Assembly (NCBI GenBank): GCA_963674705.1
Contig: OY771506.1
Span: 3,808,001-3,872,000, forward strand
DNA length: 64,000 nucleotides
Source of the DNA: Phycisphaeraceae bacterium
Lineage (GTDB): Bacteria; Planctomycetota; Phycisphaerae; Phycisphaerales; Phycisphaeraceae
Direction: 5' to 3'
The position numbers and the translations under genes are program-made. Shown in pieces: positions 1 through 64,000 of the stretch; within the stretch, counting starts at the first letter, position 1; the number at the start of each line of letters is the position of its first letter. The notes beneath the pieces are model-generated. The model saw only the letters and a list, made by a program, of their open reading frames with translations, was not told the DNA's origin and made no database searches.

Positions 1-2
1 AC

Positions 3-1196
3 GAAGTCGTCGATTGCAGTGGGGCGGTCCTGATGCCGGGGCTGGTCAACGGGCACACACACCTGTACTCCGCACTCGCGGCCGGGATGCCCGCACCGCC
101 GAAGACACCGAGCAACTTTCAAGAGATACTCAAATACATCTGGTGGCGGCTGGACCGGGCGCATGATCGGGACAGCATCCGCATGAGTGGGTTGGTCGGC
201 TCGCTTGCTGCTTTACGTTGCGGCACGACGACGCTCATCGATCACCACGCATCACCGAATGCGATCGAAAACAGCCTATCCGTGCTTGAAGAAGGCATCG
301 CCGAAGCCGGCTGTCGGGCGGTGTTGTGTTACGAAGTCACCGACCGAAACTACAAAGATGAAGCGAAACGCGGTCTGGAAGAAAACGCACGCTACATCAG
401 GCATTGCCGAGATCGAAAAGACGACCGTTTCGCTGGCCTCGTCGGCGCCCACGCCAGCTTTACCCTTTCTAACAAATCACTTGCCGACTGTGTCGAACTG
501 GCAAAGGAACTGAAAGCCGGAATCCACATCCACGTCGCGGAAGACCCGTGCGATCAAGCGATCACACGTGAGAAGTTTGGCGTGGGCTTATTCGAGCGTT
601 TCAAGAACCTGGGTGTGTTTGATGTGCCCGACACGATCTTCGCCCACGGCACCCACCTGTCCGAGAACGACATCCGCTGTGTCAATCAACACGGCACAAT
701 CACCATGGCGCACAACACGAACTCGAACATGAACAACGCGGTGGGCTACGCCCCCGTGGCAAAGTTCGACCGGCCACCCATGCTCGGCACCGATGGCATC
801 GGTGCGGATATGTGGCGCGAAGCACGCACTGCTCAATTCAAGAGCCACGATGGGCAGTTGCCTTTGCCGTTTGGGCGACCGCTGGCGATGATCGGTGAAT
901 CCGCCCGTTTTGCCTCGAAGAGTCTGGGCGTAGAACTCGGAGTTCTGGGAGTCGGTGCCGAAGCCGACCTGGTTTTGACGAAGTATGTGCCCGCCACGCC
1001 GCTGTCTGCCGACAACCTCGCGGGCCACTTCATCTATGCCATGGGCCCGGAGTTCGTTTCTGATGTTATGGTCTCAGGCGAATGGAAGCTGCGCAATGGC
1101 ATGATTCTAAGTTGTGATGAAGCCGCGGCCCGTACTCAGAGTGTGCAGGTTGCGCATGCGTTGCATCAACGCATGGCTGCAGTACCTTGTGAATAA
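3..1196 (+). CDS. ssnA: Amidohydrolase, SsnA-like (5'-partial; frame is open to the window edge)
   Basis: PGLVNGHTHLYS HxH metal motif, GTTTLIDHHAS, GAHASFT, HIHVAE, LGTDG; context with ygeW/ygeY/arcC/xdh. Confidence 0.8.
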   Translation, partial: EVVDCSGAVLMPGLVNGHTHLYSALAAGMPAPPKTPSNFQEILKYIWWRLDRAHDRDSIRMSGLVGSLAALRCGTTTLIDHHASPNAIENSLSVLEEGIAEAGCRAVLCYEVTDRNYKDEAKRGLEENARYIRHCRDRKDDRFAGLVGAHASFTLSNKSLADCVELAKELKAGIHIHVAEDPCDQAITREKFGVGLFERFKNLGVFDVPDTIFAHGTHLSENDIRCVNQHGTITMAHNTNSNMNNAVGYAPVAKFDRPPMLGTDGIGADMWREARTAQFKSHDGQLPLPFGRPLAMIGESARFASKSLGVELGVLGVGAEADLVLTKYVPATPLSADNLAGHFIYAMGPEFVSDVMVSGEWKLRNGMILSCDEAAARTQSVQVAHALHQRMAAVPCE

Positions 1197-1211
1197 CCAC
1201 AGCAATAAACA

Positions 1212-2960
1212 TTACTGCATCTGCTCAGGCTGATCGGCCGGGGCCTCATCGAGTTTAATCGTGAATGACTGGTCGGGTTCGAGCATGAAACGGTCGTGCA
1301 GGGGGCTGTAGGCGACCATGTAGACGGTGTTGCCGTCGGGCTGGAATTCGACCAAACGCAAATACGCTTCGCCGCCGAGTTCGCGCATCTGGTAGTTGGC
1401 GAGGACCTGGTGTACGAGGTCGCCGTTATCGTTGGGATCAGCGCGGTAGCCAGTGCCGTTGTTGAGGACGTGGCCGTTGAAGGTGAAAACGAAGTTATGC
1501 TTGCGGACGAGTTTGTCCCACAGTTCCTGGCCGTCGTTGACCTGTGGCGTGCGGTAGTTGTGGGGATTCCAAGAATTGGGGTGCGACTTGTCGGTGTGAT
1601 CGTATCGGCGGGAGTTGGAGAAGAGGAATGCGTGCGTTATCAAGATGCCTTTACGGTCGGGGTGTTTATCCATGATGCGGTTTGCCCACTCGACGACCTC
1701 ATCACGCGGCCCCCATTCCAGAGCGAGGATGATCCACTTGTCGCCGCCGGCTTCAAAGAGGTGATAGGTGTTATCCAGTTCACCTTCTTTGTATGCGCCA
1801 CCGAAGGTCGGCATGCTCGCAGTCGTCTTGAATGAGATGTAATCGTTCAGATAAGTGTCGCGTGTGGAGGCGTCGCCGGAGGGCCCGTAATCATGGTTGC
1901 CGGGTACAAGCGCATAAGGAACGACACCATCCAGTAATCGCATCGAAGCGGATGCACGCTGCCATTCCGTGATCGCGTTGTTGTCGGTGATATCGCCGAG
2001 GTGCAGGACATACTTGATGTTGCGGTCCTTGACGTGCTCGCGGATCCATGCGGTCTGTGCGCTGAACAGGCCGGGGTAGCGCACGGAATAGACCTGTGTA
2101 TCCGGCAACAGCACCAGCGTCCACGCACCGTCCACAAATTCATGTTTGTCTCTGGGTGCCGGCGTGACGTTAATCGCAGCGGCTTTTCTCGCATCGACAT
2201 CACGGACGTGTTTTAAAAGGTTAGAGGCAAACCGTTTTGCGAGTTCGTCTCTCTCAGCAGACACTGATCGTTTGCCATCTTCGTCCAGCAGTTTATCAAT
2301 GCTCATCGCTGCCAACACGATGCGTCCCTGGCCGTATGCGCCTTCCATCAGGGCGGGGTATTGCGCGGACGTATCGGCACTGAGGATGACCTCGAAGCCG
2401 CCTTGCTTGTCGAACAATTCCCAGCCAAGGTGCGGGTCGGAGGCTGTCAGTTTTCCGTCGGCAACCGCCATGCCTTGTACCAGCGTGTGCTCAGGTGACA
2501 GGACATGCAATGTTGCCGAATCGGTATCGCATCGATGCGCCGCCTGCGTGGTCGGCAGGAACGGCGGCTCCGGTTCTGCCTGGTCGGCCTGCGTCATCTG
2601 CACAAGCACGTTGCCATCATCCACGAACTTGTACAGGTCCTCTTTGAACTTTTTCATGTAGGCTTTGTATTCCGGGCTGTCGCTCGCGAAGCTGCCGATG
2701 AATACAAGACCGGATAGTCCCCAGGGAGAGCTATCCATCGACAAGGGTTTAACATCAAAACCCGCTTCGGACAGCATCGCCGCTGCGCCGTTTTTCTTCG
2801 TCCACTGATCGCGATAATCCCAGACATAAGCGGTGACGGGTTTGGACATGGCTGTCTCTATAGTTTCTTGTGCGTGTGTAAGGTCGGGAGTTACGGATAG
2901 GCAGGAGACCGCTATCAATAGCGATAAAGCAGATGTGAGTGCAAAGCTGTTTTTAAACAT
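1212..2960 (-). CDS. Secreted calcineurin-like metallophosphoesterase with an N-terminal accessory domain
   Basis: Signal peptide-like N-terminus; motifs LPDTQ, HLGDITD, PGNHDY, ITH, FNGHV. Confidence 0.8.
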   Translation of the reverse strand: MFKNSFALTSALSLLIAVSCLSVTPDLTHAQETIETAMSKPVTAYVWDYRDQWTKKNGAAAMLSEAGFDVKPLSMDSSPWGLSGLVFIGSFASDSPEYKAYMKKFKEDLYKFVDDGNVLVQMTQADQAEPEPPFLPTTQAAHRCDTDSATLHVLSPEHTLVQGMAVADGKLTASDPHLGWELFDKQGGFEVILSADTSAQYPALMEGAYGQGRIVLAAMSIDKLLDEDGKRSVSAERDELAKRFASNLLKHVRDVDARKAAAINVTPAPRDKHEFVDGAWTLVLLPDTQVYSVRYPGLFSAQTAWIREHVKDRNIKYVLHLGDITDNNAITEWQRASASMRLLDGVVPYALVPGNHDYGPSGDASTRDTYLNDYISFKTTASMPTFGGAYKEGELDNTYHLFEAGGDKWIILALEWGPRDEVVEWANRIMDKHPDRKGILITHAFLFSNSRRYDHTDKSHPNSWNPHNYRTPQVNDGQELWDKLVRKHNFVFTFNGHVLNNGTGYRADPNDNGDLVHQVLANYQMRELGGEAYLRLVEFQPDGNTVYMVAYSPLHDRFMLEPDQSFTIKLDEAPADQPEQMQ

Positions 2961-3109
2961 GAGCAGCGGACCTTATGTTTGACCGGATTTGATGCCGAAC
3001 GATGCTATTGAAGATCATAAACCGCGCATGTTAGCGATACGTGAGGTGGGGTCAATCAGAGATGTCCGGCCGGGCGGTGCGCGGTGGAAATCGATAAGGC
3101 GTGAATCGA

Positions 3110-4069
3110 TCAGCGTCGGGTAATCCGCGTTCCGCTTTGTCCATCCAGCGCATCCATCAATCGTGGCAATTCTGCGATAATCGCTTCGGCATCCATGTCC
3201 TTTGAGCTTTCAACAAAATCGATTGCAGCCTCGATCTTGGGGCGCATCGAGCCATCCGCAAAGTGACCCGTAGTAAGATAACGCTTGGCTTCATCAACCG
3301 TCATTTTGTTAAGTGGTTTCTGATCGGGCTTGCCATAATTCAAACAGACACGGTCGACCGCGGTAAGGATGATCAAGGTTTTTGCGTTCAGCTCTTTAGC
3401 AAGCAAGGCAGAAGTCCGGTCCTTGTCGATCACGGCCGCCGCTCCTCGGAAGTTGCCCTGTTCATCTTGAATCACAGGCACGCCGCCACCGCCACAACAG
3501 ACAACTAATTCACCATCCTCAACCAGCCGGCGGATCGTGTTGACTTCGAGAATCGACTTGGGATGTGGTGAAGGTACCACGCGCCGATACATCCTGTCAC
3601 TGACAGGTACGATCGACCAGCCGTCGTTATCGCGGTGATTGAACGCAAGCGCCTCATCCATCGGCAGGCCGATCGGCTTGCTTGGTTTCTTGAAGTCCGG
3701 ATCCTTCTTGTCTATCAGGACGTTCGTGACAAGCGTCGTAACATCACGATCGATACCACGCTTGCGCATCGCGTTCTTCATGCACTGCGCGATCATGTAG
3801 CCCATGCCCGCCTGCGTATCGGCCACGCAGATCTCCAGCGGCAGGGGGTACATTTCATGAGATGCGATTTCGACACGCCGCAACACATTGCCGACCTGCG
3901 GCCCGTTGCCGTGGGTCAGGACAATGTGTAAACCTCGTTCGATCGCACGTACGAGGTGGCGAGCAGTGTCCGACATATGCGCGAACTGCTGCGGGATGTT
4001 CCCCTGTTCCCCCGGCGCACTGATCGCGTTGCCCCCCAAAGCAATCACAGTTGGTCGGGGATCACTCAT
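3110..4069 (-). CDS. arcC: Carbamate kinase
   Basis: VIALGGNA, THGNGPQVG, RRVVPSP, GGGGVPV, AVIDKD, GSMRPKIEAA; ATG at 4069 preferred as start. Confidence 0.95.
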   Translation of the reverse strand: MSDPRPTVIALGGNAISAPGEQGNIPQQFAHMSDTARHLVRAIERGLHIVLTHGNGPQVGNVLRRVEIASHEMYPLPLEICVADTQAGMGYMIAQCMKNAMRKRGIDRDVTTLVTNVLIDKKDPDFKKPSKPIGLPMDEALAFNHRDNDGWSIVPVSDRMYRRVVPSPHPKSILEVNTIRRLVEDGELVVCCGGGGVPVIQDEQGNFRGAAAVIDKDRTSALLAKELNAKTLIILTAVDRVCLNYGKPDQKPLNKMTVDEAKRYLTTGHFADGSMRPKIEAAIDFVESSKDMDAEAIIAELPRLMDALDGQSGTRITRR

Positions 4070-4094
4070 ATCGTTAACCAATAACGGGATCGTT

Positions 4095-4183
4095 AACAGG
4101 GATAAACACAGATAAACACGGATCAGTCATGATCTTCGTCAGTTAGCAAATCACATCTGTGTTCATCTGTGTTTATCCCTGTT
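4095..4183. repeat. 29-bp inverted repeat built from (a/g)ataaacac units
   Basis: aacagggataaacacagataaacacggat (4095-4123) vs atctgtgttcatctgtgtttatccctgtt (4155-4183). Confidence 0.85.
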
Positions 4184-4196
4184 CCATATTCTGAAA

Positions 4197-5234
4197 TCAG
4201 AACGGTCTTTCACGCATCGTGCAGGCCATGATCGACTTGGCGGTGTGCAGGCGGTTCTCGGCTTCCTGGAAGACGATGCTCTGCGGGCCGTCGATCACGG
4301 CGTCGGTTACTTCGCTGCCACGGTCGGCGGGCAGGCAGTGCATGTACACGGCAGAATCCTTCGCACGACTCATCCGCTTCTCATCGCAGATCCAGTCCTT
4401 GTGCTTGTGATTCATTTCAAGGCACGCTTTTTCATTCTCGTTGATTTCCGCCTGACTGGTCGCCTGGAGGCGTTCGAGCATCAGGTCATATACGCCCCAG
4501 CTCTTGGGATAGACGATGTCCGCATCCTCGAACGCGGCATCCATATCTTCGACGATCTGGAACGAACCGCCGGACTTCGCGGCGTTCGCCTTGGCCGACT
4601 CGATTGTCCGGTCGATCAGGTTGTATCCCTTCGGGTGTGCCAGCGAGACGTGCATCCCGAAACGCGTCATCAACGTGATTAAGCCCTGCGGCACACTTAA
4701 CGGCTTAGCGTACGATGGCGCATACGCCCATGTCACTGCGATCTTCAGGCCCTTGACGTTATCTTTGCCGAAGTGTTCGCGGATGGTCATGATGTCGGCC
4801 AGTGTTTGTGTCGGGTGGTCGACATCGCACTGCATGTTGATGACCGGCACGTTTGCGGCCTCCGCCATCTCACGCATGTACTTGTTACCCGCGCCGAGGA
4901 TCAGGTCGTGCCGGCAGCAGATGCCGTGGCCCATCGCGGCGAGGATCTTGCCGGTATCGGCAGCGGTTTCGCCGTGGCTGATCTGCGTGGCGCTGGAATC
5001 CAAAAAGTGTGCGTGCCCGCCGAGTTGAGTCATGCCTGCTTCAAATGCGTTGCGTGTGCGTGTGGATTTATCAAAAAACAGCAGGAACGCCGTCTGGTGG
5101 GGGAGCAACTGCGTCGGTTCGCCCCGGTGGAATTTGGCTTTCAACTCGTCCGCTGTTTCCAATAACAGATCGATCTCAGCGTCGCTGAGATCCTGCGTTT
5201 CGATATAATCTTTACCTTTGAGGCTGTTCGTCAT
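4197..5234 (-). CDS. ygeW: YgeW-like carbamoyltransferase (OTCase superfamily)
   Basis: STRTR, HPTQ, HCLPA, plus the YgeW-type signature AVTWAYAPSYAKPLSVPQG and IVYPKSW. Confidence 0.85.
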   Translation of the reverse strand: MTNSLKGKDYIETQDLSDAEIDLLLETADELKAKFHRGEPTQLLPHQTAFLLFFDKSTRTRNAFEAGMTQLGGHAHFLDSSATQISHGETAADTGKILAAMGHGICCRHDLILGAGNKYMREMAEAANVPVINMQCDVDHPTQTLADIMTIREHFGKDNVKGLKIAVTWAYAPSYAKPLSVPQGLITLMTRFGMHVSLAHPKGYNLIDRTIESAKANAAKSGGSFQIVEDMDAAFEDADIVYPKSWGVYDLMLERLQATSQAEINENEKACLEMNHKHKDWICDEKRMSRAKDSAVYMHCLPADRGSEVTDAVIDGPQSIVFQEAENRLHTAKSIMACTMRERPF

Positions 5235-5276
5235 CTATTCTGAATCCTTTATCAATCCTTAATTATGTCGATTAAC

Positions 5277-5305
5277 GTAAAGCCCGGGGATAGCCATCCC
5301 CGGGC
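5277..5305. repeat. REP-like palindrome
   Basis: gtaaa-gcccggggat-agcc-atccccgggc hairpin between ygeY and ygeW. Confidence 0.6.
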
Positions 5306-5316
5306 GTTAGATTTGA

Positions 5317-6594
5317 TTATGACTTTCTTCGTTTGACGTTCATTTTTGTTTTGTTTTCGCGCCCTGCAGCCAAATCACAATACGCCTGTCCGAACCCTGC
5401 GTAGAACGCGGCGCACTTGATCAGGTGATCGATCGGCACCGAGTCATTGACGGTATGGGCAACGTTTTCCGGTGCCGGGCCGAAGCCGACACAGGGGATG
5501 CCGTACATACCGGCGATGGATACCGCGTTCGTGCTGAACGTCCAGCGGTGCAATGTCGGGACTGCACCTAACACATCCCGATGTGCCTTGATCGCGGCCT
5601 GCACCTGCAAGGCATCCTCCGGCTCGCACCACGTCGGGAAGTATTTTTCCGTCTCGTAGGTCAGACCAGTGTAGCTGGGTCTTTCGTAGCGGAGCACCTC
5701 GACCTTCGCTTTGACACCCGCACGCTTGATCGCGTCTTTCACCTCACGCACGGCTGATGTCTTCGTATCCCCAACCGTCAGCCGACGGTCCAGGTGGATA
5801 AACGCCTCGCCCGGTACGGCACACATGCTCGGTGTCTTGCAATCGACATAACTGACGGTGATTGTCCCTTTGCCGAGGAACTCATCCGCCTTCAGACGCT
5901 TGTTGAGTTTCTCGATCTCGTTGGCGATCTTGGCAATCTTGTAGATGGCGTTGTCGCCCTTGTGGGGCATGGAGCCGTGGCAGCTCTTACCCTTGGCGGT
6001 GACGCCGATCTCCATCCGCCCGCGGTGACCCCGCAGGATCCAGCAGTTGGTCGAGTCGGTCACGACCACAGCGTCCGGCCTGATCTTGTCTTCATTAACG
6101 ATGTACTGCCAGCAGAGCCCGTCACAGTCTTCTTCCATGACGGTGAACGTCAGCAGCAGACAATACTCACTCAAATCGACTTTCAGGTCCCGCATGATCT
6201 TCGCGGCGTAAACCATTGCTGGGATCGCGCCTTCCTGGTCGCCGGCACCCCGCCCCCAGACCTTGCCATCCGCGATCTTGCCCTTGTACGGATCATGTTT
6301 CCACTCAGATCGGTCGCCGACACCGACAGTGTCGACGTGGGCGTCGATAGCAAGTAACTTCTTTCCTTTTCCGGGCTTACCGACCATTCCGAGCAGGTTG
6401 CCCATTTTGTCGACCCAGATCTTGTCAAAGGCCTTGGTCGACTCCATCTCCTTGCGGATCCGGGCGATGACTTTGCCTTCCTCGGCGGACTCCGAAGGGA
6501 TAGCGATCATGTCCCGCAAGAAGCGGATCATTTTGGGCTTATATTTTTCGGCTTGTTTTACGAACTGGGACGTTCCGGGGCTGGTTGTAGGCAT
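5317..6594 (-). CDS. ygeY: YgeY family M20 metallohydrolase
   Basis: DAHVDTVG, GRGAGDQEG, VMEEDCDGLCWQY, GHRGRMEI, WTFSTN; start moved to ATG 6594 (MPTTSPG). Confidence 0.9.
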   Translation of the reverse strand: MPTTSPGTSQFVKQAEKYKPKMIRFLRDMIAIPSESAEEGKVIARIRKEMESTKAFDKIWVDKMGNLLGMVGKPGKGKKLLAIDAHVDTVGVGDRSEWKHDPYKGKIADGKVWGRGAGDQEGAIPAMVYAAKIMRDLKVDLSEYCLLLTFTVMEEDCDGLCWQYIVNEDKIRPDAVVVTDSTNCWILRGHRGRMEIGVTAKGKSCHGSMPHKGDNAIYKIAKIANEIEKLNKRLKADEFLGKGTITVSYVDCKTPSMCAVPGEAFIHLDRRLTVGDTKTSAVREVKDAIKRAGVKAKVEVLRYERPSYTGLTYETEKYFPTWCEPEDALQVQAAIKAHRDVLGAVPTLHRWTFSTNAVSIAGMYGIPCVGFGPAPENVAHTVNDSVPIDHLIKCAAFYAGFGQAYCDLAAGRENKTKMNVKRRKS

Positions 6595-6827
6595 AGACCT
6601 GTCTTTATACCCGAGAACCTCAATGTCACAAAGCGAAATTTTCACAAGTTTCGCTTGGTGATTCAGGCCAAAGAGGCGACAATGTCGATTGGTGGAAGGA
6701 TAGTCCGCCCACGGAAGCGTTCGGATACCGTCATCCACTTCCAAAGGCGGGCACGAGTTGGCCACCGGTCAATGAGTAACCGGATCTGGGGATATCAGGG
6801 GGAGGACCCCAAGCGAGGCCAACGACT

Positions 6828-9497
6828 ATGAGTACTTCTACGCCTATGTCCACCACACCCCAAAGCACACTTACCTGCACCGTCAACGGCAAGCCCGTCA
6901 CGGTCGATCTGGCCGATGACGGCCTGACGCTGCTGGACGTCCTGCGCGACCAGCTCGGTATCACCTCGCCTAAGAACGGCTGCCAGCCGCAAGCCCAGTG
7001 CGGATGCTGCACGGTCCTCGTCGATGGCAAACCCATGCTCAGCTGTACCATGAAGCCCAGCCGGGTCGAGGGCAAATCCGTCACGACGCTGGAAGGTTTA
7101 GAACAAGAGCACCGCAAACAGATTGCCGACAGCTTCGTGCAATCCGGCGGCGTGCAGTGCGGTTTCTGTATCCCGGGCTTTGCGATGCGTGGCGTGGGGC
7201 TGTGCAATGAGAACCCGACACCGACCCGTGATGAGATTACCAAGGCGATCCGCCCTCACCTCTGTCGATGCACCGGTTACAAGCAGATCGTCGACAGCAT
7301 CGAACTCTACAGCAAGGTGCGTAACGGCCAACCGATGCCTGAGACGCCCGAAGCCGACAACTCGGGCAAAGTCGGTACCAGCCTGCCGCGTTACACCGGT
7401 CATGATGCTGTGCTGGGCGATCGTAAATACGTCGACGACATGACCGTCCCCGGCATGCTCTACGGCGCTCTGCGCCTGGCGGACCATCCCCGTGCAACGT
7501 TCGTCAAGCTCGATGCCAGTAAGGCGCTTGCGCTTGAGGGCGTGCATCATGTCTTTACCGCCAAGGATGTGCCGGGCGAGATCTACGTCGGGCTGATCGA
7601 AAAAGACTGGCCGGTATTCGTCGCACCTGGAACCGACACGCGTTGCACGGGTGATGTCATTGCTGCCGTGGTCGCGGACAACCAGAAACTGGCTCGCAAA
7701 GCCGCAGAGCTGCTCGAGATTGAATACATCGTCAAGGAGCCGGTGACGGACCCGGTTGAAGCCTTGAAGCCCGATGCGCCGCTGGTTCACCCGCAGCGTG
7801 GTACCAACCTGTTGAGTGAATCACGCCTCGTGAAGGGTGATGTCGAGGCCGCTTTCGCCAAGTGCGCCCACATCATCGAAGACACGTACCGCACGCAGCA
7901 CATCGAGCATATGTTCCTTGAGCCCGAGGCCTGTATCGCCGTGCCCGGAGAATCGGAAGCGGGGCGGACGCTCAAGGTCTACAGCCAGGGGCAGGGCGTG
8001 TTTGATGACCGCCGACAGATCGCATCGGTGCTCGGGATCGATGAAAGCCGTATAGAAGTACAACTAGTAAGCAACGGCGGGGCGTTCGGCGGGAAGGAAG
8101 ATATGTCTGTCCAGGGCCAGACTGCCTTGCTTGCATATCTCACCGGTAAGCCGATCAAGATCACGCTGACAAGGCCGGAGAGTTTCCGAGTTCACGTGAA
8201 GCGTCACCCGATTACACTCACCTATAAAATCGGCTGCGATGCTGAGGGGCATATCCTGGCCGTGAAGTCAAGCATCATCGGGGACAAGGGGGCGTATGCC
8301 TCGGTTGGTGCGAAGGTGCTCGAACGTGCGGGCGGGCACTGTACAGGCCCGTACCGTGTGCCGAACATCGATATGAAGTCGCTTGCGGTCTACACGAACA
8401 ACCCTGCTTGCGGTGCGATGCGCGGCTTCGGCGCAAACCAGGCGGCATTTGCGGTGGAAGGATTGCTCGACCGGCTTGCCGAGAAGTGCGGGATCGATGG
8501 CTACGACATCCGTGACCGTAATATCCTCGAGCCGGGCGAAGCTTTCGCGACCGGACAGGTACTGGATAAACCGTTCGGCTTGCGTCGCACGCTCGAAGCT
8601 GTCAAAGATCAATACAAGAGCGCGAAGTACGCCGGGATCGCTTGCGGGATCAAGAATGTCGGTATCGGTAACGGTATGCCCGACATCGGCCGCGCCGCGA
8701 TCACCATCGAAGCGCCCGATCGCTTGCGCATCCGTACCGGCTTCACCGAGATGGGGCAGGGATTATTTACGCTCTGCATCCAGTTCGCCCATGAAGCCAC
8801 GGGATTGGCGCCTGAACTGTTCCAATGCCAGACCGATACCACGCTCATGCTCGACTGCGGCCAGACCACGGCCAGCCGTGCGACCGTGCTTGCAGGCAAC
8901 GCGATCGCAGAAGCAGGCAAAGCGCTCAAGGCCGCGCTCGATCAGGGTAAGACCCTTGAAGACCTCGTCGACCAGACCTTCAAAGGCGAGTGGCGCTGCG
9001 ACTACACCAGCAAACTCGGCAAGGACATGGACAAACCCGGCGGGCCCAAGACGCACATCACCTACGGCTTCGCCACCCAGGTCGCGATTCTCGACGACGA
9101 TGGCGCACTCAAGAAAATGATCGCTTGCCACGATGTCGGCAAAGTCATCAATCCCACCCAGCTCAAGGGCCAGATGTATGGCTCGCTGCACATGGGGATC
9201 GGTTACGCGCTTTCCGAAGACTTCCCGGTCGAGGATGCGATCATCCAGGCGAAGAAGATCAACGACTGTGGCGTCCTGCGGGCGCACCAGATGCCTGAGA
9301 TGGAGTTGATCTTCATCGAAGAGCCAGACCCCGAATGCCCGCACGGCGCACGCGGCGTCGGCGAGATCGGCCTGGTCCCGACCGCCCCGGCTATCGCGGG
9401 TGCGATGTATCAATTTGATCATGTCATCAGGCGTCAATTGCCGATGACCGATTCGCCGGCAGGTCAGGCGATCAAGAAACCGAAACGGTCTGTTTGA
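6828..9497 (+). CDS. xdh: Selenium-dependent-type xanthine dehydrogenase, 2Fe-2S domain fused to molybdopterin-binding subunit
   Basis: GCQPQAQCGCC, QCGFCIPG, LCRCTGY, GGAFGGKED, AMRGFG, TTASR, GVGEIG; no FAD domain. Confidence 0.85.
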   Translation: MSTSTPMSTTPQSTLTCTVNGKPVTVDLADDGLTLLDVLRDQLGITSPKNGCQPQAQCGCCTVLVDGKPMLSCTMKPSRVEGKSVTTLEGLEQEHRKQIADSFVQSGGVQCGFCIPGFAMRGVGLCNENPTPTRDEITKAIRPHLCRCTGYKQIVDSIELYSKVRNGQPMPETPEADNSGKVGTSLPRYTGHDAVLGDRKYVDDMTVPGMLYGALRLADHPRATFVKLDASKALALEGVHHVFTAKDVPGEIYVGLIEKDWPVFVAPGTDTRCTGDVIAAVVADNQKLARKAAELLEIEYIVKEPVTDPVEALKPDAPLVHPQRGTNLLSESRLVKGDVEAAFAKCAHIIEDTYRTQHIEHMFLEPEACIAVPGESEAGRTLKVYSQGQGVFDDRRQIASVLGIDESRIEVQLVSNGGAFGGKEDMSVQGQTALLAYLTGKPIKITLTRPESFRVHVKRHPITLTYKIGCDAEGHILAVKSSIIGDKGAYASVGAKVLERAGGHCTGPYRVPNIDMKSLAVYTNNPACGAMRGFGANQAAFAVEGLLDRLAEKCGIDGYDIRDRNILEPGEAFATGQVLDKPFGLRRTLEAVKDQYKSAKYAGIACGIKNVGIGNGMPDIGRAAITIEAPDRLRIRTGFTEMGQGLFTLCIQFAHEATGLAPELFQCQTDTTLMLDCGQTTASRATVLAGNAIAEAGKALKAALDQGKTLEDLVDQTFKGEWRCDYTSKLGKDMDKPGGPKTHITYGFATQVAILDDDGALKKMIACHDVGKVINPTQLKGQMYGSLHMGIGYALSEDFPVEDAIIQAKKINDCGVLRAHQMPEMELIFIEEPDPECPHGARGVGEIGLVPTAPAIAGAMYQFDHVIRRQLPMTDSPAGQAIKKPKRSV

Positions 9498-9512
9498 TCT
9501 TCAATGTGATAA

Positions 9513-9620
9513 AGGGTCTAGGGTCTAGGGTATGGGGACTAGGGTCTAGCCGGAGTTAAGGGTCTGACTAACCACCAGACACGAGCCACCAGACACCAGC
9601 CACTAAGAACCAACCACCAA
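9513..9620. repeat. Degenerate heptamer tandem repeats (gggtcta)n and (accagac/c)n
   Basis: gggtcta gggtcta gggtatg gggacta gggtcta ... accagac acgagcc accagac accagcc. Confidence 0.7.
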
Positions 9621-9624
9621 AACC

Positions 9625-10227
9625 ATGTCCACCATCCACGCCATCATCCCCGCAGCGGGTCGATCAAATCGTATGGGCCAGCCCAAGCAGCTTCTGCCCG
9701 TTGATGGTCAACCGATGTTGTTGAGCGTGATCGATCCGCTTGTCTGTTGCGATCGAATAAACCGCACACTCGTTGTGACGAATAGCCTGGTTGCGGCTGA
9801 GATAGATATTGGTCAAACCGGCGCGATGGTCGTTTTAAATGACGAACCCGACGCTGAGATGATCGACTCGTTACGACTCGGAGTTGATGAACTGCAGAAG
9901 GTATGTGAATTGCAGGTTGATGATGGCATCCTGATCTGCCCCGGTGATCAGCCCGGGCTTGCCTCCGCAGAAGTCGCGGAATGCTGCTCGGTGTTTCAAC
10001 ATCAGCCTGGCAGGATCATCGTTGCCGCCCATGATGGCAAACGCGGGCACCCCATCATCTTCCCCGCATCACGCATCCCGTTCCTGATGTCACCCGCATG
10101 CGACACCGGTTTGCGAGAACTGGTATCAGCACATGAGGAAAATGTGGTTATGGTGGAAATCGCAAACTCGGCGGTATTGAGGAATATCAACACACCGGAT
10201 GACTATAAGCACATTTCAACCCAATGA
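9625..10227 (+). CDS. mocA: Molybdenum cofactor cytidylyltransferase (MocA/YgfJ family)
   Basis: IIPAAGRSNRMGQPKQLL, PGDQP, GKRGHPIIF, NINTPDDY; directly follows xdh. Confidence 0.85.
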   Translation: MSTIHAIIPAAGRSNRMGQPKQLLPVDGQPMLLSVIDPLVCCDRINRTLVVTNSLVAAEIDIGQTGAMVVLNDEPDAEMIDSLRLGVDELQKVCELQVDDGILICPGDQPGLASAEVAECCSVFQHQPGRIIVAAHDGKRGHPIIFPASRIPFLMSPACDTGLRELVSAHEENVVMVEIANSAVLRNINTPDDYKHISTQ

Positions 10228-10260
10228 GCCTGTCTTTGGTGGCAACAAATGAAATTGATT

Positions 10261-10415
10261 ATTAGCCACGGATGAACACAGATAAACACGGATTCAGAGC
10301 CAATGCATTACCTGCTTTGCTGCTGCGCGGTCAAAACAGGGCACCCGCTACAGGTGAATTGAGAATTCTCGATTATCTTATCTGTGTTTTTTATCCGTGT
10401 TCATCTGTGGCTAAT
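10261..10415. repeat. Long inverted repeat of the same family as 4095-4183, between convergent mocA and prpD
   Basis: attagccacggatgaacacagataaa vs tttatccgtgttcatctgtggctaat. Confidence 0.85.
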
Positions 10416-10454
10416 CCGCTTTCTGCACAAGATTCACAAACACAGAAGCAAGCA

Positions 10455-11882
10455 TCAGAGTGTCATTAACGACATCAACGTTTCCACATCCGGCTGGTTT
10501 TCGATATCCATGATGTGTTCGCCGATCTTCTTACATCGCTCTTCGCCGACCACGTCCTTGCCGAGAGCAGTAAGTTTGACGCTGATTTCCTCGGCGGTCA
10601 TTGGATCGCGCGGGTCACCCTTCGGCACATCCACGCGTGTAAAGAAGCTTTTGCCGTCCTTGAGCGTCAGTGTTACCCGGCTCGGTTGATATTCGGGGAA
10701 CAACGATTCGAATTCTTCATTCGGTACAACCTTTACCATGTCCATCACCGGGATCAGCGACTTATCGTCGATGCGTTCCTGCTGGAACTGTAGCGGGGTG
10801 ACCATGCCATCTATCAAGCCGACTGCCATACAGTAGGGCAGCGAGTGGTCGGCGGTTTCCTTGCCGGTGGGGCGGTACTTGTGCGGATCACCCAGGATGT
10901 CCGCTGCGCGTGCAATCACTTCGACCTTGATCTCAGCAACATCATCAGGGCTGAGATTGTTTTCCTTCACACACTTCATCATCGCGGTCAGTGGCGCGTG
11001 GCTGAGCGCTTCGATCGGGAAGGATTTGAAGCCGCAATCCAAGATGCGGTAATGATCGCTCGGCGACTTCGGCAGGTCTTTAATCATGCCGTCCGCGTCG
11101 AACGTGCAAGGCTTCCCGCCACTGACAGAATGCCCGAACACATGGAACAGACCTTCCTTGCCGTCATAGATATGCTCCGGCCCGGTGTAACCGAGTTTCG
11201 CGAGGAAGGCGGACTCAAGGCCGACGCGCGTCGCCCAGGGGTCGACCGTGTTCTTCATGTTTGTAAGTTTGCCCGCTGTGACAGCGCCAAGCGAGCCAGT
11301 ACGGCTGGCACTGATACCGACCGCGTTGACCATTTCATCGACCGTCAAGTTCAGCAGACGCCCGGGGCCGTAAGCTGCAGCGAAACCGGTCAGCGTCGCG
11401 TGATGCCAGCCGTATTCGCGTATGCCCGGACGACCGATTTCAACCAGTCGCATCTCGACTTCATAAGCGATGACGGACGCGAGGATCAGGTCTTTACCTG
11501 AAAGCTGATTCGCCTGACAAACCGCGAGCGGTCCTGAGAGCAGGTCGCTCGGGTGGGATGGGTCCGCCTTCCAGTAGATGTCGTTGTAATCCATCGACCG
11601 GATCATGTGGCCGTTCAGGAACGCGGCATCGACGGGATTGGTTCTGAATCCACTGACAAAGCAGCTACAACCGCCCCCGATTTCACGCATCAATATCTGG
11701 TGATGCATCAACAGGATCTTCGCATCTTCCTGTTGGCTACCCCCCAGCGCACAACCCAATGAATCAAACCAGAACAGCTTCGCCCGTTCGATCGCCTCGG
11801 GGCTCAGGTCTTCGTATTTCAGGTTGCATGCCCACTCGGCCAGGTCGTAGCTGATAAAGTCTTTGGTTTTGAATGAACCCAT
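10455..11882 (-). CDS. MmgE/PrpD family dehydratase
   Basis: DSLGCALGG, RSMDYND, SHPSD, GWHHAT, GYTGP, ETADHSLPY, PKGDPRDP. Confidence 0.9.
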   Translation of the reverse strand: MGSFKTKDFISYDLAEWACNLKYEDLSPEAIERAKLFWFDSLGCALGGSQQEDAKILLMHHQILMREIGGGCSCFVSGFRTNPVDAAFLNGHMIRSMDYNDIYWKADPSHPSDLLSGPLAVCQANQLSGKDLILASVIAYEVEMRLVEIGRPGIREYGWHHATLTGFAAAYGPGRLLNLTVDEMVNAVGISASRTGSLGAVTAGKLTNMKNTVDPWATRVGLESAFLAKLGYTGPEHIYDGKEGLFHVFGHSVSGGKPCTFDADGMIKDLPKSPSDHYRILDCGFKSFPIEALSHAPLTAMMKCVKENNLSPDDVAEIKVEVIARAADILGDPHKYRPTGKETADHSLPYCMAVGLIDGMVTPLQFQQERIDDKSLIPVMDMVKVVPNEEFESLFPEYQPSRVTLTLKDGKSFFTRVDVPKGDPRDPMTAEEISVKLTALGKDVVGEERCKKIGEHIMDIENQPDVETLMSLMTL

Positions 11883-11894
11883 GATTCCGCTCCT

Positions 11895-11920
11895 CTTCGC
11901 GCTGTTCGCGCCTTCGCGGT
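11895..11920. repeat. (cgcgaag)n-type repeat
   Basis: Its reverse complement accgcgaaggcgcgaacagcgcgaag matches 44791-44816 with one mismatch. Confidence 0.75.
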
Positions 11921-11929
11921 TAACTCCAA

Positions 11930-13045
11930 TTACACGTGTCTTGCCACTTCCTCTGCTACTTCCAGCGTTGTGTTATTCAACCCGACGTCATACGTGCCGA
12001 CCTTGTGCTCCTTGATCACCTTAGCGATCGCGGCTTCGAGACGCTCTGCCATATCATCTTCACTCAGCCAGTCGAACATCAGCTTGCAGGTCAGAAGCAT
12101 CGCCATCGGGTTGACCTTGTACATGCCGTCGTACTTCGGAGCGGAGCCGTGCGTCGGCTCGAAGACGGCATAGTCGTCACCGATGTTTGCTGCCGAGGCA
12201 AAGCCTAGCCCGCCGACGAGCCCCGCACAGAGGTCGGAAATGATGTCGCCGAACATATTCTCTGCAACCAGCACGTCATACGTGTGCGGATTCTTGATCA
12301 TCCACATGCAGATTGCGTCGATGTTGGCTTCCCAGAGCGGGATGTCATAATTCTTGGCAACTTCACGGGCGACGCGTGTCATCAAGCCACCGGTTTCACG
12401 CAAAACATTTGGCTTTTCGACCAGCGTCACGCTTTTACGCCCATGCGTCTTGGCATATTCATACGCTTGAGTGACGATGCTCTCGCAACCCTGCTTACTC
12501 ATGATGCGGGTCGATAGCGCGACATTCTCAAGCCCCTTTTCTTTCCACTTCACCATCTTGGGATTCACGCACATGGCATCGTAAACCTTCTCCGGCAGTG
12601 GGAACCACTCGACACCGCCGTACATGCCTTCGGTGTTCTCACGGAAAACAACCAGGTCGATATCGTCACGGTAGTTCAGCGGGTTGCCGGGATAGGCCTT
12701 GCACGGGCGGAGGTTCGTGTGCAGGTTGAATAGTTGGCGTAGCTTTACAATCGGGCTGAAGTAGACCAAGCCCTTGTCCTTCAGTTCCGGCGCCAGTTCA
12801 TCGTTCGCTTCATCACGCGGCTTGCTGGTGATCGCGCCGAACAAAGCACAATCGGTCTGCTTGAGGATATCGATCGTGCGGTCGGGCAGGGGGTTGCCTT
12901 CCTTGCACCAGAATTCCCAGCCGATGTCAGCAGGGATGTACTCGGCGTCGAACTTCATCGCGTCCAGCACGATCCGTGCCGCTTCCATGACGTCCTTGCC
13001 CACGCCGTCGCCCGTCATCCATGCGATCTTGTACTTCGCCATCAT
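11930..13045 (-). CDS. Isocitrate/isopropylmalate dehydrogenase family; homoisocitrate dehydrogenase-like
   Basis: GDGVG, YFSPIVKLR, RENTEG, KPNV, NMFGDIISD, FEPTHGSAPKY; start at MMAKYK. Confidence 0.85.
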   Translation of the reverse strand: MMAKYKIAWMTGDGVGKDVMEAARIVLDAMKFDAEYIPADIGWEFWCKEGNPLPDRTIDILKQTDCALFGAITSKPRDEANDELAPELKDKGLVYFSPIVKLRQLFNLHTNLRPCKAYPGNPLNYRDDIDLVVFRENTEGMYGGVEWFPLPEKVYDAMCVNPKMVKWKEKGLENVALSTRIMSKQGCESIVTQAYEYAKTHGRKSVTLVEKPNVLRETGGLMTRVAREVAKNYDIPLWEANIDAICMWMIKNPHTYDVLVAENMFGDIISDLCAGLVGGLGFASAANIGDDYAVFEPTHGSAPKYDGMYKVNPMAMLLTCKLMFDWLSEDDMAERLEAAIAKVIKEHKVGTYDVGLNNTTLEVAEEVARHV

Positions 13046-13079
13046 TGTTTCCTTGAATTGCAGGTTCCAAGTGTGTGAA

Positions 13080-15053
13080 TCAGTTAGAAATCTGTGATCG
13101 CGCCACGGCCTCAGCGCCGCCGGCGACAACCAGTTTTTGTGCCGTCGGGCTCAGTGCCGGGAACGGGAATGCTTTTTTGTCTACTCGCACAACCGATCCC
13201 TGGAAGTCGACCACGATCTTCGGCCCGACAATGGTTGGTTTTTCGTTGTCTGAAAGTGTTTCCGCTAGGTAATCGACCAGTTCCGTACATTCGATACAAA
13301 GGAAGCCGTTGTTGAACGCATTACGTCGGTATGTTTCGCTGTAACTTGCGGCGATCACGCAGGGCACACCTTTATACTTCAAGCATGTAGCCGCCTGTTC
13401 CCGGCTCGATCCTGTACCGAAGTTGCGCCCGCTGACGACGATGTCGCCGTCCTGGTAAATGCTGTTGAATTCGGGATCATAATTCTCGAACGCGACGTCT
13501 TTCATCTGTTGCGGCGTCATGTCGTCTTTGTATGTCCACTTGCCGGCGTAGATGCCGTCGGTGTTCATATTGTCCTTCGGCATGAAAAGTGCGCGTCCGC
13601 TGACTTCTGCTGGGAAGCCTTCAATGATCTTCGCACTTTTCGAGGCCGATGCAGCCGGTGTGTTGCGTTTGATATTACGTTTAGGTTCGGTCAGTTCATA
13701 ACCGGTCGGCGCACAGATATAGCCGGCCAACGCAGAAGCAGCGACGACAGCAGGCGATCCAAGATACACCTGGGAATCCGCGCTACCCATGCGTCCCTTG
13801 AAGTTCCGATTGGTCGCACTGATCGCGACCTCGCCCGGTTCAGTCGTACCTTCGCCAAGTCCGATGCAAGGCCCGCAGCCCGGCGGCAGGGGGGTCGCTC
13901 CCGCGTTGAGCAGAGCCTGCCAGATGCCGGCCACTTCAGCTTTATCCTGAATGTCGGACGATGCGGCGGCAACGTAGAACGAAACACCTTTTGCGATGCG
14001 TTTACCCTTAACGATCTCGGCCGCATCCCGCAGATCTTCCAGCCTCGCGTTGACACACGACAGCAGATACGCCTTTTGGATCGCTATTCTTTCCTGCTCG
14101 ATCACAGGCAGTGCATGCATCGTCTTGACTTCGTTCGGCCCACACACGTGCGGGATCACCGTACCCAGGTCCAGCTCGATCTCGACCGCGTACTCTGCAT
14201 CTTCATCTGCGACAAGTTTACCTTTCCACCAAGACTCGATCTCGGTGAAGTTATATCCGCCCAGGCTACCGTCACGCCGAATGCCCGGCCGCGTTACCGA
14301 GCCGAAGTATTGAACGCGGTCTTCAAGATAAAGCCGCAATACTTCATCGAACGGGAATACCCCCGCCAATGCGCCCCATTCCGTGGTCATATTCGCGATC
14401 GACATACGCTGGTCCATCGACAGGCATTCCACGCCCGGCCCGACGAACTCCACCGCATGATTCAATACTTCATCATTATTGAACAGACCGCAAAGCGCGA
14501 TGATGACATCTTTACCCACCACGCCGGGCTTGAGCCTGCCTTTCAATACACACTTGGCGACCTTCGGCACCTGCCACCACGTCTGCCCCGTCGCCCAGAT
14601 ACAAGCGGCATCTGTCCGTACGACCGGCGTCCCCAGCGCGCTGATAGCACCGTACAGGTTCGAGTGTGAATCGCTGCCCACGATCATGCTGCCCGGTATG
14701 ACATAACCTTGCTCCACCATCACCTGATGGCTGATCCCTGTCCCGGCGGGATAAAAGTCAATCTCGTGTTGATCGGCGTGCTTATGAATTTTCGCATACT
14801 TGCCGAGATTCTCAGGCGAGTGGTTCTGGATGTCGTGGTCGATCGCGAACACCGGCTGATGTGGGTCGGCGACCTTGGGCTCAACGCCTTCGGGAAAAAT
14901 GCTCTTGAACTTCGGGATCACCGCGCCGGTGTTGTCATGCGTCATCACATGCTTGGGTCTGATCGTAACGATCGATCCTTGCGTCGCCGACTCACCAGCC
15001 TCTAAGCCTACGGCATAGCGTGTCGCTATTTTTTCAACCAGTGTCAGACCCAT
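13080..15053 (-). CDS. lysF: Homoaconitase, single-chain (fungal Lys4/LysF-like)
   Basis: MTHDN, DHDIQN, GSDSHSN, SCVN and GCGPCIG (three 4Fe-4S Cys), TNRNFKGRMG, fused swivel domain NFGTGSSREQA. Confidence 0.8.
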   Translation of the reverse strand: MGLTLVEKIATRYAVGLEAGESATQGSIVTIRPKHVMTHDNTGAVIPKFKSIFPEGVEPKVADPHQPVFAIDHDIQNHSPENLGKYAKIHKHADQHEIDFYPAGTGISHQVMVEQGYVIPGSMIVGSDSHSNLYGAISALGTPVVRTDAACIWATGQTWWQVPKVAKCVLKGRLKPGVVGKDVIIALCGLFNNDEVLNHAVEFVGPGVECLSMDQRMSIANMTTEWGALAGVFPFDEVLRLYLEDRVQYFGSVTRPGIRRDGSLGGYNFTEIESWWKGKLVADEDAEYAVEIELDLGTVIPHVCGPNEVKTMHALPVIEQERIAIQKAYLLSCVNARLEDLRDAAEIVKGKRIAKGVSFYVAAASSDIQDKAEVAGIWQALLNAGATPLPPGCGPCIGLGEGTTEPGEVAISATNRNFKGRMGSADSQVYLGSPAVVAASALAGYICAPTGYELTEPKRNIKRNTPAASASKSAKIIEGFPAEVSGRALFMPKDNMNTDGIYAGKWTYKDDMTPQQMKDVAFENYDPEFNSIYQDGDIVVSGRNFGTGSSREQAATCLKYKGVPCVIAASYSETYRRNAFNNGFLCIECTELVDYLAETLSDNEKPTIVGPKIVVDFQGSVVRVDKKAFPFPALSPTAQKLVVAGGAEAVARSQISN

Positions 15054-15096
15054 AGGGTTCCCGTCCTAAATGAAGTGTGTGACTCCAGGCCCCGAT

Positions 15097-15675
15097 TTAT
15101 TTAATCGGATGCTTACCAAGATACTTCGCGATATCGAAGTCGACGAAGTCCGCGTGATGGAAGATGATCGATTCGATGGTGCGTTCGACCTTATCCCCTT
15201 CGTGGCTATGGGTCGCGACGATGTGCATGACTTCGGCCGGGATGCCGTGCTTATAGCACATCGCGACACCGCTGAACGGATGCCGCAGCATGTCACCGAA
15301 GTGACCCTTGATAAGATTGCCATCCTTATCACGATCGAACTCCAGGGGCTTGCCCACGTCCGCGAGCATCGCGCCGGCGATCAGAATATCCTTGTTCACG
15401 GGTATCTTGCCTTTGTAGATCGTCAAAAGCGTGTCCGCGATCACGATACACTGGCGGATGCATGAGTTGAGGTGTTCGATAAATCGCAAATCGATGTCAC
15501 CTGCCAGCAATGTGAAGGGGATTGCTTTGAGTTCTTCGAACCTCCAACCCTTCCCACCAGCGCCGGTTTCGATCGCCTCGGACCACACGGCCGCGACTTT
15601 CTCTTGCAAGCTCTTATCTGTGATCTGATGAATATCGGGGAATAAGTCCGCGATCTGGTCGACTGTGTATGGCAT
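15097..15675 (-). CDS. HD/HDIG-domain protein with degenerate HD motif
   Basis: IEH...LADVGK (HD position reads AD), HPFSG, ATHSHEG, HHADFVD. Confidence 0.75.
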   Translation of the reverse strand: MPYTVDQIADLFPDIHQITDKSLQEKVAAVWSEAIETGAGGKGWRFEELKAIPFTLLAGDIDLRFIEHLNSCIRQCIVIADTLLTIYKGKIPVNKDILIAGAMLADVGKPLEFDRDKDGNLIKGHFGDMLRHPFSGVAMCYKHGIPAEVMHIVATHSHEGDKVERTIESIIFHHADFVDFDIAKYLGKHPIK

Positions 15676-15686
15676 CGATTGTCTCC

Positions 15687-16469
15687 TTACAACGTCCGCG
15701 CCTCGGGACCATCATAACTATGATCGACCGGATCGATCTTACGCATCCGTTTTTCGCGTGTCTGCTCCTCGACCACATGGGCGACCAGGCCCGGGGTCCG
15801 TGCTATCATGAATAGACCATTCATCACGGCCGGATCGAACCCGAGTTGCGCCAGGACCGCCCCGATCGCGCCGTCCACATTGATCGGCAGTTTCTTGCCC
15901 GAGTCGGCAAAAACCTGCTCGACCGCCTTGGCCGCGTCGATGTACAGCCCGTTTACGCCTGCCTGCTCGGTCAGCTCGAACAAACGGGCGGTGCGCGGGT
16001 CTGCCGTGTGGTAGCGGTGTCCGAAGCCGCTCATCCGCTCGCCGCGGTTTTTCATGTCTGCAAGCTCGCTACGAGCCGCATCTGACAGGGATTGTTTGTC
16101 GTTCTGGGACCGCTCGATGATCTTCTTCAATTGCAGGGCACAGTCCTGAATTGCCCCGCCGTGGGATTTGTTGATCGACATCACGCCCGCTGCGACGGAC
16201 TGGCTCAAGGCAGCGCCTGAACTCGCCACGGTCCGTGCCGCCAGAACGCTCGGGGGCGTGGCGCCGTGGTCGATGCTTGAGACCAGGATCGCGTCCATCA
16301 GCTTGCCGACTTCAGCGCTGGGTAATTCACCTCGCAGGATCAAATAGACGGCCTGACCAAATGTCACATTGCCCATCAGTTCGGCGATGTTATAGCCGCG
16401 GACCGCGACACGGTTCGGCTTGATCTCGGTGACGGCTGTCTTCCACGCATTGGGATTCGATTCACTCAT
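15687..16469 (-). CDS. Citryl-CoA lyase-like protein (short citrate synthase family)
   Basis: 260 aa; WKTAVT, DHGATPPS, HGGA, GFGHRYHTADPR, INVDGAI. Confidence 0.85.
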   Translation of the reverse strand: MSESNPNAWKTAVTEIKPNRVAVRGYNIAELMGNVTFGQAVYLILRGELPSAEVGKLMDAILVSSIDHGATPPSVLAARTVASSGAALSQSVAAGVMSINKSHGGAIQDCALQLKKIIERSQNDKQSLSDAARSELADMKNRGERMSGFGHRYHTADPRTARLFELTEQAGVNGLYIDAAKAVEQVFADSGKKLPINVDGAIGAVLAQLGFDPAVMNGLFMIARTPGLVAHVVEEQTREKRMRKIDPVDHSYDGPEARTL

Positions 16470-16481
16470 CTCAAGCCTTTC

Positions 16482-17396
16482 TCAGTTGGAGCCGATCGCT
16501 TTGAGTGCGGCCTCGGGCAGGTCGCCGAAACTGGTTACCACGGTCGCGCCGGCTTCGGTCAAAGCCTTGACCTTGCCGTCGTGCGTGCCTTTACCGCCCT
16601 CGATAATCGCACCGGCATGGCTGAATCGCGTGCCTTCCTTTGCCGCCTTCCCGCCGATGTATGCAACGACAGGCTTAGTCACCCGGCCTTCTTTCATCAG
16701 CGCCGCAAGGTCTTCTTCCTGTGACCCACCGATTTCTCCGAAGATCACGATCGCTTCGGTGTCCGGATCGTCCTGGAACATCAACGCGACATCGGGGAAT
16801 CGCAAGCCGAGTACCGAATCACCGCCGACGTGACAGATCGTGCTCAATCCGATCCCGACCTTGCCAAGGTAATACGCAGTGGATGAACTCATGCCGCCCG
16901 ATCGGCTGATCACGCCGACCTTGCCCGGTTTGAACCATGCCTTGGCGCTTTCCGCGCGTCCGCCGATCATACCGAGCACAGCTTTGCCCGGGCTGATGAT
17001 GCCCAGCGTGTTCGGTCCGACAAAATGCGCATCATGAGACTTGGCAACATCTGCGATCTGGATCGCATCCCAGACCGGTACACGGTCCGGCACGAGCACG
17101 ACGAGTTTGACGCCGGCTTCAAACGCTTCGATCGCCGCTGCTTTAACGAGCTTGGCTGGAACGAACACGACCGACACATCCGCCGGCCCGCCGTGTTTTC
17201 CCCTGCAAAATGCTTCTGCTTCCTTAACCGTATCAAAGACCGGCAAGCCTTCGACTTCCTGCCCGCCTTTCTTAGGCGTGCAACCGCCGACAACATTCGT
17301 GCCGTAACCGAGCATCAGTTTGGTACGTGCCTGGCCCTCTCGGCCGGTAATGCCCTGAACGATGACACGCTTCTTTTCGTCGATGAGTACTGCCAT
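16482..17396 (-). CDS. Acyl-CoA synthetase (ADP-forming) alpha subunit, SucD-like / citryl-CoA synthetase small subunit-like
   Basis: VQGITGREG, GPNTLG, SRSGG, GEIGG, phospho-His motif RFSHAGA. Confidence 0.85.
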   Translation of the reverse strand: MAVLIDEKKRVIVQGITGREGQARTKLMLGYGTNVVGGCTPKKGGQEVEGLPVFDTVKEAEAFCRGKHGGPADVSVVFVPAKLVKAAAIEAFEAGVKLVVLVPDRVPVWDAIQIADVAKSHDAHFVGPNTLGIISPGKAVLGMIGGRAESAKAWFKPGKVGVISRSGGMSSSTAYYLGKVGIGLSTICHVGGDSVLGLRFPDVALMFQDDPDTEAIVIFGEIGGSQEEDLAALMKEGRVTKPVVAYIGGKAAKEGTRFSHAGAIIEGGKGTHDGKVKALTEAGATVVTSFGDLPEAALKAIGSN

Positions 17397-17399
17397 GAT

Positions 17400-18950
17400 T
17401 CAGTTCCCTCCCCCGATTGTTGCAACCGCGCCGATAAGCTCATCCAGCCCCGGCACATCCAGTTCAACATAAACCACCGGCTTACCCGCACGACGCAACT
17501 CAATCTCGCAGGCAATAAATTCCGAATCCTTCCCGACCGCGTCCTCCTCACTGACAGCGAGAACAGGAACGCCGCCTTCATCCTTGAGCAGGCCTGATGA
17601 TTGTTCGATGACCAATTGCGTGGTCTTGGTATCGCATGAAGCGGAATCGATCCAGACTTTCCCGCCGTTGATGGGAATCGAAGTGCCTGTACCGACAAAC
17701 GCGGGTAACTTCGGATCGCGCGGCTGCCACAGCGCCGCATCAGATTCGGCGATCAACTCAGCAAAACGCTGCGAGATCATGCGAGGCGAATCATCCTTGC
17801 GATAGCCTTCGACCTTGGCGGGCAGGTCCTTGCAGGCATCTTCCAATACTTCAACCGCTCGGTCTTCACTGTTGCCACCGAGTCGAATCACTGCGGGGAT
17901 GTTCAGTTCCAGTTCGAGGAACGCCTTGGTTAAACCATACGCCGACCAGAACTGCTCCTGGCTGGCAACACCCGACCCGGAGCCGAAGTAGCCGACCAGG
18001 CCGGGTTGACTCAGGATGATTCTCGCTGCGCGGTAGACCTTCGCGGCCGAGGGATTGCCCGATGTATCCGTGAAGTTGGCGATCGTGAATCCTTCGCTCA
18101 TGATCGCATCCATCGACATCATCGAACCGCCGCCGCCCGCGCCATGGAAACCGACCAGGCCTTTTGAGCCTTCCGCCGCTTTGGTATTGAGCTGCGCGAA
18201 GTAGAACGTTCCGCGGTGGTCCGCTTGCTCGATCTCGTAAGCGATCCGCTCCAAGGCGGTGGGGGGGTGGTCCAGTTCACGCGCGATTTCGATCCCCAGT
18301 TCCGGATGCCGGAATACCGCGTAGTCGTCGATCGTCATCCGGCAGTCTGCCGCGATCACGCGACCATCCGTCGTCGTAACCAGCGGGTTGATTTCAAGCG
18401 AGCGTGCTTCGTATGTCTTCGCGACTTCGAACACGCCTTGCACTGATTTGGCGACTTGGTCATGCAGCTTCGCATTGATTTCGGATGCTGCGATTAATGC
18501 TTTCAGCTTCGCCTCATCCGGTCCGGCCTTCGGATCGCACGCTAACCGATGCACCTGCCCGGCGCGCTGCTCGATCCCCGATCCGCCGACCAGTGAAAGC
18601 AGGATCATCGGCGCCCTTGCCGCATCATCCAGCGCCAGTGAGACGAACAGCTCCTGATCGATCGGCACCAGTTCCTCGACCAGCACCTCCGTCACCGGGA
18701 AGTTGCCGACCGTCATCGCCAGAAGTCGTTTGGCTTCGTCCTCGACCTGCTGGGGTGTGTCCGCAAAGACAACCCCCCCCATCGCCTTTCGGCCGGTGGT
18801 CCAGGCCTGGATTTTGATGACGACCGATCCACCCAGTGATTCGGCGATCCGGGCAGCTTCCGCGGGTGTTGAAGCGGGGCCTCCGCGTGGTATTTGAAAG
18901 CCGTGCTTGGCCAGCAAAGCTTTGGCCTGATACTCGTGAATACGTGCCAT
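17400..18950 (-). CDS. Acyl-CoA synthetase (ADP-forming) beta subunit, SucC-like ATP-grasp, with C-terminal extension
   Basis: IHEYQAKALL, GRKAMGGV, LEINPL, GAGGGGSM, ANFTDTSGNP, IRLGGN. Confidence 0.85.
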   Translation of the reverse strand: MARIHEYQAKALLAKHGFQIPRGGPASTPAEAARIAESLGGSVVIKIQAWTTGRKAMGGVVFADTPQQVEDEAKRLLAMTVGNFPVTEVLVEELVPIDQELFVSLALDDAARAPMILLSLVGGSGIEQRAGQVHRLACDPKAGPDEAKLKALIAASEINAKLHDQVAKSVQGVFEVAKTYEARSLEINPLVTTTDGRVIAADCRMTIDDYAVFRHPELGIEIARELDHPPTALERIAYEIEQADHRGTFYFAQLNTKAAEGSKGLVGFHGAGGGGSMMSMDAIMSEGFTIANFTDTSGNPSAAKVYRAARIILSQPGLVGYFGSGSGVASQEQFWSAYGLTKAFLELELNIPAVIRLGGNSEDRAVEVLEDACKDLPAKVEGYRKDDSPRMISQRFAELIAESDAALWQPRDPKLPAFVGTGTSIPINGGKVWIDSASCDTKTTQLVIEQSSGLLKDEGGVPVLAVSEEDAVGKDSEFIACEIELRRAGKPVVYVELDVPGLDELIGAVATIGGGN

Positions 18951-19230
18951 AGACCATTCCCCAATAACTGGATTTCCGCGGCGGCCACTCCGTCGCAGGA
19001 CATATAATAACCATAATAACTCTCTTTACTAGGGCCCCAGAGCGACTTTTGTTATGAAATTGACGTGACTTAGTCGTTGCACGGAGCAGTCAGTGGGACA
19101 TAGGGCAAGTTTCCTTGTCTCGGGGAATTACCGGCCTTCAAATATGTGTATATTGGCGTCCCACCCGGCCTGCCGATGGATCGGTACTCGCCGCGTGTAT
19201 CTATCCTTACATCTACATAAGAGATTCGCC

Positions 19231-21321
19231 ATGACGACGTTCCGCCCGCCAAGTGACAAGATCGAACAGAAAGCCATCAACACCATCCGAACCCTGAGTA
19301 TGGACGCCATTCAGGCCGCCAACTCGGGCCACCCCGGCACAGCCATGTCCATGGCCCCCTTGGCTTACCTGCTCTGGAACAAGCACCTGAACTACAACCC
19401 CGCCGACCCGATGTGGGCGAACCGTGATCGCTTCGTCCTCTCGGCCGGGCACGCCTCCATGCTGCTCTACTCCATGCTGCACCTGACCGGCGTCAAGCAG
19501 CTCGATGAAAATGAGGACCCGACCGACGCCCCGGCCGTCAGCCTCGACCAGATCAAGAAGTTCCGCCAGCTTGGTAGCAAATGCCCGGGCCATCCCGAGT
19601 ACCGCTGGACCTCAGGCGTCGAAACCACCACCGGCCCCCTCGGCCAAGGCCTGGCTAACAGCGTCGGTATGGCGATCGCCGGCAAATGGCTGGCTGCTCG
19701 TTATAACAAGCCCGATTTCGAAATCTACAACTACGACACCTTCGCGCTCTGCGGCGACGGCTGCATGATGGAAGGTATCTCCAACGAGGCCGCTTCAATC
19801 GCAGGCCACCTTAAACTCAGCAACCTCTGCTGGATCTACGACAGCAACCGCATCACCATCGAAGGCGACACCGACCTCGCGTTCACCGAAGACGTCGCCG
19901 GCCGCTTCTCCGCGCTGGGCTGGCGGGTCATCAAGGTCGGTGACGCCAACAACCTCGAAATGCTCGATGTCGCGATCAAGCACTTCCGCGAGGAAACCGA
20001 CAAGCCCACGCTGATCATTGTCAAGAGCCACATCGCCTTCGGCGCGCCCAACCTTCAGGACACAGCCGACGCACACGGCGCTCCGCTCGGTGAAGAAGAA
20101 GTCAAACTCACCAAGAAGGGGTACGGCTGGCCCGAAGATGCACAGTTCCTCGTGCCGGATGAAGTGCTCGAACACTTCGCACAAGGCATCGGCAAACGTG
20201 GCACGGAAGCTCAAAACGCATGGTCTGAAAAGTTCAATGTATACAAAGCCAAGCATGCCGACCTTGCATCTCAGATCGAATTGATGCAGAAGGGGCAGTT
20301 GCCCGAGGATTGGGATAGTAAACTGCCTAAGTTCGATGCGGATGCCAAGGGTGTTGCCAGTCGCGCCAGCTCCGGCAAGGTGCTCAACGGCCTGGCGGAA
20401 TGTTACCCATGGCTTATCGGTGGCGCTGCCGACCTCGCACCGTCTACCAAGACATTCCTCAACTTTGATGACGCCGGTACGTTCACCGCTTCGACACCCC
20501 AAGGGCGCAACTTCCACTTCGGTGTCCGCGAACACGCCATGGCATCGATCTGTAACGGCATGGCAACCTGCAAAGTCCGCCCGTACAACTCGGGCTTCTT
20601 CATATTCAGCGACTATGCCCGCCCAGCGATCCGCCTTGCTGCCTTGATGGAAATCCCCGTCATCTATGTCTTCACACACGATTCGATCGGCGTCGGCGAA
20701 GACGGCCCGACCCACCAGCCCGTCGAACACCTCGCTTCGCTCCGCGCGATGCCCGGCCTGATCACACTCCGGCCGGCCGATGCCAACGAAGTCGTCGAAG
20801 CCTGGAAAGTCGTCGCTCAGCTCAAACACGAGCCGGCCGCACTGGTAATGTCGCGGCAGAATCTGCCGACGCTTGACCGCACGGAGTTCGCCTCGGCTGA
20901 GGGCGTCAGCAAGGGTGCGTACATTCTCACCGATGCCGACCTCGGCGACCCCGAAGTTATCTTGATCGGTTCGGGCAGTGAATTGCAACTCTGCGTCGAA
21001 GCCTATCGCCAACTCACCGAAGACGGCGTGCAGGCGCGCGTGGTCAGCATGCCTAGTTGGGAATTGTTCGAGGCTCAGCCTGAAGCATACAAGCAGCAGG
21101 TACTACCCCGTGAATGCAAAGCACGCGTCGCTGTCGAAATGGGTTCGACCTTCGGCTGGGAACGCTACGTCGGCTGCACCGGCGCGATTGTCGGTATGGA
21201 TTCCTTCGGCTCGTCCGCTCCGCTCAAGGACCTGCTCAAGAAGTTCAACTTCACCGCCGAAGCCGTCGTCGAAGCCGCACGTGAGCAATTGGAATGTAAC
21301 GAGAACACACCGGTGGTATAA
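19231..21321 (+). CDS. tkt: Transketolase
   Basis: SGHPG, RDRFVLSAGH, GHPEY, TTGPLGQG, GDGCMMEG, HDSIGVGEDGPTHQP; start ATG 19231. Confidence 0.97.
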   Translation: MTTFRPPSDKIEQKAINTIRTLSMDAIQAANSGHPGTAMSMAPLAYLLWNKHLNYNPADPMWANRDRFVLSAGHASMLLYSMLHLTGVKQLDENEDPTDAPAVSLDQIKKFRQLGSKCPGHPEYRWTSGVETTTGPLGQGLANSVGMAIAGKWLAARYNKPDFEIYNYDTFALCGDGCMMEGISNEAASIAGHLKLSNLCWIYDSNRITIEGDTDLAFTEDVAGRFSALGWRVIKVGDANNLEMLDVAIKHFREETDKPTLIIVKSHIAFGAPNLQDTADAHGAPLGEEEVKLTKKGYGWPEDAQFLVPDEVLEHFAQGIGKRGTEAQNAWSEKFNVYKAKHADLASQIELMQKGQLPEDWDSKLPKFDADAKGVASRASSGKVLNGLAECYPWLIGGAADLAPSTKTFLNFDDAGTFTASTPQGRNFHFGVREHAMASICNGMATCKVRPYNSGFFIFSDYARPAIRLAALMEIPVIYVFTHDSIGVGEDGPTHQPVEHLASLRAMPGLITLRPADANEVVEAWKVVAQLKHEPAALVMSRQNLPTLDRTEFASAEGVSKGAYILTDADLGDPEVILIGSGSELQLCVEAYRQLTEDGVQARVVSMPSWELFEAQPEAYKQQVLPRECKARVAVEMGSTFGWERYVGCTGAIVGMDSFGSSAPLKDLLKKFNFTAEAVVEAAREQLECNENTPVV

Positions 21322-21386
21322 CACGGTGATGTGTAATGTTGGTGTGACAGTCTCACACTGATAAGACAATCCGTTTGGAGGTAAAA

Positions 21387-22544
21387 ATGGCGGTTATCAG
21401 CCGGCTGGGTGCTGTTAGTATTGCGTGTCTTTGTTTGATGGTTGTTATCACTTCAATCGCACAGGCTGAACCGTCTTTCGAATCGCAGGTCCTCTTCGAA
21501 AAAGTGCGCATCCCCAGGCTGATCGTCGCGCAGGACGGCAGCGTGCTTGCGTTTGCCGACAGTTGCCGTGTGTTGCGTCGCAGTGAAGATCAAGGCAAGA
21601 CATGGAGCGAGTCTGTCAAAGTCGGCAATGACGCGACCGGTAACGTCGTCCTCGATGAAACCACCGGTGACCTGCTCATCGTCAACGGCAAAGGGTATCT
21701 CTACCGTAGCCAGGACCACGGCAAAACATGGGAACGTGAAGAGATCTCTTTCAACCCCAACGCCGAAGGTTATGGCGTGCCCGACAACGTTCCCGTCAAC
21801 CTGAATTGTTCCGAGTCAGGCATCACACTCCAGTACGGCGAACACAAGGGCCGGCTTCTCATGCCCGTCCGCCTGCAACCGCCGCACGGCGATAACGCTC
21901 AGGAATACTGGGTCTACGACTACAACTCTGCGATCTACAGCGACGATCACGGCAAAACCTGGCAGGTCAGCGACCCCGTGCAAAGCGGTACCGGTGAAGG
22001 CACGCTCGCTGAACTCTCCGATGGCAGGCTCTACTTCAATTCACGCAGCCACCTGTCCATCGATCACCGCAGACAGATCGCATGGAGCCGTGACGGCGGG
22101 CACCGCTGGACCGATTGGTACGTCACCGAAGATCTGCGCGAAGTCGGCCAGCCTTTCTACTTCAAGTACGGCAGCAAACCCAGCTACGGCTGCAACGCCG
22201 GACTCGTACGTCTGCCTCTTGAAGTAACCGACGGTAAGGACGTACTGCTCTACAGTACACCCGACAATCCCGGCAGCGAACGGCTCAAAATGACCGTCTG
22301 GGCCAGCTTCGATCAAACACAGACATGGCCAGTCAAACGCCTGGTATATGAAGGCCCCAGCGCCTACTCCACTCTCGCCGCCGACAAGGACGGCTGGATA
22401 TACCTGATGTACGAGAACGGCGACAAGAAACTCTACGAACGCCTCACCTTCGTCCGTTTCAACCTCGATTGGTTAGTCGATGGCGAAGACTGGCACGCCA
22501 TGCTTATGCCGGATGCTACGGACGCAACAGCCGATCCACAATAA
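21387..22544 (+). CDS. Secreted sialidase-family (GH33-like, BNR/Asp-box) protein
   Basis: Signal peptide, RIP motif, Asp boxes SEDQGKTW, SQDHGKTW, SDDHGKTW, SRDGGHRW; C-terminal AYS; GGAGG upstream. Confidence 0.85.
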   Translation: MAVISRLGAVSIACLCLMVVITSIAQAEPSFESQVLFEKVRIPRLIVAQDGSVLAFADSCRVLRRSEDQGKTWSESVKVGNDATGNVVLDETTGDLLIVNGKGYLYRSQDHGKTWEREEISFNPNAEGYGVPDNVPVNLNCSESGITLQYGEHKGRLLMPVRLQPPHGDNAQEYWVYDYNSAIYSDDHGKTWQVSDPVQSGTGEGTLAELSDGRLYFNSRSHLSIDHRRQIAWSRDGGHRWTDWYVTEDLREVGQPFYFKYGSKPSYGCNAGLVRLPLEVTDGKDVLLYSTPDNPGSERLKMTVWASFDQTQTWPVKRLVYEGPSAYSTLAADKDGWIYLMYENGDKKLYERLTFVRFNLDWLVDGEDWHAMLMPDATDATADPQ

Positions 22545-22588
22545 AGCCAATCATCTCGCCGCCCCGGTCGAGAACCTGCTTCCACACA

Positions 22589-22613
22589 TAGCCCGACCAT
22601 TCTGATCGGGTTT
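22589..22613. repeat. REP-like palindrome family B (cccgacca-ttc-tggtcggg)
   Basis: Near-identical copies at 34379-34403 and, inverted, at 57940-57964. Confidence 0.75.
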
Positions 22614-22628
22614 CTTCTTTGGTTGTTG

Positions 22629-23621
22629 TTAACAACATACCGCCGCTTGCTCTTTGGCCATCCCCGTAAACAGTTCCGTCGAGAAGTATCTTTCCATCCG
22701 GTCGCAGAACACGGTAACAACCTTCGCATTCGGTCCAAGTTCTTTCGCCGCTTCGACCGCCGCCGCGTAATTCAAACCCGAACTCGGCCCGACCGGGAAG
22801 CCCCGCTTGATCAATTTGCGTGTCGTATCAATCGCCAGCCGATCGTCGACCTCAACCTCGACCAGCCCCGGCATATCGTCCGGGTTATAAATCTTCGACA
22901 TGTTATCCAGCACGCCCGGGATGCAGCTCGAATAGCTGCAATGCTCCGTATCATGGAAACATCCCGCACACGCCGCCGGCGTTCCGCCATGACTCACAGG
23001 CCTCGCCGCATAAGGCTTCGCACAGCAGCCGTGATCATTCAACCCGTTGTACAGACCAACCAGCGTCCCGCCCGTGCCGACACCGCTCACGACTGCGTCC
23101 ACGCACTCACCCGGTATCTGTGTCACGATCTCGCGAGCTGTGTACAGACGATGTGCCTGGGCGTTGTCAGTGTTTTCAAACTGGCGGGGCAAATAAGCGC
23201 CTTCCTTGATCGCCAACTCACGAGACACGCGCACCGAACCCATCACGCCTTCTTCACGCGGGCTCAGCACGACCTCACCGCCGTAAGCTTTGATCATCAT
23301 CGATCGCTCATTACTCACGCCCTCCGGCATCACCGCGATGAACCGTAAGCCCAACTGCGAAGACACCATCGCCATCGCGATGCTCGTCGATCCGCTGGAT
23401 GCCTCGACCACGGCCGACCCCTTGCGGAGTTCACCCGCGCGCCAGGCCTTGGTCAGGATATACGTCGCGATCCGGTCCTTTGTCGACCCGCTGGGATTGA
23501 AGAACTCCAGCTTGCACCAGATCGCCGGCCCACCCGCCTCCAGCGTTACCGGCACCAACGGCGTATAAGGCGTCGCCCCCAAATAAAACCCATCCTCCGG
23601 CAAATGCTGCGGCTCCATCAT
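22629..23621 (-). CDS. PLP-dependent cysteine synthase family protein
   Basis: KLEFFNPSGSTKDR (PLP Lys), EASSGST, GVGTGGT, GPSSG, DRMERYFST. Confidence 0.85.
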   Translation of the reverse strand: MMEPQHLPEDGFYLGATPYTPLVPVTLEAGGPAIWCKLEFFNPSGSTKDRIATYILTKAWRAGELRKGSAVVEASSGSTSIAMAMVSSQLGLRFIAVMPEGVSNERSMMIKAYGGEVVLSPREEGVMGSVRVSRELAIKEGAYLPRQFENTDNAQAHRLYTAREIVTQIPGECVDAVVSGVGTGGTLVGLYNGLNDHGCCAKPYAARPVSHGGTPAACAGCFHDTEHCSYSSCIPGVLDNMSKIYNPDDMPGLVEVEVDDRLAIDTTRKLIKRGFPVGPSSGLNYAAAVEAAKELGPNAKVVTVFCDRMERYFSTELFTGMAKEQAAVCC

Positions 23622-23672
23622 GCTGATCTCCCATGGTTAGTTGCCCGTAGTATAAGCGCAGGAGCTGGAGAA

Positions 23673-23853
23673 GGGTGTGGGGTTTGGGGTGAAGGGTGTG
23701 GGGTCAAGGCGGGAATACTTGATTCAGTCGCCGGATGCCCCTTATCGAGACATGAGCATCAACAACTATCCGCCATTCTCATTCGACATTCGAGCATTCG
23801 TGCATTTTTCCGCACCCTACACCCAACACCCTACACCCAACACCCTAAACCCT
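23673..23853. repeat. Inverted heptamer arrays (gggtgtg)n ... (cacccta/cacccaa)n
   Basis: 23673-23703 and 23813-23853 are roughly complementary arrays of 7-bp units. Confidence 0.7.
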
Positions 23854-23908
23854 ACATCCTGCTCCCACTAGCCCCCGACCTCCGAAACAGATACAATCCC
23901 ACTCCCCA

Positions 23909-23981
23909 GCGGGCGTAGCTCAATGGATAGAGCATCGGTCTTCGGAACCGAGGGTTGGGGGTTCGAGTCCTCCCGCCCGCG
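23909..23981 (+). tRNA. tRNA-Arg(TCG), CCA not encoded
   Basis: Acceptor GCGGGCG/CGCCCGC, D-arm TAGCTCAATGGATAGAGC, anticodon arm TCGGT-CT-TCG-GA-ACCGA, T-loop GTTCGAG; TACAAT just upstream. Confidence 0.95.
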
Positions 23982-23985
23982 TTTT

Positions 23986-24441
23986 TCAACTCTGTGTATC
24001 TCTAACGATCGCTTCGCCACATTCCGGGCAAGTACTGGAATCCTGACTGCCGCGAAGGTCGTAGCCGCAACCGGTACATTGACCGTGCTCAATCCTGCGT
24101 GGCCACTTCTTCATGATATGCAGGACAGGCCAGGCTATTAGCACAATAAACGGGAACCACATCGGAATAACGACAACCCATCCATTGATCACAGGCAATG
24201 TTTTGTACTCAAAACTCCAAATATCAAGAATGAAGGCTAATCTGGGCAGCTCTGGTCCGTGATATGCAATCACAAGCTTCCATGAAAGTGTTCTGTCATA
24301 CGTAATGATGGTGTCGCCATGTAGTAAATCGATCATCAGCGTGGTCGTTGAACTAACCGGCCACCACGTCTCAACATGGTAAATCAATGAGATCCCCCAA
24401 AGCACACCCATTAATATGCCGACGACCGTCACAATAATCAT
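23986..24441 (-). CDS. Membrane protein with C-terminal zinc ribbon
   Basis: Two hydrophobic segments; CTGCGYDLRG...CPECG. Confidence 0.65.
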   Translation of the reverse strand: MIIVTVVGILMGVLWGISLIYHVETWWPVSSTTTLMIDLLHGDTIITYDRTLSWKLVIAYHGPELPRLAFILDIWSFEYKTLPVINGWVVVIPMWFPFIVLIAWPVLHIMKKWPRRIEHGQCTGCGYDLRGSQDSSTCPECGEAIVRDTQS

Positions 24442-24488
24442 TGTGCCGCGATAAACCCCAGCCGTGTTTTATTTGCCTCCGACTCATA

Positions 24489-25979
24489 TCACTTCTCCCC
24501 CGGCCACTTCCAGTTCGGATGGCGGATATACGTCAGCGCCTCCTTCACACTCACGCCGTCATTCGCCTGCTTGCCAAGCATCTGGCAGCGTTCATGCCAT
24601 TTATCGCGTTCCCACTTGCCGGGCTTGTATTGCTTGCGCGTCGGGACCTTGTTGCCTACGAGCATGACGAGGAAGCCCTCGACGCCGAAGTCGTTGACGA
24701 AGTCGGGAACAAGGTGGCGGATCAGCCTGGATGGACCGTTCTCTTCGTAAAAATCCAGCAGGTGTTGGATATTGGATAGGTCGGTTTCCTCCCGGCAGCG
24801 CTGCCAGAAGGGGGTATCCAGCGACGTGTTGAACTTGTAGTGAAGCCCAAGAAAGTCGCGGATCAACAGCCACTCTTTTTCGCGCAGGTCGTTGTACATC
24901 GAACGCATCGTCGCGGAGTGTTCGAGCGTCGATTGCTGGAGCATCACCCCGATCGTTTTACACTGGTTGCAGATCACCATCAATGCCGTTGCTTCCAAAG
25001 GCTCAACAAATCCCGCCGAGTTGCCGATCGCGACCACGTTCTTCACCCATGACCGTTTCCTGAACCCGGAAGTAAACGGCACGAAGCGCGGCTCACCCGG
25101 CACCTTCGGGTTCTTCTTCTTAAATGCAGCAAACGCCTCATCATCGCTGATCATATCGCTGCAATAAACGTAACCGCGGTTAATGAAGTGTTCATGTTCG
25201 ATCTGCCAGCACCAGCCGCAATCCATCTGCTCCGCCGTCGTGTAAGGCAGGATCGGCTCGTTCGTCCGCTCCCACCCGCCGACCACCGCACGATTGCAAA
25301 ACAGTGTCTTATCAAAACTCACGAACCGCTCATCCAGCACGCCACTGATCAACTCGTCCCTGAATCCGCTGGCATCGACGAAGAAGTCCGCTTCGATCCG
25401 CTGGCCGTCTTCAAGATGGATCGCGGCGATGCCTTGCTCCCCTTGCTCAGCCCGTGTCATCTTCCCATCGGTGAATTCGATCCCCGCCAAGCGAGCTTCT
25501 TCTTCAAGCGTCCGCACCAGGTTCTCGTTTTCGATATGAAACGAATAAGCGGAAGTGATCTGCGGCGCACGGTTAGGCAGACGCGGAAAAGCCTTGCCCG
25601 CCTCCATCAACGCCGCCGGCATCGATCCGTTGGAAAACTGATCCATGCAGAAAAAACCGTTCGGCACCTTCAGCTCGTTAAATTCCTGATCGAGCTGCTC
25701 GCCAAACGCATAGTAAAACGTGCCCCGAGGCCCCCAGCGAAACCGGATCCCCCGCTTAAACGTCGGCTTCGCCTTCTCATAAAACCGCCTCGGTGCAATC
25801 CCCATCATGCCGAAAAGATGCCCGACAAAATTAGGCGTGCTCCCTTCGCCCACCCCGATCACACCAATATCCGGGTCACGGACGATATGTACGTTGAGTT
25901 GCGGCAGCTTGCGCTTAAGTGTTATTGCCGCAATCAGGCCCGCACTGCCGGAGCCTAAGACAATCACTTTATGTATCAT
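24489..25979 (-). CDS. Flavin-dependent halogenase, tryptophan halogenase family
   Basis: GSGSAG, IGVGEGS, catalytic-Lys region TFKRGI, DASG, WCWQI, GFVEPLEAT. Confidence 0.88.
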   Translation of the reverse strand: MIHKVIVLGSGSAGLIAAITLKRKLPQLNVHIVRDPDIGVIGVGEGSTPNFVGHLFGMMGIAPRRFYEKAKPTFKRGIRFRWGPRGTFYYAFGEQLDQEFNELKVPNGFFCMDQFSNGSMPAALMEAGKAFPRLPNRAPQITSAYSFHIENENLVRTLEEEARLAGIEFTDGKMTRAEQGEQGIAAIHLEDGQRIEADFFVDASGFRDELISGVLDERFVSFDKTLFCNRAVVGGWERTNEPILPYTTAEQMDCGWCWQIEHEHFINRGYVYCSDMISDDEAFAAFKKKNPKVPGEPRFVPFTSGFRKRSWVKNVVAIGNSAGFVEPLEATALMVICNQCKTIGVMLQQSTLEHSATMRSMYNDLREKEWLLIRDFLGLHYKFNTSLDTPFWQRCREETDLSNIQHLLDFYEENGPSRLIRHLVPDFVNDFGVEGFLVMLVGNKVPTRKQYKPGKWERDKWHERCQMLGKQANDGVSVKEALTYIRHPNWKWPGEK

Positions 25980-26072
25980 CCCACGCCCTCCAACTATGAT
26001 CAAACAAACGATATGTAAGCTTCTGAACTATATGTAATCTACCAGCTTGCTGGCAGTGTTATCAAGTATGTA

Positions 26073-26552
26073 CTAATACGAGAATGCGTGTTCAATATAA
26101 AACACGTAATCACTGCCTTCTTCTGAAACAGTCATCCAGGTATAGAAGTCCTTCTGGGCGTTCTCATAAAGATTTTCAGCGATGACCCGACGCGGCGCCC
26201 ACCACTTTAAGCCTGCCCCGGGAGGTGGTGATACTTCAAATGAGGCGGTAGGCATAGCATTCAATTGCTGCACAAGTGGCTGGCCTGCCTGTGCCGGGAC
26301 GGCTACCCTAATATCCCAGCCGGGATCGACATTAAACCAGATGTTCTGATGTGTGATGGATGCAGTGTTCGGAAAGATTATTCCGGTTTGATTCCTGACT
26401 TCATCTAGACTGATTCGTGTTGCTGCGAAGTACAGGTATGCAACTAAACACACCGTCAATATTAATCCGGTTGCTATGTAGATAAGAATGCGTAATGAGA
26501 CACTTTTCGCCTTCTTATTCGCTTCATCTACATGAGAGATTGTCTGACTCAT
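26073..26552 (-). CDS. Hypothetical single-pass membrane protein
   Basis: 159-aa ORF, one TM helix, visibly AT-richer than neighbours. Confidence 0.55.
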   Translation of the reverse strand: MSQTISHVDEANKKAKSVSLRILIYIATGLILTVCLVAYLYFAATRISLDEVRNQTGIIFPNTASITHQNIWFNVDPGWDIRVAVPAQAGQPLVQQLNAMPTASFEVSPPPGAGLKWWAPRRVIAENLYENAQKDFYTWMTVSEEGSDYVFYIEHAFSY

Positions 26553-26607
26553 TATTACCCGCCCGGATAGAATAGCGCATTAATCAGTAGAACGACAATT
26601 ACATTTG

Positions 26608-26643
26608 GCCCTCACTCCGGCCCTCTCCCAGGGGGAGAGGGGG
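26608..26643. repeat. REP-like palindrome family A (ccctcaccccggccctctccc...gggagaggg)
   Basis: Related copies at 34313-34348, 44891-44927, 44976-45011, 51703-51741. Confidence 0.8.
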
Positions 26644-26668
26644 TAAAACATCTAGACTATCAAGACAT

Positions 26669-28381
26669 TTACAACGGCCAGAGATAATCCGGTGTGTAGT
26701 TTTCTTCGCCCGGCAGCGACAGGGGTTTGCCGCCTTCGGCGTGGGATTTTTCGGCTAGTTCGAAGATGCCGATGGTGCGTCTGGCCTGGTCGGCGGTGAC
26801 GATCAGGGGTTCGTCCATGATCAGGTGGTTGGCGACGTTCTGGTAGTAGCTGTGCCAGTTGGATTGCCAGGGGTCGAGTTTGGCTTCGCGTTTCGAGCCG
26901 TCTTTTTGCTGTACGAGAGTGACGGGGCCGCCGGGGCCGTCGTTGCGCAGGCCGCCGGTCGTGCCGAGGATGCGCCAGCCGGCACGGGGGATCGCGGCGA
27001 GCGTGCCTTGCTCGATTGTTGCGGTGATGCCGCCTTCGAAGCGGATGTTGACCAGCGCGTAATCTTCGTTGCTCGTGTTGTGCCAGACATGTTTGTGCAG
27101 ACAGCCCGAGACGCTTTCGATGCGGCGGGGGATGAAGTTGAGCAGCCAGTCGACGTAGTGCGCGCCCCAGTCGTAGAGCACACCGCCGGAGATCGGCTTG
27201 CTGGCACGCCACCAGTTATTCGGTTGATGCCAACCCGCGCTCGCTGCATCAGCGTGGTAGATATCACCGATCTCGCCGGCCCGCACGAGCTTGAGCATCT
27301 GCTGGAAGTCGCCATCCCACCGCCGATTGTGGAAGCACGACAGCATCGTCCCCGCTTCTTCTGCAGCGGCGATCATTGCGTCCGCTTCTTCAAGCGTGAT
27401 ACAGAAGGGTTTCTCCGTCACAACGTGCTTGCCCGCTTTGCTCGCAGCGATGCACACCTCGGCATGGATGTTGTGTGGCAGAATAATAATGACCAGGTCG
27501 ACCTTATCATCCTTTAGCAAATCCTGGTACTTCGTATACGTGCTGATGTGATCGCCAAGCTCGGTTTTCGCATGTTTGATGCGCTGCTGATCGACATCGC
27601 AGACGGCGACCGTCTTGCAGCCGGGTTGTTTGTTTAGCGCTTCACCGTGGATCTTACCCATACTGAACGCGCCGCCGTAGCCAATGATGCCGACGCCGAT
27701 GGTCTTGTCGAAAGTTTCGCCGCTGACGATGCGCAGGCAGCGTTCAGCCATGCGCAGGATATGCGGGCTGTTCATTGCTTGTGCCGAACCCCCGCAGGCA
27801 ATGTAAGCGAATGTGCCTTTACCGGCATCCTGAGTCAGACCAACAGGCGTATCCCGGCCGTCGATATGGCTGACCGCAAACACCGTCGCGCCTTCACTAG
27901 GCTCGATCGCCAGCAAGGTGTCCGCCACATTAAAATCATCACAGCGTAGCGCCGCGGCATGCCCCGCAGTTTTCGCTGCCTCTGCAAATCGCACCTTAAA
28001 ATCAAACACGATCGGCGAACGGCCCTTCACCGTCACTCCCATCAACTCCTTCAGCGACTTCTGCCGGGCAAGCAGATCGAGCGAGTCATGCATGACAACC
28101 AGCCCGCCGCCGCCTTGAACAAACTTCACCAATCCCTCGGCATGAGCATCAGGCAGCGCCTCGCCCTGGCCGGTCATGACGAGCACTGCATCGAAGTCGC
28201 TCTCCGCAAGATTCGCAAGCGCCGGTGCGCCGTTGTTTGTGATACTGACGACACTGACAGAAAACCGTCCGGTCGCTTCGAGTTTCTCAGCCCAGGACGC
28301 GGCAGCTTGCGCGGCGGGGGAGGTGCGTTCGGTACCGGTCAGCAGCAGGATATGGCGGGTAGCGCGTTCGGAAACTGGCAT
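26669..28381 (-). CDS. ThuA-like domain fused to Gfo/Idh/MocA oxidoreductase
   Basis: FVQGGGGLVVMH; GIIGYG, HVVTEKP, FHNRRWD, GGVLYDWGAHYVD. Confidence 0.85.
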   Translation of the reverse strand: MPVSERATRHILLLTGTERTSPAAQAAASWAEKLEATGRFSVSVVSITNNGAPALANLAESDFDAVLVMTGQGEALPDAHAEGLVKFVQGGGGLVVMHDSLDLLARQKSLKELMGVTVKGRSPIVFDFKVRFAEAAKTAGHAAALRCDDFNVADTLLAIEPSEGATVFAVSHIDGRDTPVGLTQDAGKGTFAYIACGGSAQAMNSPHILRMAERCLRIVSGETFDKTIGVGIIGYGGAFSMGKIHGEALNKQPGCKTVAVCDVDQQRIKHAKTELGDHISTYTKYQDLLKDDKVDLVIIILPHNIHAEVCIAASKAGKHVVTEKPFCITLEEADAMIAAAEEAGTMLSCFHNRRWDGDFQQMLKLVRAGEIGDIYHADAASAGWHQPNNWWRASKPISGGVLYDWGAHYVDWLLNFIPRRIESVSGCLHKHVWHNTSNEDYALVNIRFEGGITATIEQGTLAAIPRAGWRILGTTGGLRNDGPGGPVTLVQQKDGSKREAKLDPWQSNWHSYYQNVANHLIMDEPLIVTADQARRTIGIFELAEKSHAEGGKPLSLPGEENYTPDYLWPL

Positions 28382-28495
28382 ATGCGGATCACTCCATAGG
28401 TGAAAGTCGTGTGTGATGGCTGACACGCAGCGTGGGCTGGTGTAAGCGGTTACAGATTGTCGCAGGTATCTGCCAGCTTTCAACTCGACCTGATG

Positions 28496-29128
28496 TCAGG
28501 CACTTTTCGAAGTTGAATCGAATGTCGGTGAGAGCTGGTGGATGGCCAGGCGGATGCCTTCCGGGTCGAGGCTGCCGGCCGACAGTCCCGCTTCATCGCA
28601 AGATCGAGGCATGCCGTAGACAGCACAGGATTCCTTGTTCTGCGTGTAGATGATCCCGCCGGATTGCACGATCCGGGTCGCGCCTATCAGGCCATCCTTG
28701 CCGATCCCGGTCATGACGATACCGAGGACGCGGCCGGGGAAAGCCACGTCGCAAGAATCGAACAGCTCATCCACGGACGGTTTGTACGGGAGGTTGGCGG
28801 GCTGATCGCTGATACGGATGCTCAGGCGTCCGCCGGCCGACTTGACGATCCGCATGTGCATCCGGCCCTTGCCGAGATACACCGTGCCCGGGAACACGGG
28901 TTGGCCATCCTCCGCTTCGACCACGGTCAAGGCGGATACCTGGTCCATCGTGACCGCCAGGTCATGTGTGAATCTGGGGGGAAGATGCTGCGCGATGAGG
29001 ATCGGGACCGGCAGGTCGGCGGGCAGGCCCGCGATGATATTCTGCACAAGATTGGGCGCCCCCGTGCTCGAGCCAATGGCTACAACAGCAAAACGGTTCG
29101 GCTCGAATTGCAGGGGTCTATCAGGCAT
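28496..29128 (-). CDS. cheB: Stand-alone CheB methylesterase domain (no receiver domain)
   Basis: Ser/His/Asp triad motifs GSSTG, QHLP, MTGIGKDG; KPSVD, VYGMP. Confidence 0.9.
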   Translation of the reverse strand: MPDRPLQFEPNRFAVVAIGSSTGAPNLVQNIIAGLPADLPVPILIAQHLPPRFTHDLAVTMDQVSALTVVEAEDGQPVFPGTVYLGKGRMHMRIVKSAGGRLSIRISDQPANLPYKPSVDELFDSCDVAFPGRVLGIVMTGIGKDGLIGATRIVQSGGIIYTQNKESCAVYGMPRSCDEAGLSAGSLDPEGIRLAIHQLSPTFDSTSKSA

Positions 29129-29394
29129 CTCTCAGAATCATCATCGGGTTGCTCTATCCTCCTTAAGATCGGCCCGAATTTCCTATCAGTCCTGTCTATA
29201 ACTGGATTTGTGACAAAACCGGCCTGCATTCGTGGTTTTTTACTTGGCGCGACCCCACATTTGGCGTTATAGTTATCGGAGTGTCGTGAGTCATTTTTCG
29301 CGTCACCTCTTAGTTGCTGTTTCAGGTAAGGTCTAGTCTGACCGGCCATACAAAAAGGAATGATTAGCAGATAGTCTTGTGTTAAGATGCGGGG

Positions 29395-29540
29395 CGGATC
29401 GGAGGAAGTAGCCGCCGGGGTATTTGTGGAGCCCAGCTGAAGGGGATATCACCAGCCAGCCCGACAAACAACATCGAACACACCACTTGGATGGTCCAAG
29501 GCCGCCGCTTCCTGTTGGATACGGTGGCCTTTGGTTTTTA
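29395..29540 (+). ncRNA. Candidate structured RNA (sRNA or cis-regulatory leader)
   Basis: TAAGAT at 29383; 5' arm aggaagtagccgccggggtatttgtgg pairs irregularly with ccacttggatggtccaaggccgccgcttcct; ends in a terminator. Confidence 0.4.
29498..29540 (+). terminator. Intrinsic terminator-like hairpin
   Basis: aaggccgccg...cggtggcctt followed by tggttttt. Confidence 0.6.
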
Positions 29541-29615
29541 GGATAGCTTTTCTCGATTTGTTGTTCCAGCCAGCCAGAGCATCATTCACAGAAGTCCCAC
29601 GCCAACTGCCATATC

Positions 29616-31022
29616 ATGCTCGATATGCTGCATCAGGGGTATCAACTCACCTGGAACCTGGACCCATTGGAAGCGCTACGCCGTTGGCCTGAAGACCGAC
29701 GGCTGCTCATGCTGCATTCCGGTGGGGATGGCTCAGCCTGGTCTCGCTACTCGATCTTCACATCGGATGCTGGTGCGTATCGTTTCGGATTGGACGAAAA
29801 GGGCTGCGGAGTCAGCGAATGGCTGATGGGTAATGATGATGTTTACAGGCCCCGCTGCAACTGGTCGCACAAACCGCTGCGCGACCTGAACCGTGTGCTA
29901 GCCGATCGTGAATCCTTATGGGTCGGTTATCTGAGTTACGACATCGGCAGGTTTATCGAACGGCTGCCCAGTCGCGCGGCGATTGATCGTGATTGGCCGA
30001 TCGAGCAGATGCATCGCTGCCCCGGCTGGCTGGTATATGACAACCTGACGCAGCAATGGTCGGCCTGCGGTACGTGGCGACAAGGTGCAGCAGGGGGGAT
30101 GCCTGACCTGCCTGCCATGCAGGCACATGATTCACGCTTTATTGCTGATCAAGCGAAACCTTTCGTAGAGCGCCACGCCTTTGAGCGTGCAATAGCTCAA
30201 GCGCTCGACTACATCGCCGCCGGCGACATCTTCCAGGTCAATCTCACGCAACGCTTCACCGCCCAATGTCAGGGCGATCCCCGTAAGCTGTTTGATGTGC
30301 TCGCAACAAGATCGCCTGCCTGGTACGGGGCGTATCTGGAACTAGCTGATACGATTGATTTCTCTTCACATGACCAAACCAGGCGCACGATCGTCTGCAA
30401 TTCGCCGGAGTTGTTTTTCTCATTAGATGACCAAGGACGAGTTATTACACGGCCGATCAAAGGCACGCGGCCGGCTTCGGTCGACCCGCAGGTATTACTC
30501 GATAGCGAAAAGGACACCGCTGAACTGACCATGATCGTGGACCTCTTGCGTAACGATCTTGGCCGGGTGTGTGATTATGGCTCTGTGCGCGTCACCGAAC
30601 CCCGCGTGATCGAATCGCACCCGACGGTCCATCACACCGCCGCCACCATCGCAGGCATACTGCATCCCAGCATGAACCTTACGGACCTGCTGCGAGCCGT
30701 CATGCCGGGCGGATCGATCACCGGCGCACCGAAAGTCCGGGCGATGCAGATCATCGATGAACTCGAACCGGTCCGGCGCGGCCCATACACCGGGGCGATC
30801 GGTTACGTGCACGACGGCACAGCCTGCTTCAATATCGCGATCCGCACCATGCTCGTGCAGCAGGATGCGACCGGTCACGGCCAGGTGGACTACAACGTTG
30901 GCGGCGGGATCGTCTCCGACTCGGTCCCGGCGGATGAATATCAGGAAACACTGGACAAAGCCGCCGCCATGAACGCGGCGCTCTTAGCCTGCAAAAAACC
31001 TCAAACGGCAGAATCAGTCTGA
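29616..31022 (+). CDS. pabB: Aminodeoxychorismate synthase component I (chorismate-binding family); alternative start 29625
   Basis: GYLSYD, GDIFQVNL, SPELF, PIKGT (PabB-type Lys; TrpE has PIAGT), MIVDLLRNDL, PGGSITGAPK. Confidence 0.8.
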   Translation: MLDMLHQGYQLTWNLDPLEALRRWPEDRRLLMLHSGGDGSAWSRYSIFTSDAGAYRFGLDEKGCGVSEWLMGNDDVYRPRCNWSHKPLRDLNRVLADRESLWVGYLSYDIGRFIERLPSRAAIDRDWPIEQMHRCPGWLVYDNLTQQWSACGTWRQGAAGGMPDLPAMQAHDSRFIADQAKPFVERHAFERAIAQALDYIAAGDIFQVNLTQRFTAQCQGDPRKLFDVLATRSPAWYGAYLELADTIDFSSHDQTRRTIVCNSPELFFSLDDQGRVITRPIKGTRPASVDPQVLLDSEKDTAELTMIVDLLRNDLGRVCDYGSVRVTEPRVIESHPTVHHTAATIAGILHPSMNLTDLLRAVMPGGSITGAPKVRAMQIIDELEPVRRGPYTGAIGYVHDGTACFNIAIRTMLVQQDATGHGQVDYNVGGGIVSDSVPADEYQETLDKAAAMNAALLACKKPQTAESV

Positions 31023-31056
31023 GCCGTTTGAGGTTTGCTTTGTATACCAAACTGTC

Positions 31057-32181
31057 TTACGCAGCAGCACGTTCCTGTATCGCTTCATCACCGAAGTGCG
31101 TTCCCACACCACGCGCCGCACGCAGCAGCGGGTGGTCCGGCGGGATGGTACGCTGCTTGTTCGCAGCGGCGAGGATATCGGCATCCGTCACTTTGCCGTT
31201 CTGCATGACAATCAGGCGGTTGGGCCTGCCTTCAACCAAAGTCTTAAGCGCCGCGTAACCGAACTGCGTCGCAAGGACGCGGTCATCCGCCACGGGGGTG
31301 CCGCCGCGCTGCACGTGACCGAGCACGGTGTAACGGGTATCGATCCCCGTACGCTCTTCGATCTTATCTGCCACGTATTTTCCGACACCGCCGAGTTTGA
31401 TCGGATCGGGGCTGTTCGGATCGACCTTGGCGACAATCTTTTCACCATCGGACGGGGTCGCGCCTTCCGAGACCGCGATGATCGTAAAGCTCTTGCCGTA
31501 CCCCGAACGTTCTTCGACATAAGCACAGACCGAGTCGACGCTGAACGGGATCTCCGGCACGAGGATCACATCCGCGCCGGTAGCGACGCCCGAATGCAGT
31601 GCGATCCAGCCGGCGTTTCGGCCCATCAGTTCGACCACCATCGCCCGGTGATGGCTCGCGGCCGTCGTGCGGATGCGGTCCAGCGCATCGGTTGCGACGT
31701 GACATGCCGTGGCGAATCCGAACGTCAGGTCCGTGCCGTAAAGATCGTTGTCGATCGTCTTAGGCACGCCGACACAGTTGATGCCGTGCTGCACAAAGTT
31801 GGCGGCACCGCTCATCGTGCCGTCACCGCCGATCACGACCAGCGCGTCGATGTTGTGATGTTCGATGTGATCCAGGCAACGGTTGGTCACGTTGCGTTTC
31901 TCGACAACACCCTCACGGTTGCGCGTCGCATATTGCGAAGGATCGCACCTGTTGCACGAGCCCAGGATCGTCCCACCGGTTGATAGGATACCGCTGACCG
32001 AGTCCAACCCGAGTGGCCGGATACGGTTCTGCACCAGGCCGAGGAAACCGTCCTCGATACCGTAGACTTCCAACCCGTGCTCGATGATCGCACTCTTGGT
32101 CACAGCACGGATAACCGCATTCAATCCCGCACAGTCCCCACCGCCCGTCAATACGCCGATTCGTCTGATCGCCTTTGTCAT
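31057..32181 (-). CDS. pfkA: 6-phosphofructokinase (group III / mixed-substrate type)
   Basis: LTGGGDCAGLN, GGTILG, IGGDG, PKTIDND, ELMGR, LGHVQRGG. Confidence 0.93.
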   Translation of the reverse strand: MTKAIRRIGVLTGGGDCAGLNAVIRAVTKSAIIEHGLEVYGIEDGFLGLVQNRIRPLGLDSVSGILSTGGTILGSCNRCDPSQYATRNREGVVEKRNVTNRCLDHIEHHNIDALVVIGGDGTMSGAANFVQHGINCVGVPKTIDNDLYGTDLTFGFATACHVATDALDRIRTTAASHHRAMVVELMGRNAGWIALHSGVATGADVILVPEIPFSVDSVCAYVEERSGYGKSFTIIAVSEGATPSDGEKIVAKVDPNSPDPIKLGGVGKYVADKIEERTGIDTRYTVLGHVQRGGTPVADDRVLATQFGYAALKTLVEGRPNRLIVMQNGKVTDADILAAANKQRTIPPDHPLLRAARGVGTHFGDEAIQERAAA

Positions 32182-32331
32182 GGCATGCCTCACATAGGAA
32201 GTTAGTACAAGTACTTACTCAATCGGCATGTCAAAGGTACAAAATAAGAGCCAGTCATCCATTAGGGCCGCTGTCGGCACCGATAACCACCGGATGTGTC
32301 TATTCAATCGCAACGGACGTATGCTGTTGTC

Positions 32332-33171
32332 ATGATAACTGCCCTCTACATCCTGTTGATCACTGCTGCTTCACTACTGCTTGGCGCCGGCGTACTGCAT
32401 CTGTTGCCCAGACTCGGTAAACCCGGCCGCACCCTCAGCGCGTTCTTCTGCCGAGGTATCGGACTCGACCTGCTGATCACCTACTTCACCGTCCTGCCCA
32501 TGATCGTCGGCCTGATCCTCTACATGTGGATCGGCCTGCTCGCGGCAATCGCCGGGCAGGTGGTCGGCCTGCTGATCTGGATCCAGTTACATGAACTGGC
32601 GCATCCCGCCGCGAGAAAGGGACCACGCATCGTCAAAGTCCTGAACAAATCCGCCGGCCGGTTCAACAACCATCTCGCACTGTGGATCACCGCGCTGGCC
32701 GTGCCCGTGTTCTGGCTGGTCCGTCTTGCCGAGTGGATCGTCTACCCGCCGCTGACCTGGACCGTGCGCCTCCCCGCCTACAAACACAGCGAATGGGTCA
32801 ACGTCTCCCGCCACAAGTTCGAAGGACTCGTCGGCCACGACCTCATCTGGTGCCTCTACTGCGACTGGATGACCGGCATCTGGTCGCTGGGCACAGAAAT
32901 GCTCCGCAACGTCGAAAGCTTCTGGTGCCCGATCCGTTTCTACGACGGCAACAAATGCGAGAACTGCAAGACCGACTTCCCTGATATCGATGGCGGCTGG
33001 GTTGATGCCGATGGCAACATGAAACAGGTCGCCGACGTCCTCACTGAGAAGCACGCCCAAGGTGATCACTCATGGTTCGGCCACCCCGGCAGAGTGACCG
33101 TAGAAGGTCAACCGCAAAAAGATATCCCGGCATCCGACGATCAAGACAATGAAAAACCCAACGGCGAGTAA
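32332..33171 (+). CDS. Hypothetical membrane protein with Cys/His motifs
   Basis: Several TM helices; HDLIWCLYCDW, FWCPI, CENC. Confidence 0.7.
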   Translation: MITALYILLITAASLLLGAGVLHLLPRLGKPGRTLSAFFCRGIGLDLLITYFTVLPMIVGLILYMWIGLLAAIAGQVVGLLIWIQLHELAHPAARKGPRIVKVLNKSAGRFNNHLALWITALAVPVFWLVRLAEWIVYPPLTWTVRLPAYKHSEWVNVSRHKFEGLVGHDLIWCLYCDWMTGIWSLGTEMLRNVESFWCPIRFYDGNKCENCKTDFPDIDGGWVDADGNMKQVADVLTEKHAQGDHSWFGHPGRVTVEGQPQKDIPASDDQDNEKPNGE

Positions 33172-33185
33172 CATCTCGATCCGAT

Positions 33186-34250
33186 TCAGTTTTCTTCATG
33201 TTTTTCGCCGACCAACTGCGCACCGGTCATATGCAGGAACACATCCTCCAGCGTCGGCCTGCCTACCGTCAGGCTGCGCACCTTGCCGGGGAATGCGCTA
33301 TGAACCTCGCCCGCAATCTTCGCGCCTTCTGACTTTTCAAACCGGATATACCCATCCATCATTTCGGGCTTCATCCCTTCTTCCCAAGGCCCGAACTGGT
33401 TGGTGATCTCTTCTAACAACGCCAGACAATCTGCCTCATCCAGCTCCGGCTCGGGGGTGATTGTCACCACATCCCCGCCGATCTGCGATTGCAGATTCGT
33501 CGGCGTATCGACCGCGACAATCCTGCCCTCGGACATGATCGCCAAACGATCGCAGCGCTCCGCTTCATCCATCAGGTGCGTCGTGAACACCACCGTCATG
33601 CCCGTTTCCTTGCGGATCTGCTCTACTTGCTGCCAAAGCGTCCGACGTGCGCCGGGATCGAGTCCCGTTGCAGGCTCATCCATCAACAGCAGGGCGGGTT
33701 CATGCAATAGCGCCTTGGCTAGTTCAAGCTTTCGTCGCATGCCCCCGCTGAACCTATCGACGTAGTCATCGCGCCTCGCCTGCAAGTCGAAGAACGTCAA
33801 CCAGCGATCAATGCGTTCGGTGAGGGTCTTACCGCTCAGGCCGTAGAGTTGGCCGTGGTATAGCAGGTTTTCGTTGGCGGTCAGTTGTCCGTCGAGGCTT
33901 GGGCTTTGAAAAAGCACGCCTAACCGTTGACGCACGCGGGCCGGCTCATCCAGCACATCGTGGCCCATCACCTGGATCGTCCCCACGGATCGCTCGCCGC
34001 CGTTATTGATGTTCGGCGTCAACATCGTCGAGAGGATACGAAACAGCGTGCTCTTACCGCCGCCGTTCGGCCCGAGGATGCCGAACAACTCCCCACGCTC
34101 GATATGCAGTGAAACCTCATCCACCGCAAACTCCCGCGGCCTGGCCTTCGGGTCCGCCGACCGCTTACGTTTGGGGACAGGGTATTGATGAGAAAGCAGT
34201 TCGATGTGAATCGCCGCCTGCGCCGCTGTATCGGGTAGTTGATCCGCCAT
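33186..34250 (-). CDS. ABC-2 type transporter ATP-binding protein (DrrA-like)
   Basis: GPNGGGKS, FSGGMRR, LMDEP, TTH, PTLEDVF. Confidence 0.92.
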   Translation of the reverse strand: MADQLPDTAAQAAIHIELLSHQYPVPKRKRSADPKARPREFAVDEVSLHIERGELFGILGPNGGGKSTLFRILSTMLTPNINNGGERSVGTIQVMGHDVLDEPARVRQRLGVLFQSPSLDGQLTANENLLYHGQLYGLSGKTLTERIDRWLTFFDLQARRDDYVDRFSGGMRRKLELAKALLHEPALLLMDEPATGLDPGARRTLWQQVEQIRKETGMTVVFTTHLMDEAERCDRLAIMSEGRIVAVDTPTNLQSQIGGDVVTITPEPELDEADCLALLEEITNQFGPWEEGMKPEMMDGYIRFEKSEGAKIAGEVHSAFPGKVRSLTVGRPTLEDVFLHMTGAQLVGEKHEEN

Positions 34251-34312
34251 GCACAAACTATATCACCAAGGCCGCGTCGTTTCTCCGTATGCGTAGAAAG
34301 TGCTTGTATTTA

Positions 34313-34490
34313 CCCCTTCTCCCCTTGGGAGAAGGCCGGGGTGAGGGCCGGATTGATTACGCCATCGACTATGACTTATAGCCCGACCATTCTGGTCGGG
34401 TTTCCGCATTCATGTAAAGCCGCGACCACTGGTCGCGCCGCGGGGTGTATTAATCGATGGGAAAAGCGCGACCACTGGTCGCGGCTATAC
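34313..34490. repeat. Cluster of three REP-like palindrome types
   Basis: Family A 34313-34348, family B 34379-34403, inverted pair of gcgacca-c-tggtcgc at 34414-34438 and 34466-34490. Confidence 0.8.
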
Positions 34491-34498
34491 AACAAAAC

Positions 34499-35434
34499 TC
34501 ACTGCACCAGCCCGCGTGTCAACCGCATGAAGGCGGTCTCCAGGTTCACCTTCTCTTCTTCCAGGCGGGTCAGCGCAAAGCCCTGCGTCACCAACCGCTG
34601 GGCAATCCGTGACGGGTCCGCATGCTCAGCTTCGAGCGCGACGCGGATGTGATTATTCGTCACCGTCGCTTCGGTCACACCTTCTAGTTGGCGGATCAAC
34701 TGGGCGGCACGCTCCACGCCCTGCGCGACTCCCACGTGCAGCACCGCGCCGGTCTTTGCACGATCGATGATGTCCTGCATCGTGCCGGTGTACTTAAGCT
34801 CACCCTGTTCCACGATGCCCACGTGGTTACAAAGATCGGCCAGCTCAAGCAGGATGTGCGAGCTGATGAGGATCGTCTTGCCCATCCGGTGAAGTTCTTT
34901 AAGCAGCTCGCGCATCTCGATACGAGCACGCGGGTCCAGCCCCGACGCCGGCTCATCAAGCAGCAATACCTTCGGGTCGTGAAGCAATACACGCGCAACA
35001 CTGAGCCGCTGCTGCATGCCGCGCGACAGCGAGTTCACTTCCGCATCGATCTTGTATGCAAGGTCCGTCAAATCCAGCACATCACCGATGACCTGCTTAC
35101 GTTTATCGCCGTGAATGTTGTAGCTGGCCGCGAAGAATTCCAGATACTCCTGCACGACCATGTCTTCATATGAACCGAAGTAGTCGGGCACGTATCCGAT
35201 CACCGACCGCACCTGTCTGGCGTTCACCGGCCCGACGCTCAACCCGTCGATCCGCGCCTCGCCCCAGGTCGGCTTCAGCAACGTCGCCAACACCTTGATC
35301 GTCGTCGTCTTGCCCGCACCGTTGGGCCCGATGAAACCAAAGCAATCGCCTTGCTCAATCTCAAGGTTCAGGTTCGACAGCGCCATCAGGTTCCCGTAGC
35401 GCTTCGTCAGGTTGATGGTTTGGATCATCGGCAT
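34499..35434 (-). CDS. ABC transporter ATP-binding protein
   Basis: GPNGAGKT, LSRGMQQR, LLDEPASGLDP, SSHIL. Confidence 0.93.
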   Translation of the reverse strand: MPMIQTINLTKRYGNLMALSNLNLEIEQGDCFGFIGPNGAGKTTTIKVLATLLKPTWGEARIDGLSVGPVNARQVRSVIGYVPDYFGSYEDMVVQEYLEFFAASYNIHGDKRKQVIGDVLDLTDLAYKIDAEVNSLSRGMQQRLSVARVLLHDPKVLLLDEPASGLDPRARIEMRELLKELHRMGKTILISSHILLELADLCNHVGIVEQGELKYTGTMQDIIDRAKTGAVLHVGVAQGVERAAQLIRQLEGVTEATVTNNHIRVALEAEHADPSRIAQRLVTQGFALTRLEEEKVNLETAFMRLTRGLVQ

Positions 35435-35470
35435 AAAGTCGATCCGTCACGTCGGCGGCACACGCCGCGG

Positions 35471-37738
35471 TTATTCAAAATCATACACCCATCTGACCAC
35501 AGTCCAACCGTTGCTAGGTATTTCTTCGCCGCCCACGGTCAGCGGCAGCGGCAGTGGTGAGTCTTCCAGGTGGCCCATCACGATCACACGCCGCCCGGCG
35601 AACAACGGCGTCAGGTCGAACTGCCGACCCAGGCTCCGCTGATAGACCCGCGTGTAGGGGATACCCGTCTTGACAAAGTCCGGTGCCGGCAGGGCGTCGA
35701 AGAAACTCAACAACTCGATATACCGGATGAAGTCGGTTGGCAGTATGATCGATTCCTGGCCGGTCGCATCAATCAGATTCTGACCCGGCAGGTTACTGAT
35801 CAGCCTGCCGAGATATCCTTCATCCTTGAAAGAACGCTTCTCGTAAGTTTTATCTCCCGGCTGTTTGACTAGTTCAGGTTGTTCCGAAACCATCAATTCC
35901 GTAAGATCGATCACCTGCTTGGGTTCCCATGGGTCTCCGCGAAGCATGACTTTCGGCACCTGTCCGCCACCCGGGCAATACAACACGCGCACGTCACGAA
36001 GCGCCCCGGGTAGTGCATGCGACAACTTGCCTGTTGGCCAGTTGTTCACGATCTTCAACTTGCCTTGCGGCAGGATCAACGGCTCAGCCATCCCCTGCTG
36101 CGAGATGTCCACCCGTCCCATGTAATCCACTTCGATCTGCTTGGCTGTTGAACGGAAGGGGATCTCCGCCGAACGAGGCGATGCGGCATCCAGCGAATAC
36201 GTCTGCGGATCGAGGAACGCGGTTTCATCCAGACCCACCACCATCCCCGGGCTCGACATCACCTGCTTGGCAGATGGATGCTCCGGATCGATCTCAACCA
36301 GTTGCTTGGAAAACGTGGGTGTGTAGATCGACATCCAGCTATGCGTATGAACGGTAGGGGAGTCCGCCGAGGCGGTCAGCACACTGAAGTGCGTCACCTG
36401 AGCAGACTTCGGCGCCATCAGCCACGCGCCTGCCCAACTGAATGCCGAGAATACCAGCACGATCGCAACGAAGATCAACCAGCTCTGCCGCGTCGCGTTC
36501 TGCTTTTTAAGAACGATCACGCTCAACGGCCCGGCTGCAAACCAGTACAGCCCGAATACCAGGATCGCCAGTAACAACGCCGGCGCTGCCGCACCACGCA
36601 TCGACACACGCCCGGGAATGAACCGTCCCAACGGGATCACCGAACGCTGGTCCACCCGTGACATCTCGTTCGCCTGGACCTTCGCTTCGTAAGTATCTTT
36701 TTCGTAGATCGGCGCCTGCCACATGAAGATCGTGTTCCACACCGGGTTGCGACCGTTCGGCAATCCCATCGACGCAAGCGATCTATCTGACAAATCCAGC
36801 CCCGACACCGTCACCCGTCCGAAGCCGAAACGCTTGGTCACGATGATCGGCCGATTGTTATGTGTTTGAACGACATCAACATCATCATGACCGTTGACAT
36901 AAAACACACTCATCGCGACATTCACAACTTCCGCGCCACGGCGAGCACCAGCCCAACTCGGCGGCGGCCCTTCGATCCGCTCGATGTCGTCCGCCTTGAT
37001 CGGCAACAGGTCGCTCATCGCCGACCCTGTCCACGTCTCGCCATACGCCGGCAGCATGATGACCAGGTGACCACCACGACGCACCCATTCACGCAACGCC
37101 TGTTGTGACGCACTGGACACCAGTGGATCGTTCGGATCGCCGCCGTAGCGCGTCCAGACCAACGTGTCGATCATGGATAAGCCGTACCATCGATCGGGCA
37201 GCGTCGTCAGTGACATACCCGTCACAAGTGTGATCGCTTCATGGCTTGTGTACGGATGGATATGCCGGTCCAGCCCCAGGCTGTAGCTTCCGGTGATGCC
37301 GATCAGTCGGCGAGAAGGGATCATCAACTCCGGCGGTGCGATTTTATCATCGCTTGCCAGCACCTCGTCCGCCGTTTCATTGAGTATCTGGACGATCCAC
37401 GGCTCTGAGACGTTCCAGCGGATCGGAAGCGGCCCGTACAGCCAGGCGTCCTGTTTGCTCAAGGCATCCAGCGTGATCCGCCGCTCAGCATGGACGCGGT
37501 CGCCGTCCGCATCTTTCAGAAGCCATCTGCATACGACCTGCCTTGGTTCCGCCCCCTGGTTCTCCAGGCTCAGCCGGATCGGCGTCCATGTCCCAACCCG
37601 GGCAAAACCTTCCAGGCCCAGTTGCTCCTTCGGCACGCTTAACTGCACCCCCGATACCTGCCCCATCGCGGTGGAAGACAGGGTCAATAACAGCAGGAAC
37701 AAAAAAGCTGTGAACGGATTTTTAAGGGCCCGGTTCAT
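35471..37738 (-). CDS. Membrane-anchored protein with glutamine amidotransferase-like domain (ABC-associated)
   Basis: Signal peptide, LREWVRRGGHLVI, GFGRV, two central TM helices; co-oriented with the ABC ATPases. Confidence 0.7.
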   Translation of the reverse strand: MNRALKNPFTAFLFLLLLTLSSTAMGQVSGVQLSVPKEQLGLEGFARVGTWTPIRLSLENQGAEPRQVVCRWLLKDADGDRVHAERRITLDALSKQDAWLYGPLPIRWNVSEPWIVQILNETADEVLASDDKIAPPELMIPSRRLIGITGSYSLGLDRHIHPYTSHEAITLVTGMSLTTLPDRWYGLSMIDTLVWTRYGGDPNDPLVSSASQQALREWVRRGGHLVIMLPAYGETWTGSAMSDLLPIKADDIERIEGPPPSWAGARRGAEVVNVAMSVFYVNGHDDVDVVQTHNNRPIIVTKRFGFGRVTVSGLDLSDRSLASMGLPNGRNPVWNTIFMWQAPIYEKDTYEAKVQANEMSRVDQRSVIPLGRFIPGRVSMRGAAAPALLLAILVFGLYWFAAGPLSVIVLKKQNATRQSWLIFVAIVLVFSAFSWAGAWLMAPKSAQVTHFSVLTASADSPTVHTHSWMSIYTPTFSKQLVEIDPEHPSAKQVMSSPGMVVGLDETAFLDPQTYSLDAASPRSAEIPFRSTAKQIEVDYMGRVDISQQGMAEPLILPQGKLKIVNNWPTGKLSHALPGALRDVRVLYCPGGGQVPKVMLRGDPWEPKQVIDLTELMVSEQPELVKQPGDKTYEKRSFKDEGYLGRLISNLPGQNLIDATGQESIILPTDFIRYIELLSFFDALPAPDFVKTGIPYTRVYQRSLGRQFDLTPLFAGRRVIVMGHLEDSPLPLPLTVGGEEIPSNGWTVVRWVYDFE

Positions 37739-37905
37739 CTGCTTGAATTGTAGCCTAGAGCACGCCAATGAGCGAAACGGGCAAGGTTTATGTTGCCCGC
37801 GTCAGTTATCGGCCATGCCGCCGGCCCGATAATGCCAGTTCTGCCTGCTCATGCAGTTACCACCATCTCAGGCCCGATACGCAGGATGTGATTAATCCCG
37901 ACAAC

Positions 37906-38148
37906 ATGCTGTTCTACGCCATCATCGCCTTCCTGCTTTACATGCTGGCGACCTGCTTCTTCACCATTCTCGGAGCACGCATCCACTTCGAGACACGCAG
38001 GCACGACTTACTCGTCCGCTCCAAGCATTTGCGCCTGCAATATCTGCACTCACTGGATGAGAGGATGGCCGGCATCATCGATGAGGAGGAGGAAGCCCAG
38101 ACCACCCTCGTCCAGGAAGAGCCGACAGCCGCTAATAAAGCCGCCTGA
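37906..38148 (+). CDS. Small hypothetical membrane protein
   Basis: N-terminal TM helix, acidic tail. Confidence 0.5.
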   Translation: MLFYAIIAFLLYMLATCFFTILGARIHFETRRHDLLVRSKHLRLQYLHSLDERMAGIIDEEEEAQTTLVQEEPTAANKAA

Positions 38149-38293
38149 TCTTACCCATCTTTCCTCACCACTTATCCCAAAGCCGTTCGCGGCTTAGCGC
38201 TCTTGCCATCTGCCAATAATCCCTGAAAACCATGGTTTTCACACCACCGCCGTGCTATCCTGTTGGGTAGGTAATCAGTACCCATTCCTACCC

Positions 38294-39967
38294 ATGCAAC
38301 GACACATTGTCACAACACTAATCACCACACTCACCGTCCTTCTGGCGGTCGGCTCGCTCTACGCTCAGACCATCCCCACCGTCACCGGCAGGACCTTCAC
38401 GCTCTCCACCAGCGCCAACCACAAGCTCTTCATCCCCGACTCATTGAACCTCACGGATGACAACGTCGACGTCCTCGTCCACTTCCACGGCGACCCCGCC
38501 ACCGTCAACAACAACGCCGGATACGCCGACCTCAACGCCGTCATCATCAACGTCACCTACTCCGGCCTGTCCGCCGCGTATACCACACCTTTCAGCAACG
38601 ACACGACCCTCTTCGGTGACATCCTCGACGATGCGCTTTCAACCCTGCGTGCCCAACCGGACATCGCATCCAACGTCGCGTGGGACCAGCTTTCCATCTC
38701 TTCGTTCAGTGCCGGCTACGGCGCGGTCCGACAGATCCTCAAGCAGCCGACCTACTACAACCAGATCGACGGCCTGCTCCTGGCCGATTCGCTCTACGCC
38801 TCGTTCACCAGTTCGACAGACCACATGCCGCTCGATTCGCAGATGGTCGACTTCCGGTCGTTCGCTCAGGACGCCGCGGCCGGCAACAAGACGATGATCG
38901 TCTCGCATTCTCAAGTACCGACCTACTCATATTCCAGCACCGCCGAGACCGCTGACGATCTGATGGATTACGTCGGCATCACACCGACCAGTATCAATCA
39001 GTCCGGCCTCGGTACGCTCCAGTTCTACCGCACCGCTGAACTCGGCAACTTCCAGGTCTGGGGCGCGACAGGCTCGACCGCTTCTGCGCACACGCAACAT
39101 CTGCAATACATGGCAGAGTGGCTCGACGACCTGCCCTTCGATGATGGCCCGCCCGACCCCGTAAACCCGATCGTCAGCCTCGTCGATTTTGAAGTCAACG
39201 AAGGCACGTTCAACTACTCCCCGCTCTACTCCGGCAGCAACGAAGGCATCCTCAATGCCGTCGCAGACCGCACCGTCGCAGACGCTCACACGGGTGTTGG
39301 CTCGCAACGCATCGCGGTCAGTATGGACCCGGCGGCGGACTCATGGCTGCTCCGGCACACCTCAGGCGGCGGTTTCCCGAGCAACAACATCGCCATCAGC
39401 GCCGAAGGCTACATCGGCTTCTGGCTCAAAACGTCCTCGCCCGGCGTCAGCGTCTACCTCGGCCTCGACGATCCCGCCAGCGCAGACCTCGCCACACCTA
39501 TTAACGTCATCGACGACGGCCAGTGGCATCTCTACCAGTGGAACCTCGATGACCCCGACCAATGGCACGCCTGGGTCGACGGCGACGGCACCATCACCGG
39601 CCCAACCTTCACCATCGACGCCATCTTCTTCGAGGGTAACGCCAATGCCATCATCTACCTCGACGATGTCGCCTACAACTACTCAGGCAGCATCCTCCTC
39701 GGCGACCTCAACAACGACAGCTTCATCGGCCTCGACGACCTCGACATCGTCCTGAGCAACTGGAACCAATCCACCACCACCGGCGACCTAAACGGTGACG
39801 GCTACGTCGGCCTCGACGATCTGGACATCATCCTCAACAACTGGAACAGCGGCACGCCACCGACTGCTTCACAACTCGCCATACCTGAGCCGGCAACTTT
39901 ACTCACACTCACTTGTGCAACGTTGCTGCTGATGTCTACACGTCGAGCACAATGCAGGAAGGCTTAA
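38294..39967 (+). CDS. PEP-CTERM protein with alpha/beta-hydrolase-like domain and dockerin-like repeats
   Basis: Signal peptide, VHFHG, SFSAG, LLADSLY; GDLNNDSFIGLDDLD and GDLNGDGYVGLDDLD; IPEP + TM + basic tail. Confidence 0.8.
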   Translation: MQRHIVTTLITTLTVLLAVGSLYAQTIPTVTGRTFTLSTSANHKLFIPDSLNLTDDNVDVLVHFHGDPATVNNNAGYADLNAVIINVTYSGLSAAYTTPFSNDTTLFGDILDDALSTLRAQPDIASNVAWDQLSISSFSAGYGAVRQILKQPTYYNQIDGLLLADSLYASFTSSTDHMPLDSQMVDFRSFAQDAAAGNKTMIVSHSQVPTYSYSSTAETADDLMDYVGITPTSINQSGLGTLQFYRTAELGNFQVWGATGSTASAHTQHLQYMAEWLDDLPFDDGPPDPVNPIVSLVDFEVNEGTFNYSPLYSGSNEGILNAVADRTVADAHTGVGSQRIAVSMDPAADSWLLRHTSGGGFPSNNIAISAEGYIGFWLKTSSPGVSVYLGLDDPASADLATPINVIDDGQWHLYQWNLDDPDQWHAWVDGDGTITGPTFTIDAIFFEGNANAIIYLDDVAYNYSGSILLGDLNNDSFIGLDDLDIVLSNWNQSTTTGDLNGDGYVGLDDLDIILNNWNSGTPPTASQLAIPEPATLLTLTCATLLLMSTRRAQCRKA

Positions 39968-40049
39968 AGCATTTTCTTTGTAAGGGAGTGCCCGCCTGAT
40001 ATGATGTATCCTTGTCAGTCATATCACTATTGACAAGAGGAGTACAAGA

Positions 40050-42545
40050 ATGTGTGCAGCCGAACCGGCGGAGGCGCATGTGACCGGGACACGATGCTCC
40101 AGTGTGTTCGTAGCTTGGCACCTGTCCTTATTTTGTTTCGTGTCATTATTGTGTGGTTGTTTTTCCGTAGCGCAGGCGGCGATTGTCGTTGAGGGTGATC
40201 TGAATCCTGTCTATAACGGGGTGGACGATCCCTGGGTATTGCCCGGTGAGTTGGTGGTGGCAGATACCGCATACGGCAAGATGGTGATCAACGGCGGTTC
40301 GTCTGTGACGGACCGTGATGGTTATATCGCTGGACGCATCACCGCTGCGGGGCATGTCACGGTTCGTGGCTCAGGTTCGCAGTGGATCAATGAGAACTGG
40401 TTAGTCGTTGGCGATGATTGGAACGCCTGGTTGACCATTGAAAATGGCGGGTATGTTTCAAGTCGATTCGGTTATGTGGGTATGGGCTATGGCGGCGCGG
40501 GATACGTCACGATCCGGGGCGCCGGTTCGCTTTGGGAGTGTTCAGGCAATATCACTCAAAACGCCGGTCGGCTGTTGATCGAACAGGGCGCGGTGGTTTC
40601 TGCCGGAGGCTTGAGTATCGATAAAGGCTACTCACAGCAGGGTTCGGTGATCGTAACGGGTCCGGGTTCGCGGATGGACCTGCATGGCCTGAGTGTCGGG
40701 TACTACACGTCAAGCACGTTGGCGATACAAAAGCAAGCTGTGGTCAATGTAACAGGAGATACCTCTTTATTGTCATCAATGTGGGATTGGGGCCACGGGC
40801 AGGTCTTACTTCAAAACGGCACCTTAAACACCGGCGGCCTGCTCCTGACGCCGGACGGGTTGCTGGGCGTCGGGACCGTCAATGCCAAGGGACTCGTCAG
40901 CGACTTCGACCTTATCTTCGATGCCGACACGGGCCTGCAACAACAGTTCCTGATCAACAATCTGCCCGGCCAGGCGATCACGCTCAACCTCGATGTCTCG
41001 GACCCGAACAATACCGCCATGATGGGCGCCGGCGTTTACGATCAAGGAAGGTTATGCATCTACGATGGTTTGACGATCTCATCCGGCTTCGGCTACCTCG
41101 GTTATTACGAGGAATCGCAAGGCCTCGCGTTTGTTTCGGGGCCGGGATCGACGTGGATCACTCATAACAGTCTGGCTATCGGTGTTCATGGAGGTGGCAT
41201 ACTCAACGTGAATAACGGGGGCACTGTTAACGCCAGTAATCGTGTCACCCTGGGCAGTAACGACTGGGCTTCCGGAAGCATCAAGGTTTATGGTGACGGA
41301 TCGTTGTTGTCCATCGATGGCGGGATTGATGTAGGGATCTTTGGCGAAGGCGAAATGAAAATCGAATCCGGCGGCACGGTGATCAACAACGATGCAAATA
41401 TTGCCAAGCAGCCGGGATCGACCGGCTCGGTGCTCGTTTCGGGCTTGGGTTCCACATGGACCAATCAGGGCTATCTGATTATTGGTAAGAATTATTCGGG
41501 GCACGGCGATGAGCAGCCGAGCAGCGGCACGCTGACTATTGAAGAAGGTGGCCAGGTATTCAGCCAGAATAGCACCATCGCCCCGACCGCGAACACGCTT
41601 GAGATCATTGTCACAGTCAGCGGCGCCGGATCGTCATGGGTAAATGATAACACGCTGATCGTCGGTTATTCAGGCATCGGCGTCTTGCGTATCGAAGACG
41701 GTGGGCATGTGATCAGCGGCGACATCCAGGTCGGATACCATTCACAGGGTTCGGGTTTCGTAACGGTGAGTGGTGCAGGTTCCTCACTCGTGGCGACCGA
41801 TTCGCTTTATCTCGGAGGTGGCGAATCCTCGGCAGGCGGACAGGCGACTTTGAGCCTGGAGCAAGGCGGTCTGGTCCGGGTAACCGACACACTCAAACTC
41901 TGGAACGGCGCCACGCTCAACGGCTATGGACAGATCATCGCCGATCACCTCATAAATCAAGGCAGGATCGAACCGGGTCTGAATGCCATTGGCGACTTAA
42001 CGATAACCGGTGATTACACGCAAGAGGATCAAGGCGTCTTAGCGATCGAACTGGCGGACGATGGATTCGATCGGTTATTCATCGTCGGCCAGGTAACGCT
42101 CGGCGGCAACATGGAAGTCGTATTTGATGAAGGATTCACCCCTGTAATAGGCGACAGCTTTATTGTGCTGACCAGCACCGAACAGATCGCAGGAAGCTTT
42201 TCACAAGTAACCGTACCCTTCGGTATCGATGTGGTGTACGCATCAGATTCAATCACTCTACTATATCGTCATCACGTTGATCTCAACAGCGACGGCTTCG
42301 TCAACCTCGACGACCTCGACGTCGTGCTGACAAACTGGAACCAGCAAGCCCCCGCAGGCTCCTGGGCCCACGGCGACTTCTCCGGCGACGGCTTCGTCGG
42401 CCTTGACGATCTGGACATCATCCTCAGCAACTGGAACACCGGCACGCCGCCGGCTTCTGTTCCTGCAGGTATTCCTGAACCTTCGATCCCAACGATTGTC
42501 ATTCTGTCAGGTCTTGTCACAGCCATCCAAAGACAAAGACTCTAA
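40050..42545 (+). CDS. PEP-CTERM protein with T5SS/PEP-CTERM-associated beta repeats and dockerin-like repeats
   Basis: Repeated GxVxVSGxGSxW...LxVG...GxLxIExGG units; DLNSDGFVNLDDLD, GDFSGDGFVGLDDLD; IPEP + TM. Confidence 0.85.
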   Translation: MCAAEPAEAHVTGTRCSSVFVAWHLSLFCFVSLLCGCFSVAQAAIVVEGDLNPVYNGVDDPWVLPGELVVADTAYGKMVINGGSSVTDRDGYIAGRITAAGHVTVRGSGSQWINENWLVVGDDWNAWLTIENGGYVSSRFGYVGMGYGGAGYVTIRGAGSLWECSGNITQNAGRLLIEQGAVVSAGGLSIDKGYSQQGSVIVTGPGSRMDLHGLSVGYYTSSTLAIQKQAVVNVTGDTSLLSSMWDWGHGQVLLQNGTLNTGGLLLTPDGLLGVGTVNAKGLVSDFDLIFDADTGLQQQFLINNLPGQAITLNLDVSDPNNTAMMGAGVYDQGRLCIYDGLTISSGFGYLGYYEESQGLAFVSGPGSTWITHNSLAIGVHGGGILNVNNGGTVNASNRVTLGSNDWASGSIKVYGDGSLLSIDGGIDVGIFGEGEMKIESGGTVINNDANIAKQPGSTGSVLVSGLGSTWTNQGYLIIGKNYSGHGDEQPSSGTLTIEEGGQVFSQNSTIAPTANTLEIIVTVSGAGSSWVNDNTLIVGYSGIGVLRIEDGGHVISGDIQVGYHSQGSGFVTVSGAGSSLVATDSLYLGGGESSAGGQATLSLEQGGLVRVTDTLKLWNGATLNGYGQIIADHLINQGRIEPGLNAIGDLTITGDYTQEDQGVLAIELADDGFDRLFIVGQVTLGGNMEVVFDEGFTPVIGDSFIVLTSTEQIAGSFSQVTVPFGIDVVYASDSITLLYRHHVDLNSDGFVNLDDLDVVLTNWNQQAPAGSWAHGDFSGDGFVGLDDLDIILSNWNTGTPPASVPAGIPEPSIPTIVILSGLVTAIQRQRL

Positions 42546-42613
42546 CAAACAGCTTGATTACTCCAACCGTCACAACCGGACCGTTTATGTCCGCGATAAA
42601 CGGCTGTTAAAAT

Positions 42614-42640
42614 TAAGTACTTATCTCGGTTTGCCGAAGT
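42614..42640 (+). promoter_or_regulatory. Possible sigma-28 (FliA) promoter
   Basis: TAAG-N15-GCCGAAGT vs consensus TAAA-N15-GCCGATAA, ending 7 nt before the PilZ ATG. Confidence 0.4.
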
Positions 42641-42647
42641 GTCCGCT

Positions 42648-43004
42648 ATGGACAAATTCATCCCTTTTACTTCAGAGCAAAGACGTTCGCCTCGACTGAA
42701 GAATAAACACGCAACGACTCACTTCGGTGAGGTGTTTGATCTGTCCGCCGACGGTATGAAGGTTTTCCGCAAGAGTTCGCAAACGATTGAATTGGGGGAT
42801 GAGGTCACGGTCGAACTGCAATGCGAAACGTTCTCGGTCGAGTTGAAGATCCGTGTCGCTCGGCGCGAATGCGTCGGCTATCACCGGCACGTGTATGGCT
42901 GCGAGTTCATCGAGATCGATGAGGAGCTGCGCGAGAAGGTGGGTCGGCTGGTCGAGGCGGCCTGCGAACCGTGCGCGACGGCGTCGTGCTGGATCGCCGC
43001 GTGA
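42648..43004 (+). CDS. PilZ-domain protein
   Basis: QRRSPR and DLSADG c-di-GMP-binding motifs, YGCEF. Confidence 0.85.
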   Translation: MDKFIPFTSEQRRSPRLKNKHATTHFGEVFDLSADGMKVFRKSSQTIELGDEVTVELQCETFSVELKIRVARRECVGYHRHVYGCEFIEIDEELREKVGRLVEAACEPCATASCWIAA

Positions 43005-43129
43005 CCAGACAGACCATCTGAAAGAGTTTGTTTAATTGTGCGCTCAGGCACGTAAGTGCTGTGTCTGAGCGCCAATTTTTCCGCGATCGTGCGCGCGCCA
43101 GCCGATCACGACAGGCTTGTGCGCCCGAA

Positions 43130-44761
43130 TCATTGTGGATAACTGCTGGTCTCGACCAGGTGGTATCGGAACGCATCGGCGATCGCTTCCCAACTCGCAT
43201 CGACGATATTTTCGTTGACGCCGATGGTCGTGATGTAGCTCAAAACGTTCGACGGATCGCCGTTCTCGCGGACCGCAAACTCTGCGATGACACGGACTTT
43301 CGCCGCGCTCTCTGCAGTGGGGTTGACGACGCGCACCTTGTAGTCGACAAGGTGGATGTTCTTGATCTGCGGGTAGTGATCCGACAGGCTTTTGCGCAAA
43401 GCGCCGTCAAGGGCGTTGACGGGGCCGTCGCCTTCTGCTACGCGGTGTTCGATCTTCCCGTTGAGGTTCAACTTCACCGTCGCTTCGGTCGTCGAACTCT
43501 CGCCGCCGCGCTTGAGGATGACACATCGGTAATGATCGAGGTCCCAGAACTTCGGCAGCTTGCCCATCGTGTCGTATAGCAACAACTCGAAACTCGATTG
43601 CGCCGCCTCGAAGTAGTAACCCTGATGTTCGAGGTCCTGCACGCGCTCGAGGACTTTTCGCTGCAGCGCCTTGTCATTCTGGATGGAGAACTTCTCGCCG
43701 AGCGTGGCGGAGATATTGCTTGCGCCGGACAGTTCGGAAACCAGCACGCGGCGCTCGTTGCCGACTAAAGAAGGCTCAACATGTTCATAGCTGTAAGCGA
43801 TGCGCTGTACAGCATGCACGTGCATACCGCCCTTGTGTGCGAACGCGCTCTTGCCTACGTAGGGTTGCCCTTGATTGAACGGCAGGTTTGCGCGTTCGTA
43901 GACAGCGCGGGACAGTTTGGTCAGGCCGTCGAGGTTGCCGCCGGTCAGGCAGTCGTAGCCCATCTTCAGTCGCAGGTTCGCTATCACCGTGGTCAGGTCG
44001 ACGTTGCCGCAGCGTTCGCCGATCCCGTTGATCGTGCCTTGTACCTGCACCGCGCCGGCTTCGACCGCGGCAAGACTGTTGGCGACGGCGAGACCCGAGT
44101 CGTTATGCGTATGGATGGCGAGGAGGCCTGAGGCTTGAGGGATGAGGCTTGAGACTTCGTTGACTACGTGGGTGACCCAACCGGGTAGCGAGCCGCCGTT
44201 GGTATCGCATAGGACTAAGCGTGTCGCGCCGCCTTCGAGCGCGGCCTTGAGTGTTTCAAGTGCGTATTCTTTATTGGCGCGGTAGCCGTCGAAAAAGTGT
44301 TCGGCATCATAGAACACCTGCTCGCACTTCTCGCCGGTCTTGCAGAACGCAAGCGACTCGCGGATCATCGCGAGGTTCTCTTCCCGGCTGATGCGCAGCA
44401 CTTCATCGACATGTAAATCCCATGTTTTGCCGACGATCGTGATGACCGGTGCTCCGCTATTGACCAGCGCCTTCATGCCATCATCGTCAGCCGGGTCGAT
44501 GTTCTTGCGGCGGGTCATGCCAAAGGCGCAGACCTTGGTGTGCTTCAGATCGAGTTGCTGCACCTGCTCGAAGTAAGCAACGTCCTTCGGATTCGACAGC
44601 GGGTATCCGCCTTCGACAAAGTCGACGCCGATCCTGTCGAGCAGTTGCGTGATCTTGAGCTTGTCGACGAGGCTGAGGTTCACACCCTCGCCCTGCGTGC
44701 CGTCGCGCAGGGTGGTGTCGTATATTTCGACGCGTCGTTTGGTGGCTTGTGGGGCGTTCAT
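43130..44761 (-). CDS. cimA: Citramalate synthase
   Basis: YDTTLRDGTQGEG, EGGYPLSNPKD, VGKTWDLHV, YDAEHFFDGY, HTHND, AHKGGMH, GDGPVNALD. Confidence 0.92.
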   Translation of the reverse strand: MNAPQATKRRVEIYDTTLRDGTQGEGVNLSLVDKLKITQLLDRIGVDFVEGGYPLSNPKDVAYFEQVQQLDLKHTKVCAFGMTRRKNIDPADDDGMKALVNSGAPVITIVGKTWDLHVDEVLRISREENLAMIRESLAFCKTGEKCEQVFYDAEHFFDGYRANKEYALETLKAALEGGATRLVLCDTNGGSLPGWVTHVVNEVSSLIPQASGLLAIHTHNDSGLAVANSLAAVEAGAVQVQGTINGIGERCGNVDLTTVIANLRLKMGYDCLTGGNLDGLTKLSRAVYERANLPFNQGQPYVGKSAFAHKGGMHVHAVQRIAYSYEHVEPSLVGNERRVLVSELSGASNISATLGEKFSIQNDKALQRKVLERVQDLEHQGYYFEAAQSSFELLLYDTMGKLPKFWDLDHYRCVILKRGGESSTTEATVKLNLNGKIEHRVAEGDGPVNALDGALRKSLSDHYPQIKNIHLVDYKVRVVNPTAESAAKVRVIAEFAVRENGDPSNVLSYITTIGVNENIVDASWEAIADAFRYHLVETSSYPQ

Positions 44762-44790
44762 TTTATGCTCGATTCCGGGAAGCGGGGTTT

Positions 44791-45091
44791 ACCGCGAAGG
44801 CGCGAAGAGCGCGAAGTTGTTTTGGGGTTTGTAGTCCGTTGTATTTATTACCTTACTGATTCATTGTCTGTTGAGATCGTCATTAAGCTCTCCCCCTCTC
44901 CCCTTGGGAGAGGGCCGGGGTGAGGGCTACTCAAATAGACTTAGTTCCTTACCAACCGGTCGTCTAATCCTTCCGGCCCTCATCCTTGCCTTCTCCCGAG
45001 GGGAGAAGGGATGAAGTTAATGGCATCTGTCACGTCATCGTTTATTGCTCGCTTCTTGTTCGTCTCTTTTCTTTCTTCGTGTCTTCGCGGT
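44791..45091. repeat. Nested inverted repeats in the cimA leader
   Basis: Outer accgcgaaggcgcgaag / cttcgtgtcttcgcggt; inner family A pair 44891-44927 / 44976-45011. Confidence 0.75.
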
Positions 45092-45104
45092 TCAAAGTCT
45101 TTCT

Positions 45105-45133
45105 AAAACAAAAAACCCCGCCGGTGGCAGGGT
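45105..45133 (-). terminator. Attenuator terminator upstream of cimA
   Basis: Minus strand accctgcc-acc-ggcggggt followed by tttttgtttt. Confidence 0.8.
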
Positions 45134-45165
45134 CTGGTGTCTTGAAGGATTCAGTTACAGCAGCC

Positions 45166-45219
45166 CTACCGTGGTGAGGTTTTAATAATCTCAATAATAA
45201 TAGCGGCGGCTTCGTTCAT
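45166..45219 (-). CDS. Ile-rich leader peptide MNEAAAIIIEIIKTSPR
   Basis: 17-codon ORF with five ATT Ile codons between promoter and terminator; stop region ggtagggctg pairs with cagaccctgcc (antiterminator). Confidence 0.8.
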   Translation of the reverse strand: MNEAAAIIIEIIKTSPR

Positions 45220-45229
45220 TGTGCTAAAG

Positions 45230-45257
45230 AGTATATCGTCTAGTGGTGGGATGGCAA
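45230..45257 (-). promoter_or_regulatory. Sigma-70-type promoter for the cimA leader
   Basis: TTGCCA-N16-TATACT on the minus strand, 10 nt before the leader ATG. Confidence 0.6.
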
Positions 45258-45425
45258 ATGAAAAACGGTGGGCACAACTCCAGATCCCACACAGGAGGTG
45301 GATGTTAACTGCCGGGTAGCTTCCGGGGACGTTCCGGGTCGCTAAGCCGCAAGCGGCCGGGGGATGGGAAAATGGGGCAGGATGGGTCTATAATCCTCTC
45401 CTAATCTATTTTAGGGCTACAGGAC

Positions 45426-46580
45426 ATGACCACGATGACCCAATCTGCCGTTGTCAACAGCGACCCGATCGATCCGCATCCATGGGCTCGACGTCTGGGG
45501 ATTCTGCTGACGGTGGCGACGTTCCTGCTGATCGGGACGGGTGGGCTGGTGACCAGTTACAACGCGGGGCTGGCGGTGCCGGACTGGCCGGGCAGCTTCG
45601 GGAACTGGATCTTCCTGCCTGCCAAGATCTGGTCGGACCTGGCGGTCATGCTCGAACACAACCATCGGCTGACCGGGCAGGTCGCGGGGCTGATCTGCAT
45701 CGCGACGGTCATCCTGACGATCCGTGCGTATGGCGTGTGGAGCAGGGTCTCCATCCTCGCCTGGCTGGTGCTTGCGGCATACATCTATCAAGGCATCATG
45801 GGCGGGCTGCGCGTTGTCGACAAGTCGGTCCCGTTTGCGGTGATCCACGGCATTCAAGGTCAGCTATTGTTCGCATTGGTCGTCGTGCTTGCCGGTTCGT
45901 TGGGCAAATGGCCCGGTCGGATCAAGGCGGCGCTGGCGGATTATCATGGCAAGAAGAAGCCGATCAGTATGGGCATCTACGTGTTAGCCTGGACGTTCTT
46001 TATCCTTCTGATCGTGCAGCTTTCGGTCGGTGCGGTCATCCGACACACGAACTCGGCTTCAGCGATCCCCGATGCCCCGGCTGTGTATGGCGGTTTTGTG
46101 CCGCCGGTGAAGCAGGATGTGATCGACAAGAAGTTCTACGAATTGGGCGGCGACAAGTTTATGGTTTATGAAAAAGAACCTGCGCTCACGATGGACGCGG
46201 CGACGTCGGATACGACGCCGGACGTACTGGAGCACACCAAGCGCGTGCCCGCGACGCCGCCGAGTGTCGGGCTGGTGCATAACCAGTACCTGCATCGGTT
46301 CCTGGGGATGATTGTGCTGCCGATCGTGGGGATGGGGCTGATCCACTTGCTGATCAAGACCTACGAGACGGTGCCGGGCCTGCGGGTGCCGGTGCTGGTG
46401 ACGTCGATCTTGTTCGTGCTTCAAATATTGCTGGGGCTGAGCGTGATCTGGTCGAAGGAGAGCCCGCACGTGGCAAGTTCTCACCAGGCAATTGGCGCAG
46501 GATTGCTCGGACTGGCGACGTTGATACTGTTGCGGCTACACTGGGCGCGTAGATTCTCACCAGCGGCGGAAACCAAGTGA
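45426..46580 (+). CDS. ctaA: Heme A synthase (COX15/CtaA family)
   Basis: GGLVTSYNAGLAVPDWP, EHNHR, QGIMGGLRV, further His residues (IHG, LHR, SHQ); multi-TM. Confidence 0.88.
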   Translation: MTTMTQSAVVNSDPIDPHPWARRLGILLTVATFLLIGTGGLVTSYNAGLAVPDWPGSFGNWIFLPAKIWSDLAVMLEHNHRLTGQVAGLICIATVILTIRAYGVWSRVSILAWLVLAAYIYQGIMGGLRVVDKSVPFAVIHGIQGQLLFALVVVLAGSLGKWPGRIKAALADYHGKKKPISMGIYVLAWTFFILLIVQLSVGAVIRHTNSASAIPDAPAVYGGFVPPVKQDVIDKKFYELGGDKFMVYEKEPALTMDAATSDTTPDVLEHTKRVPATPPSVGLVHNQYLHRFLGMIVLPIVGMGLIHLLIKTYETVPGLRVPVLVTSILFVLQILLGLSVIWSKESPHVASSHQAIGAGLLGLATLILLRLHWARRFSPAAETK

Positions 46581-47524
46581 ATCAGACGCAAACCATGCCC
46601 GAAACCCCTGTTGCTGCGCCCAGTTGCGATGCGGTGAAAACGCCTGGCGAACCGGCTAAAACGCCGTCGCTTATCAGCAGCTTCATCACGTTATCCAAGC
46701 TGCGGATCACGATGATGGTCGTGGTCACGGTGTGGGTGGGGTTCCACTTCGGGGCGGCCAGGACGGATTGGCACTGGTTAACGCTGGCGGCGGCGCTGAT
46801 CGGGTCTGCGATGTCGTGCATCGGAGCGGGGGTGTTTAACCAGGTATACGAGCGTGACACGGACGCGTTGATGGACCGGACGAAGGATCGGCCGATGCCG
46901 ACGGGGCGCATCTCCGTGCCGGCTGCTTTGACATATGGATTTTTCATGTGTGCGGCCGGCGTACTGACGCTGGGCTTTTTAACGACGTGGCTGGCGGCGC
47001 TGGTTTCACTTGCGACGATTGTCAGTTACGCGGTGCTGTACACGCCGATGAAACGGACGACGCACCTGGCGACGATCGTCGGGGCCGGGCCCGGGGCGCT
47101 GCCGCCGGTGCTTGGTTATGCGGCGGCGAGCGGGTCGATCGGGATCGAGATCGTGCTGATCTTTGCGATCATGTTCGTCTGGCAGATCCCGCACACGCTG
47201 GCGATCTACTGGCTGTACAAGGAAGACTTCAAGCGAGCGGGTTTCCCGATGCTGCCGGTGATCGACCCGAGCGGGGCGTACACGTTCAGGCAGATGCTGA
47301 TCGGGTCGCTATTGCTGTTGCCGCTAGGTCTGACGCCGACGCTGTTTGGTGTCAGTGGGTTGATCTACTTCGTCACCGCGTTTGCGTGCGGGCTGCTGAT
47401 GCTGAGTTTCTCGCTGTGGCTTGCTGCCGAACCGAACCGAGGCCGGGCGCGGTCGCTGTTTTTTGCGTCGCTTGTGTATCTGCCGGTGGTACTGGTGGTG
47501 ATGCTGGTGGATCGGGTGGGGTAA
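46577..47524 (+). CDS. ctaB: Protoheme IX farnesyltransferase (heme O synthase)
   Basis: NQVYERDTDALMDRTKDRPMP, YTPMKR, GALPP, WQIPH. Confidence 0.95.
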   Translation: MNQTQTMPETPVAAPSCDAVKTPGEPAKTPSLISSFITLSKLRITMMVVVTVWVGFHFGAARTDWHWLTLAAALIGSAMSCIGAGVFNQVYERDTDALMDRTKDRPMPTGRISVPAALTYGFFMCAAGVLTLGFLTTWLAALVSLATIVSYAVLYTPMKRTTHLATIVGAGPGALPPVLGYAAASGSIGIEIVLIFAIMFVWQIPHTLAIYWLYKEDFKRAGFPMLPVIDPSGAYTFRQMLIGSLLLLPLGLTPTLFGVSGLIYFVTAFACGLLMLSFSLWLAAEPNRGRARSLFFASLVYLPVVLVVMLVDRVG

Positions 47525-47526
47525 TG

Positions 47527-47648
47527 ACGAAGTTCGAATGCACGAATGACGAATCAATGTTCAAATGACAAATGTCTAATTGTGAAGGTTTTGACATTAG
47601 TCATTGGGCATTCGACATTCTTTCGTCATTCGTGCATTCGAACTTCGT
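47527..47648. repeat. Perfect 27-bp inverted repeat with an imperfect inner stem
   Basis: acgaagttcgaatgcacgaatgacgaa (47527-47553) / ttcgtcattcgtgcattcgaacttcgt (47622-47648). Confidence 0.9.
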
Positions 47649-47701
47649 GCATTATATGCTACCTACTTCGAACGATTAATTTGAACTAAAGTAGTAAGTT
47701 T

Positions 47702-49294
47702 ATGAGTGTGGATACACGGAAAACCATCCCCGGCCTGACCGTCTTTCTGGAGACGTTTGGGTGTCAGATGAATGTGCTGGATAGTCAGCTCGTGGTGGGG
47801 CAGTTGCGCGGGCTTGGTTACAAGTTCATCGATGACTGGAAACGGGCGGATGTGGTCTTGTATAACACGTGCTCGGTGCGTGAGCGGGCGGAGCAGAAGG
47901 TTTGGAGCCGGGTGGGTGAGGTTGGGGTGCATAAGCAGCAGCGGCCGGAGGTGTTGCTGGGCGTGATCGGGTGCATGGCTGAGCGGGACGGCAAGGATAC
48001 GATCCGCAAGTATCCGCAGGTCGATCTGATCTGTGGGCCGGGCGAACTGGATAAGCTGCCGATGCTGATCGACAACGCGGTGAAGACATCGCTGGAAAAC
48101 CGCGGTGGATTGCGTGCGGCGCAGGTTGCTTTACAAGGCGATACGCATCGGCGCAGCTCCACGCTGGCGGCGGCGGAAGACAAGCTTGAGATGCTGGACC
48201 TTGCGCGCAGTTTCTCGCCGGATGATCACGAAGGGTCTGCGTATGTGCGGATTACGCGCGGGTGCAACAAGTTCTGCACGTATTGTGTCGTGCCGAGGAC
48301 GCGCGGCGCGGAGGTGCATCGGCCGCCGGACCATATTGTTGATGAGTGTAAACGGCTGGTTGATTCGGGTGTGAAAGAGATCACGTTGCTTGGGCAGACG
48401 GTGAACCATTATCACTACGATTCGAGCGCAGCGGTTGAACTGCACGGTCATCTTCAGCCGCAGATCGGATCGGTGATCGGGCCGAACCGTGGGACGGGCG
48501 GGCCCAGCCCGACATTCGGCGATGGGGTAACGAGTTTCGCGAAGCTGCTTAAGCGCATCTGTGACGAGGTGCCGGGGCTTTTGCGGCTGCGGTTTGTGAC
48601 GAGTTTTCCGCGTGATTTTGGTAATGACATTCTGCAGGTGATGAAAGATGAGCCGAGGATATGCCGGTACCTGCATCTGCCTGTGCAATCGGGTTCGGAC
48701 CGGATGCTGAAGATGATGAACCGGGGGTACACGGTCGAACAGTACATGGACCTGGTACAGCGTGTGCGTGAGTATCTACCGGACGCGGAGCTTGCGACGG
48801 ACATCATCTGCGGATTCCCGACGGAGACGCAAGAGGATCATCAGGCGACGATGGATTTGTTGCGCAGGGGTGGGTTCAAGAATTCGTTCATCTTCAAGTA
48901 TTCGCCGAGGCCCGGGACGGCGGCGTATGACCGGTTACCTGATGATGTTCCGGATAAGGAAAAGAAACGGCGGAACAACGAGCTGCTCGCGGTGCAGAGC
49001 GAGGTGAGTAGCGCGGTGCATGATAAGTACGTCGGTCAGACGGTGAAGCTGTTTGTCGAGTCGGTCAGTGCGCGGGAGAAGAAGGCGGTCGGCGCGGGGG
49101 GTGTTGAGCTTGGTTGGGAGAAGCCGACGGAAGTGACGCAACTGGTCGGGCGGACGGGCGGGGATATTATCGTCGTGTTCGATGGGGATGCGTCGCTGAT
49201 CGGGCAGATCGTGGAGGTGAAGATTCAGAGGGCGGCGCCTTTGACGTTGTTTGGGGAGGTGGTGGGGGAGGAGTCGGTCAGGTTAGGAGGATAA
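47702..49294 (+). CDS. miaB: tRNA-2-methylthio-N6-isopentenyladenosine synthase
   Basis: TFGCQMN, NTCSVRE, GCMA, radical SAM CNKFCTYC, HLPVQSGS, C-terminal TRAM domain. Confidence 0.95.
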   Translation: MSVDTRKTIPGLTVFLETFGCQMNVLDSQLVVGQLRGLGYKFIDDWKRADVVLYNTCSVRERAEQKVWSRVGEVGVHKQQRPEVLLGVIGCMAERDGKDTIRKYPQVDLICGPGELDKLPMLIDNAVKTSLENRGGLRAAQVALQGDTHRRSSTLAAAEDKLEMLDLARSFSPDDHEGSAYVRITRGCNKFCTYCVVPRTRGAEVHRPPDHIVDECKRLVDSGVKEITLLGQTVNHYHYDSSAAVELHGHLQPQIGSVIGPNRGTGGPSPTFGDGVTSFAKLLKRICDEVPGLLRLRFVTSFPRDFGNDILQVMKDEPRICRYLHLPVQSGSDRMLKMMNRGYTVEQYMDLVQRVREYLPDAELATDIICGFPTETQEDHQATMDLLRRGGFKNSFIFKYSPRPGTAAYDRLPDDVPDKEKKRRNNELLAVQSEVSSAVHDKYVGQTVKLFVESVSAREKKAVGAGGVELGWEKPTEVTQLVGRTGGDIIVVFDGDASLIGQIVEVKIQRAAPLTLFGEVVGEESVRLGG

Positions 49295-49363
49295 GATCCG
49301 GGGGGGCCGGGGGGAACCGGTCGCTGAAGCGACCTCGCCGGGGTGTGTTTGTATGATGGGGGG

Positions 49364-50482
49364 ATGAAGTACTTAATTATTGATGGGCATCTTGATGCGG
49401 CGGCGAATGCGCTGGGGGATGAGCGGGACCAGATGCTGCCGATCAGCGCGATCCGTGAGCGCGAGAAGTTTGTGCCGAAGTATCAACTGGGCACGTGCAC
49501 CACTTCGTTTGCCGAGATGAAAAGGTGTCGGATACCTTTATGCTTGACGACGGTGCTGGCGAGGGCGAAGCCTTGGATACCGCGTGAAAGATCGTGCCAG
49601 GGGGTTGACTGGGACTGGCCTACACAGGACATGGCGTATGCCTCGGCGATGGGGCAGTTGGCGTATTACCGCGAACTGGAACGGCGGGGGGATGTAGTCA
49701 TCATTGAAGATCGCAAGACGCTGGATACGTTCTGGGCGCGTTGGGAAGCGGGCGATGAAGATGTGCCGGTCGGTTTGATCCTGACGATGGAGGGCGCGGA
49801 CCCGATCACGGAGCCGCAGCGTTTGCATCACTGGTACGAATTAGGTTTGCGGTCGGTCTTTTTGGCGCATTACGGTCATAGTCATTATGCGTGCGGCACG
49901 CCGGCGATCGATCAACCGGAGAGTCACGAGCAGGACGGGCCTGTGACGGAGAAGGGGTATGCGTTACTGAAAGAGATGTCGAAGATCAGCATGCCGCTGG
50001 ACATGACGCATCTATCGGATATCAGTTTCTGGGATGCGGCGAAGGTTTACGATGGGCCGGTGTATTCGAGTCATACGAATTGTCGCGTGTTGGCGGACGA
50101 CCCGAGGCAGTTTGCGGATGAACAGATTAAATTCCTGATCGAGCGCGACGGCGTGCTGGGTTTGTCGGCGCACTTTGCGATGATCAAAGGCGGATTCACT
50201 GGCGAGGCATGCCGATGCGATCCATTGACCGTGACAATGGAAGACATGGCTAACCACATCGATCACATCTGCCAGTTGGCGGGCTCGTCGAAGCACGTTT
50301 GTATCGGCAGCGACCTGGACGGGGGGTTCGGCTCTGAGCGGTGTCCGGTAGGTCTGGATAGCTGCGAGGACCTTCATAAACTCGGTCCTATCATGGAGCA
50401 ACGCGGATATTCGGAGGCGGATATTGCCGGGTTCTTTCATGGGAACTGGCTGCGATATTTAAGGCGTGTTTTGCCTGAATAG
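49364..50482 (+). CDS. Membrane dipeptidase (peptidase M19) family
   Basis: IDGHLD, MEGAD, DMTHLSD, SSHTN, IGSDLDGG. Confidence 0.88.
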   Translation: MKYLIIDGHLDAAANALGDERDQMLPISAIREREKFVPKYQLGTCTTSFAEMKRCRIPLCLTTVLARAKPWIPRERSCQGVDWDWPTQDMAYASAMGQLAYYRELERRGDVVIIEDRKTLDTFWARWEAGDEDVPVGLILTMEGADPITEPQRLHHWYELGLRSVFLAHYGHSHYACGTPAIDQPESHEQDGPVTEKGYALLKEMSKISMPLDMTHLSDISFWDAAKVYDGPVYSSHTNCRVLADDPRQFADEQIKFLIERDGVLGLSAHFAMIKGGFTGEACRCDPLTVTMEDMANHIDHICQLAGSSKHVCIGSDLDGGFGSERCPVGLDSCEDLHKLGPIMEQRGYSEADIAGFFHGNWLRYLRRVLPE

Positions 50483-50593
50483 TGTGTTTTTCCGCAGGCG
50501 TTCCTGTAAACAACCGATAAATCAGATAGCCATCAAACCCCGGGGCGGTGGTTGGTTTAAGTGTGAAGTCAGGGCAAGATCAGGGGTATAGGA

Positions 50594-51664
50594 ATGATTG
50601 AGAGGCTATTCACACAGTGCATGATCCGGCCGGAAGATATCACGCCGTCGGATGAGACGATGCGCGTGGTCGGCGTGTTGAATCCGGGCGCTGCGCCGTT
50701 CGGCGACGGGACGGTGTTGCTGGTGCGTGTGGTGGAGGAACCGGTCGAGAAGCGCGAAGGGTACATCGCTTCGCCACGCGTCGAACCCAGCTACGGGATG
50801 GTGATCGACTGGCTGGATGACAGTGAATACAACACGGACGATCCGAGGCTGGTCACGCATAAGCAGACGGGCGAGCTTCGGCTGAGGTTTATCTCGTATC
50901 TGAAAGTGGTGTACAGCGCGGACGGGCGGATGACGGATGGATTCAACGGTCCGATCGTTTGGCCACAGGGGCCTTACGAAATCTACGGCATTGAGGACCC
51001 GCGCATCACGTTGATCGGCAGCACGTATTACATCACGTATGTTGCGGTTTCGCCCTGGGGGATTTGCACGTCGATGCTATCGACGGTGGACTTCCATTCG
51101 TTCCGCAGGCACGGGGTGATCTTCTGCCCGGATAACAAAGACGTTGTGCTGTTCCCGAACAAGGTGATGGGTGACTACATCGCGCTGCATCGGCCGCAGG
51201 GTTCTGCGAAGTTCAGCCCGCCGGAGATCTGGTTGGCGAGGAGCCCGGACCTGATCCATTGGGGGACGCACTCACGATTGCTGGGCGCGGAAGCGGGGAC
51301 CATGCAGGACCGCATCGGCGGGGGGACGCCACCGATCCGCACGCGCGAGGGCTGGCTGTCGATCTATCACCGCAGTGAAAAGGCAAAACAGGAAGACGCG
51401 GTCGGCGCGTATTCAGGCTATACGTTGCTGCTTGATCTGGACAACCCGACGCGTGTGCTGGGCCAGTCGCATGCGGCGGTAATGTCAGCCGAAGAACCGT
51501 TTGAGAAAAGCGGGTACGTCGACAACGTCGTCTTCCCGACGGGGATTGTCGATATGAACGATCACGTGCTGGTTTACTATGGCGCGGCCGATGAATGCGT
51601 GGGCGTGACGGCGTTCAGCCGTGAGGCGCTGGTGGATTCGGTGAGTCTCGGCGCGGCATGGTGA
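50594..51664 (+). CDS. GH130 family glycoside phosphorylase/hydrolase
   Basis: VLNPGA, GIEDPRIT, NKDVVLFP, ALHRP, NVVFPTG, YYGAAD. Confidence 0.88.
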   Translation: MIERLFTQCMIRPEDITPSDETMRVVGVLNPGAAPFGDGTVLLVRVVEEPVEKREGYIASPRVEPSYGMVIDWLDDSEYNTDDPRLVTHKQTGELRLRFISYLKVVYSADGRMTDGFNGPIVWPQGPYEIYGIEDPRITLIGSTYYITYVAVSPWGICTSMLSTVDFHSFRRHGVIFCPDNKDVVLFPNKVMGDYIALHRPQGSAKFSPPEIWLARSPDLIHWGTHSRLLGAEAGTMQDRIGGGTPPIRTREGWLSIYHRSEKAKQEDAVGAYSGYTLLLDLDNPTRVLGQSHAAVMSAEEPFEKSGYVDNVVFPTGIVDMNDHVLVYYGAADECVGVTAFSREALVDSVSLGAAW

Positions 51665-51764
51665 CAGTTGGCACTGCTTGATTAGCAGATCATACAAGCA
51701 ATCCGGCCCTCACCCTAACCCTCTGCCGAGGGCAGAGGGGACCGCAGTAAATTCCTATCATCTA

Positions 51765-52808
51765 TTACGCCATCTGATTTGGTGCTGCGCTGGGGAAGGT
51801 GACTTCCAGCCAGATGGAGCCGGCATAGTTTTTCAGGACGACGTCTTTCATGCCGGGGGGCAGGAACAGGGTTTGGCCGTGCTTGAAGGTGACGTCGGGT
51901 GCGCCATCACAACTGAACGTGCCGCCGCCTTCGAGGACCATCCATAGCACGGGCTGGTCGAAAGTCAGCTTGTGTTCGCCGGCGTTTTCGAGATGGTAGC
52001 GGTCGATGTTGAAGTACTCGCAGGTGACGAGGCGTGTGACTTTGCCGAATTGGCCGTCGTACCAGGTGTTTAGTTCGTATTTGCTGACATCCGGCGGGCC
52101 GAACTCGATGCACTGCATGGCCTGATCGATGTGCAGTTCGCGGCCGGTCCGCCCCCAGTCGTAGACGCGGAAGGTCGTGTCGCTGGGCGTTTGCACCTCG
52201 GCAACCATGACACCGGCGCCGAGTGCATGGCACGTCCCGCTGGGCAGGTAATGGCAATCGCCCGGATTGACGGGCACCGCGATGAGCAGGTCTTCGACCG
52301 TATTGTCTTCGATCGCTTTGCGGAATTGTTCGGGGGTTGTGCCTTGCTTCACGCCTTTGAAGATCACGGCCCCGGGCTTTCGGTCGAGGATGTACCAGGC
52401 TTCACTTTTCAAAAACGCATCATCGTGCGTCGCTGCATAATCCGGGCTGGGGTGGACCTGGACTGAAAGGTGCTGTCCCGCATCGAGGAACTTGAGGAGG
52501 ATGGGGAAGCCGCCGGTGTCGGTGAGTTGCACGTCGCCTGAGACGGCGCGGCCGTAGGCTTTGATGACCTCGGACAATGTCTTGCCGGCCAGCGGGCCGT
52601 TGGCGATGGTGGAACGTTCTTCGCCGCCGCCGCCGCCCGAGACGGAGGTCTGCGCGAGGTCGGCCAGTTCCCAGGATTCACCGATGAGTGTGCCTGAGTT
52701 GCCGGGCAGGTGCCGACCGAATTTTTCCAGCGTTCGGCCGCCCCAGACTTTTTCCTTGTAGATCGGCTCAAATAAAAGCGGGTAGAGCGGCGAATTATTC
52801 CCTGACAT
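51765..52808 (-). CDS. manA: Mannose-6-phosphate isomerase type I (cupin)
   Basis: KVWGG, GESWE, KFLDA...LSVQVHP, KSEAWY, GTCHA, EVQTPSDTTFRVYDW. Confidence 0.88.
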   Translation of the reverse strand: MSGNNSPLYPLLFEPIYKEKVWGGRTLEKFGRHLPGNSGTLIGESWELADLAQTSVSGGGGGEERSTIANGPLAGKTLSEVIKAYGRAVSGDVQLTDTGGFPILLKFLDAGQHLSVQVHPSPDYAATHDDAFLKSEAWYILDRKPGAVIFKGVKQGTTPEQFRKAIEDNTVEDLLIAVPVNPGDCHYLPSGTCHALGAGVMVAEVQTPSDTTFRVYDWGRTGRELHIDQAMQCIEFGPPDVSKYELNTWYDGQFGKVTRLVTCEYFNIDRYHLENAGEHKLTFDQPVLWMVLEGGGTFSCDGAPDVTFKHGQTLFLPPGMKDVVLKNYAGSIWLEVTFPSAAPNQMA

Positions 52809-52875
52809 TTTCACATCCTGCCTGTCTTAATTTGTACTGGTTCTGAACATCGGGCCTCAAGTATACTCACTTACC

Positions 52876-53781
52876 ATGAAGCGACACATCAATCTCACGG
52901 CTAACGCATTGGCAGTCAGTTTTGTTCTGATTCTTGCGGTTAACACGTTTGGCCAGGATATCAAACCGATCGAGATCGCTTACGGCGAGCATGAGCGGCA
53001 GCGTGTGGATCTGTATCCCTCGCCAAATGCCAGTGCGGAGCAGTTAAGCCCGGTGGTGATTTACTTTCATGGCGGCGGATTCAGGGACGGCGATAAATCC
53101 AAGGTCTCCGAGAACCTGATCAAACGCATGCATGACAAGGGCATCAGCGTTGCGGCTGCGAATTACCGGTTGATCTCGGTTGACGCGTTGCCGGCCGCGA
53201 TGTACGACGGGGCGCGGGTGGTGCAGCAACTTCGGCATGATGCGGCGAAGTATCATCTGGACCCGCAGCGTGTCGCGGTGCTTGGCAGTTCAGCCGGTGC
53301 GGGGATCTCGCTGTGGATCGCGCTGCACGATGACCTGGCCGACGCGGAATCGGAAGACCCTGTCGCGCGGCAGTCCTCGCGTGTGTTATGTGTGTATGCC
53401 AAGAACGCACAGGTGTCGTACGACCCGCGTTTCTGGCGGAAGATCGGGTTAGGTAAGGTGATAGACAGCCGTTCGATGCATGAGCTTTACCGGGAGCCGG
53501 ACGATGCGGAGGTCGGGCCGGAGCTGATCGCGAAGTTTGAGGCGGCATCACCGATCACCTTCCTGTCGGCCGACGATCCGCCGATCCGGCTGGATTACAG
53601 CTACGGGATGGAGCTGGATGAGAAGACCAGCGGGTCCGCCCTGATCCACCATCCTTTGCACGGTAAAGCCCTTCTGGAGGCCTGCGAGGGGGTCGGCGTC
53701 GAATGTATCCTGACCTATCCCGGAGGGCCTCAGCAGCAGGAAACGGGGTACGGCTACCTGATCCGAAAAATCCGCGAATAA
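52876..53781 (+). CDS. Secreted alpha/beta hydrolase (HSL-like carboxylesterase)
   Basis: Signal peptide, HGGGF, ANYRL, GSSAG. Confidence 0.85.
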   Translation: MKRHINLTANALAVSFVLILAVNTFGQDIKPIEIAYGEHERQRVDLYPSPNASAEQLSPVVIYFHGGGFRDGDKSKVSENLIKRMHDKGISVAAANYRLISVDALPAAMYDGARVVQQLRHDAAKYHLDPQRVAVLGSSAGAGISLWIALHDDLADAESEDPVARQSSRVLCVYAKNAQVSYDPRFWRKIGLGKVIDSRSMHELYREPDDAEVGPELIAKFEAASPITFLSADDPPIRLDYSYGMELDEKTSGSALIHHPLHGKALLEACEGVGVECILTYPGGPQQQETGYGYLIRKIRE

Positions 53782-53914
53782 CCGGAACCAGGCCGGGATC
53801 CGGGCGTCCAAGACAGGGGAGTTGCCCGTTTTTTGAGGGCTTAAGGCCGGTTTTCCCTTGAACGGCTGAAGCTGATGGGCAACAATGTATCTGGCTCCTG
53901 TAAGGAGGTTCACG

Positions 53915-54649
53915 ATGCGAAAACAGCTTTTTGGTTTCGGTCTGATCGCGGTATTTGCCACGGCAGCGATGGTGCAGTCGGCATCAGCGCAGGATTATCG
54001 TTACACCAGCCGGGCCGAGTTGTATGAAGCGCAGGCCCGGGAGTATGTCGCTGCACGTACGCAGGCCGTCAGTTCGCGGACGCGCTACGTCCAGCCACGT
54101 GTCGATCACATGCGTGTCGTTGCACCGCAGCGTACGCGCACGGTCTACGTCGGCGGTTATGTGAACGTTTCCCAGCCGCAGGTCTATCACAACGCGTCTT
54201 ACCAGGACAGCGAGGCGGTGACGGTTATTCAAGAGGTTTCGCCGAATGACGGCACGTTGCTGCTCGGGGACACGGTGGCGGACAACGATCCGGGCGTTGT
54301 GCAGGACAGCTACATGCAACAGAGCACGCCGTCGCAGGCCAGCGGTTTGCAGCCGTCGCATTACGGCAGCTACAGCAGCTACCCGTCTGCCGGCAGTTAC
54401 ACCCCCGCGAGCAGCTACAGCAGCGAGACCGTTGTTGTGTATCGTTCGTACCCGGCTTACCGGCCACGATATGTGTATTGTCCACCGCCGCCGCGTTATT
54501 ACTATCCCCGTTATCACCATCGACCGTATGGTCATTACGACCGCTGGCGACACTGCGACCCATATCCACGCTATGGTGTCGGCGGTTATTACGGCCGAGG
54601 CGGCCGCTGCGGCTCAAACTGGGGGGTCTCGGTTTACTTCAGGTTTTGA
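53915..54649 (+). CDS. Secreted low-complexity Tyr/Pro/Arg-rich hypothetical protein
   Basis: AAGGAGG RBS, signal peptide ending ASA, C-terminus WGVSVYFRF. Confidence 0.65.
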   Translation: MRKQLFGFGLIAVFATAAMVQSASAQDYRYTSRAELYEAQAREYVAARTQAVSSRTRYVQPRVDHMRVVAPQRTRTVYVGGYVNVSQPQVYHNASYQDSEAVTVIQEVSPNDGTLLLGDTVADNDPGVVQDSYMQQSTPSQASGLQPSHYGSYSSYPSAGSYTPASSYSSETVVVYRSYPAYRPRYVYCPPPPRYYYPRYHHRPYGHYDRWRHCDPYPRYGVGGYYGRGGRCGSNWGVSVYFRF

Positions 54650-54708
54650 GTAGGCCCAATAGCCATTAGCCGTTAGCCATTGGCCGTTAGCACAGAGCTG
54701 TGACCACC

Positions 54709-54791
54709 GTTTGATCGATTGAACATTCCACATCGAACATTGAACATCCGACCCGCCCGGACCTTCGCTGCGCGCGGGACCGGCGTTGGGG
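54709..54791 (+). repeat. 83-bp direct repeat, copy 1 (preceded by ttagcc heptamers)
   Basis: About 5 mismatches to 55765-55847 by manual alignment. Confidence 0.85.
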
Positions 54792-54954
54792 ATATCGCGC
54801 TGTATGGCCTTTGAACGCGGCGATTATCGGTGCATGCGCTTACTCACATGTCTTTATTGATGCCGTGATTTTTCACTTGCCGATGCTTTGATGAAGATGC
54901 GCCTGATTCGGTTTACCGCGCGTGGCGGCCGATGCGGGTGTGGAGATTATCGGC

Positions 54955-55692
54955 ATGTTTATCGTCAGTGGTTCGCTTCCCAAGTCCGGTGCAACATGGA
55001 TGTACAACATGGCCAACGCGGCGCTGGTCGCGGCGGGTCATGACGACATGTACCAGTTGCGCAAACGGTTCGGCCTGTCGCGGATCGTCTCGGAACGGGC
55101 GGGCGAGATCAGCTACCCCGGGCCGAGTGTGATGGCGAAGTTACTTGTTCCGCACACGCTGGGGCACACGGTCTGGGTCCGCACACACCTGCCACCCTCG
55201 CGGACGATGCGCACCTTGTTGCGGGCGGGCATCGTCAAGGCAAGCTATCTGTATCGCGATCCACGGGACGTCGCGCTGTCGGCGTTCGACCACGGCCAAC
55301 GGTCTCGCTCACGCGGCACGACGCATCACCTCGGCCAACTACTGACAATCGAAGATGCGATCCGTTACACCCAGGATGAACTGCTGCCGCAATGGGAGCA
55401 GTGGACATCGTGCCCCAATGTGGTGCATCTGCGGTACGAACAGCTTATCGCCGATCCCGCTCAGACCCTCGCGGATCTGTTCGAAGGTTTTAACCTATCC
55501 GTGCCGGGAGATGTGATCGAGCAGACGGTCAAGCAGTTTGATAAATCATCGTTGGACTTCAAGCAGCGAGACAACCTGCTGATCAACAAGGCTTGTGCCG
55601 GCCGATTCAACGAGGAGATGAACGCCTCGCAACTGGGGCTGGCGCGCGACTGTTTCGGGCCCTATCTACAACGCATGGGGTATGCGGCGTGA
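54955..55692 (+). CDS. PAPS-dependent sulfotransferase domain protein
   Basis: 5'-PSB motif SLPKSGATW, 3'-PB motif YRDPRDVALS, LRYEQL. Confidence 0.85.
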   Translation: MFIVSGSLPKSGATWMYNMANAALVAAGHDDMYQLRKRFGLSRIVSERAGEISYPGPSVMAKLLVPHTLGHTVWVRTHLPPSRTMRTLLRAGIVKASYLYRDPRDVALSAFDHGQRSRSRGTTHHLGQLLTIEDAIRYTQDELLPQWEQWTSCPNVVHLRYEQLIADPAQTLADLFEGFNLSVPGDVIEQTVKQFDKSSLDFKQRDNLLINKACAGRFNEEMNASQLGLARDCFGPYLQRMGYAA

Positions 55693-55764
55693 GAGAGCGG
55701 TTAGCCATTAGCTATTAGCCGTTAGCCATTAGCACGGAAATGCGGCTGTGCTCGGCGCGGGCTG

Positions 55765-55847
55765 GTTTGATCGATTGGACATTCCACATCGAACATTGAA
55801 CATCCAACCCACCCGGACCTTCGCTGCGCTCAGGACCGGCGTTGGGG
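55765..55847 (+). repeat. 83-bp direct repeat, copy 2 (preceded by ttagcc heptamers)
   Basis: Matches 54709-54791. Confidence 0.85.
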
Positions 55848-55977
55848 GGAGAAAAAACAGAAAAGCAGAAAATACGAAAAACCATTAGCGATTAGCGATT
55901 AAACATTAGAAATACAATCCCCACACCCCACACCCCACACCCCACACCCTTCGCCCACTCGTAGCTATAATGCCTCG

Positions 55978-57240
55978 ATGAATCCACGGCGGCCTACACG
56001 ACAGATTACGCTCGGCGATAAAGACCACGGTTTTGTGCGGATCGGCGGCGATGCGCCGGTTTCCGTGCAAACGATGACGGCCGGGTACACGCATGACATC
56101 GACGCCTGCGTCGCTGAGATCAATCGCCTCGCGGCGGTGGGGGCGGATATCGTGCGGGTCGCGGTGCCGGAGCGGAAAGACACAGAGGCCCTGCAGCACA
56201 TTTTGCCACAGGTGCGTGTGCCGATCGTCGCGGATGTGCATTTTCACTTCCAGCGGGCGCTCGAGGCTGTGGAGGCGGGGGTTCACAAGATCCGCCTGAA
56301 TCCCGGCAATATCTCCGACCGCGCGCAGGTCGAGAAGGTCATCGACGCCTGCAAGGAGCGTAAGTTACCGATTCGTGTAGGGGTGAATGAAGGGTCGATC
56401 ATCGAGCGCAAGGACAAGCAGAAGAGGATGAAGGAGCTGGGCGAGGTCTTTGCCGACGATCGGCACGGGCGATTCCTGGCCATCATGATCGCCAAGCTCG
56501 AAGAGTACCTGGATATCTTCTACGAGCGCGACTTCTACGACATCGCCATCAGCGCCAAGAGTCCGGACCCGACGCTGTGTATCTCGGCGTATACCGAAAT
56601 CAGCAAGCGGTTCGATCATCCGCTTCATCTCGGGGTGACGCATGCCGGGCCGCGCGAGACGGGGGCGATCCGCTCGATCGCGCCTTTGAGTCACCTATTA
56701 GCAAGCGGTGTCGGCGACACGATCCGCATCAGCTATGCGAGCGATCCGGTGTATGAAGTCGAGGATGCGCTGGAGCTTTTGTATTGCCTGGAGCTTCGCG
56801 AGCGAAAGGGCGTGGACCTGATCGCCTGCCCGACGTGCGGGCGGATTCAGGTGGATCTGTTCACGCTCGTGCAGGAAGTGCGCAGCGCGTTAGCAGAGCA
56901 CATCGAGCTACCGATCAAGGTGGCGGTGATGGGTTGTATTGTTAATGGGCCCGGCGAAGCCGAGGGCGCGGACGTTGCGATATTTGCCGGCGATCGACGT
57001 GGGATCATCTACGTGCAGGGTGAAAAGGTTGCGAACGTGCCGGAGGAAGAGATCTTGACCGCGCTGCTTGAAGAATGCCGAAAGTTCCAGGAACGGGTCA
57101 AGAAAGGCGAAGCCAAACTCGGCGAAAAGGTCGTCGACATCATCCCCCCCGACCCGATCGGCGAACTGGGCAGCGGCGTCGACAAGATCGCGTCCGGGGA
57201 TGTCGAAAAAGTGACAAAGCTGACGATTTCGGGGCAGTAA
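55978..57240 (+). CDS. ispG: (E)-4-hydroxy-3-methylbut-2-enyl-diphosphate synthase
   Basis: VSVQTMT, ADVHF, RLNPGNI, HLGVT, GDTIRIS, ACPTCGR, VMGCIVNGPGEA. Confidence 0.96.
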   Translation: MNPRRPTRQITLGDKDHGFVRIGGDAPVSVQTMTAGYTHDIDACVAEINRLAAVGADIVRVAVPERKDTEALQHILPQVRVPIVADVHFHFQRALEAVEAGVHKIRLNPGNISDRAQVEKVIDACKERKLPIRVGVNEGSIIERKDKQKRMKELGEVFADDRHGRFLAIMIAKLEEYLDIFYERDFYDIAISAKSPDPTLCISAYTEISKRFDHPLHLGVTHAGPRETGAIRSIAPLSHLLASGVGDTIRISYASDPVYEVEDALELLYCLELRERKGVDLIACPTCGRIQVDLFTLVQEVRSALAEHIELPIKVAVMGCIVNGPGEAEGADVAIFAGDRRGIIYVQGEKVANVPEEEILTALLEECRKFQERVKKGEAKLGEKVVDIIPPDPIGELGSGVDKIASGDVEKVTKLTISGQ

Positions 57241-57247
57241 TATATGC

Positions 57248-57937
57248 ATGTTTAGATCGGAGGATCCATTGCCTGAAGATATTGAAGTAGAAGCGGGTGA
57301 TCAGAATAGCACTGACACCGTTACCGAGGATATCTTATGCCTGAATTGTGACTATAACCTACGCGGCTTGTCACAATCGGGGCAATGTCCTCAATGCGGT
57401 TTTAACGTCAGGAAGTCTGTTGCCGCTCATCCGGCAATGTCAAAAAGAGAGTTGGCTGTACTAGCCTTTCGTGTTACAGCGATTTGGTACTTCCTAAGGG
57501 CCATGTACCGGCTTGCGGAAGTAGCTCACATCTCATCAAGCCATATCTTCCAAGATATTTTCGTGATCCTCTTATTTACATCTATCGCCGCGGGTATACC
57601 GGTATTGATCTGGTGGATCGCTTCATGGCTTTCTAAACGTGCTATCCGTAACGATGGCCGTATCTCACTTAGCGGCCCGATGGCTCCCAAACATGCGATG
57701 ATCATCGCGTGCAGCGTGATTGGCCTTGTCTACACGATTTTTGGGGCACAAGAATTAATTTGGCTGGTAATATCTTTTGCTCGCACGCCGGATGTCGGAT
57801 TGCTGGTTGATTATGGAATTACCTCCGGCTTCAAACTACTGGTCGGCGTAGTCATGATTGCCGGGGCGGTTAGGATATCCGAATTCATAATCTGGCTTCG
57901 TTTCGCAGGGACGAAACGAGGCAACCAGACCGGGTAA
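57248..57937 (+). CDS. Membrane protein with N-terminal zinc ribbon
   Basis: CLNCDYNLRGL...CPQCG followed by about four TM helices; AT-richer than neighbours. Confidence 0.7.
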   Translation: MFRSEDPLPEDIEVEAGDQNSTDTVTEDILCLNCDYNLRGLSQSGQCPQCGFNVRKSVAAHPAMSKRELAVLAFRVTAIWYFLRAMYRLAEVAHISSSHIFQDIFVILLFTSIAAGIPVLIWWIASWLSKRAIRNDGRISLSGPMAPKHAMIIACSVIGLVYTIFGAQELIWLVISFARTPDVGLLVDYGITSGFKLLVGVVMIAGAVRISEFIIWLRFAGTKRGNQTG

Positions 57938-57991
57938 GAAAACCCGACCAGGATGGTCGGGCTATATGTGGTTTGGTTTTCTGCGTTTGAA

Positions 57992-58357
57992 TCAGGCAGG
58001 CCCGATACTCACCTTAAGTTTTCGGCTGGCGAACTGGTCTTTGTAGAGTTCGGCGCGTTCGCGGTGGGTGATCATCAGCAGGGCGCGGCCGCGGTTGCTG
58101 GCTTCGAGCGTGCGCCGAACGGCGGCCTGTTCACTCAAAGGTGTCAGCATGCGGATGGTCTTGACGACGTCTTCCATGGTGTTGACGTTGTCGTTGATAA
58201 GCACGACTTTCCACGGCGGGAGTTTGCCGGGCTTCAGTCGAGAGGGTCGGCGGGTTGGGGTGGGTATAGAGGTTGATGTAGGGGAGTTGGTAGCCTCATC
58301 CATGGGCACTTCTGAATCCTGTACTTCGTGGTGCAAATCTTCGGGACGGTCCGCCAT
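57992..58357 (-). CDS. clpS: ATP-dependent Clp protease adaptor
   Basis: PWKVVLINDNVNTMEDVV, GRALL, ERAELY. Confidence 0.85.
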   Translation of the reverse strand: MADRPEDLHHEVQDSEVPMDEATNSPTSTSIPTPTRRPSRLKPGKLPPWKVVLINDNVNTMEDVVKTIRMLTPLSEQAAVRRTLEASNRGRALLMITHRERAELYKDQFASRKLKVSIGPA

Positions 58358-58613
58358 GGCTTTCTCCTTTTCCGTCGAACTGCCCCTGACCGAAAAGCGA
58401 TGCCTGGCCCAGAACTGGGTCGGACGTCACACGCATCCATGCTGTTGGTTATACGGGCACAAGCCAGACCCCGTTGTCTCCATGTACGTGCATTATATCA
58501 CAAAGCAAGAAACACCGCGTCCGGATAAAAACGCGCGGTGTTTGATGCCGCGTTTAAAAGATGTTAGAGTTCAAAATTGTTTCAATCTGGGAAATATATG
58601 CAAGGGAGGCAAG

Positions 58614-60725
58614 ATGAAGTGTTCTGGGATCATCGGTTTTCTGCTTCTTGTATGCGTCACGTGTCTGGCTCAAGCCTCTGAGCCGATCTCACTCAACAGC
58701 CTGCTTGAAGAGATGGTGGACCGCGACTCGATCGCTCGCTGGCCTGAGCCTGCGTATACGTGCAAGCAGTTCAGCAGTTACGATCGGCAGACGGTGTCGC
58801 CGGATCAGCCGGGCTGGTTCGCCAACTGGGACCGCAGCCAGTTCGTGCGGATCGAGGAGGTGGATGGGCGCAAAGAATACGTGATGATGGATGCCGAGGG
58901 GCCCGGCGCGGTGGTGCGTATCTGGGCGACGTGGCACGGGCCGAGGGGGCAGCCATTTTCCAACGGTACGATCCGCTTCTACCTGGACGGCAGCGATACA
59001 CCAGCGATCGAGGGGCCGATCACGGAGGTGATCGACTGCGGCGGACTGGTCGGGCCGCCGCTATGTGAAGGCGTTGCTGCGGAAACACCGTACGGCCAAC
59101 GTGGACACAACCTCTACCTGCCGATCCCCTACGCCAAACACTGCAAGATCACCTATTCGACGGATGTGCCTGTGGATGTCGGCGGGAGGACGGGCGAGGC
59201 GCTGTACTACCAGATCAACTACCGCACGTATGAACAGGGGACGGAGGTAAAGTCGTTTTCGATGGCGCAGTTGGCGGCGCATAAAGAAGCGATCGATCAA
59301 TTGCAGTTCATGTTGAAGACGCCTGAGTATCGAGAGCAGGTACCCGAGATCGAAGTAAAGGCGGGGCACCGTGAGATACGGGGAGGCGTCCAGCAATCTT
59401 TGTCCTTTACGGGGCCCGCGGCGATCCATCAGATCAAGTTTCATCTGACAGCAAAGAACATGGAGCAGGCGCTGCGCTCAACGCTTGTCGAGATATCGTT
59501 TGATGGTGAACCTGCTGTCGTATGCCCGATAGGCGACTTTTTCGGGATCGGTTACCAGATGAGGGAAGTGAAGACTTGGTATACGAAAGTCGATGCGGGC
59601 GGGACGATGACAAGCCTGTGGGTGATGCCGTTCAAAGAACGGTGTGATATCAGTTTCACGAGCTTGATGGGTGAGCGCCGTAGTCCAGAAGAAGTTGCGG
59701 TCTGGTACGAGATACGCACCAAGCCTTGGGACTGGGATGATAACTCGATGCACTTCCACGCAGCGTGGCGGCTGTATCCGGAGGTGGATACGGGCGAACA
59801 GAACAACCTGCAGGAGCAGCCCGGGGCACGGGATATGAACTTCGTCGAAGTAACGGGTGAGGGTGTGTATGTCGGGGATTCGCTGGTGATTTTCAACGGC
59901 ACGGACAGTTGGTGGGGCGAGGGGGATGAGAAGATTTATGTGGATGGCGAAACGTTTCCCTCGCATATCGGGACGGGAACGGAGGATTACTACGGCTATG
60001 CGTGGTGTCGATCGGAAGCGTTCAGCTCGCCGTTCCATGCTCAGCCGGAGGGTGGGGGGAACATGCAGCCGGGGTATTCCGTGAACAGCCGGTATCGGGC
60101 GCTCGACGCGATCCCGTTTACCAAGTCGATCAAGTTCGACATGGAGCTGTGGCATTGGGGCGTGACGAAGGTGGATTATTCGCCGACCACGATCTGGTAT
60201 GCAAAGCCAGGTGCGACTTCCAATATCAAGCCGGAAATCGAAAACGCTGGAAGAGAGGTCACGCTGCGTCGTGAGCAGATTGTCAAACCCTTGAAGGTGC
60301 CCGGCGCGATTGAAGGCGAGTCGATGCAGGTTGTGCAAGCCACCGCAGGTCGGGCAAACACGCAGAGCGGGATGCACTTCAACTGGAGCGGGGACGGGCA
60401 GCTTTGGTGGATGGATGCAAATGTCGGCGACAAGCTGGAAGTGACATTCGATGTCGAACAAGCGGGTCGATACGACGTATTGGCAAGGCTGACCACCGCC
60501 AATGATTACGGCATCGTCAGGATCAGCATCAACGGCAAAACCATCGACCCGATCGACCTGTACGCAACACGTGTCACGAATACAACCCACGAGCTAGGCA
60601 CGTTCGATCTGAAGCAGGGGCCCAACACGATGGTCGTCGAGATCATCGGCATGAACAGCGAATCAACCAACCCCCGCCACGGATTCGGACTGGATTACCT
60701 GCTGCTGACGCAGAAGACGCGGTGA
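58614..60725 (+). CDS. Secreted DUF2961 (GH172-like) protein with C-terminal carbohydrate-binding-like domain
   Basis: Signal peptide, SSYDR, GPGAVVRIW, GDFFG, WWGEGDEKIYVDGE, GTGTEDYY; GGGAGG RBS before ATG 58614. Confidence 0.85.
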   Translation: MKCSGIIGFLLLVCVTCLAQASEPISLNSLLEEMVDRDSIARWPEPAYTCKQFSSYDRQTVSPDQPGWFANWDRSQFVRIEEVDGRKEYVMMDAEGPGAVVRIWATWHGPRGQPFSNGTIRFYLDGSDTPAIEGPITEVIDCGGLVGPPLCEGVAAETPYGQRGHNLYLPIPYAKHCKITYSTDVPVDVGGRTGEALYYQINYRTYEQGTEVKSFSMAQLAAHKEAIDQLQFMLKTPEYREQVPEIEVKAGHREIRGGVQQSLSFTGPAAIHQIKFHLTAKNMEQALRSTLVEISFDGEPAVVCPIGDFFGIGYQMREVKTWYTKVDAGGTMTSLWVMPFKERCDISFTSLMGERRSPEEVAVWYEIRTKPWDWDDNSMHFHAAWRLYPEVDTGEQNNLQEQPGARDMNFVEVTGEGVYVGDSLVIFNGTDSWWGEGDEKIYVDGETFPSHIGTGTEDYYGYAWCRSEAFSSPFHAQPEGGGNMQPGYSVNSRYRALDAIPFTKSIKFDMELWHWGVTKVDYSPTTIWYAKPGATSNIKPEIENAGREVTLRREQIVKPLKVPGAIEGESMQVVQATAGRANTQSGMHFNWSGDGQLWWMDANVGDKLEVTFDVEQAGRYDVLARLTTANDYGIVRISINGKTIDPIDLYATRVTNTTHELGTFDLKQGPNTMVVEIIGMNSESTNPRHGFGLDYLLLTQKTR

Positions 60726-60797
60726 GGGGTAAAGATAAACACAAGATCACTACCCCGGCCTAACCGGGGGATGCAATCTGGATAATGAGGGGGAAAA

Positions 60798-60870
60798 TGG
60801 AGCTAGCCGGGCTCGAACCGGCGACCTACGCGTTGCAAACGCGTCGCTCTCCCAACTGAGCTATAGCCCC
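60798..60870 (-). tRNA. tRNA-Ala(TGC), CCA not encoded
   Basis: GGGGCTATAGCTCAGTTGGGAGAGC, anticodon arm ACGCG-TT-TGC-AA-CGCGT, G3:U70 pair, GTTCGAG. Confidence 0.97.
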
Positions 60871-61091
60871 TTGAGCTAACAATGTCGGCTATCCAAGGCT
60901 GGGGACTTCAACCCGTGGCCGGATAACCTGATTACGCAGCGAATCATATCGGCTAGAGGATACCCCGGCAAGGCTGTGGCCGAGGAATCGTGATTTGATG
61001 CATGTCTGATGCAATACCGGAATTACACCCGTGGCAATCCTGATATCGTATGCGGGATGGTTTTCAAAATTCAGCATCTGAAGGGTGTTCT

Positions 61092-62825
61092 ATGATCTGT
61101 AAAAAAAACAATACCTGGGTCATGGGTCTGATTGTGTTGGGATTGTGTTTGCCTTTTCTGACTGTAGGAAAGGCTATAGCTCAGGCGTCGGGCAAAGTTG
61201 TGTCAGTGCGGGCCGATCAGGGGATGGTTGTTTCCCAGACGCCGCATGGCAGCGAGGCGGGGCGGGTGATTCTTGAGAAGGGCGGGAACGCTGTGGACGC
61301 GGCGGTGGCGACGGCGCTGGCGCTGGCGGTGACGTGGCCCGAGGCGGGGAACATCGGCGGGGGCGGGTTCATGATGATCGATCCGGGTGATGGCCGCGAT
61401 GTCGTGTGCGTCGACTACCGTGAAGTCGCGCCGCTGGCATCTACAGAAGATATGTATGTCAAAGACGGCAATCGGCATAACTACAAGGCCGTCGGCGTGC
61501 CGGGGACGGTCGCGGGACTATATCTAGCACACGAAAAGTACGGCAAGCTGCCTTGGAAAGACGTTGTGATGCCGGCGGTTGAGCTTGCGCGTGATGGATT
61601 TGTGTTGACTTCGTGGGAAGCGCATTCACTGAATAGCGGTGTCAAGAAACTCGATGATGTTGATAAAGCCTTGGCGCTAAACCTGCGAAAAGCCTACGGC
61701 AAGCCGGATGGGACAAACTGGCAGGAAGGCGATCGTATGGTGCTGCCCGATCTTGCCAAGACATTGCAGGCGATCGCAGACCACGGTGCGGATGGCTTCT
61801 ACAAAGGCGCGGTTGCCGAGTTGATCGATAAAGATATGAAGCGCCACAAAGGGCTGATCACCAGGGAAGACCTCGCCAAATACAGAGCAGTGATCCGCAA
61901 GCCGATCCACGGCACGTTCCAGGGTTACGACATCTACGGCGCACCGCCCCCGAGCTCGGGCGGCATCACGCTCTTGATCGAACTGAATATCCTTGAACAA
62001 TTAGAACTCGATCCCGCTCAAGGCTATTCAGCGGAGAACCTGCACAAGATCGTCGAAGCGATGCGGCGGGCTTACCGTGAACGCGCTGCACACCTGGGTG
62101 ATCCGGACTTCGCCGACATCCCCGATTACCTGACATCGAAAGACTATGCCAGGGGTTTGGCGACGACGTTCAATCCGCAAAAGGCAACGGACAGCGAAGC
62201 CTTGCTCGGGGATATCAAGTTCAGCCGAAAGGGTAAGGACACCACGCACTTTTCCGTGATCGATAAGGACGGGATGGCTGTGTCGAACACCTACACCATC
62301 GAGCAGTCGTGGGGCTCACGCATGGTCATCGAGGGCGCGGGGTTCGTACTGAATAACGAGATGGGTGACTTCAACTGGTTTGTCGATGGCACGAACGATC
62401 AAGGCAGCATCGGTACGGCCGCAAACCTGATCCGCCCTGGCAAACGCATGCTCAGCTCGCAGTGCCCCGTCATTCTCAAACGCGATGGGAAAGTAGTGCT
62501 GTTGACCGGCAGCCCTGGCGGACGAACGATCATCAACACCGTGCTCTGCGTCATCCTGAACACGTGCGCATTTGATATGCCGCTCGATGAAGCGATCGAT
62601 GCGCCGCGTTTGCATCATCAGTGGTTCCCCGATGTCATACGCCACGAAGCGCGCGGCGAATTCGATGGGGCAAAAGTGTGGGACGAACTCAAAGCGATGG
62701 GTCACGAGGTTCAGCCGTTTGAGTGGGCACAGGGTTCAGCCCATTCGATCGCGGTCACCGAAGGCCCCGGCCGATACATCGGCGTCGCGGACGATCGGCG
62801 AGGCGGTAAGGCGGAGGGGTATTAG
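61092..62825 (+). CDS. ggt: Gamma-glutamyltransferase
   Basis: GGNAVDAAVA, GGGGFM, DYRE, PPPSSGG, nucleophile TTHFS, LNNEMGDF, PGKRMLSS, GSPGG. Confidence 0.95.
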   Translation: MICKKNNTWVMGLIVLGLCLPFLTVGKAIAQASGKVVSVRADQGMVVSQTPHGSEAGRVILEKGGNAVDAAVATALALAVTWPEAGNIGGGGFMMIDPGDGRDVVCVDYREVAPLASTEDMYVKDGNRHNYKAVGVPGTVAGLYLAHEKYGKLPWKDVVMPAVELARDGFVLTSWEAHSLNSGVKKLDDVDKALALNLRKAYGKPDGTNWQEGDRMVLPDLAKTLQAIADHGADGFYKGAVAELIDKDMKRHKGLITREDLAKYRAVIRKPIHGTFQGYDIYGAPPPSSGGITLLIELNILEQLELDPAQGYSAENLHKIVEAMRRAYRERAAHLGDPDFADIPDYLTSKDYARGLATTFNPQKATDSEALLGDIKFSRKGKDTTHFSVIDKDGMAVSNTYTIEQSWGSRMVIEGAGFVLNNEMGDFNWFVDGTNDQGSIGTAANLIRPGKRMLSSQCPVILKRDGKVVLLTGSPGGRTIINTVLCVILNTCAFDMPLDEAIDAPRLHHQWFPDVIRHEARGEFDGAKVWDELKAMGHEVQPFEWAQGSAHSIAVTEGPGRYIGVADDRRGGKAEGY

Positions 62826-63742
62826 TAATCGTAGTAATAATCACTCTGCGATTGTGTGCGTTGCCAGGCTTCGTACCCGGCGAGGCTTGTCGCACCGGCC
62901 AGCATCAGGCCACAGAGGATGACGCTGATCGCCAGACGCACTTTGCCGGACCTGCTTTTTATAAACGGCAGGTAAACAACCCATACGGCAAGTGGTGTTA
63001 ACACCAGTAAGCCCGCGACGATGTAGGGTGACATATCGTTCTGCATCGTCCAGCCGAACTGCCAGTTGTAGATCAGCCAGGCAAAGCTCAGTGGGATGAT
63101 GAAGTCGATCAGGATAAGCGAGGTTTGTTTGTCGCTTTGATTCAGGCATAAACCCAACCATGCGCCTGCGATGACGAGCGCGAAGCCGGCGGCGAATTGA
63201 CCGCCTGTCAGGTAACCTGACATGATCGTGATAGCGCCCGCAAAACCACAAGACAGGTCCAGCGCAAACACCGCCAGTCTGCCGAAACCTTTGCGTGCCA
63301 GAATATGCATCGCGATCCAGACGATCAGGATCGCAAGCGCAAAAGCAATCCACCAGTAAACGGCTGTGGATTGACTCCATGTATATGGGATCAGGCTGCG
63401 AGTCAGCAACGGGCCGATGCCGCAGGCAACGATCAGACGCAGTAGCCACCTGACAATAGTGGGGATCTGTTCAACGGAACCGATCAATGCGATAACCACT
63501 GCCGTCGGAAGCACGACCATGACGATCCAGTGCTCGCCTTGGATCGGCTGCCATGGCGGTAAACCCGTAAGCGACAGCGCACTGATCAATGTCGCCGCCC
63601 CAAGACACTTCAATATCTTGAGGGGTTTGAGGATCCCGGCCAGCGCGGGCGTGTTTGCGGAAGATGCCAGCAGCCAGATACAAGTAAAAGAGGCCGCAGT
63701 CGGTAAAAACAACCCGAGCAGCAGCCATAATGGATCGATCAC
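62822..63742 (-). CDS. Hypothetical polytopic membrane protein
   Basis: Many hydrophobic segments; start overlaps the stop of the upstream YceI gene. Confidence 0.7.
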   Translation of the reverse strand: MIDPLWLLLGLFLPTAASFTCIWLLASSANTPALAGILKPLKILKCLGAATLISALSLTGLPPWQPIQGEHWIVMVVLPTAVVIALIGSVEQIPTIVRWLLRLIVACGIGPLLTRSLIPYTWSQSTAVYWWIAFALAILIVWIAMHILARKGFGRLAVFALDLSCGFAGAITIMSGYLTGGQFAAGFALVIAGAWLGLCLNQSDKQTSLILIDFIIPLSFAWLIYNWQFGWTMQNDMSPYIVAGLLVLTPLAVWVVYLPFIKSRSGKVRLAISVILCGLMLAGATSLAGYEAWQRTQSQSDYYYDY

Positions 63743-63999
63743 TGGCGTATGGCCTCGATGCTGATGGTCAAGGTCACTTCATCACCGACCGGGCCGATCA
63801 TCTGGTCCATGCCGAAGTCGCTGCGCTTGATGGTAAAGGTGGTTTCCAGGCCGATGCGGTGGCTGCCGCGTTGGTCTTCACCTTCGCCGATCTTGTTCAT
63901 CTGGACGGTCAGAGGCTTGGTAACGCCGTGCAGCGTCAGTTCACCCTTCAGTTCCATGCCGTTGTCGTTGGGCGTGATCGAACTGCCTTTGAAGTTGAT
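63739..63999 (-). CDS. YceI family protein (5'-partial)
   Basis: GELTLHGVTKP, IKRSDFGM, VGDEV; frame open to the window end. Confidence 0.85.
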   Translation of the reverse strand: MNFKGSSITPNDNGMELKGELTLHGVTKPLTVQMNKIGEGEDQRGSHRIGLETTFTIKRSDFGMDQMIGPVGDEVTLTISIEAIRQ

Positions 64000-64000
64000 G

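Follow-up and report, generated by a model that had tools for sequence, protein, structure and literature searches.

The window analysed here is a stretch of 64,000 nucleotides from a Phycisphaeraceae bacterium whose genome is 96.6% complete and consists of one contig. Seven genes, together with one additional domain, make up the locus, given below with coordinates in the window:

17400..18950, minus strand: SucC/CcsA-like acyl-CoA synthetase beta subunit, 516 aa, a putative homocitrate-CoA ligase (PF08442, 127 bits; weak PF16114)
17451..17663, minus strand: degenerate 2x[4Fe-4S] ferredoxin-like domain at the C-terminus of the beta subunit, about residues 430-500 (Cys counts, weak Fer4_9)
16482..17396, minus strand: SucD/CcsB-like synthetase alpha subunit, 304 aa (phospho-His motif FSHAG)
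15687..16469, minus strand: citryl-CoA-lyase-family protein, 260 aa, citrate-synthase fold, a putative (S)-homocitryl-CoA lyase (NF004869, NF004866, NF004868)
15097..15675, minus strand: HD-fold protein, 192 aa, with Ala-Asp replacing the HD pair, part of the core module (HD/HDIG)
13080..15053, minus strand: Lys4/LysF-type homoaconitase, single chain, 657 aa (TIGR00139)
11930..13045 (ATG), minus strand: homoisocitrate-dehydrogenase-like beta-decarboxylating dehydrogenase with an NADP-type motif (Iso_dh, motifs)
10455..11882, minus strand: MmgE/PrpD-family protein, 475 aa, of its own clade, a putative (S)-homocitrate dehydratase (PF03972 + PF19305)

All seven open reading frames lie on the minus strand with gaps of 3, 12, 11, 43, 34 and 47 bp (the fifth measured to the dehydrogenase ATG at 13045, the next ATG being at 13042), which bears out the seven co-oriented genes described in an earlier note on this DNA, and profile searches matched the families it had assigned to them. 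The set is also syntenic elsewhere in GTDB: among 80 loci fetched with the homoaconitase, 19 carry the seven genes in identical order, each at 40% identity or more, and since the same genes recur in the same order the operon represents more than chance. The HD gene is inverted in one locus (L027), and the sole other recurrent partner is a GNAT gene, present in about 19 of the 80. No Rfam riboswitch was found in the seven loci scanned, which gave only two tRNAs and of which L104 excludes the host's upstream region; scans for promoters and terminators remained at chance level (2 versus 4.8 and 11 versus 8.3, respectively).

Both subunits of the CoA ligase score below the equivalog cut-offs for succinyl-CoA synthetase (SCS), with 214 versus 370 for the beta subunit (SucC) and 293 versus 336 for the alpha subunit (SucD), cut-offs that the host's separate SucC and SucD do pass. 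Among solved structures, SCS chains outrank 6hxq and 6hxj, so that citryl-CoA synthetase (CCS) and ATP-citrate lyase (ACL) are not the closest relatives; for the beta subunit, the top match is the Thermus SCS beta chain at 185 bits, against 106 bits for CCS, and the Citrate_bind family PF16114 falls under its cut-off (25.5 versus 26.8). A loop of the beta subunit reads GSGVASQEQ, near-invariant in 28 aligned rows, where solved SCS have GGI(V/T)R(C/A)D, and the alpha subunit has SRSGGM in place of the SCS SRSGTL. The ferredoxin-like tail carries eight cysteines in all six homologs with Zixiibacteriota or Ignavibacteria titles, two to five in the other 26 rows and two in the host, and Fer4_9 matches it weakly and under the cut-off in 3/3 tested.

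The lyase exceeds the citryl-CoA lyase cut-offs (NF004869, 266 versus 212; NF004866 and NF004868 as well), has the Hydrogenobacter citryl-CoA lyase 6hxp as its top PDB match (E 3e-57) and keeps DHG, HGGA, GHR, DPR and NVDGA, with the His/Arg/Asp motifs of the citrate-synthase fold. By these scores it belongs to the citryl-CoA lyase family, with cleavage of (S)-homocitryl-CoA as its putative reaction. SucD and the lyase form a single fused open reading frame in four of the 80 loci (L009, L011, L013 and L019), and the alpha domain of a fused homolog scores 268 bits with succinyl-CoA synthetase versus 177 with CCS/ACL. The closest known systems are CcsAB with Ccl in Hydrogenobacter thermophilus and ATP-citrate lyase, which likewise combine a two-subunit ATP-grasp CoA ligase with a lyase of the citrate-synthase fold, and the fusions repeat the layout of the ATP-citrate lyase alpha subunit. 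Unlike CCS and ACL, both ligase subunits of the operon score better with succinyl-CoA synthetases and the ligase carries the additional tail, while the genes linked to it are those for the homoaconitase, the dehydrogenase and PrpD rather than reductive TCA genes.

The homoaconitase passes the TIGR00139 equivalog (718 versus a cut-off of 530), as do three homologs, and has the Fe-S motifs DSHS, SCVN and CGPC. For the dehydrogenase the best model is the homoisocitrate dehydrogenase AksF2, below its cut-off (316 versus 540). Its SPIVKLR, accompanied by LFGA.TS, is to be compared with S(L/I/V)NV(A/T)(L/M)R of isocitrate dehydrogenase (IDH) and GAIRYLR of the Thermus homoisocitrate dehydrogenase (HICDH); the position four residues ahead of the first conserved Arg, Asn in IDH, is Ile in all 40 rows listed of 47, and we take it to tell IDH from homoisocitrate dehydrogenase. 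The motif HGSAPKY, found in all 35 rows listed of 47, resembles HGTAPKY of the host's NADP-IDH and differs from the NAD-type HGSAPDI of LeuB and Thermus HICDH. Assuming that KY versus DI marks the cofactor, as the agreement with the host's NADP-IDH would have it, we infer an NADP-type enzyme.

PrpD belongs to the MmgE/PrpD superfamily (PF03972 + PF19305) and scores 55-105 against PrpD equivalog cut-offs of 458-950; its PDB matches (cis-aconitate decarboxylase, IDS epimerase, PrpD) are all distant. The synthetase, PrpD and the dehydrogenase are clades of their own, each below all equivalog cut-offs. The close PrpD clade is present in 47 of the 49 non-Chloroflexia genomes with the homoaconitase, in none of the four Chloroflexia with homocitrate synthase (HCS) and LysX, and in none of 27 homoaconitase-negative genomes. 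Fungal homoaconitases catalyse only the homoaconitate/homoisocitrate step (PMC3556520), and PrpD acts on the acyl-CoA-derived arm of its substrate, aconitases on the oxaloacetate-derived arm (PMC5690661, PMC3556520). A Si-type lyase would yield (S)-homocitrate, and this would explain PrpD in the operon, because such a lyase handles the mirror form of the usual (R)-homocitrate, on the arm that aconitases leave untouched. The 2-methylcitrate cycle similarly joins a Si-type enzyme of the citrate-synthase fold (PrpC) to a PrpD-family dehydratase of the acyl-CoA-derived arm; it differs from the operon, in which PrpD is of a distinct clade, PrpB is missing and the next enzyme is a dehydrogenase, not a lyase.

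The HD protein found no place in the scheme of the earlier note. Ala-Asp replaces the His-Asp pair in all 35 rows, where A105-D106, H68, H132, H151, H156, H173, H174 and D176 are invariant, and the gene also occurs in three loci with a CitF kit (L167-L169). A PDB sequence search gave no match and the Atlas returned only HD clusters. The best fold match of the predicted model (pLDDT 91) is YhaM (Z 15.9, rmsd 3.0, 162 aligned residues), which places the protein in the HD fold and does not indicate a function.

These findings are best accounted for, at somewhat better than even odds, by a reversible ATP-linked route, 2-oxoadipate + CO2 <-> acetyl-CoA + 2-oxoglutarate, running in the host most likely as breakdown. 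The dehydrogenase would convert 2-oxoadipate, CO2 and NAD(P)H to homoisocitrate, which the Lys4-type enzyme would turn into cis-homoaconitate; PrpD would hydrate this to (S)-homocitrate, the two-subunit synthetase would form homocitryl-CoA at the expense of ATP, and the citrate-synthase-fold lyase would release acetyl-CoA and 2-oxoglutarate. Gene set, order, families, motifs and co-occurrence are observed directly. The (homo)citrate chain of the earlier note is thus backed by motifs, synteny and genome context, with homocitrate as the likely substrate given that the Lys4 model is passed, the dehydrogenase does not have the IDH Asn, and methylisocitrate is not oxidisable. The alpha-aminoadipate pathway (fungal Lys20/21, aconitase with Lys4/LysF, Lys12; Thermus) also uses a Lys4-type homoaconitase and a HICDH-like dehydrogenase and leaves the homocitrate/homoaconitate step to a separate enzyme; in contrast, the operon contains no homocitrate synthase, has PrpD in the place of aconitase and an NADP-type motif, and sits in a host with DAP-type lysine synthesis. 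Literature searches, with most subscription papers outside their coverage, found no published description of the gene set.

In the host, gltA, acnA, NADP-IDH, sucC, sucD and sucAB are separate from the operon and over NCBIfam cut-offs, with another IDH-like gene besides, so a role of the operon as sole source of TCA enzymes was rejected. Of the refuting conditions in the earlier note, none that could be checked applied, the genes being syntenic and the ordinary TCA enzymes being encoded apart from the operon. Lysine synthesis is of the DAP type (dapF, dapB and lysA); the operon is therefore an extra module. The genome gave no LysX over the cut-off, no saccharopine enzymes and no homocitrate synthase, its three HMGL matches being LeuA, CimA and an aldolase-like protein. 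Lysine synthesis by the operon in this host is accordingly not supported, and breakdown of a lysine product is probable. Pcd is above its cut-off, and neither an acyl-CoA dehydrogenase nor HglS was found. None of the six class-III aminotransferases was named as lysine 6-transaminase (one was without a family at E 1e-100). In G153, namZ and pcd are separated by a saccharopine-DH-like gene, the lysine-entry dehydrogenase of these relatives, which stands upstream of pcd also in G152 and G126; the host lacks it and gave no match for kynurenine-pathway genes, so that its source of 2-oxoadipate was not found.

The comparison of genomes bears on direction. Pcd occurs in 29 of the 35 synthetase carriers and in 37 of 150 genomes of a class sample, itself too poor in carriers for a direct comparison (synthetase 0/150, homoaconitase 3/150). 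The known 2-oxoadipate sinks, glutaryl-CoA dehydrogenase (GCDH) or HglS, are held by 5/35 carriers versus 18/27 Pcd-positive non-carriers (Fisher p = 4e-5, a value not relied on since related genomes are not independent), a scarcity that favours breakdown; the carrier MAGs come without completeness figures, and kin among them are likewise not independent. The GCDH counts come from a protein query, validated with GCDH of known structure. HglS occurs in five of six Pcd-positive non-carriers from the host's order, and nine of the 27 lack all three routes. Saccharopine-DH-like, Pcd or kynurenine-pathway-like genes adjoin the operon in a minority of loci (5 of 80). CitF is present in eight of ten homoaconitase genomes without the synthetase, linked to HD/PrpD in the three loci opened, and the exclusion with GCDH breaks down for this kit, GCDH being found in 6/8 CitF genomes.

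The same homocitrate chemistry could run mainly forward, from acetyl-CoA and 2-oxoglutarate through homocitryl-CoA to homocitrate, with ATP gain, and on to 2-oxoadipate, substituting for homocitrate synthase and being in DAP hosts a leftover or feeding another product; we consider this unlikely as the main account. LysX occurs in 14 carriers, 11 of them with no lysA or HCS found, which favours synthesis in that group, and lysW-X-Y-Z with lysK or lysJ was present in all 13 carrier loci opened, in G183 inserted within the operon (L117). G155, G182 and G183 carry a second citrate-synthase-fold gene after lysK, at the place that HCS takes in G157 and G181, two carriers that also hold HCS. Against a general forward role, the host and nine other carriers have lysA without LysX, 12 carriers have neither gene, and the LysW genes could instead salvage aminoadipate. 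In G194, moreover, the lys cluster includes an HCS-like gene, and CitF, lyase and PrpD form another cluster beside a saccharopine-DH-like gene; this divergent HCS-like gene was missed by the query, so absence of HCS means not found with that query. Direction thus looks split between host groups, with the enzymes running forward, as we suppose, in relatives with LysW genes and no homocitrate synthase. Both directions offered by the earlier note have a matching group (DAP or no-lysine-pathway hosts without other sinks; LysW hosts without HCS).

Citrate, named in the earlier note as a possible true substrate, is kept as a minor and rather improbable rival, in which a second, non-standard ATP-citrate-lyase/aconitase/IDH segment would join acetyl-CoA, citrate and 2-oxoglutarate. 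The lyase's best structural relative, the ACL-like layout of the fusion, the agreement of the NADP-type motif with IDH and some activity of A. fumigatus LysF on citrate and isocitrate are consistent with it. GltA, AcnA and two IDHs are, however, already encoded elsewhere in the host, PrpD and a Lys4-type enzyme would be superfluous beside AcnA, the dehydrogenase has Ile for the IDH Asn, and the pattern with HglS, GCDH, Pcd and lys genes would go unexplained. Another tricarboxylate (a longer homologue or alkylcitrate) in some catabolic or cofactor pathway is very unlikely: the separate clades, the unexplained HD protein and the missing 2-oxoadipate source would suit it, but the homoaconitase equivalog is passed, gene links point to lysine genes in both directions, and no partner except the GNAT gene recurs. 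A variant 2-methylcitrate cycle for propionate, suggested by the presence of a PrpD-family gene and a citrate-synthase-fold gene, is hardly credible and was set aside because 2-methylisocitrate, a tertiary alcohol, cannot be oxidised by a beta-decarboxylating dehydrogenase; PrpB is absent from the operon (a PrpB motif matched one 196-aa host ORF only) and the PrpD scores are low.

The preferred route, from 2-oxoadipate through (S)-homocitrate, shares its likely substrate and its link to lysine catabolism with 2-oxoacid dehydrogenase plus glutaryl-CoA dehydrogenase and with HglS, the latter requiring O2 (bioRxiv 2020.01.30.927905). These sinks release CO2, whereas the operon would fix it without O2, at the expense of ATP and NAD(P)H. 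From the sequences we infer substrates, chirality, cofactor and direction, and tentatively propose, as a possibility short of even, that several phyla handle (S)-homocitrate in a fully reversible module comprising an ATP-homocitrate lyase (SCS-like ligase with Ccl-type lyase), a PrpD-type homocitrate dehydratase, Lys4 and an NADP-linked homoisocitrate dehydrogenase, serving in some hosts as an O2-independent, CO2-fixing third route of 2-oxoadipate breakdown and in others as an entry into lysine synthesis that yields ATP and uses no synthase. If true, 2-oxoadipate would have a third fate in which all carbon is kept, lysine synthesis could start without homocitrate synthase, and four enzyme families would gain new activities, with (S)- and not (R)-homocitrate predicted. 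Matches resembling citryl-CoA lyase or ACL in Planctomycetota and Zixiibacteriota MAGs need then not imply a reductive TCA cycle, and the SucD-lyase fusions may represent a renewed origin of the ACL alpha layout.

The seven-gene operon described in the earlier note was recovered in full, all of its open reading frames lying on the minus strand:

10455-18950, minus strand: SucC-like, SucD-like, lyase, HD, homoaconitase, dehydrogenase and PrpD genes, with intergenic gaps of 3, 12, 11, 43, 34 and 47 bp

Curated cut-offs are passed by the lyase and the homoaconitase, while both ligase subunits, the dehydrogenase and PrpD fall under every equivalog cut-off. The nearest named relative (locus L001, titled Phycisphaeraceae) has 94–99% protein identity. 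A divergent transketolase gene upstream and purine-catabolism genes downstream recur in just 3–4 close relatives and are outside the module. The purine-catabolism cluster (window 4197-10227), which adjoins the operon in just 3 close relatives, comprises a selenium-dependent xanthine dehydrogenase (TIGR03311 over cut-off), a YgeY hydrolase, a YgeW-like carbamoyltransferase and a MocA-like gene. Elsewhere in the window are a citramalate synthase gene (43130-44761; TIGR00977 over cut-off) and a 504-aa ORF (24489-26003) that we take to resemble a flavin-dependent tryptophan halogenase.

The module is real and conserved. Across 80 GTDB loci retrieved by a homoaconitase query, the partner genes found within 10 kb were the dehydrogenase (49), HD (46), lyase-like (37), SucD-like (35), SucC-like (34) and PrpD (31) genes, and the synteny that the note had proposed to check was borne out, with the seven genes in identical order in 19 of the 80 loci and in 18 of the 55 with long flanks. 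The complete sets found here are in Planctomycetota-titled records; loci titled Zixiibacteriota and Ignavibacteria comprise five or six genes of the set, PrpD being encoded at another genomic site, and SucD is fused to the lyase in 4/80. The distribution is patchy, the synthetase being present in 0/150 and the homoaconitase in 3/150 genomes of an even class sample. The lyase gene is often separated from the HD gene by one or two genes for GNAT acetyltransferases (L058:7763-8359 and some 18 further loci); the host has none at that position. Genome-wide tests covered 50 of the 80 loci, picked for longer contigs and lineage spread; the synthetase is present in 35 of the 50 (hereafter, carriers).

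The chemistry of the module is probably that of homocitrate, in a route linking 2-oxoadipate and CO2 with acetyl-CoA and 2-oxoglutarate. By sequence, the hydratase is a Lys4-type homoaconitase. The dehydrogenase has SPIVKLR at a position occupied by Asn in solved IDHs and in the host IDH, and by Ile in Thermus homoisocitrate dehydrogenase (HICDH); SPIV is present in 40/40 rows shown of 47. Its cofactor loop, HGSAPKY, is like that of the host NADP-IDH and unlike those of LeuB and Thermus HICDH; the meaning given to the Asn/Ile and HGSAPKY positions is our assumption. The ligase has lost the loops of succinyl-CoA synthetase, yet scores nearer to it than to citryl-CoA synthetase; in a tree of 29 rows it is separated from host SucC by a very long branch, and DAP, LysW and neither-type hosts are interspersed. 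Lys4-type fungal enzymes interconvert homoaconitate and homoisocitrate but do not act on homocitrate; LysF has some activity on citrate and isocitrate too (PMC3556520). The note had also allowed 2-methylcitrate as a substrate, a reading that is removed because 2-methylisocitrate, as a tertiary alcohol, is not oxidisable.

The presence of PrpD may be explained by chirality. Synthases and lyases of the citrate-synthase (CS) fold are Si-specific. With 2-oxoglutarate replacing oxaloacetate, the acetyl-derived arm would be pro-S and would outrank the longer arm, and the product would therefore be (S)-homocitrate, whereas in fungi the intermediate is (R)-homocitrate (PMC3556520). Aconitases dehydrate the oxaloacetate-derived arm of their substrate; in (2S,3S)-methylcitrate, PrpD acts on the arm that comes from the acyl-CoA (PMC5690661, PMC3556520). 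PrpD would thus be predicted wherever Lys4 is paired with an Si-type enzyme, and would be superfluous with a classical synthase. A close PrpD clade (identity of 45% or more) is full-length in 47/49 non-Chloroflexia homoaconitase genomes, the other two being one fragment and one miss, and is found in 0/4 Chloroflexia homoaconitase genomes, all four with homocitrate synthase (HCS) and LysX, although these are kin and count as one observation. It is also found in 0/27 homoaconitase-negative genomes, 13 of which have a distant homolog only. An HCS-like gene and PrpD occur together in genomes G157, G181 and G194.

In the host genome (one contig, 5.5 Mb, 96.6% complete), a role of the operon as the TCA cycle is ruled out, and one in lysine synthesis is set aside, because the checks advised earlier found separate gltA, acnA, NADP-IDH, sucC, sucD and sucAB, together with dapF, dapB and lysA, while no LysX passed the cut-off and none of the three HMGL-like genes is an HCS. 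The genome also has a second IDH-like gene and leu genes; sucC and sucD lie 1.2 Mb apart.

We lean slightly towards a reversible module that works in breakdown, from 2-oxoadipate, in this host. Piperideine-6-carboxylate dehydrogenase (Pcd), over cut-off in the host, is present in 29/35 carriers vs 37/150 class genomes. Glutaryl-CoA dehydrogenase (GCDH) and HglS, the known 2-oxoadipate sinks, are rare among carriers (5/35; 3 and 2, respectively) compared with Pcd-positive non-carriers (18/27; 13 and 5), the latter being 27 of 34 Pcd-positive, homoaconitase-negative class genomes after omission of 7 same-genus repeats. HglS is present in 5/6 such non-carriers of the host's order; 9/27 have neither gene, eight of them from a single family. 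No acyl-CoA dehydrogenase (PF00441) of any kind and no HglS were found in the host genome. CitF occurs in 8/10 synthetase-negative homoaconitase genomes; in loci L167 and L168 a CitD-CitE fusion (CitDE) and CitF are linked to the HD/PrpD core, and in L169 CitF and a Ccl-type lyase accompany it, adjoining a saccharopine-DH-like gene. Citrate lyase is catabolic, and CitF kits give no ATP yield. Against breakdown, GCDH is also present in 6/8 CitF genomes, and no saccharopine-DH-like gene was found in the host genome, which counts against working lysine catabolism: there namZ abuts pcd (L092:6144-9329), whereas a saccharopine-DH-like gene lies between them in a close relative (G153; L153:3052-7511) and precedes pcd in both G152 and G126. 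In favour of breakdown, such genes occur in 4/80 homoaconitase loci and Pcd-like genes in 2, and genes that we take to be kynurenine-pathway-like, on labels below cut-off or by resemblance, follow prpD in L061 and L069. The host genome gave no match to the kynurenine pathway.

Other carriers point to synthesis towards lysine. LysX is over cut-off in 14 of the 35, lysA alone is present in 9 and neither in 12. All 13 carrier LysX loci opened have lysW-X-Y-Z with lysK or lysJ. Representative proteins satisfy the models for LysW-aminoadipate kinase and for LysW-lysine hydrolase, and the operon of G183 has its lys cluster inside it. HCS was found in just 2/14 LysX carriers and 11 have neither HCS nor lysA, but the absence of HCS is provisional, since the divergent HCS-like gene of G194 escaped the query. 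In G182, G183 and synthetase-negative G155, lysK is followed by a second CS-fold gene, at the place where G157 and G181 have HCS. This divergent, citryl-CoA-lyase-like gene of ~283 aa (L117:14017-14871, L118:13075-13923, L115:12330-14006, L142:988-2247) occupies the exact place of HCS in L108 and L114, and may encode an Si-type homocitrate synthase. In G154 and G155 it occurs together with the genes for HD, homoaconitase, dehydrogenase and PrpD, the synthetase being absent.

In the HD-fold protein, whose fold is predicted to be YhaM-like, Ala-Asp replaces His-Asp in 35/35 rows and further His residues are invariant. It belongs with the tricarboxylate steps, because it accompanies each of the three cleavage kits and also persists in synthetase-free loci; that it opens homocitrate lactone is a guess. 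The ligase beta subunit has a C-terminal ferredoxin-like domain; six homologs have it in intact form, with 8 Cys, but the host version is degenerate.

The module is apparently undescribed, no account of this gene set having been found in a literature search whose coverage excluded most subscription papers, and its chemistry is a variant of known chemistry. Newly put forward here are the argument from chirality and the co-occurrence data that test it, the exclusion between the operon and HglS/GCDH, the NADP-type motif of the dehydrogenase and the LysW-positive, HCS-negative carrier group. Because the chemistry of ATP-citrate lyase, aconitase and IDH is near equilibrium, it is plausible that a single module serves both directions.
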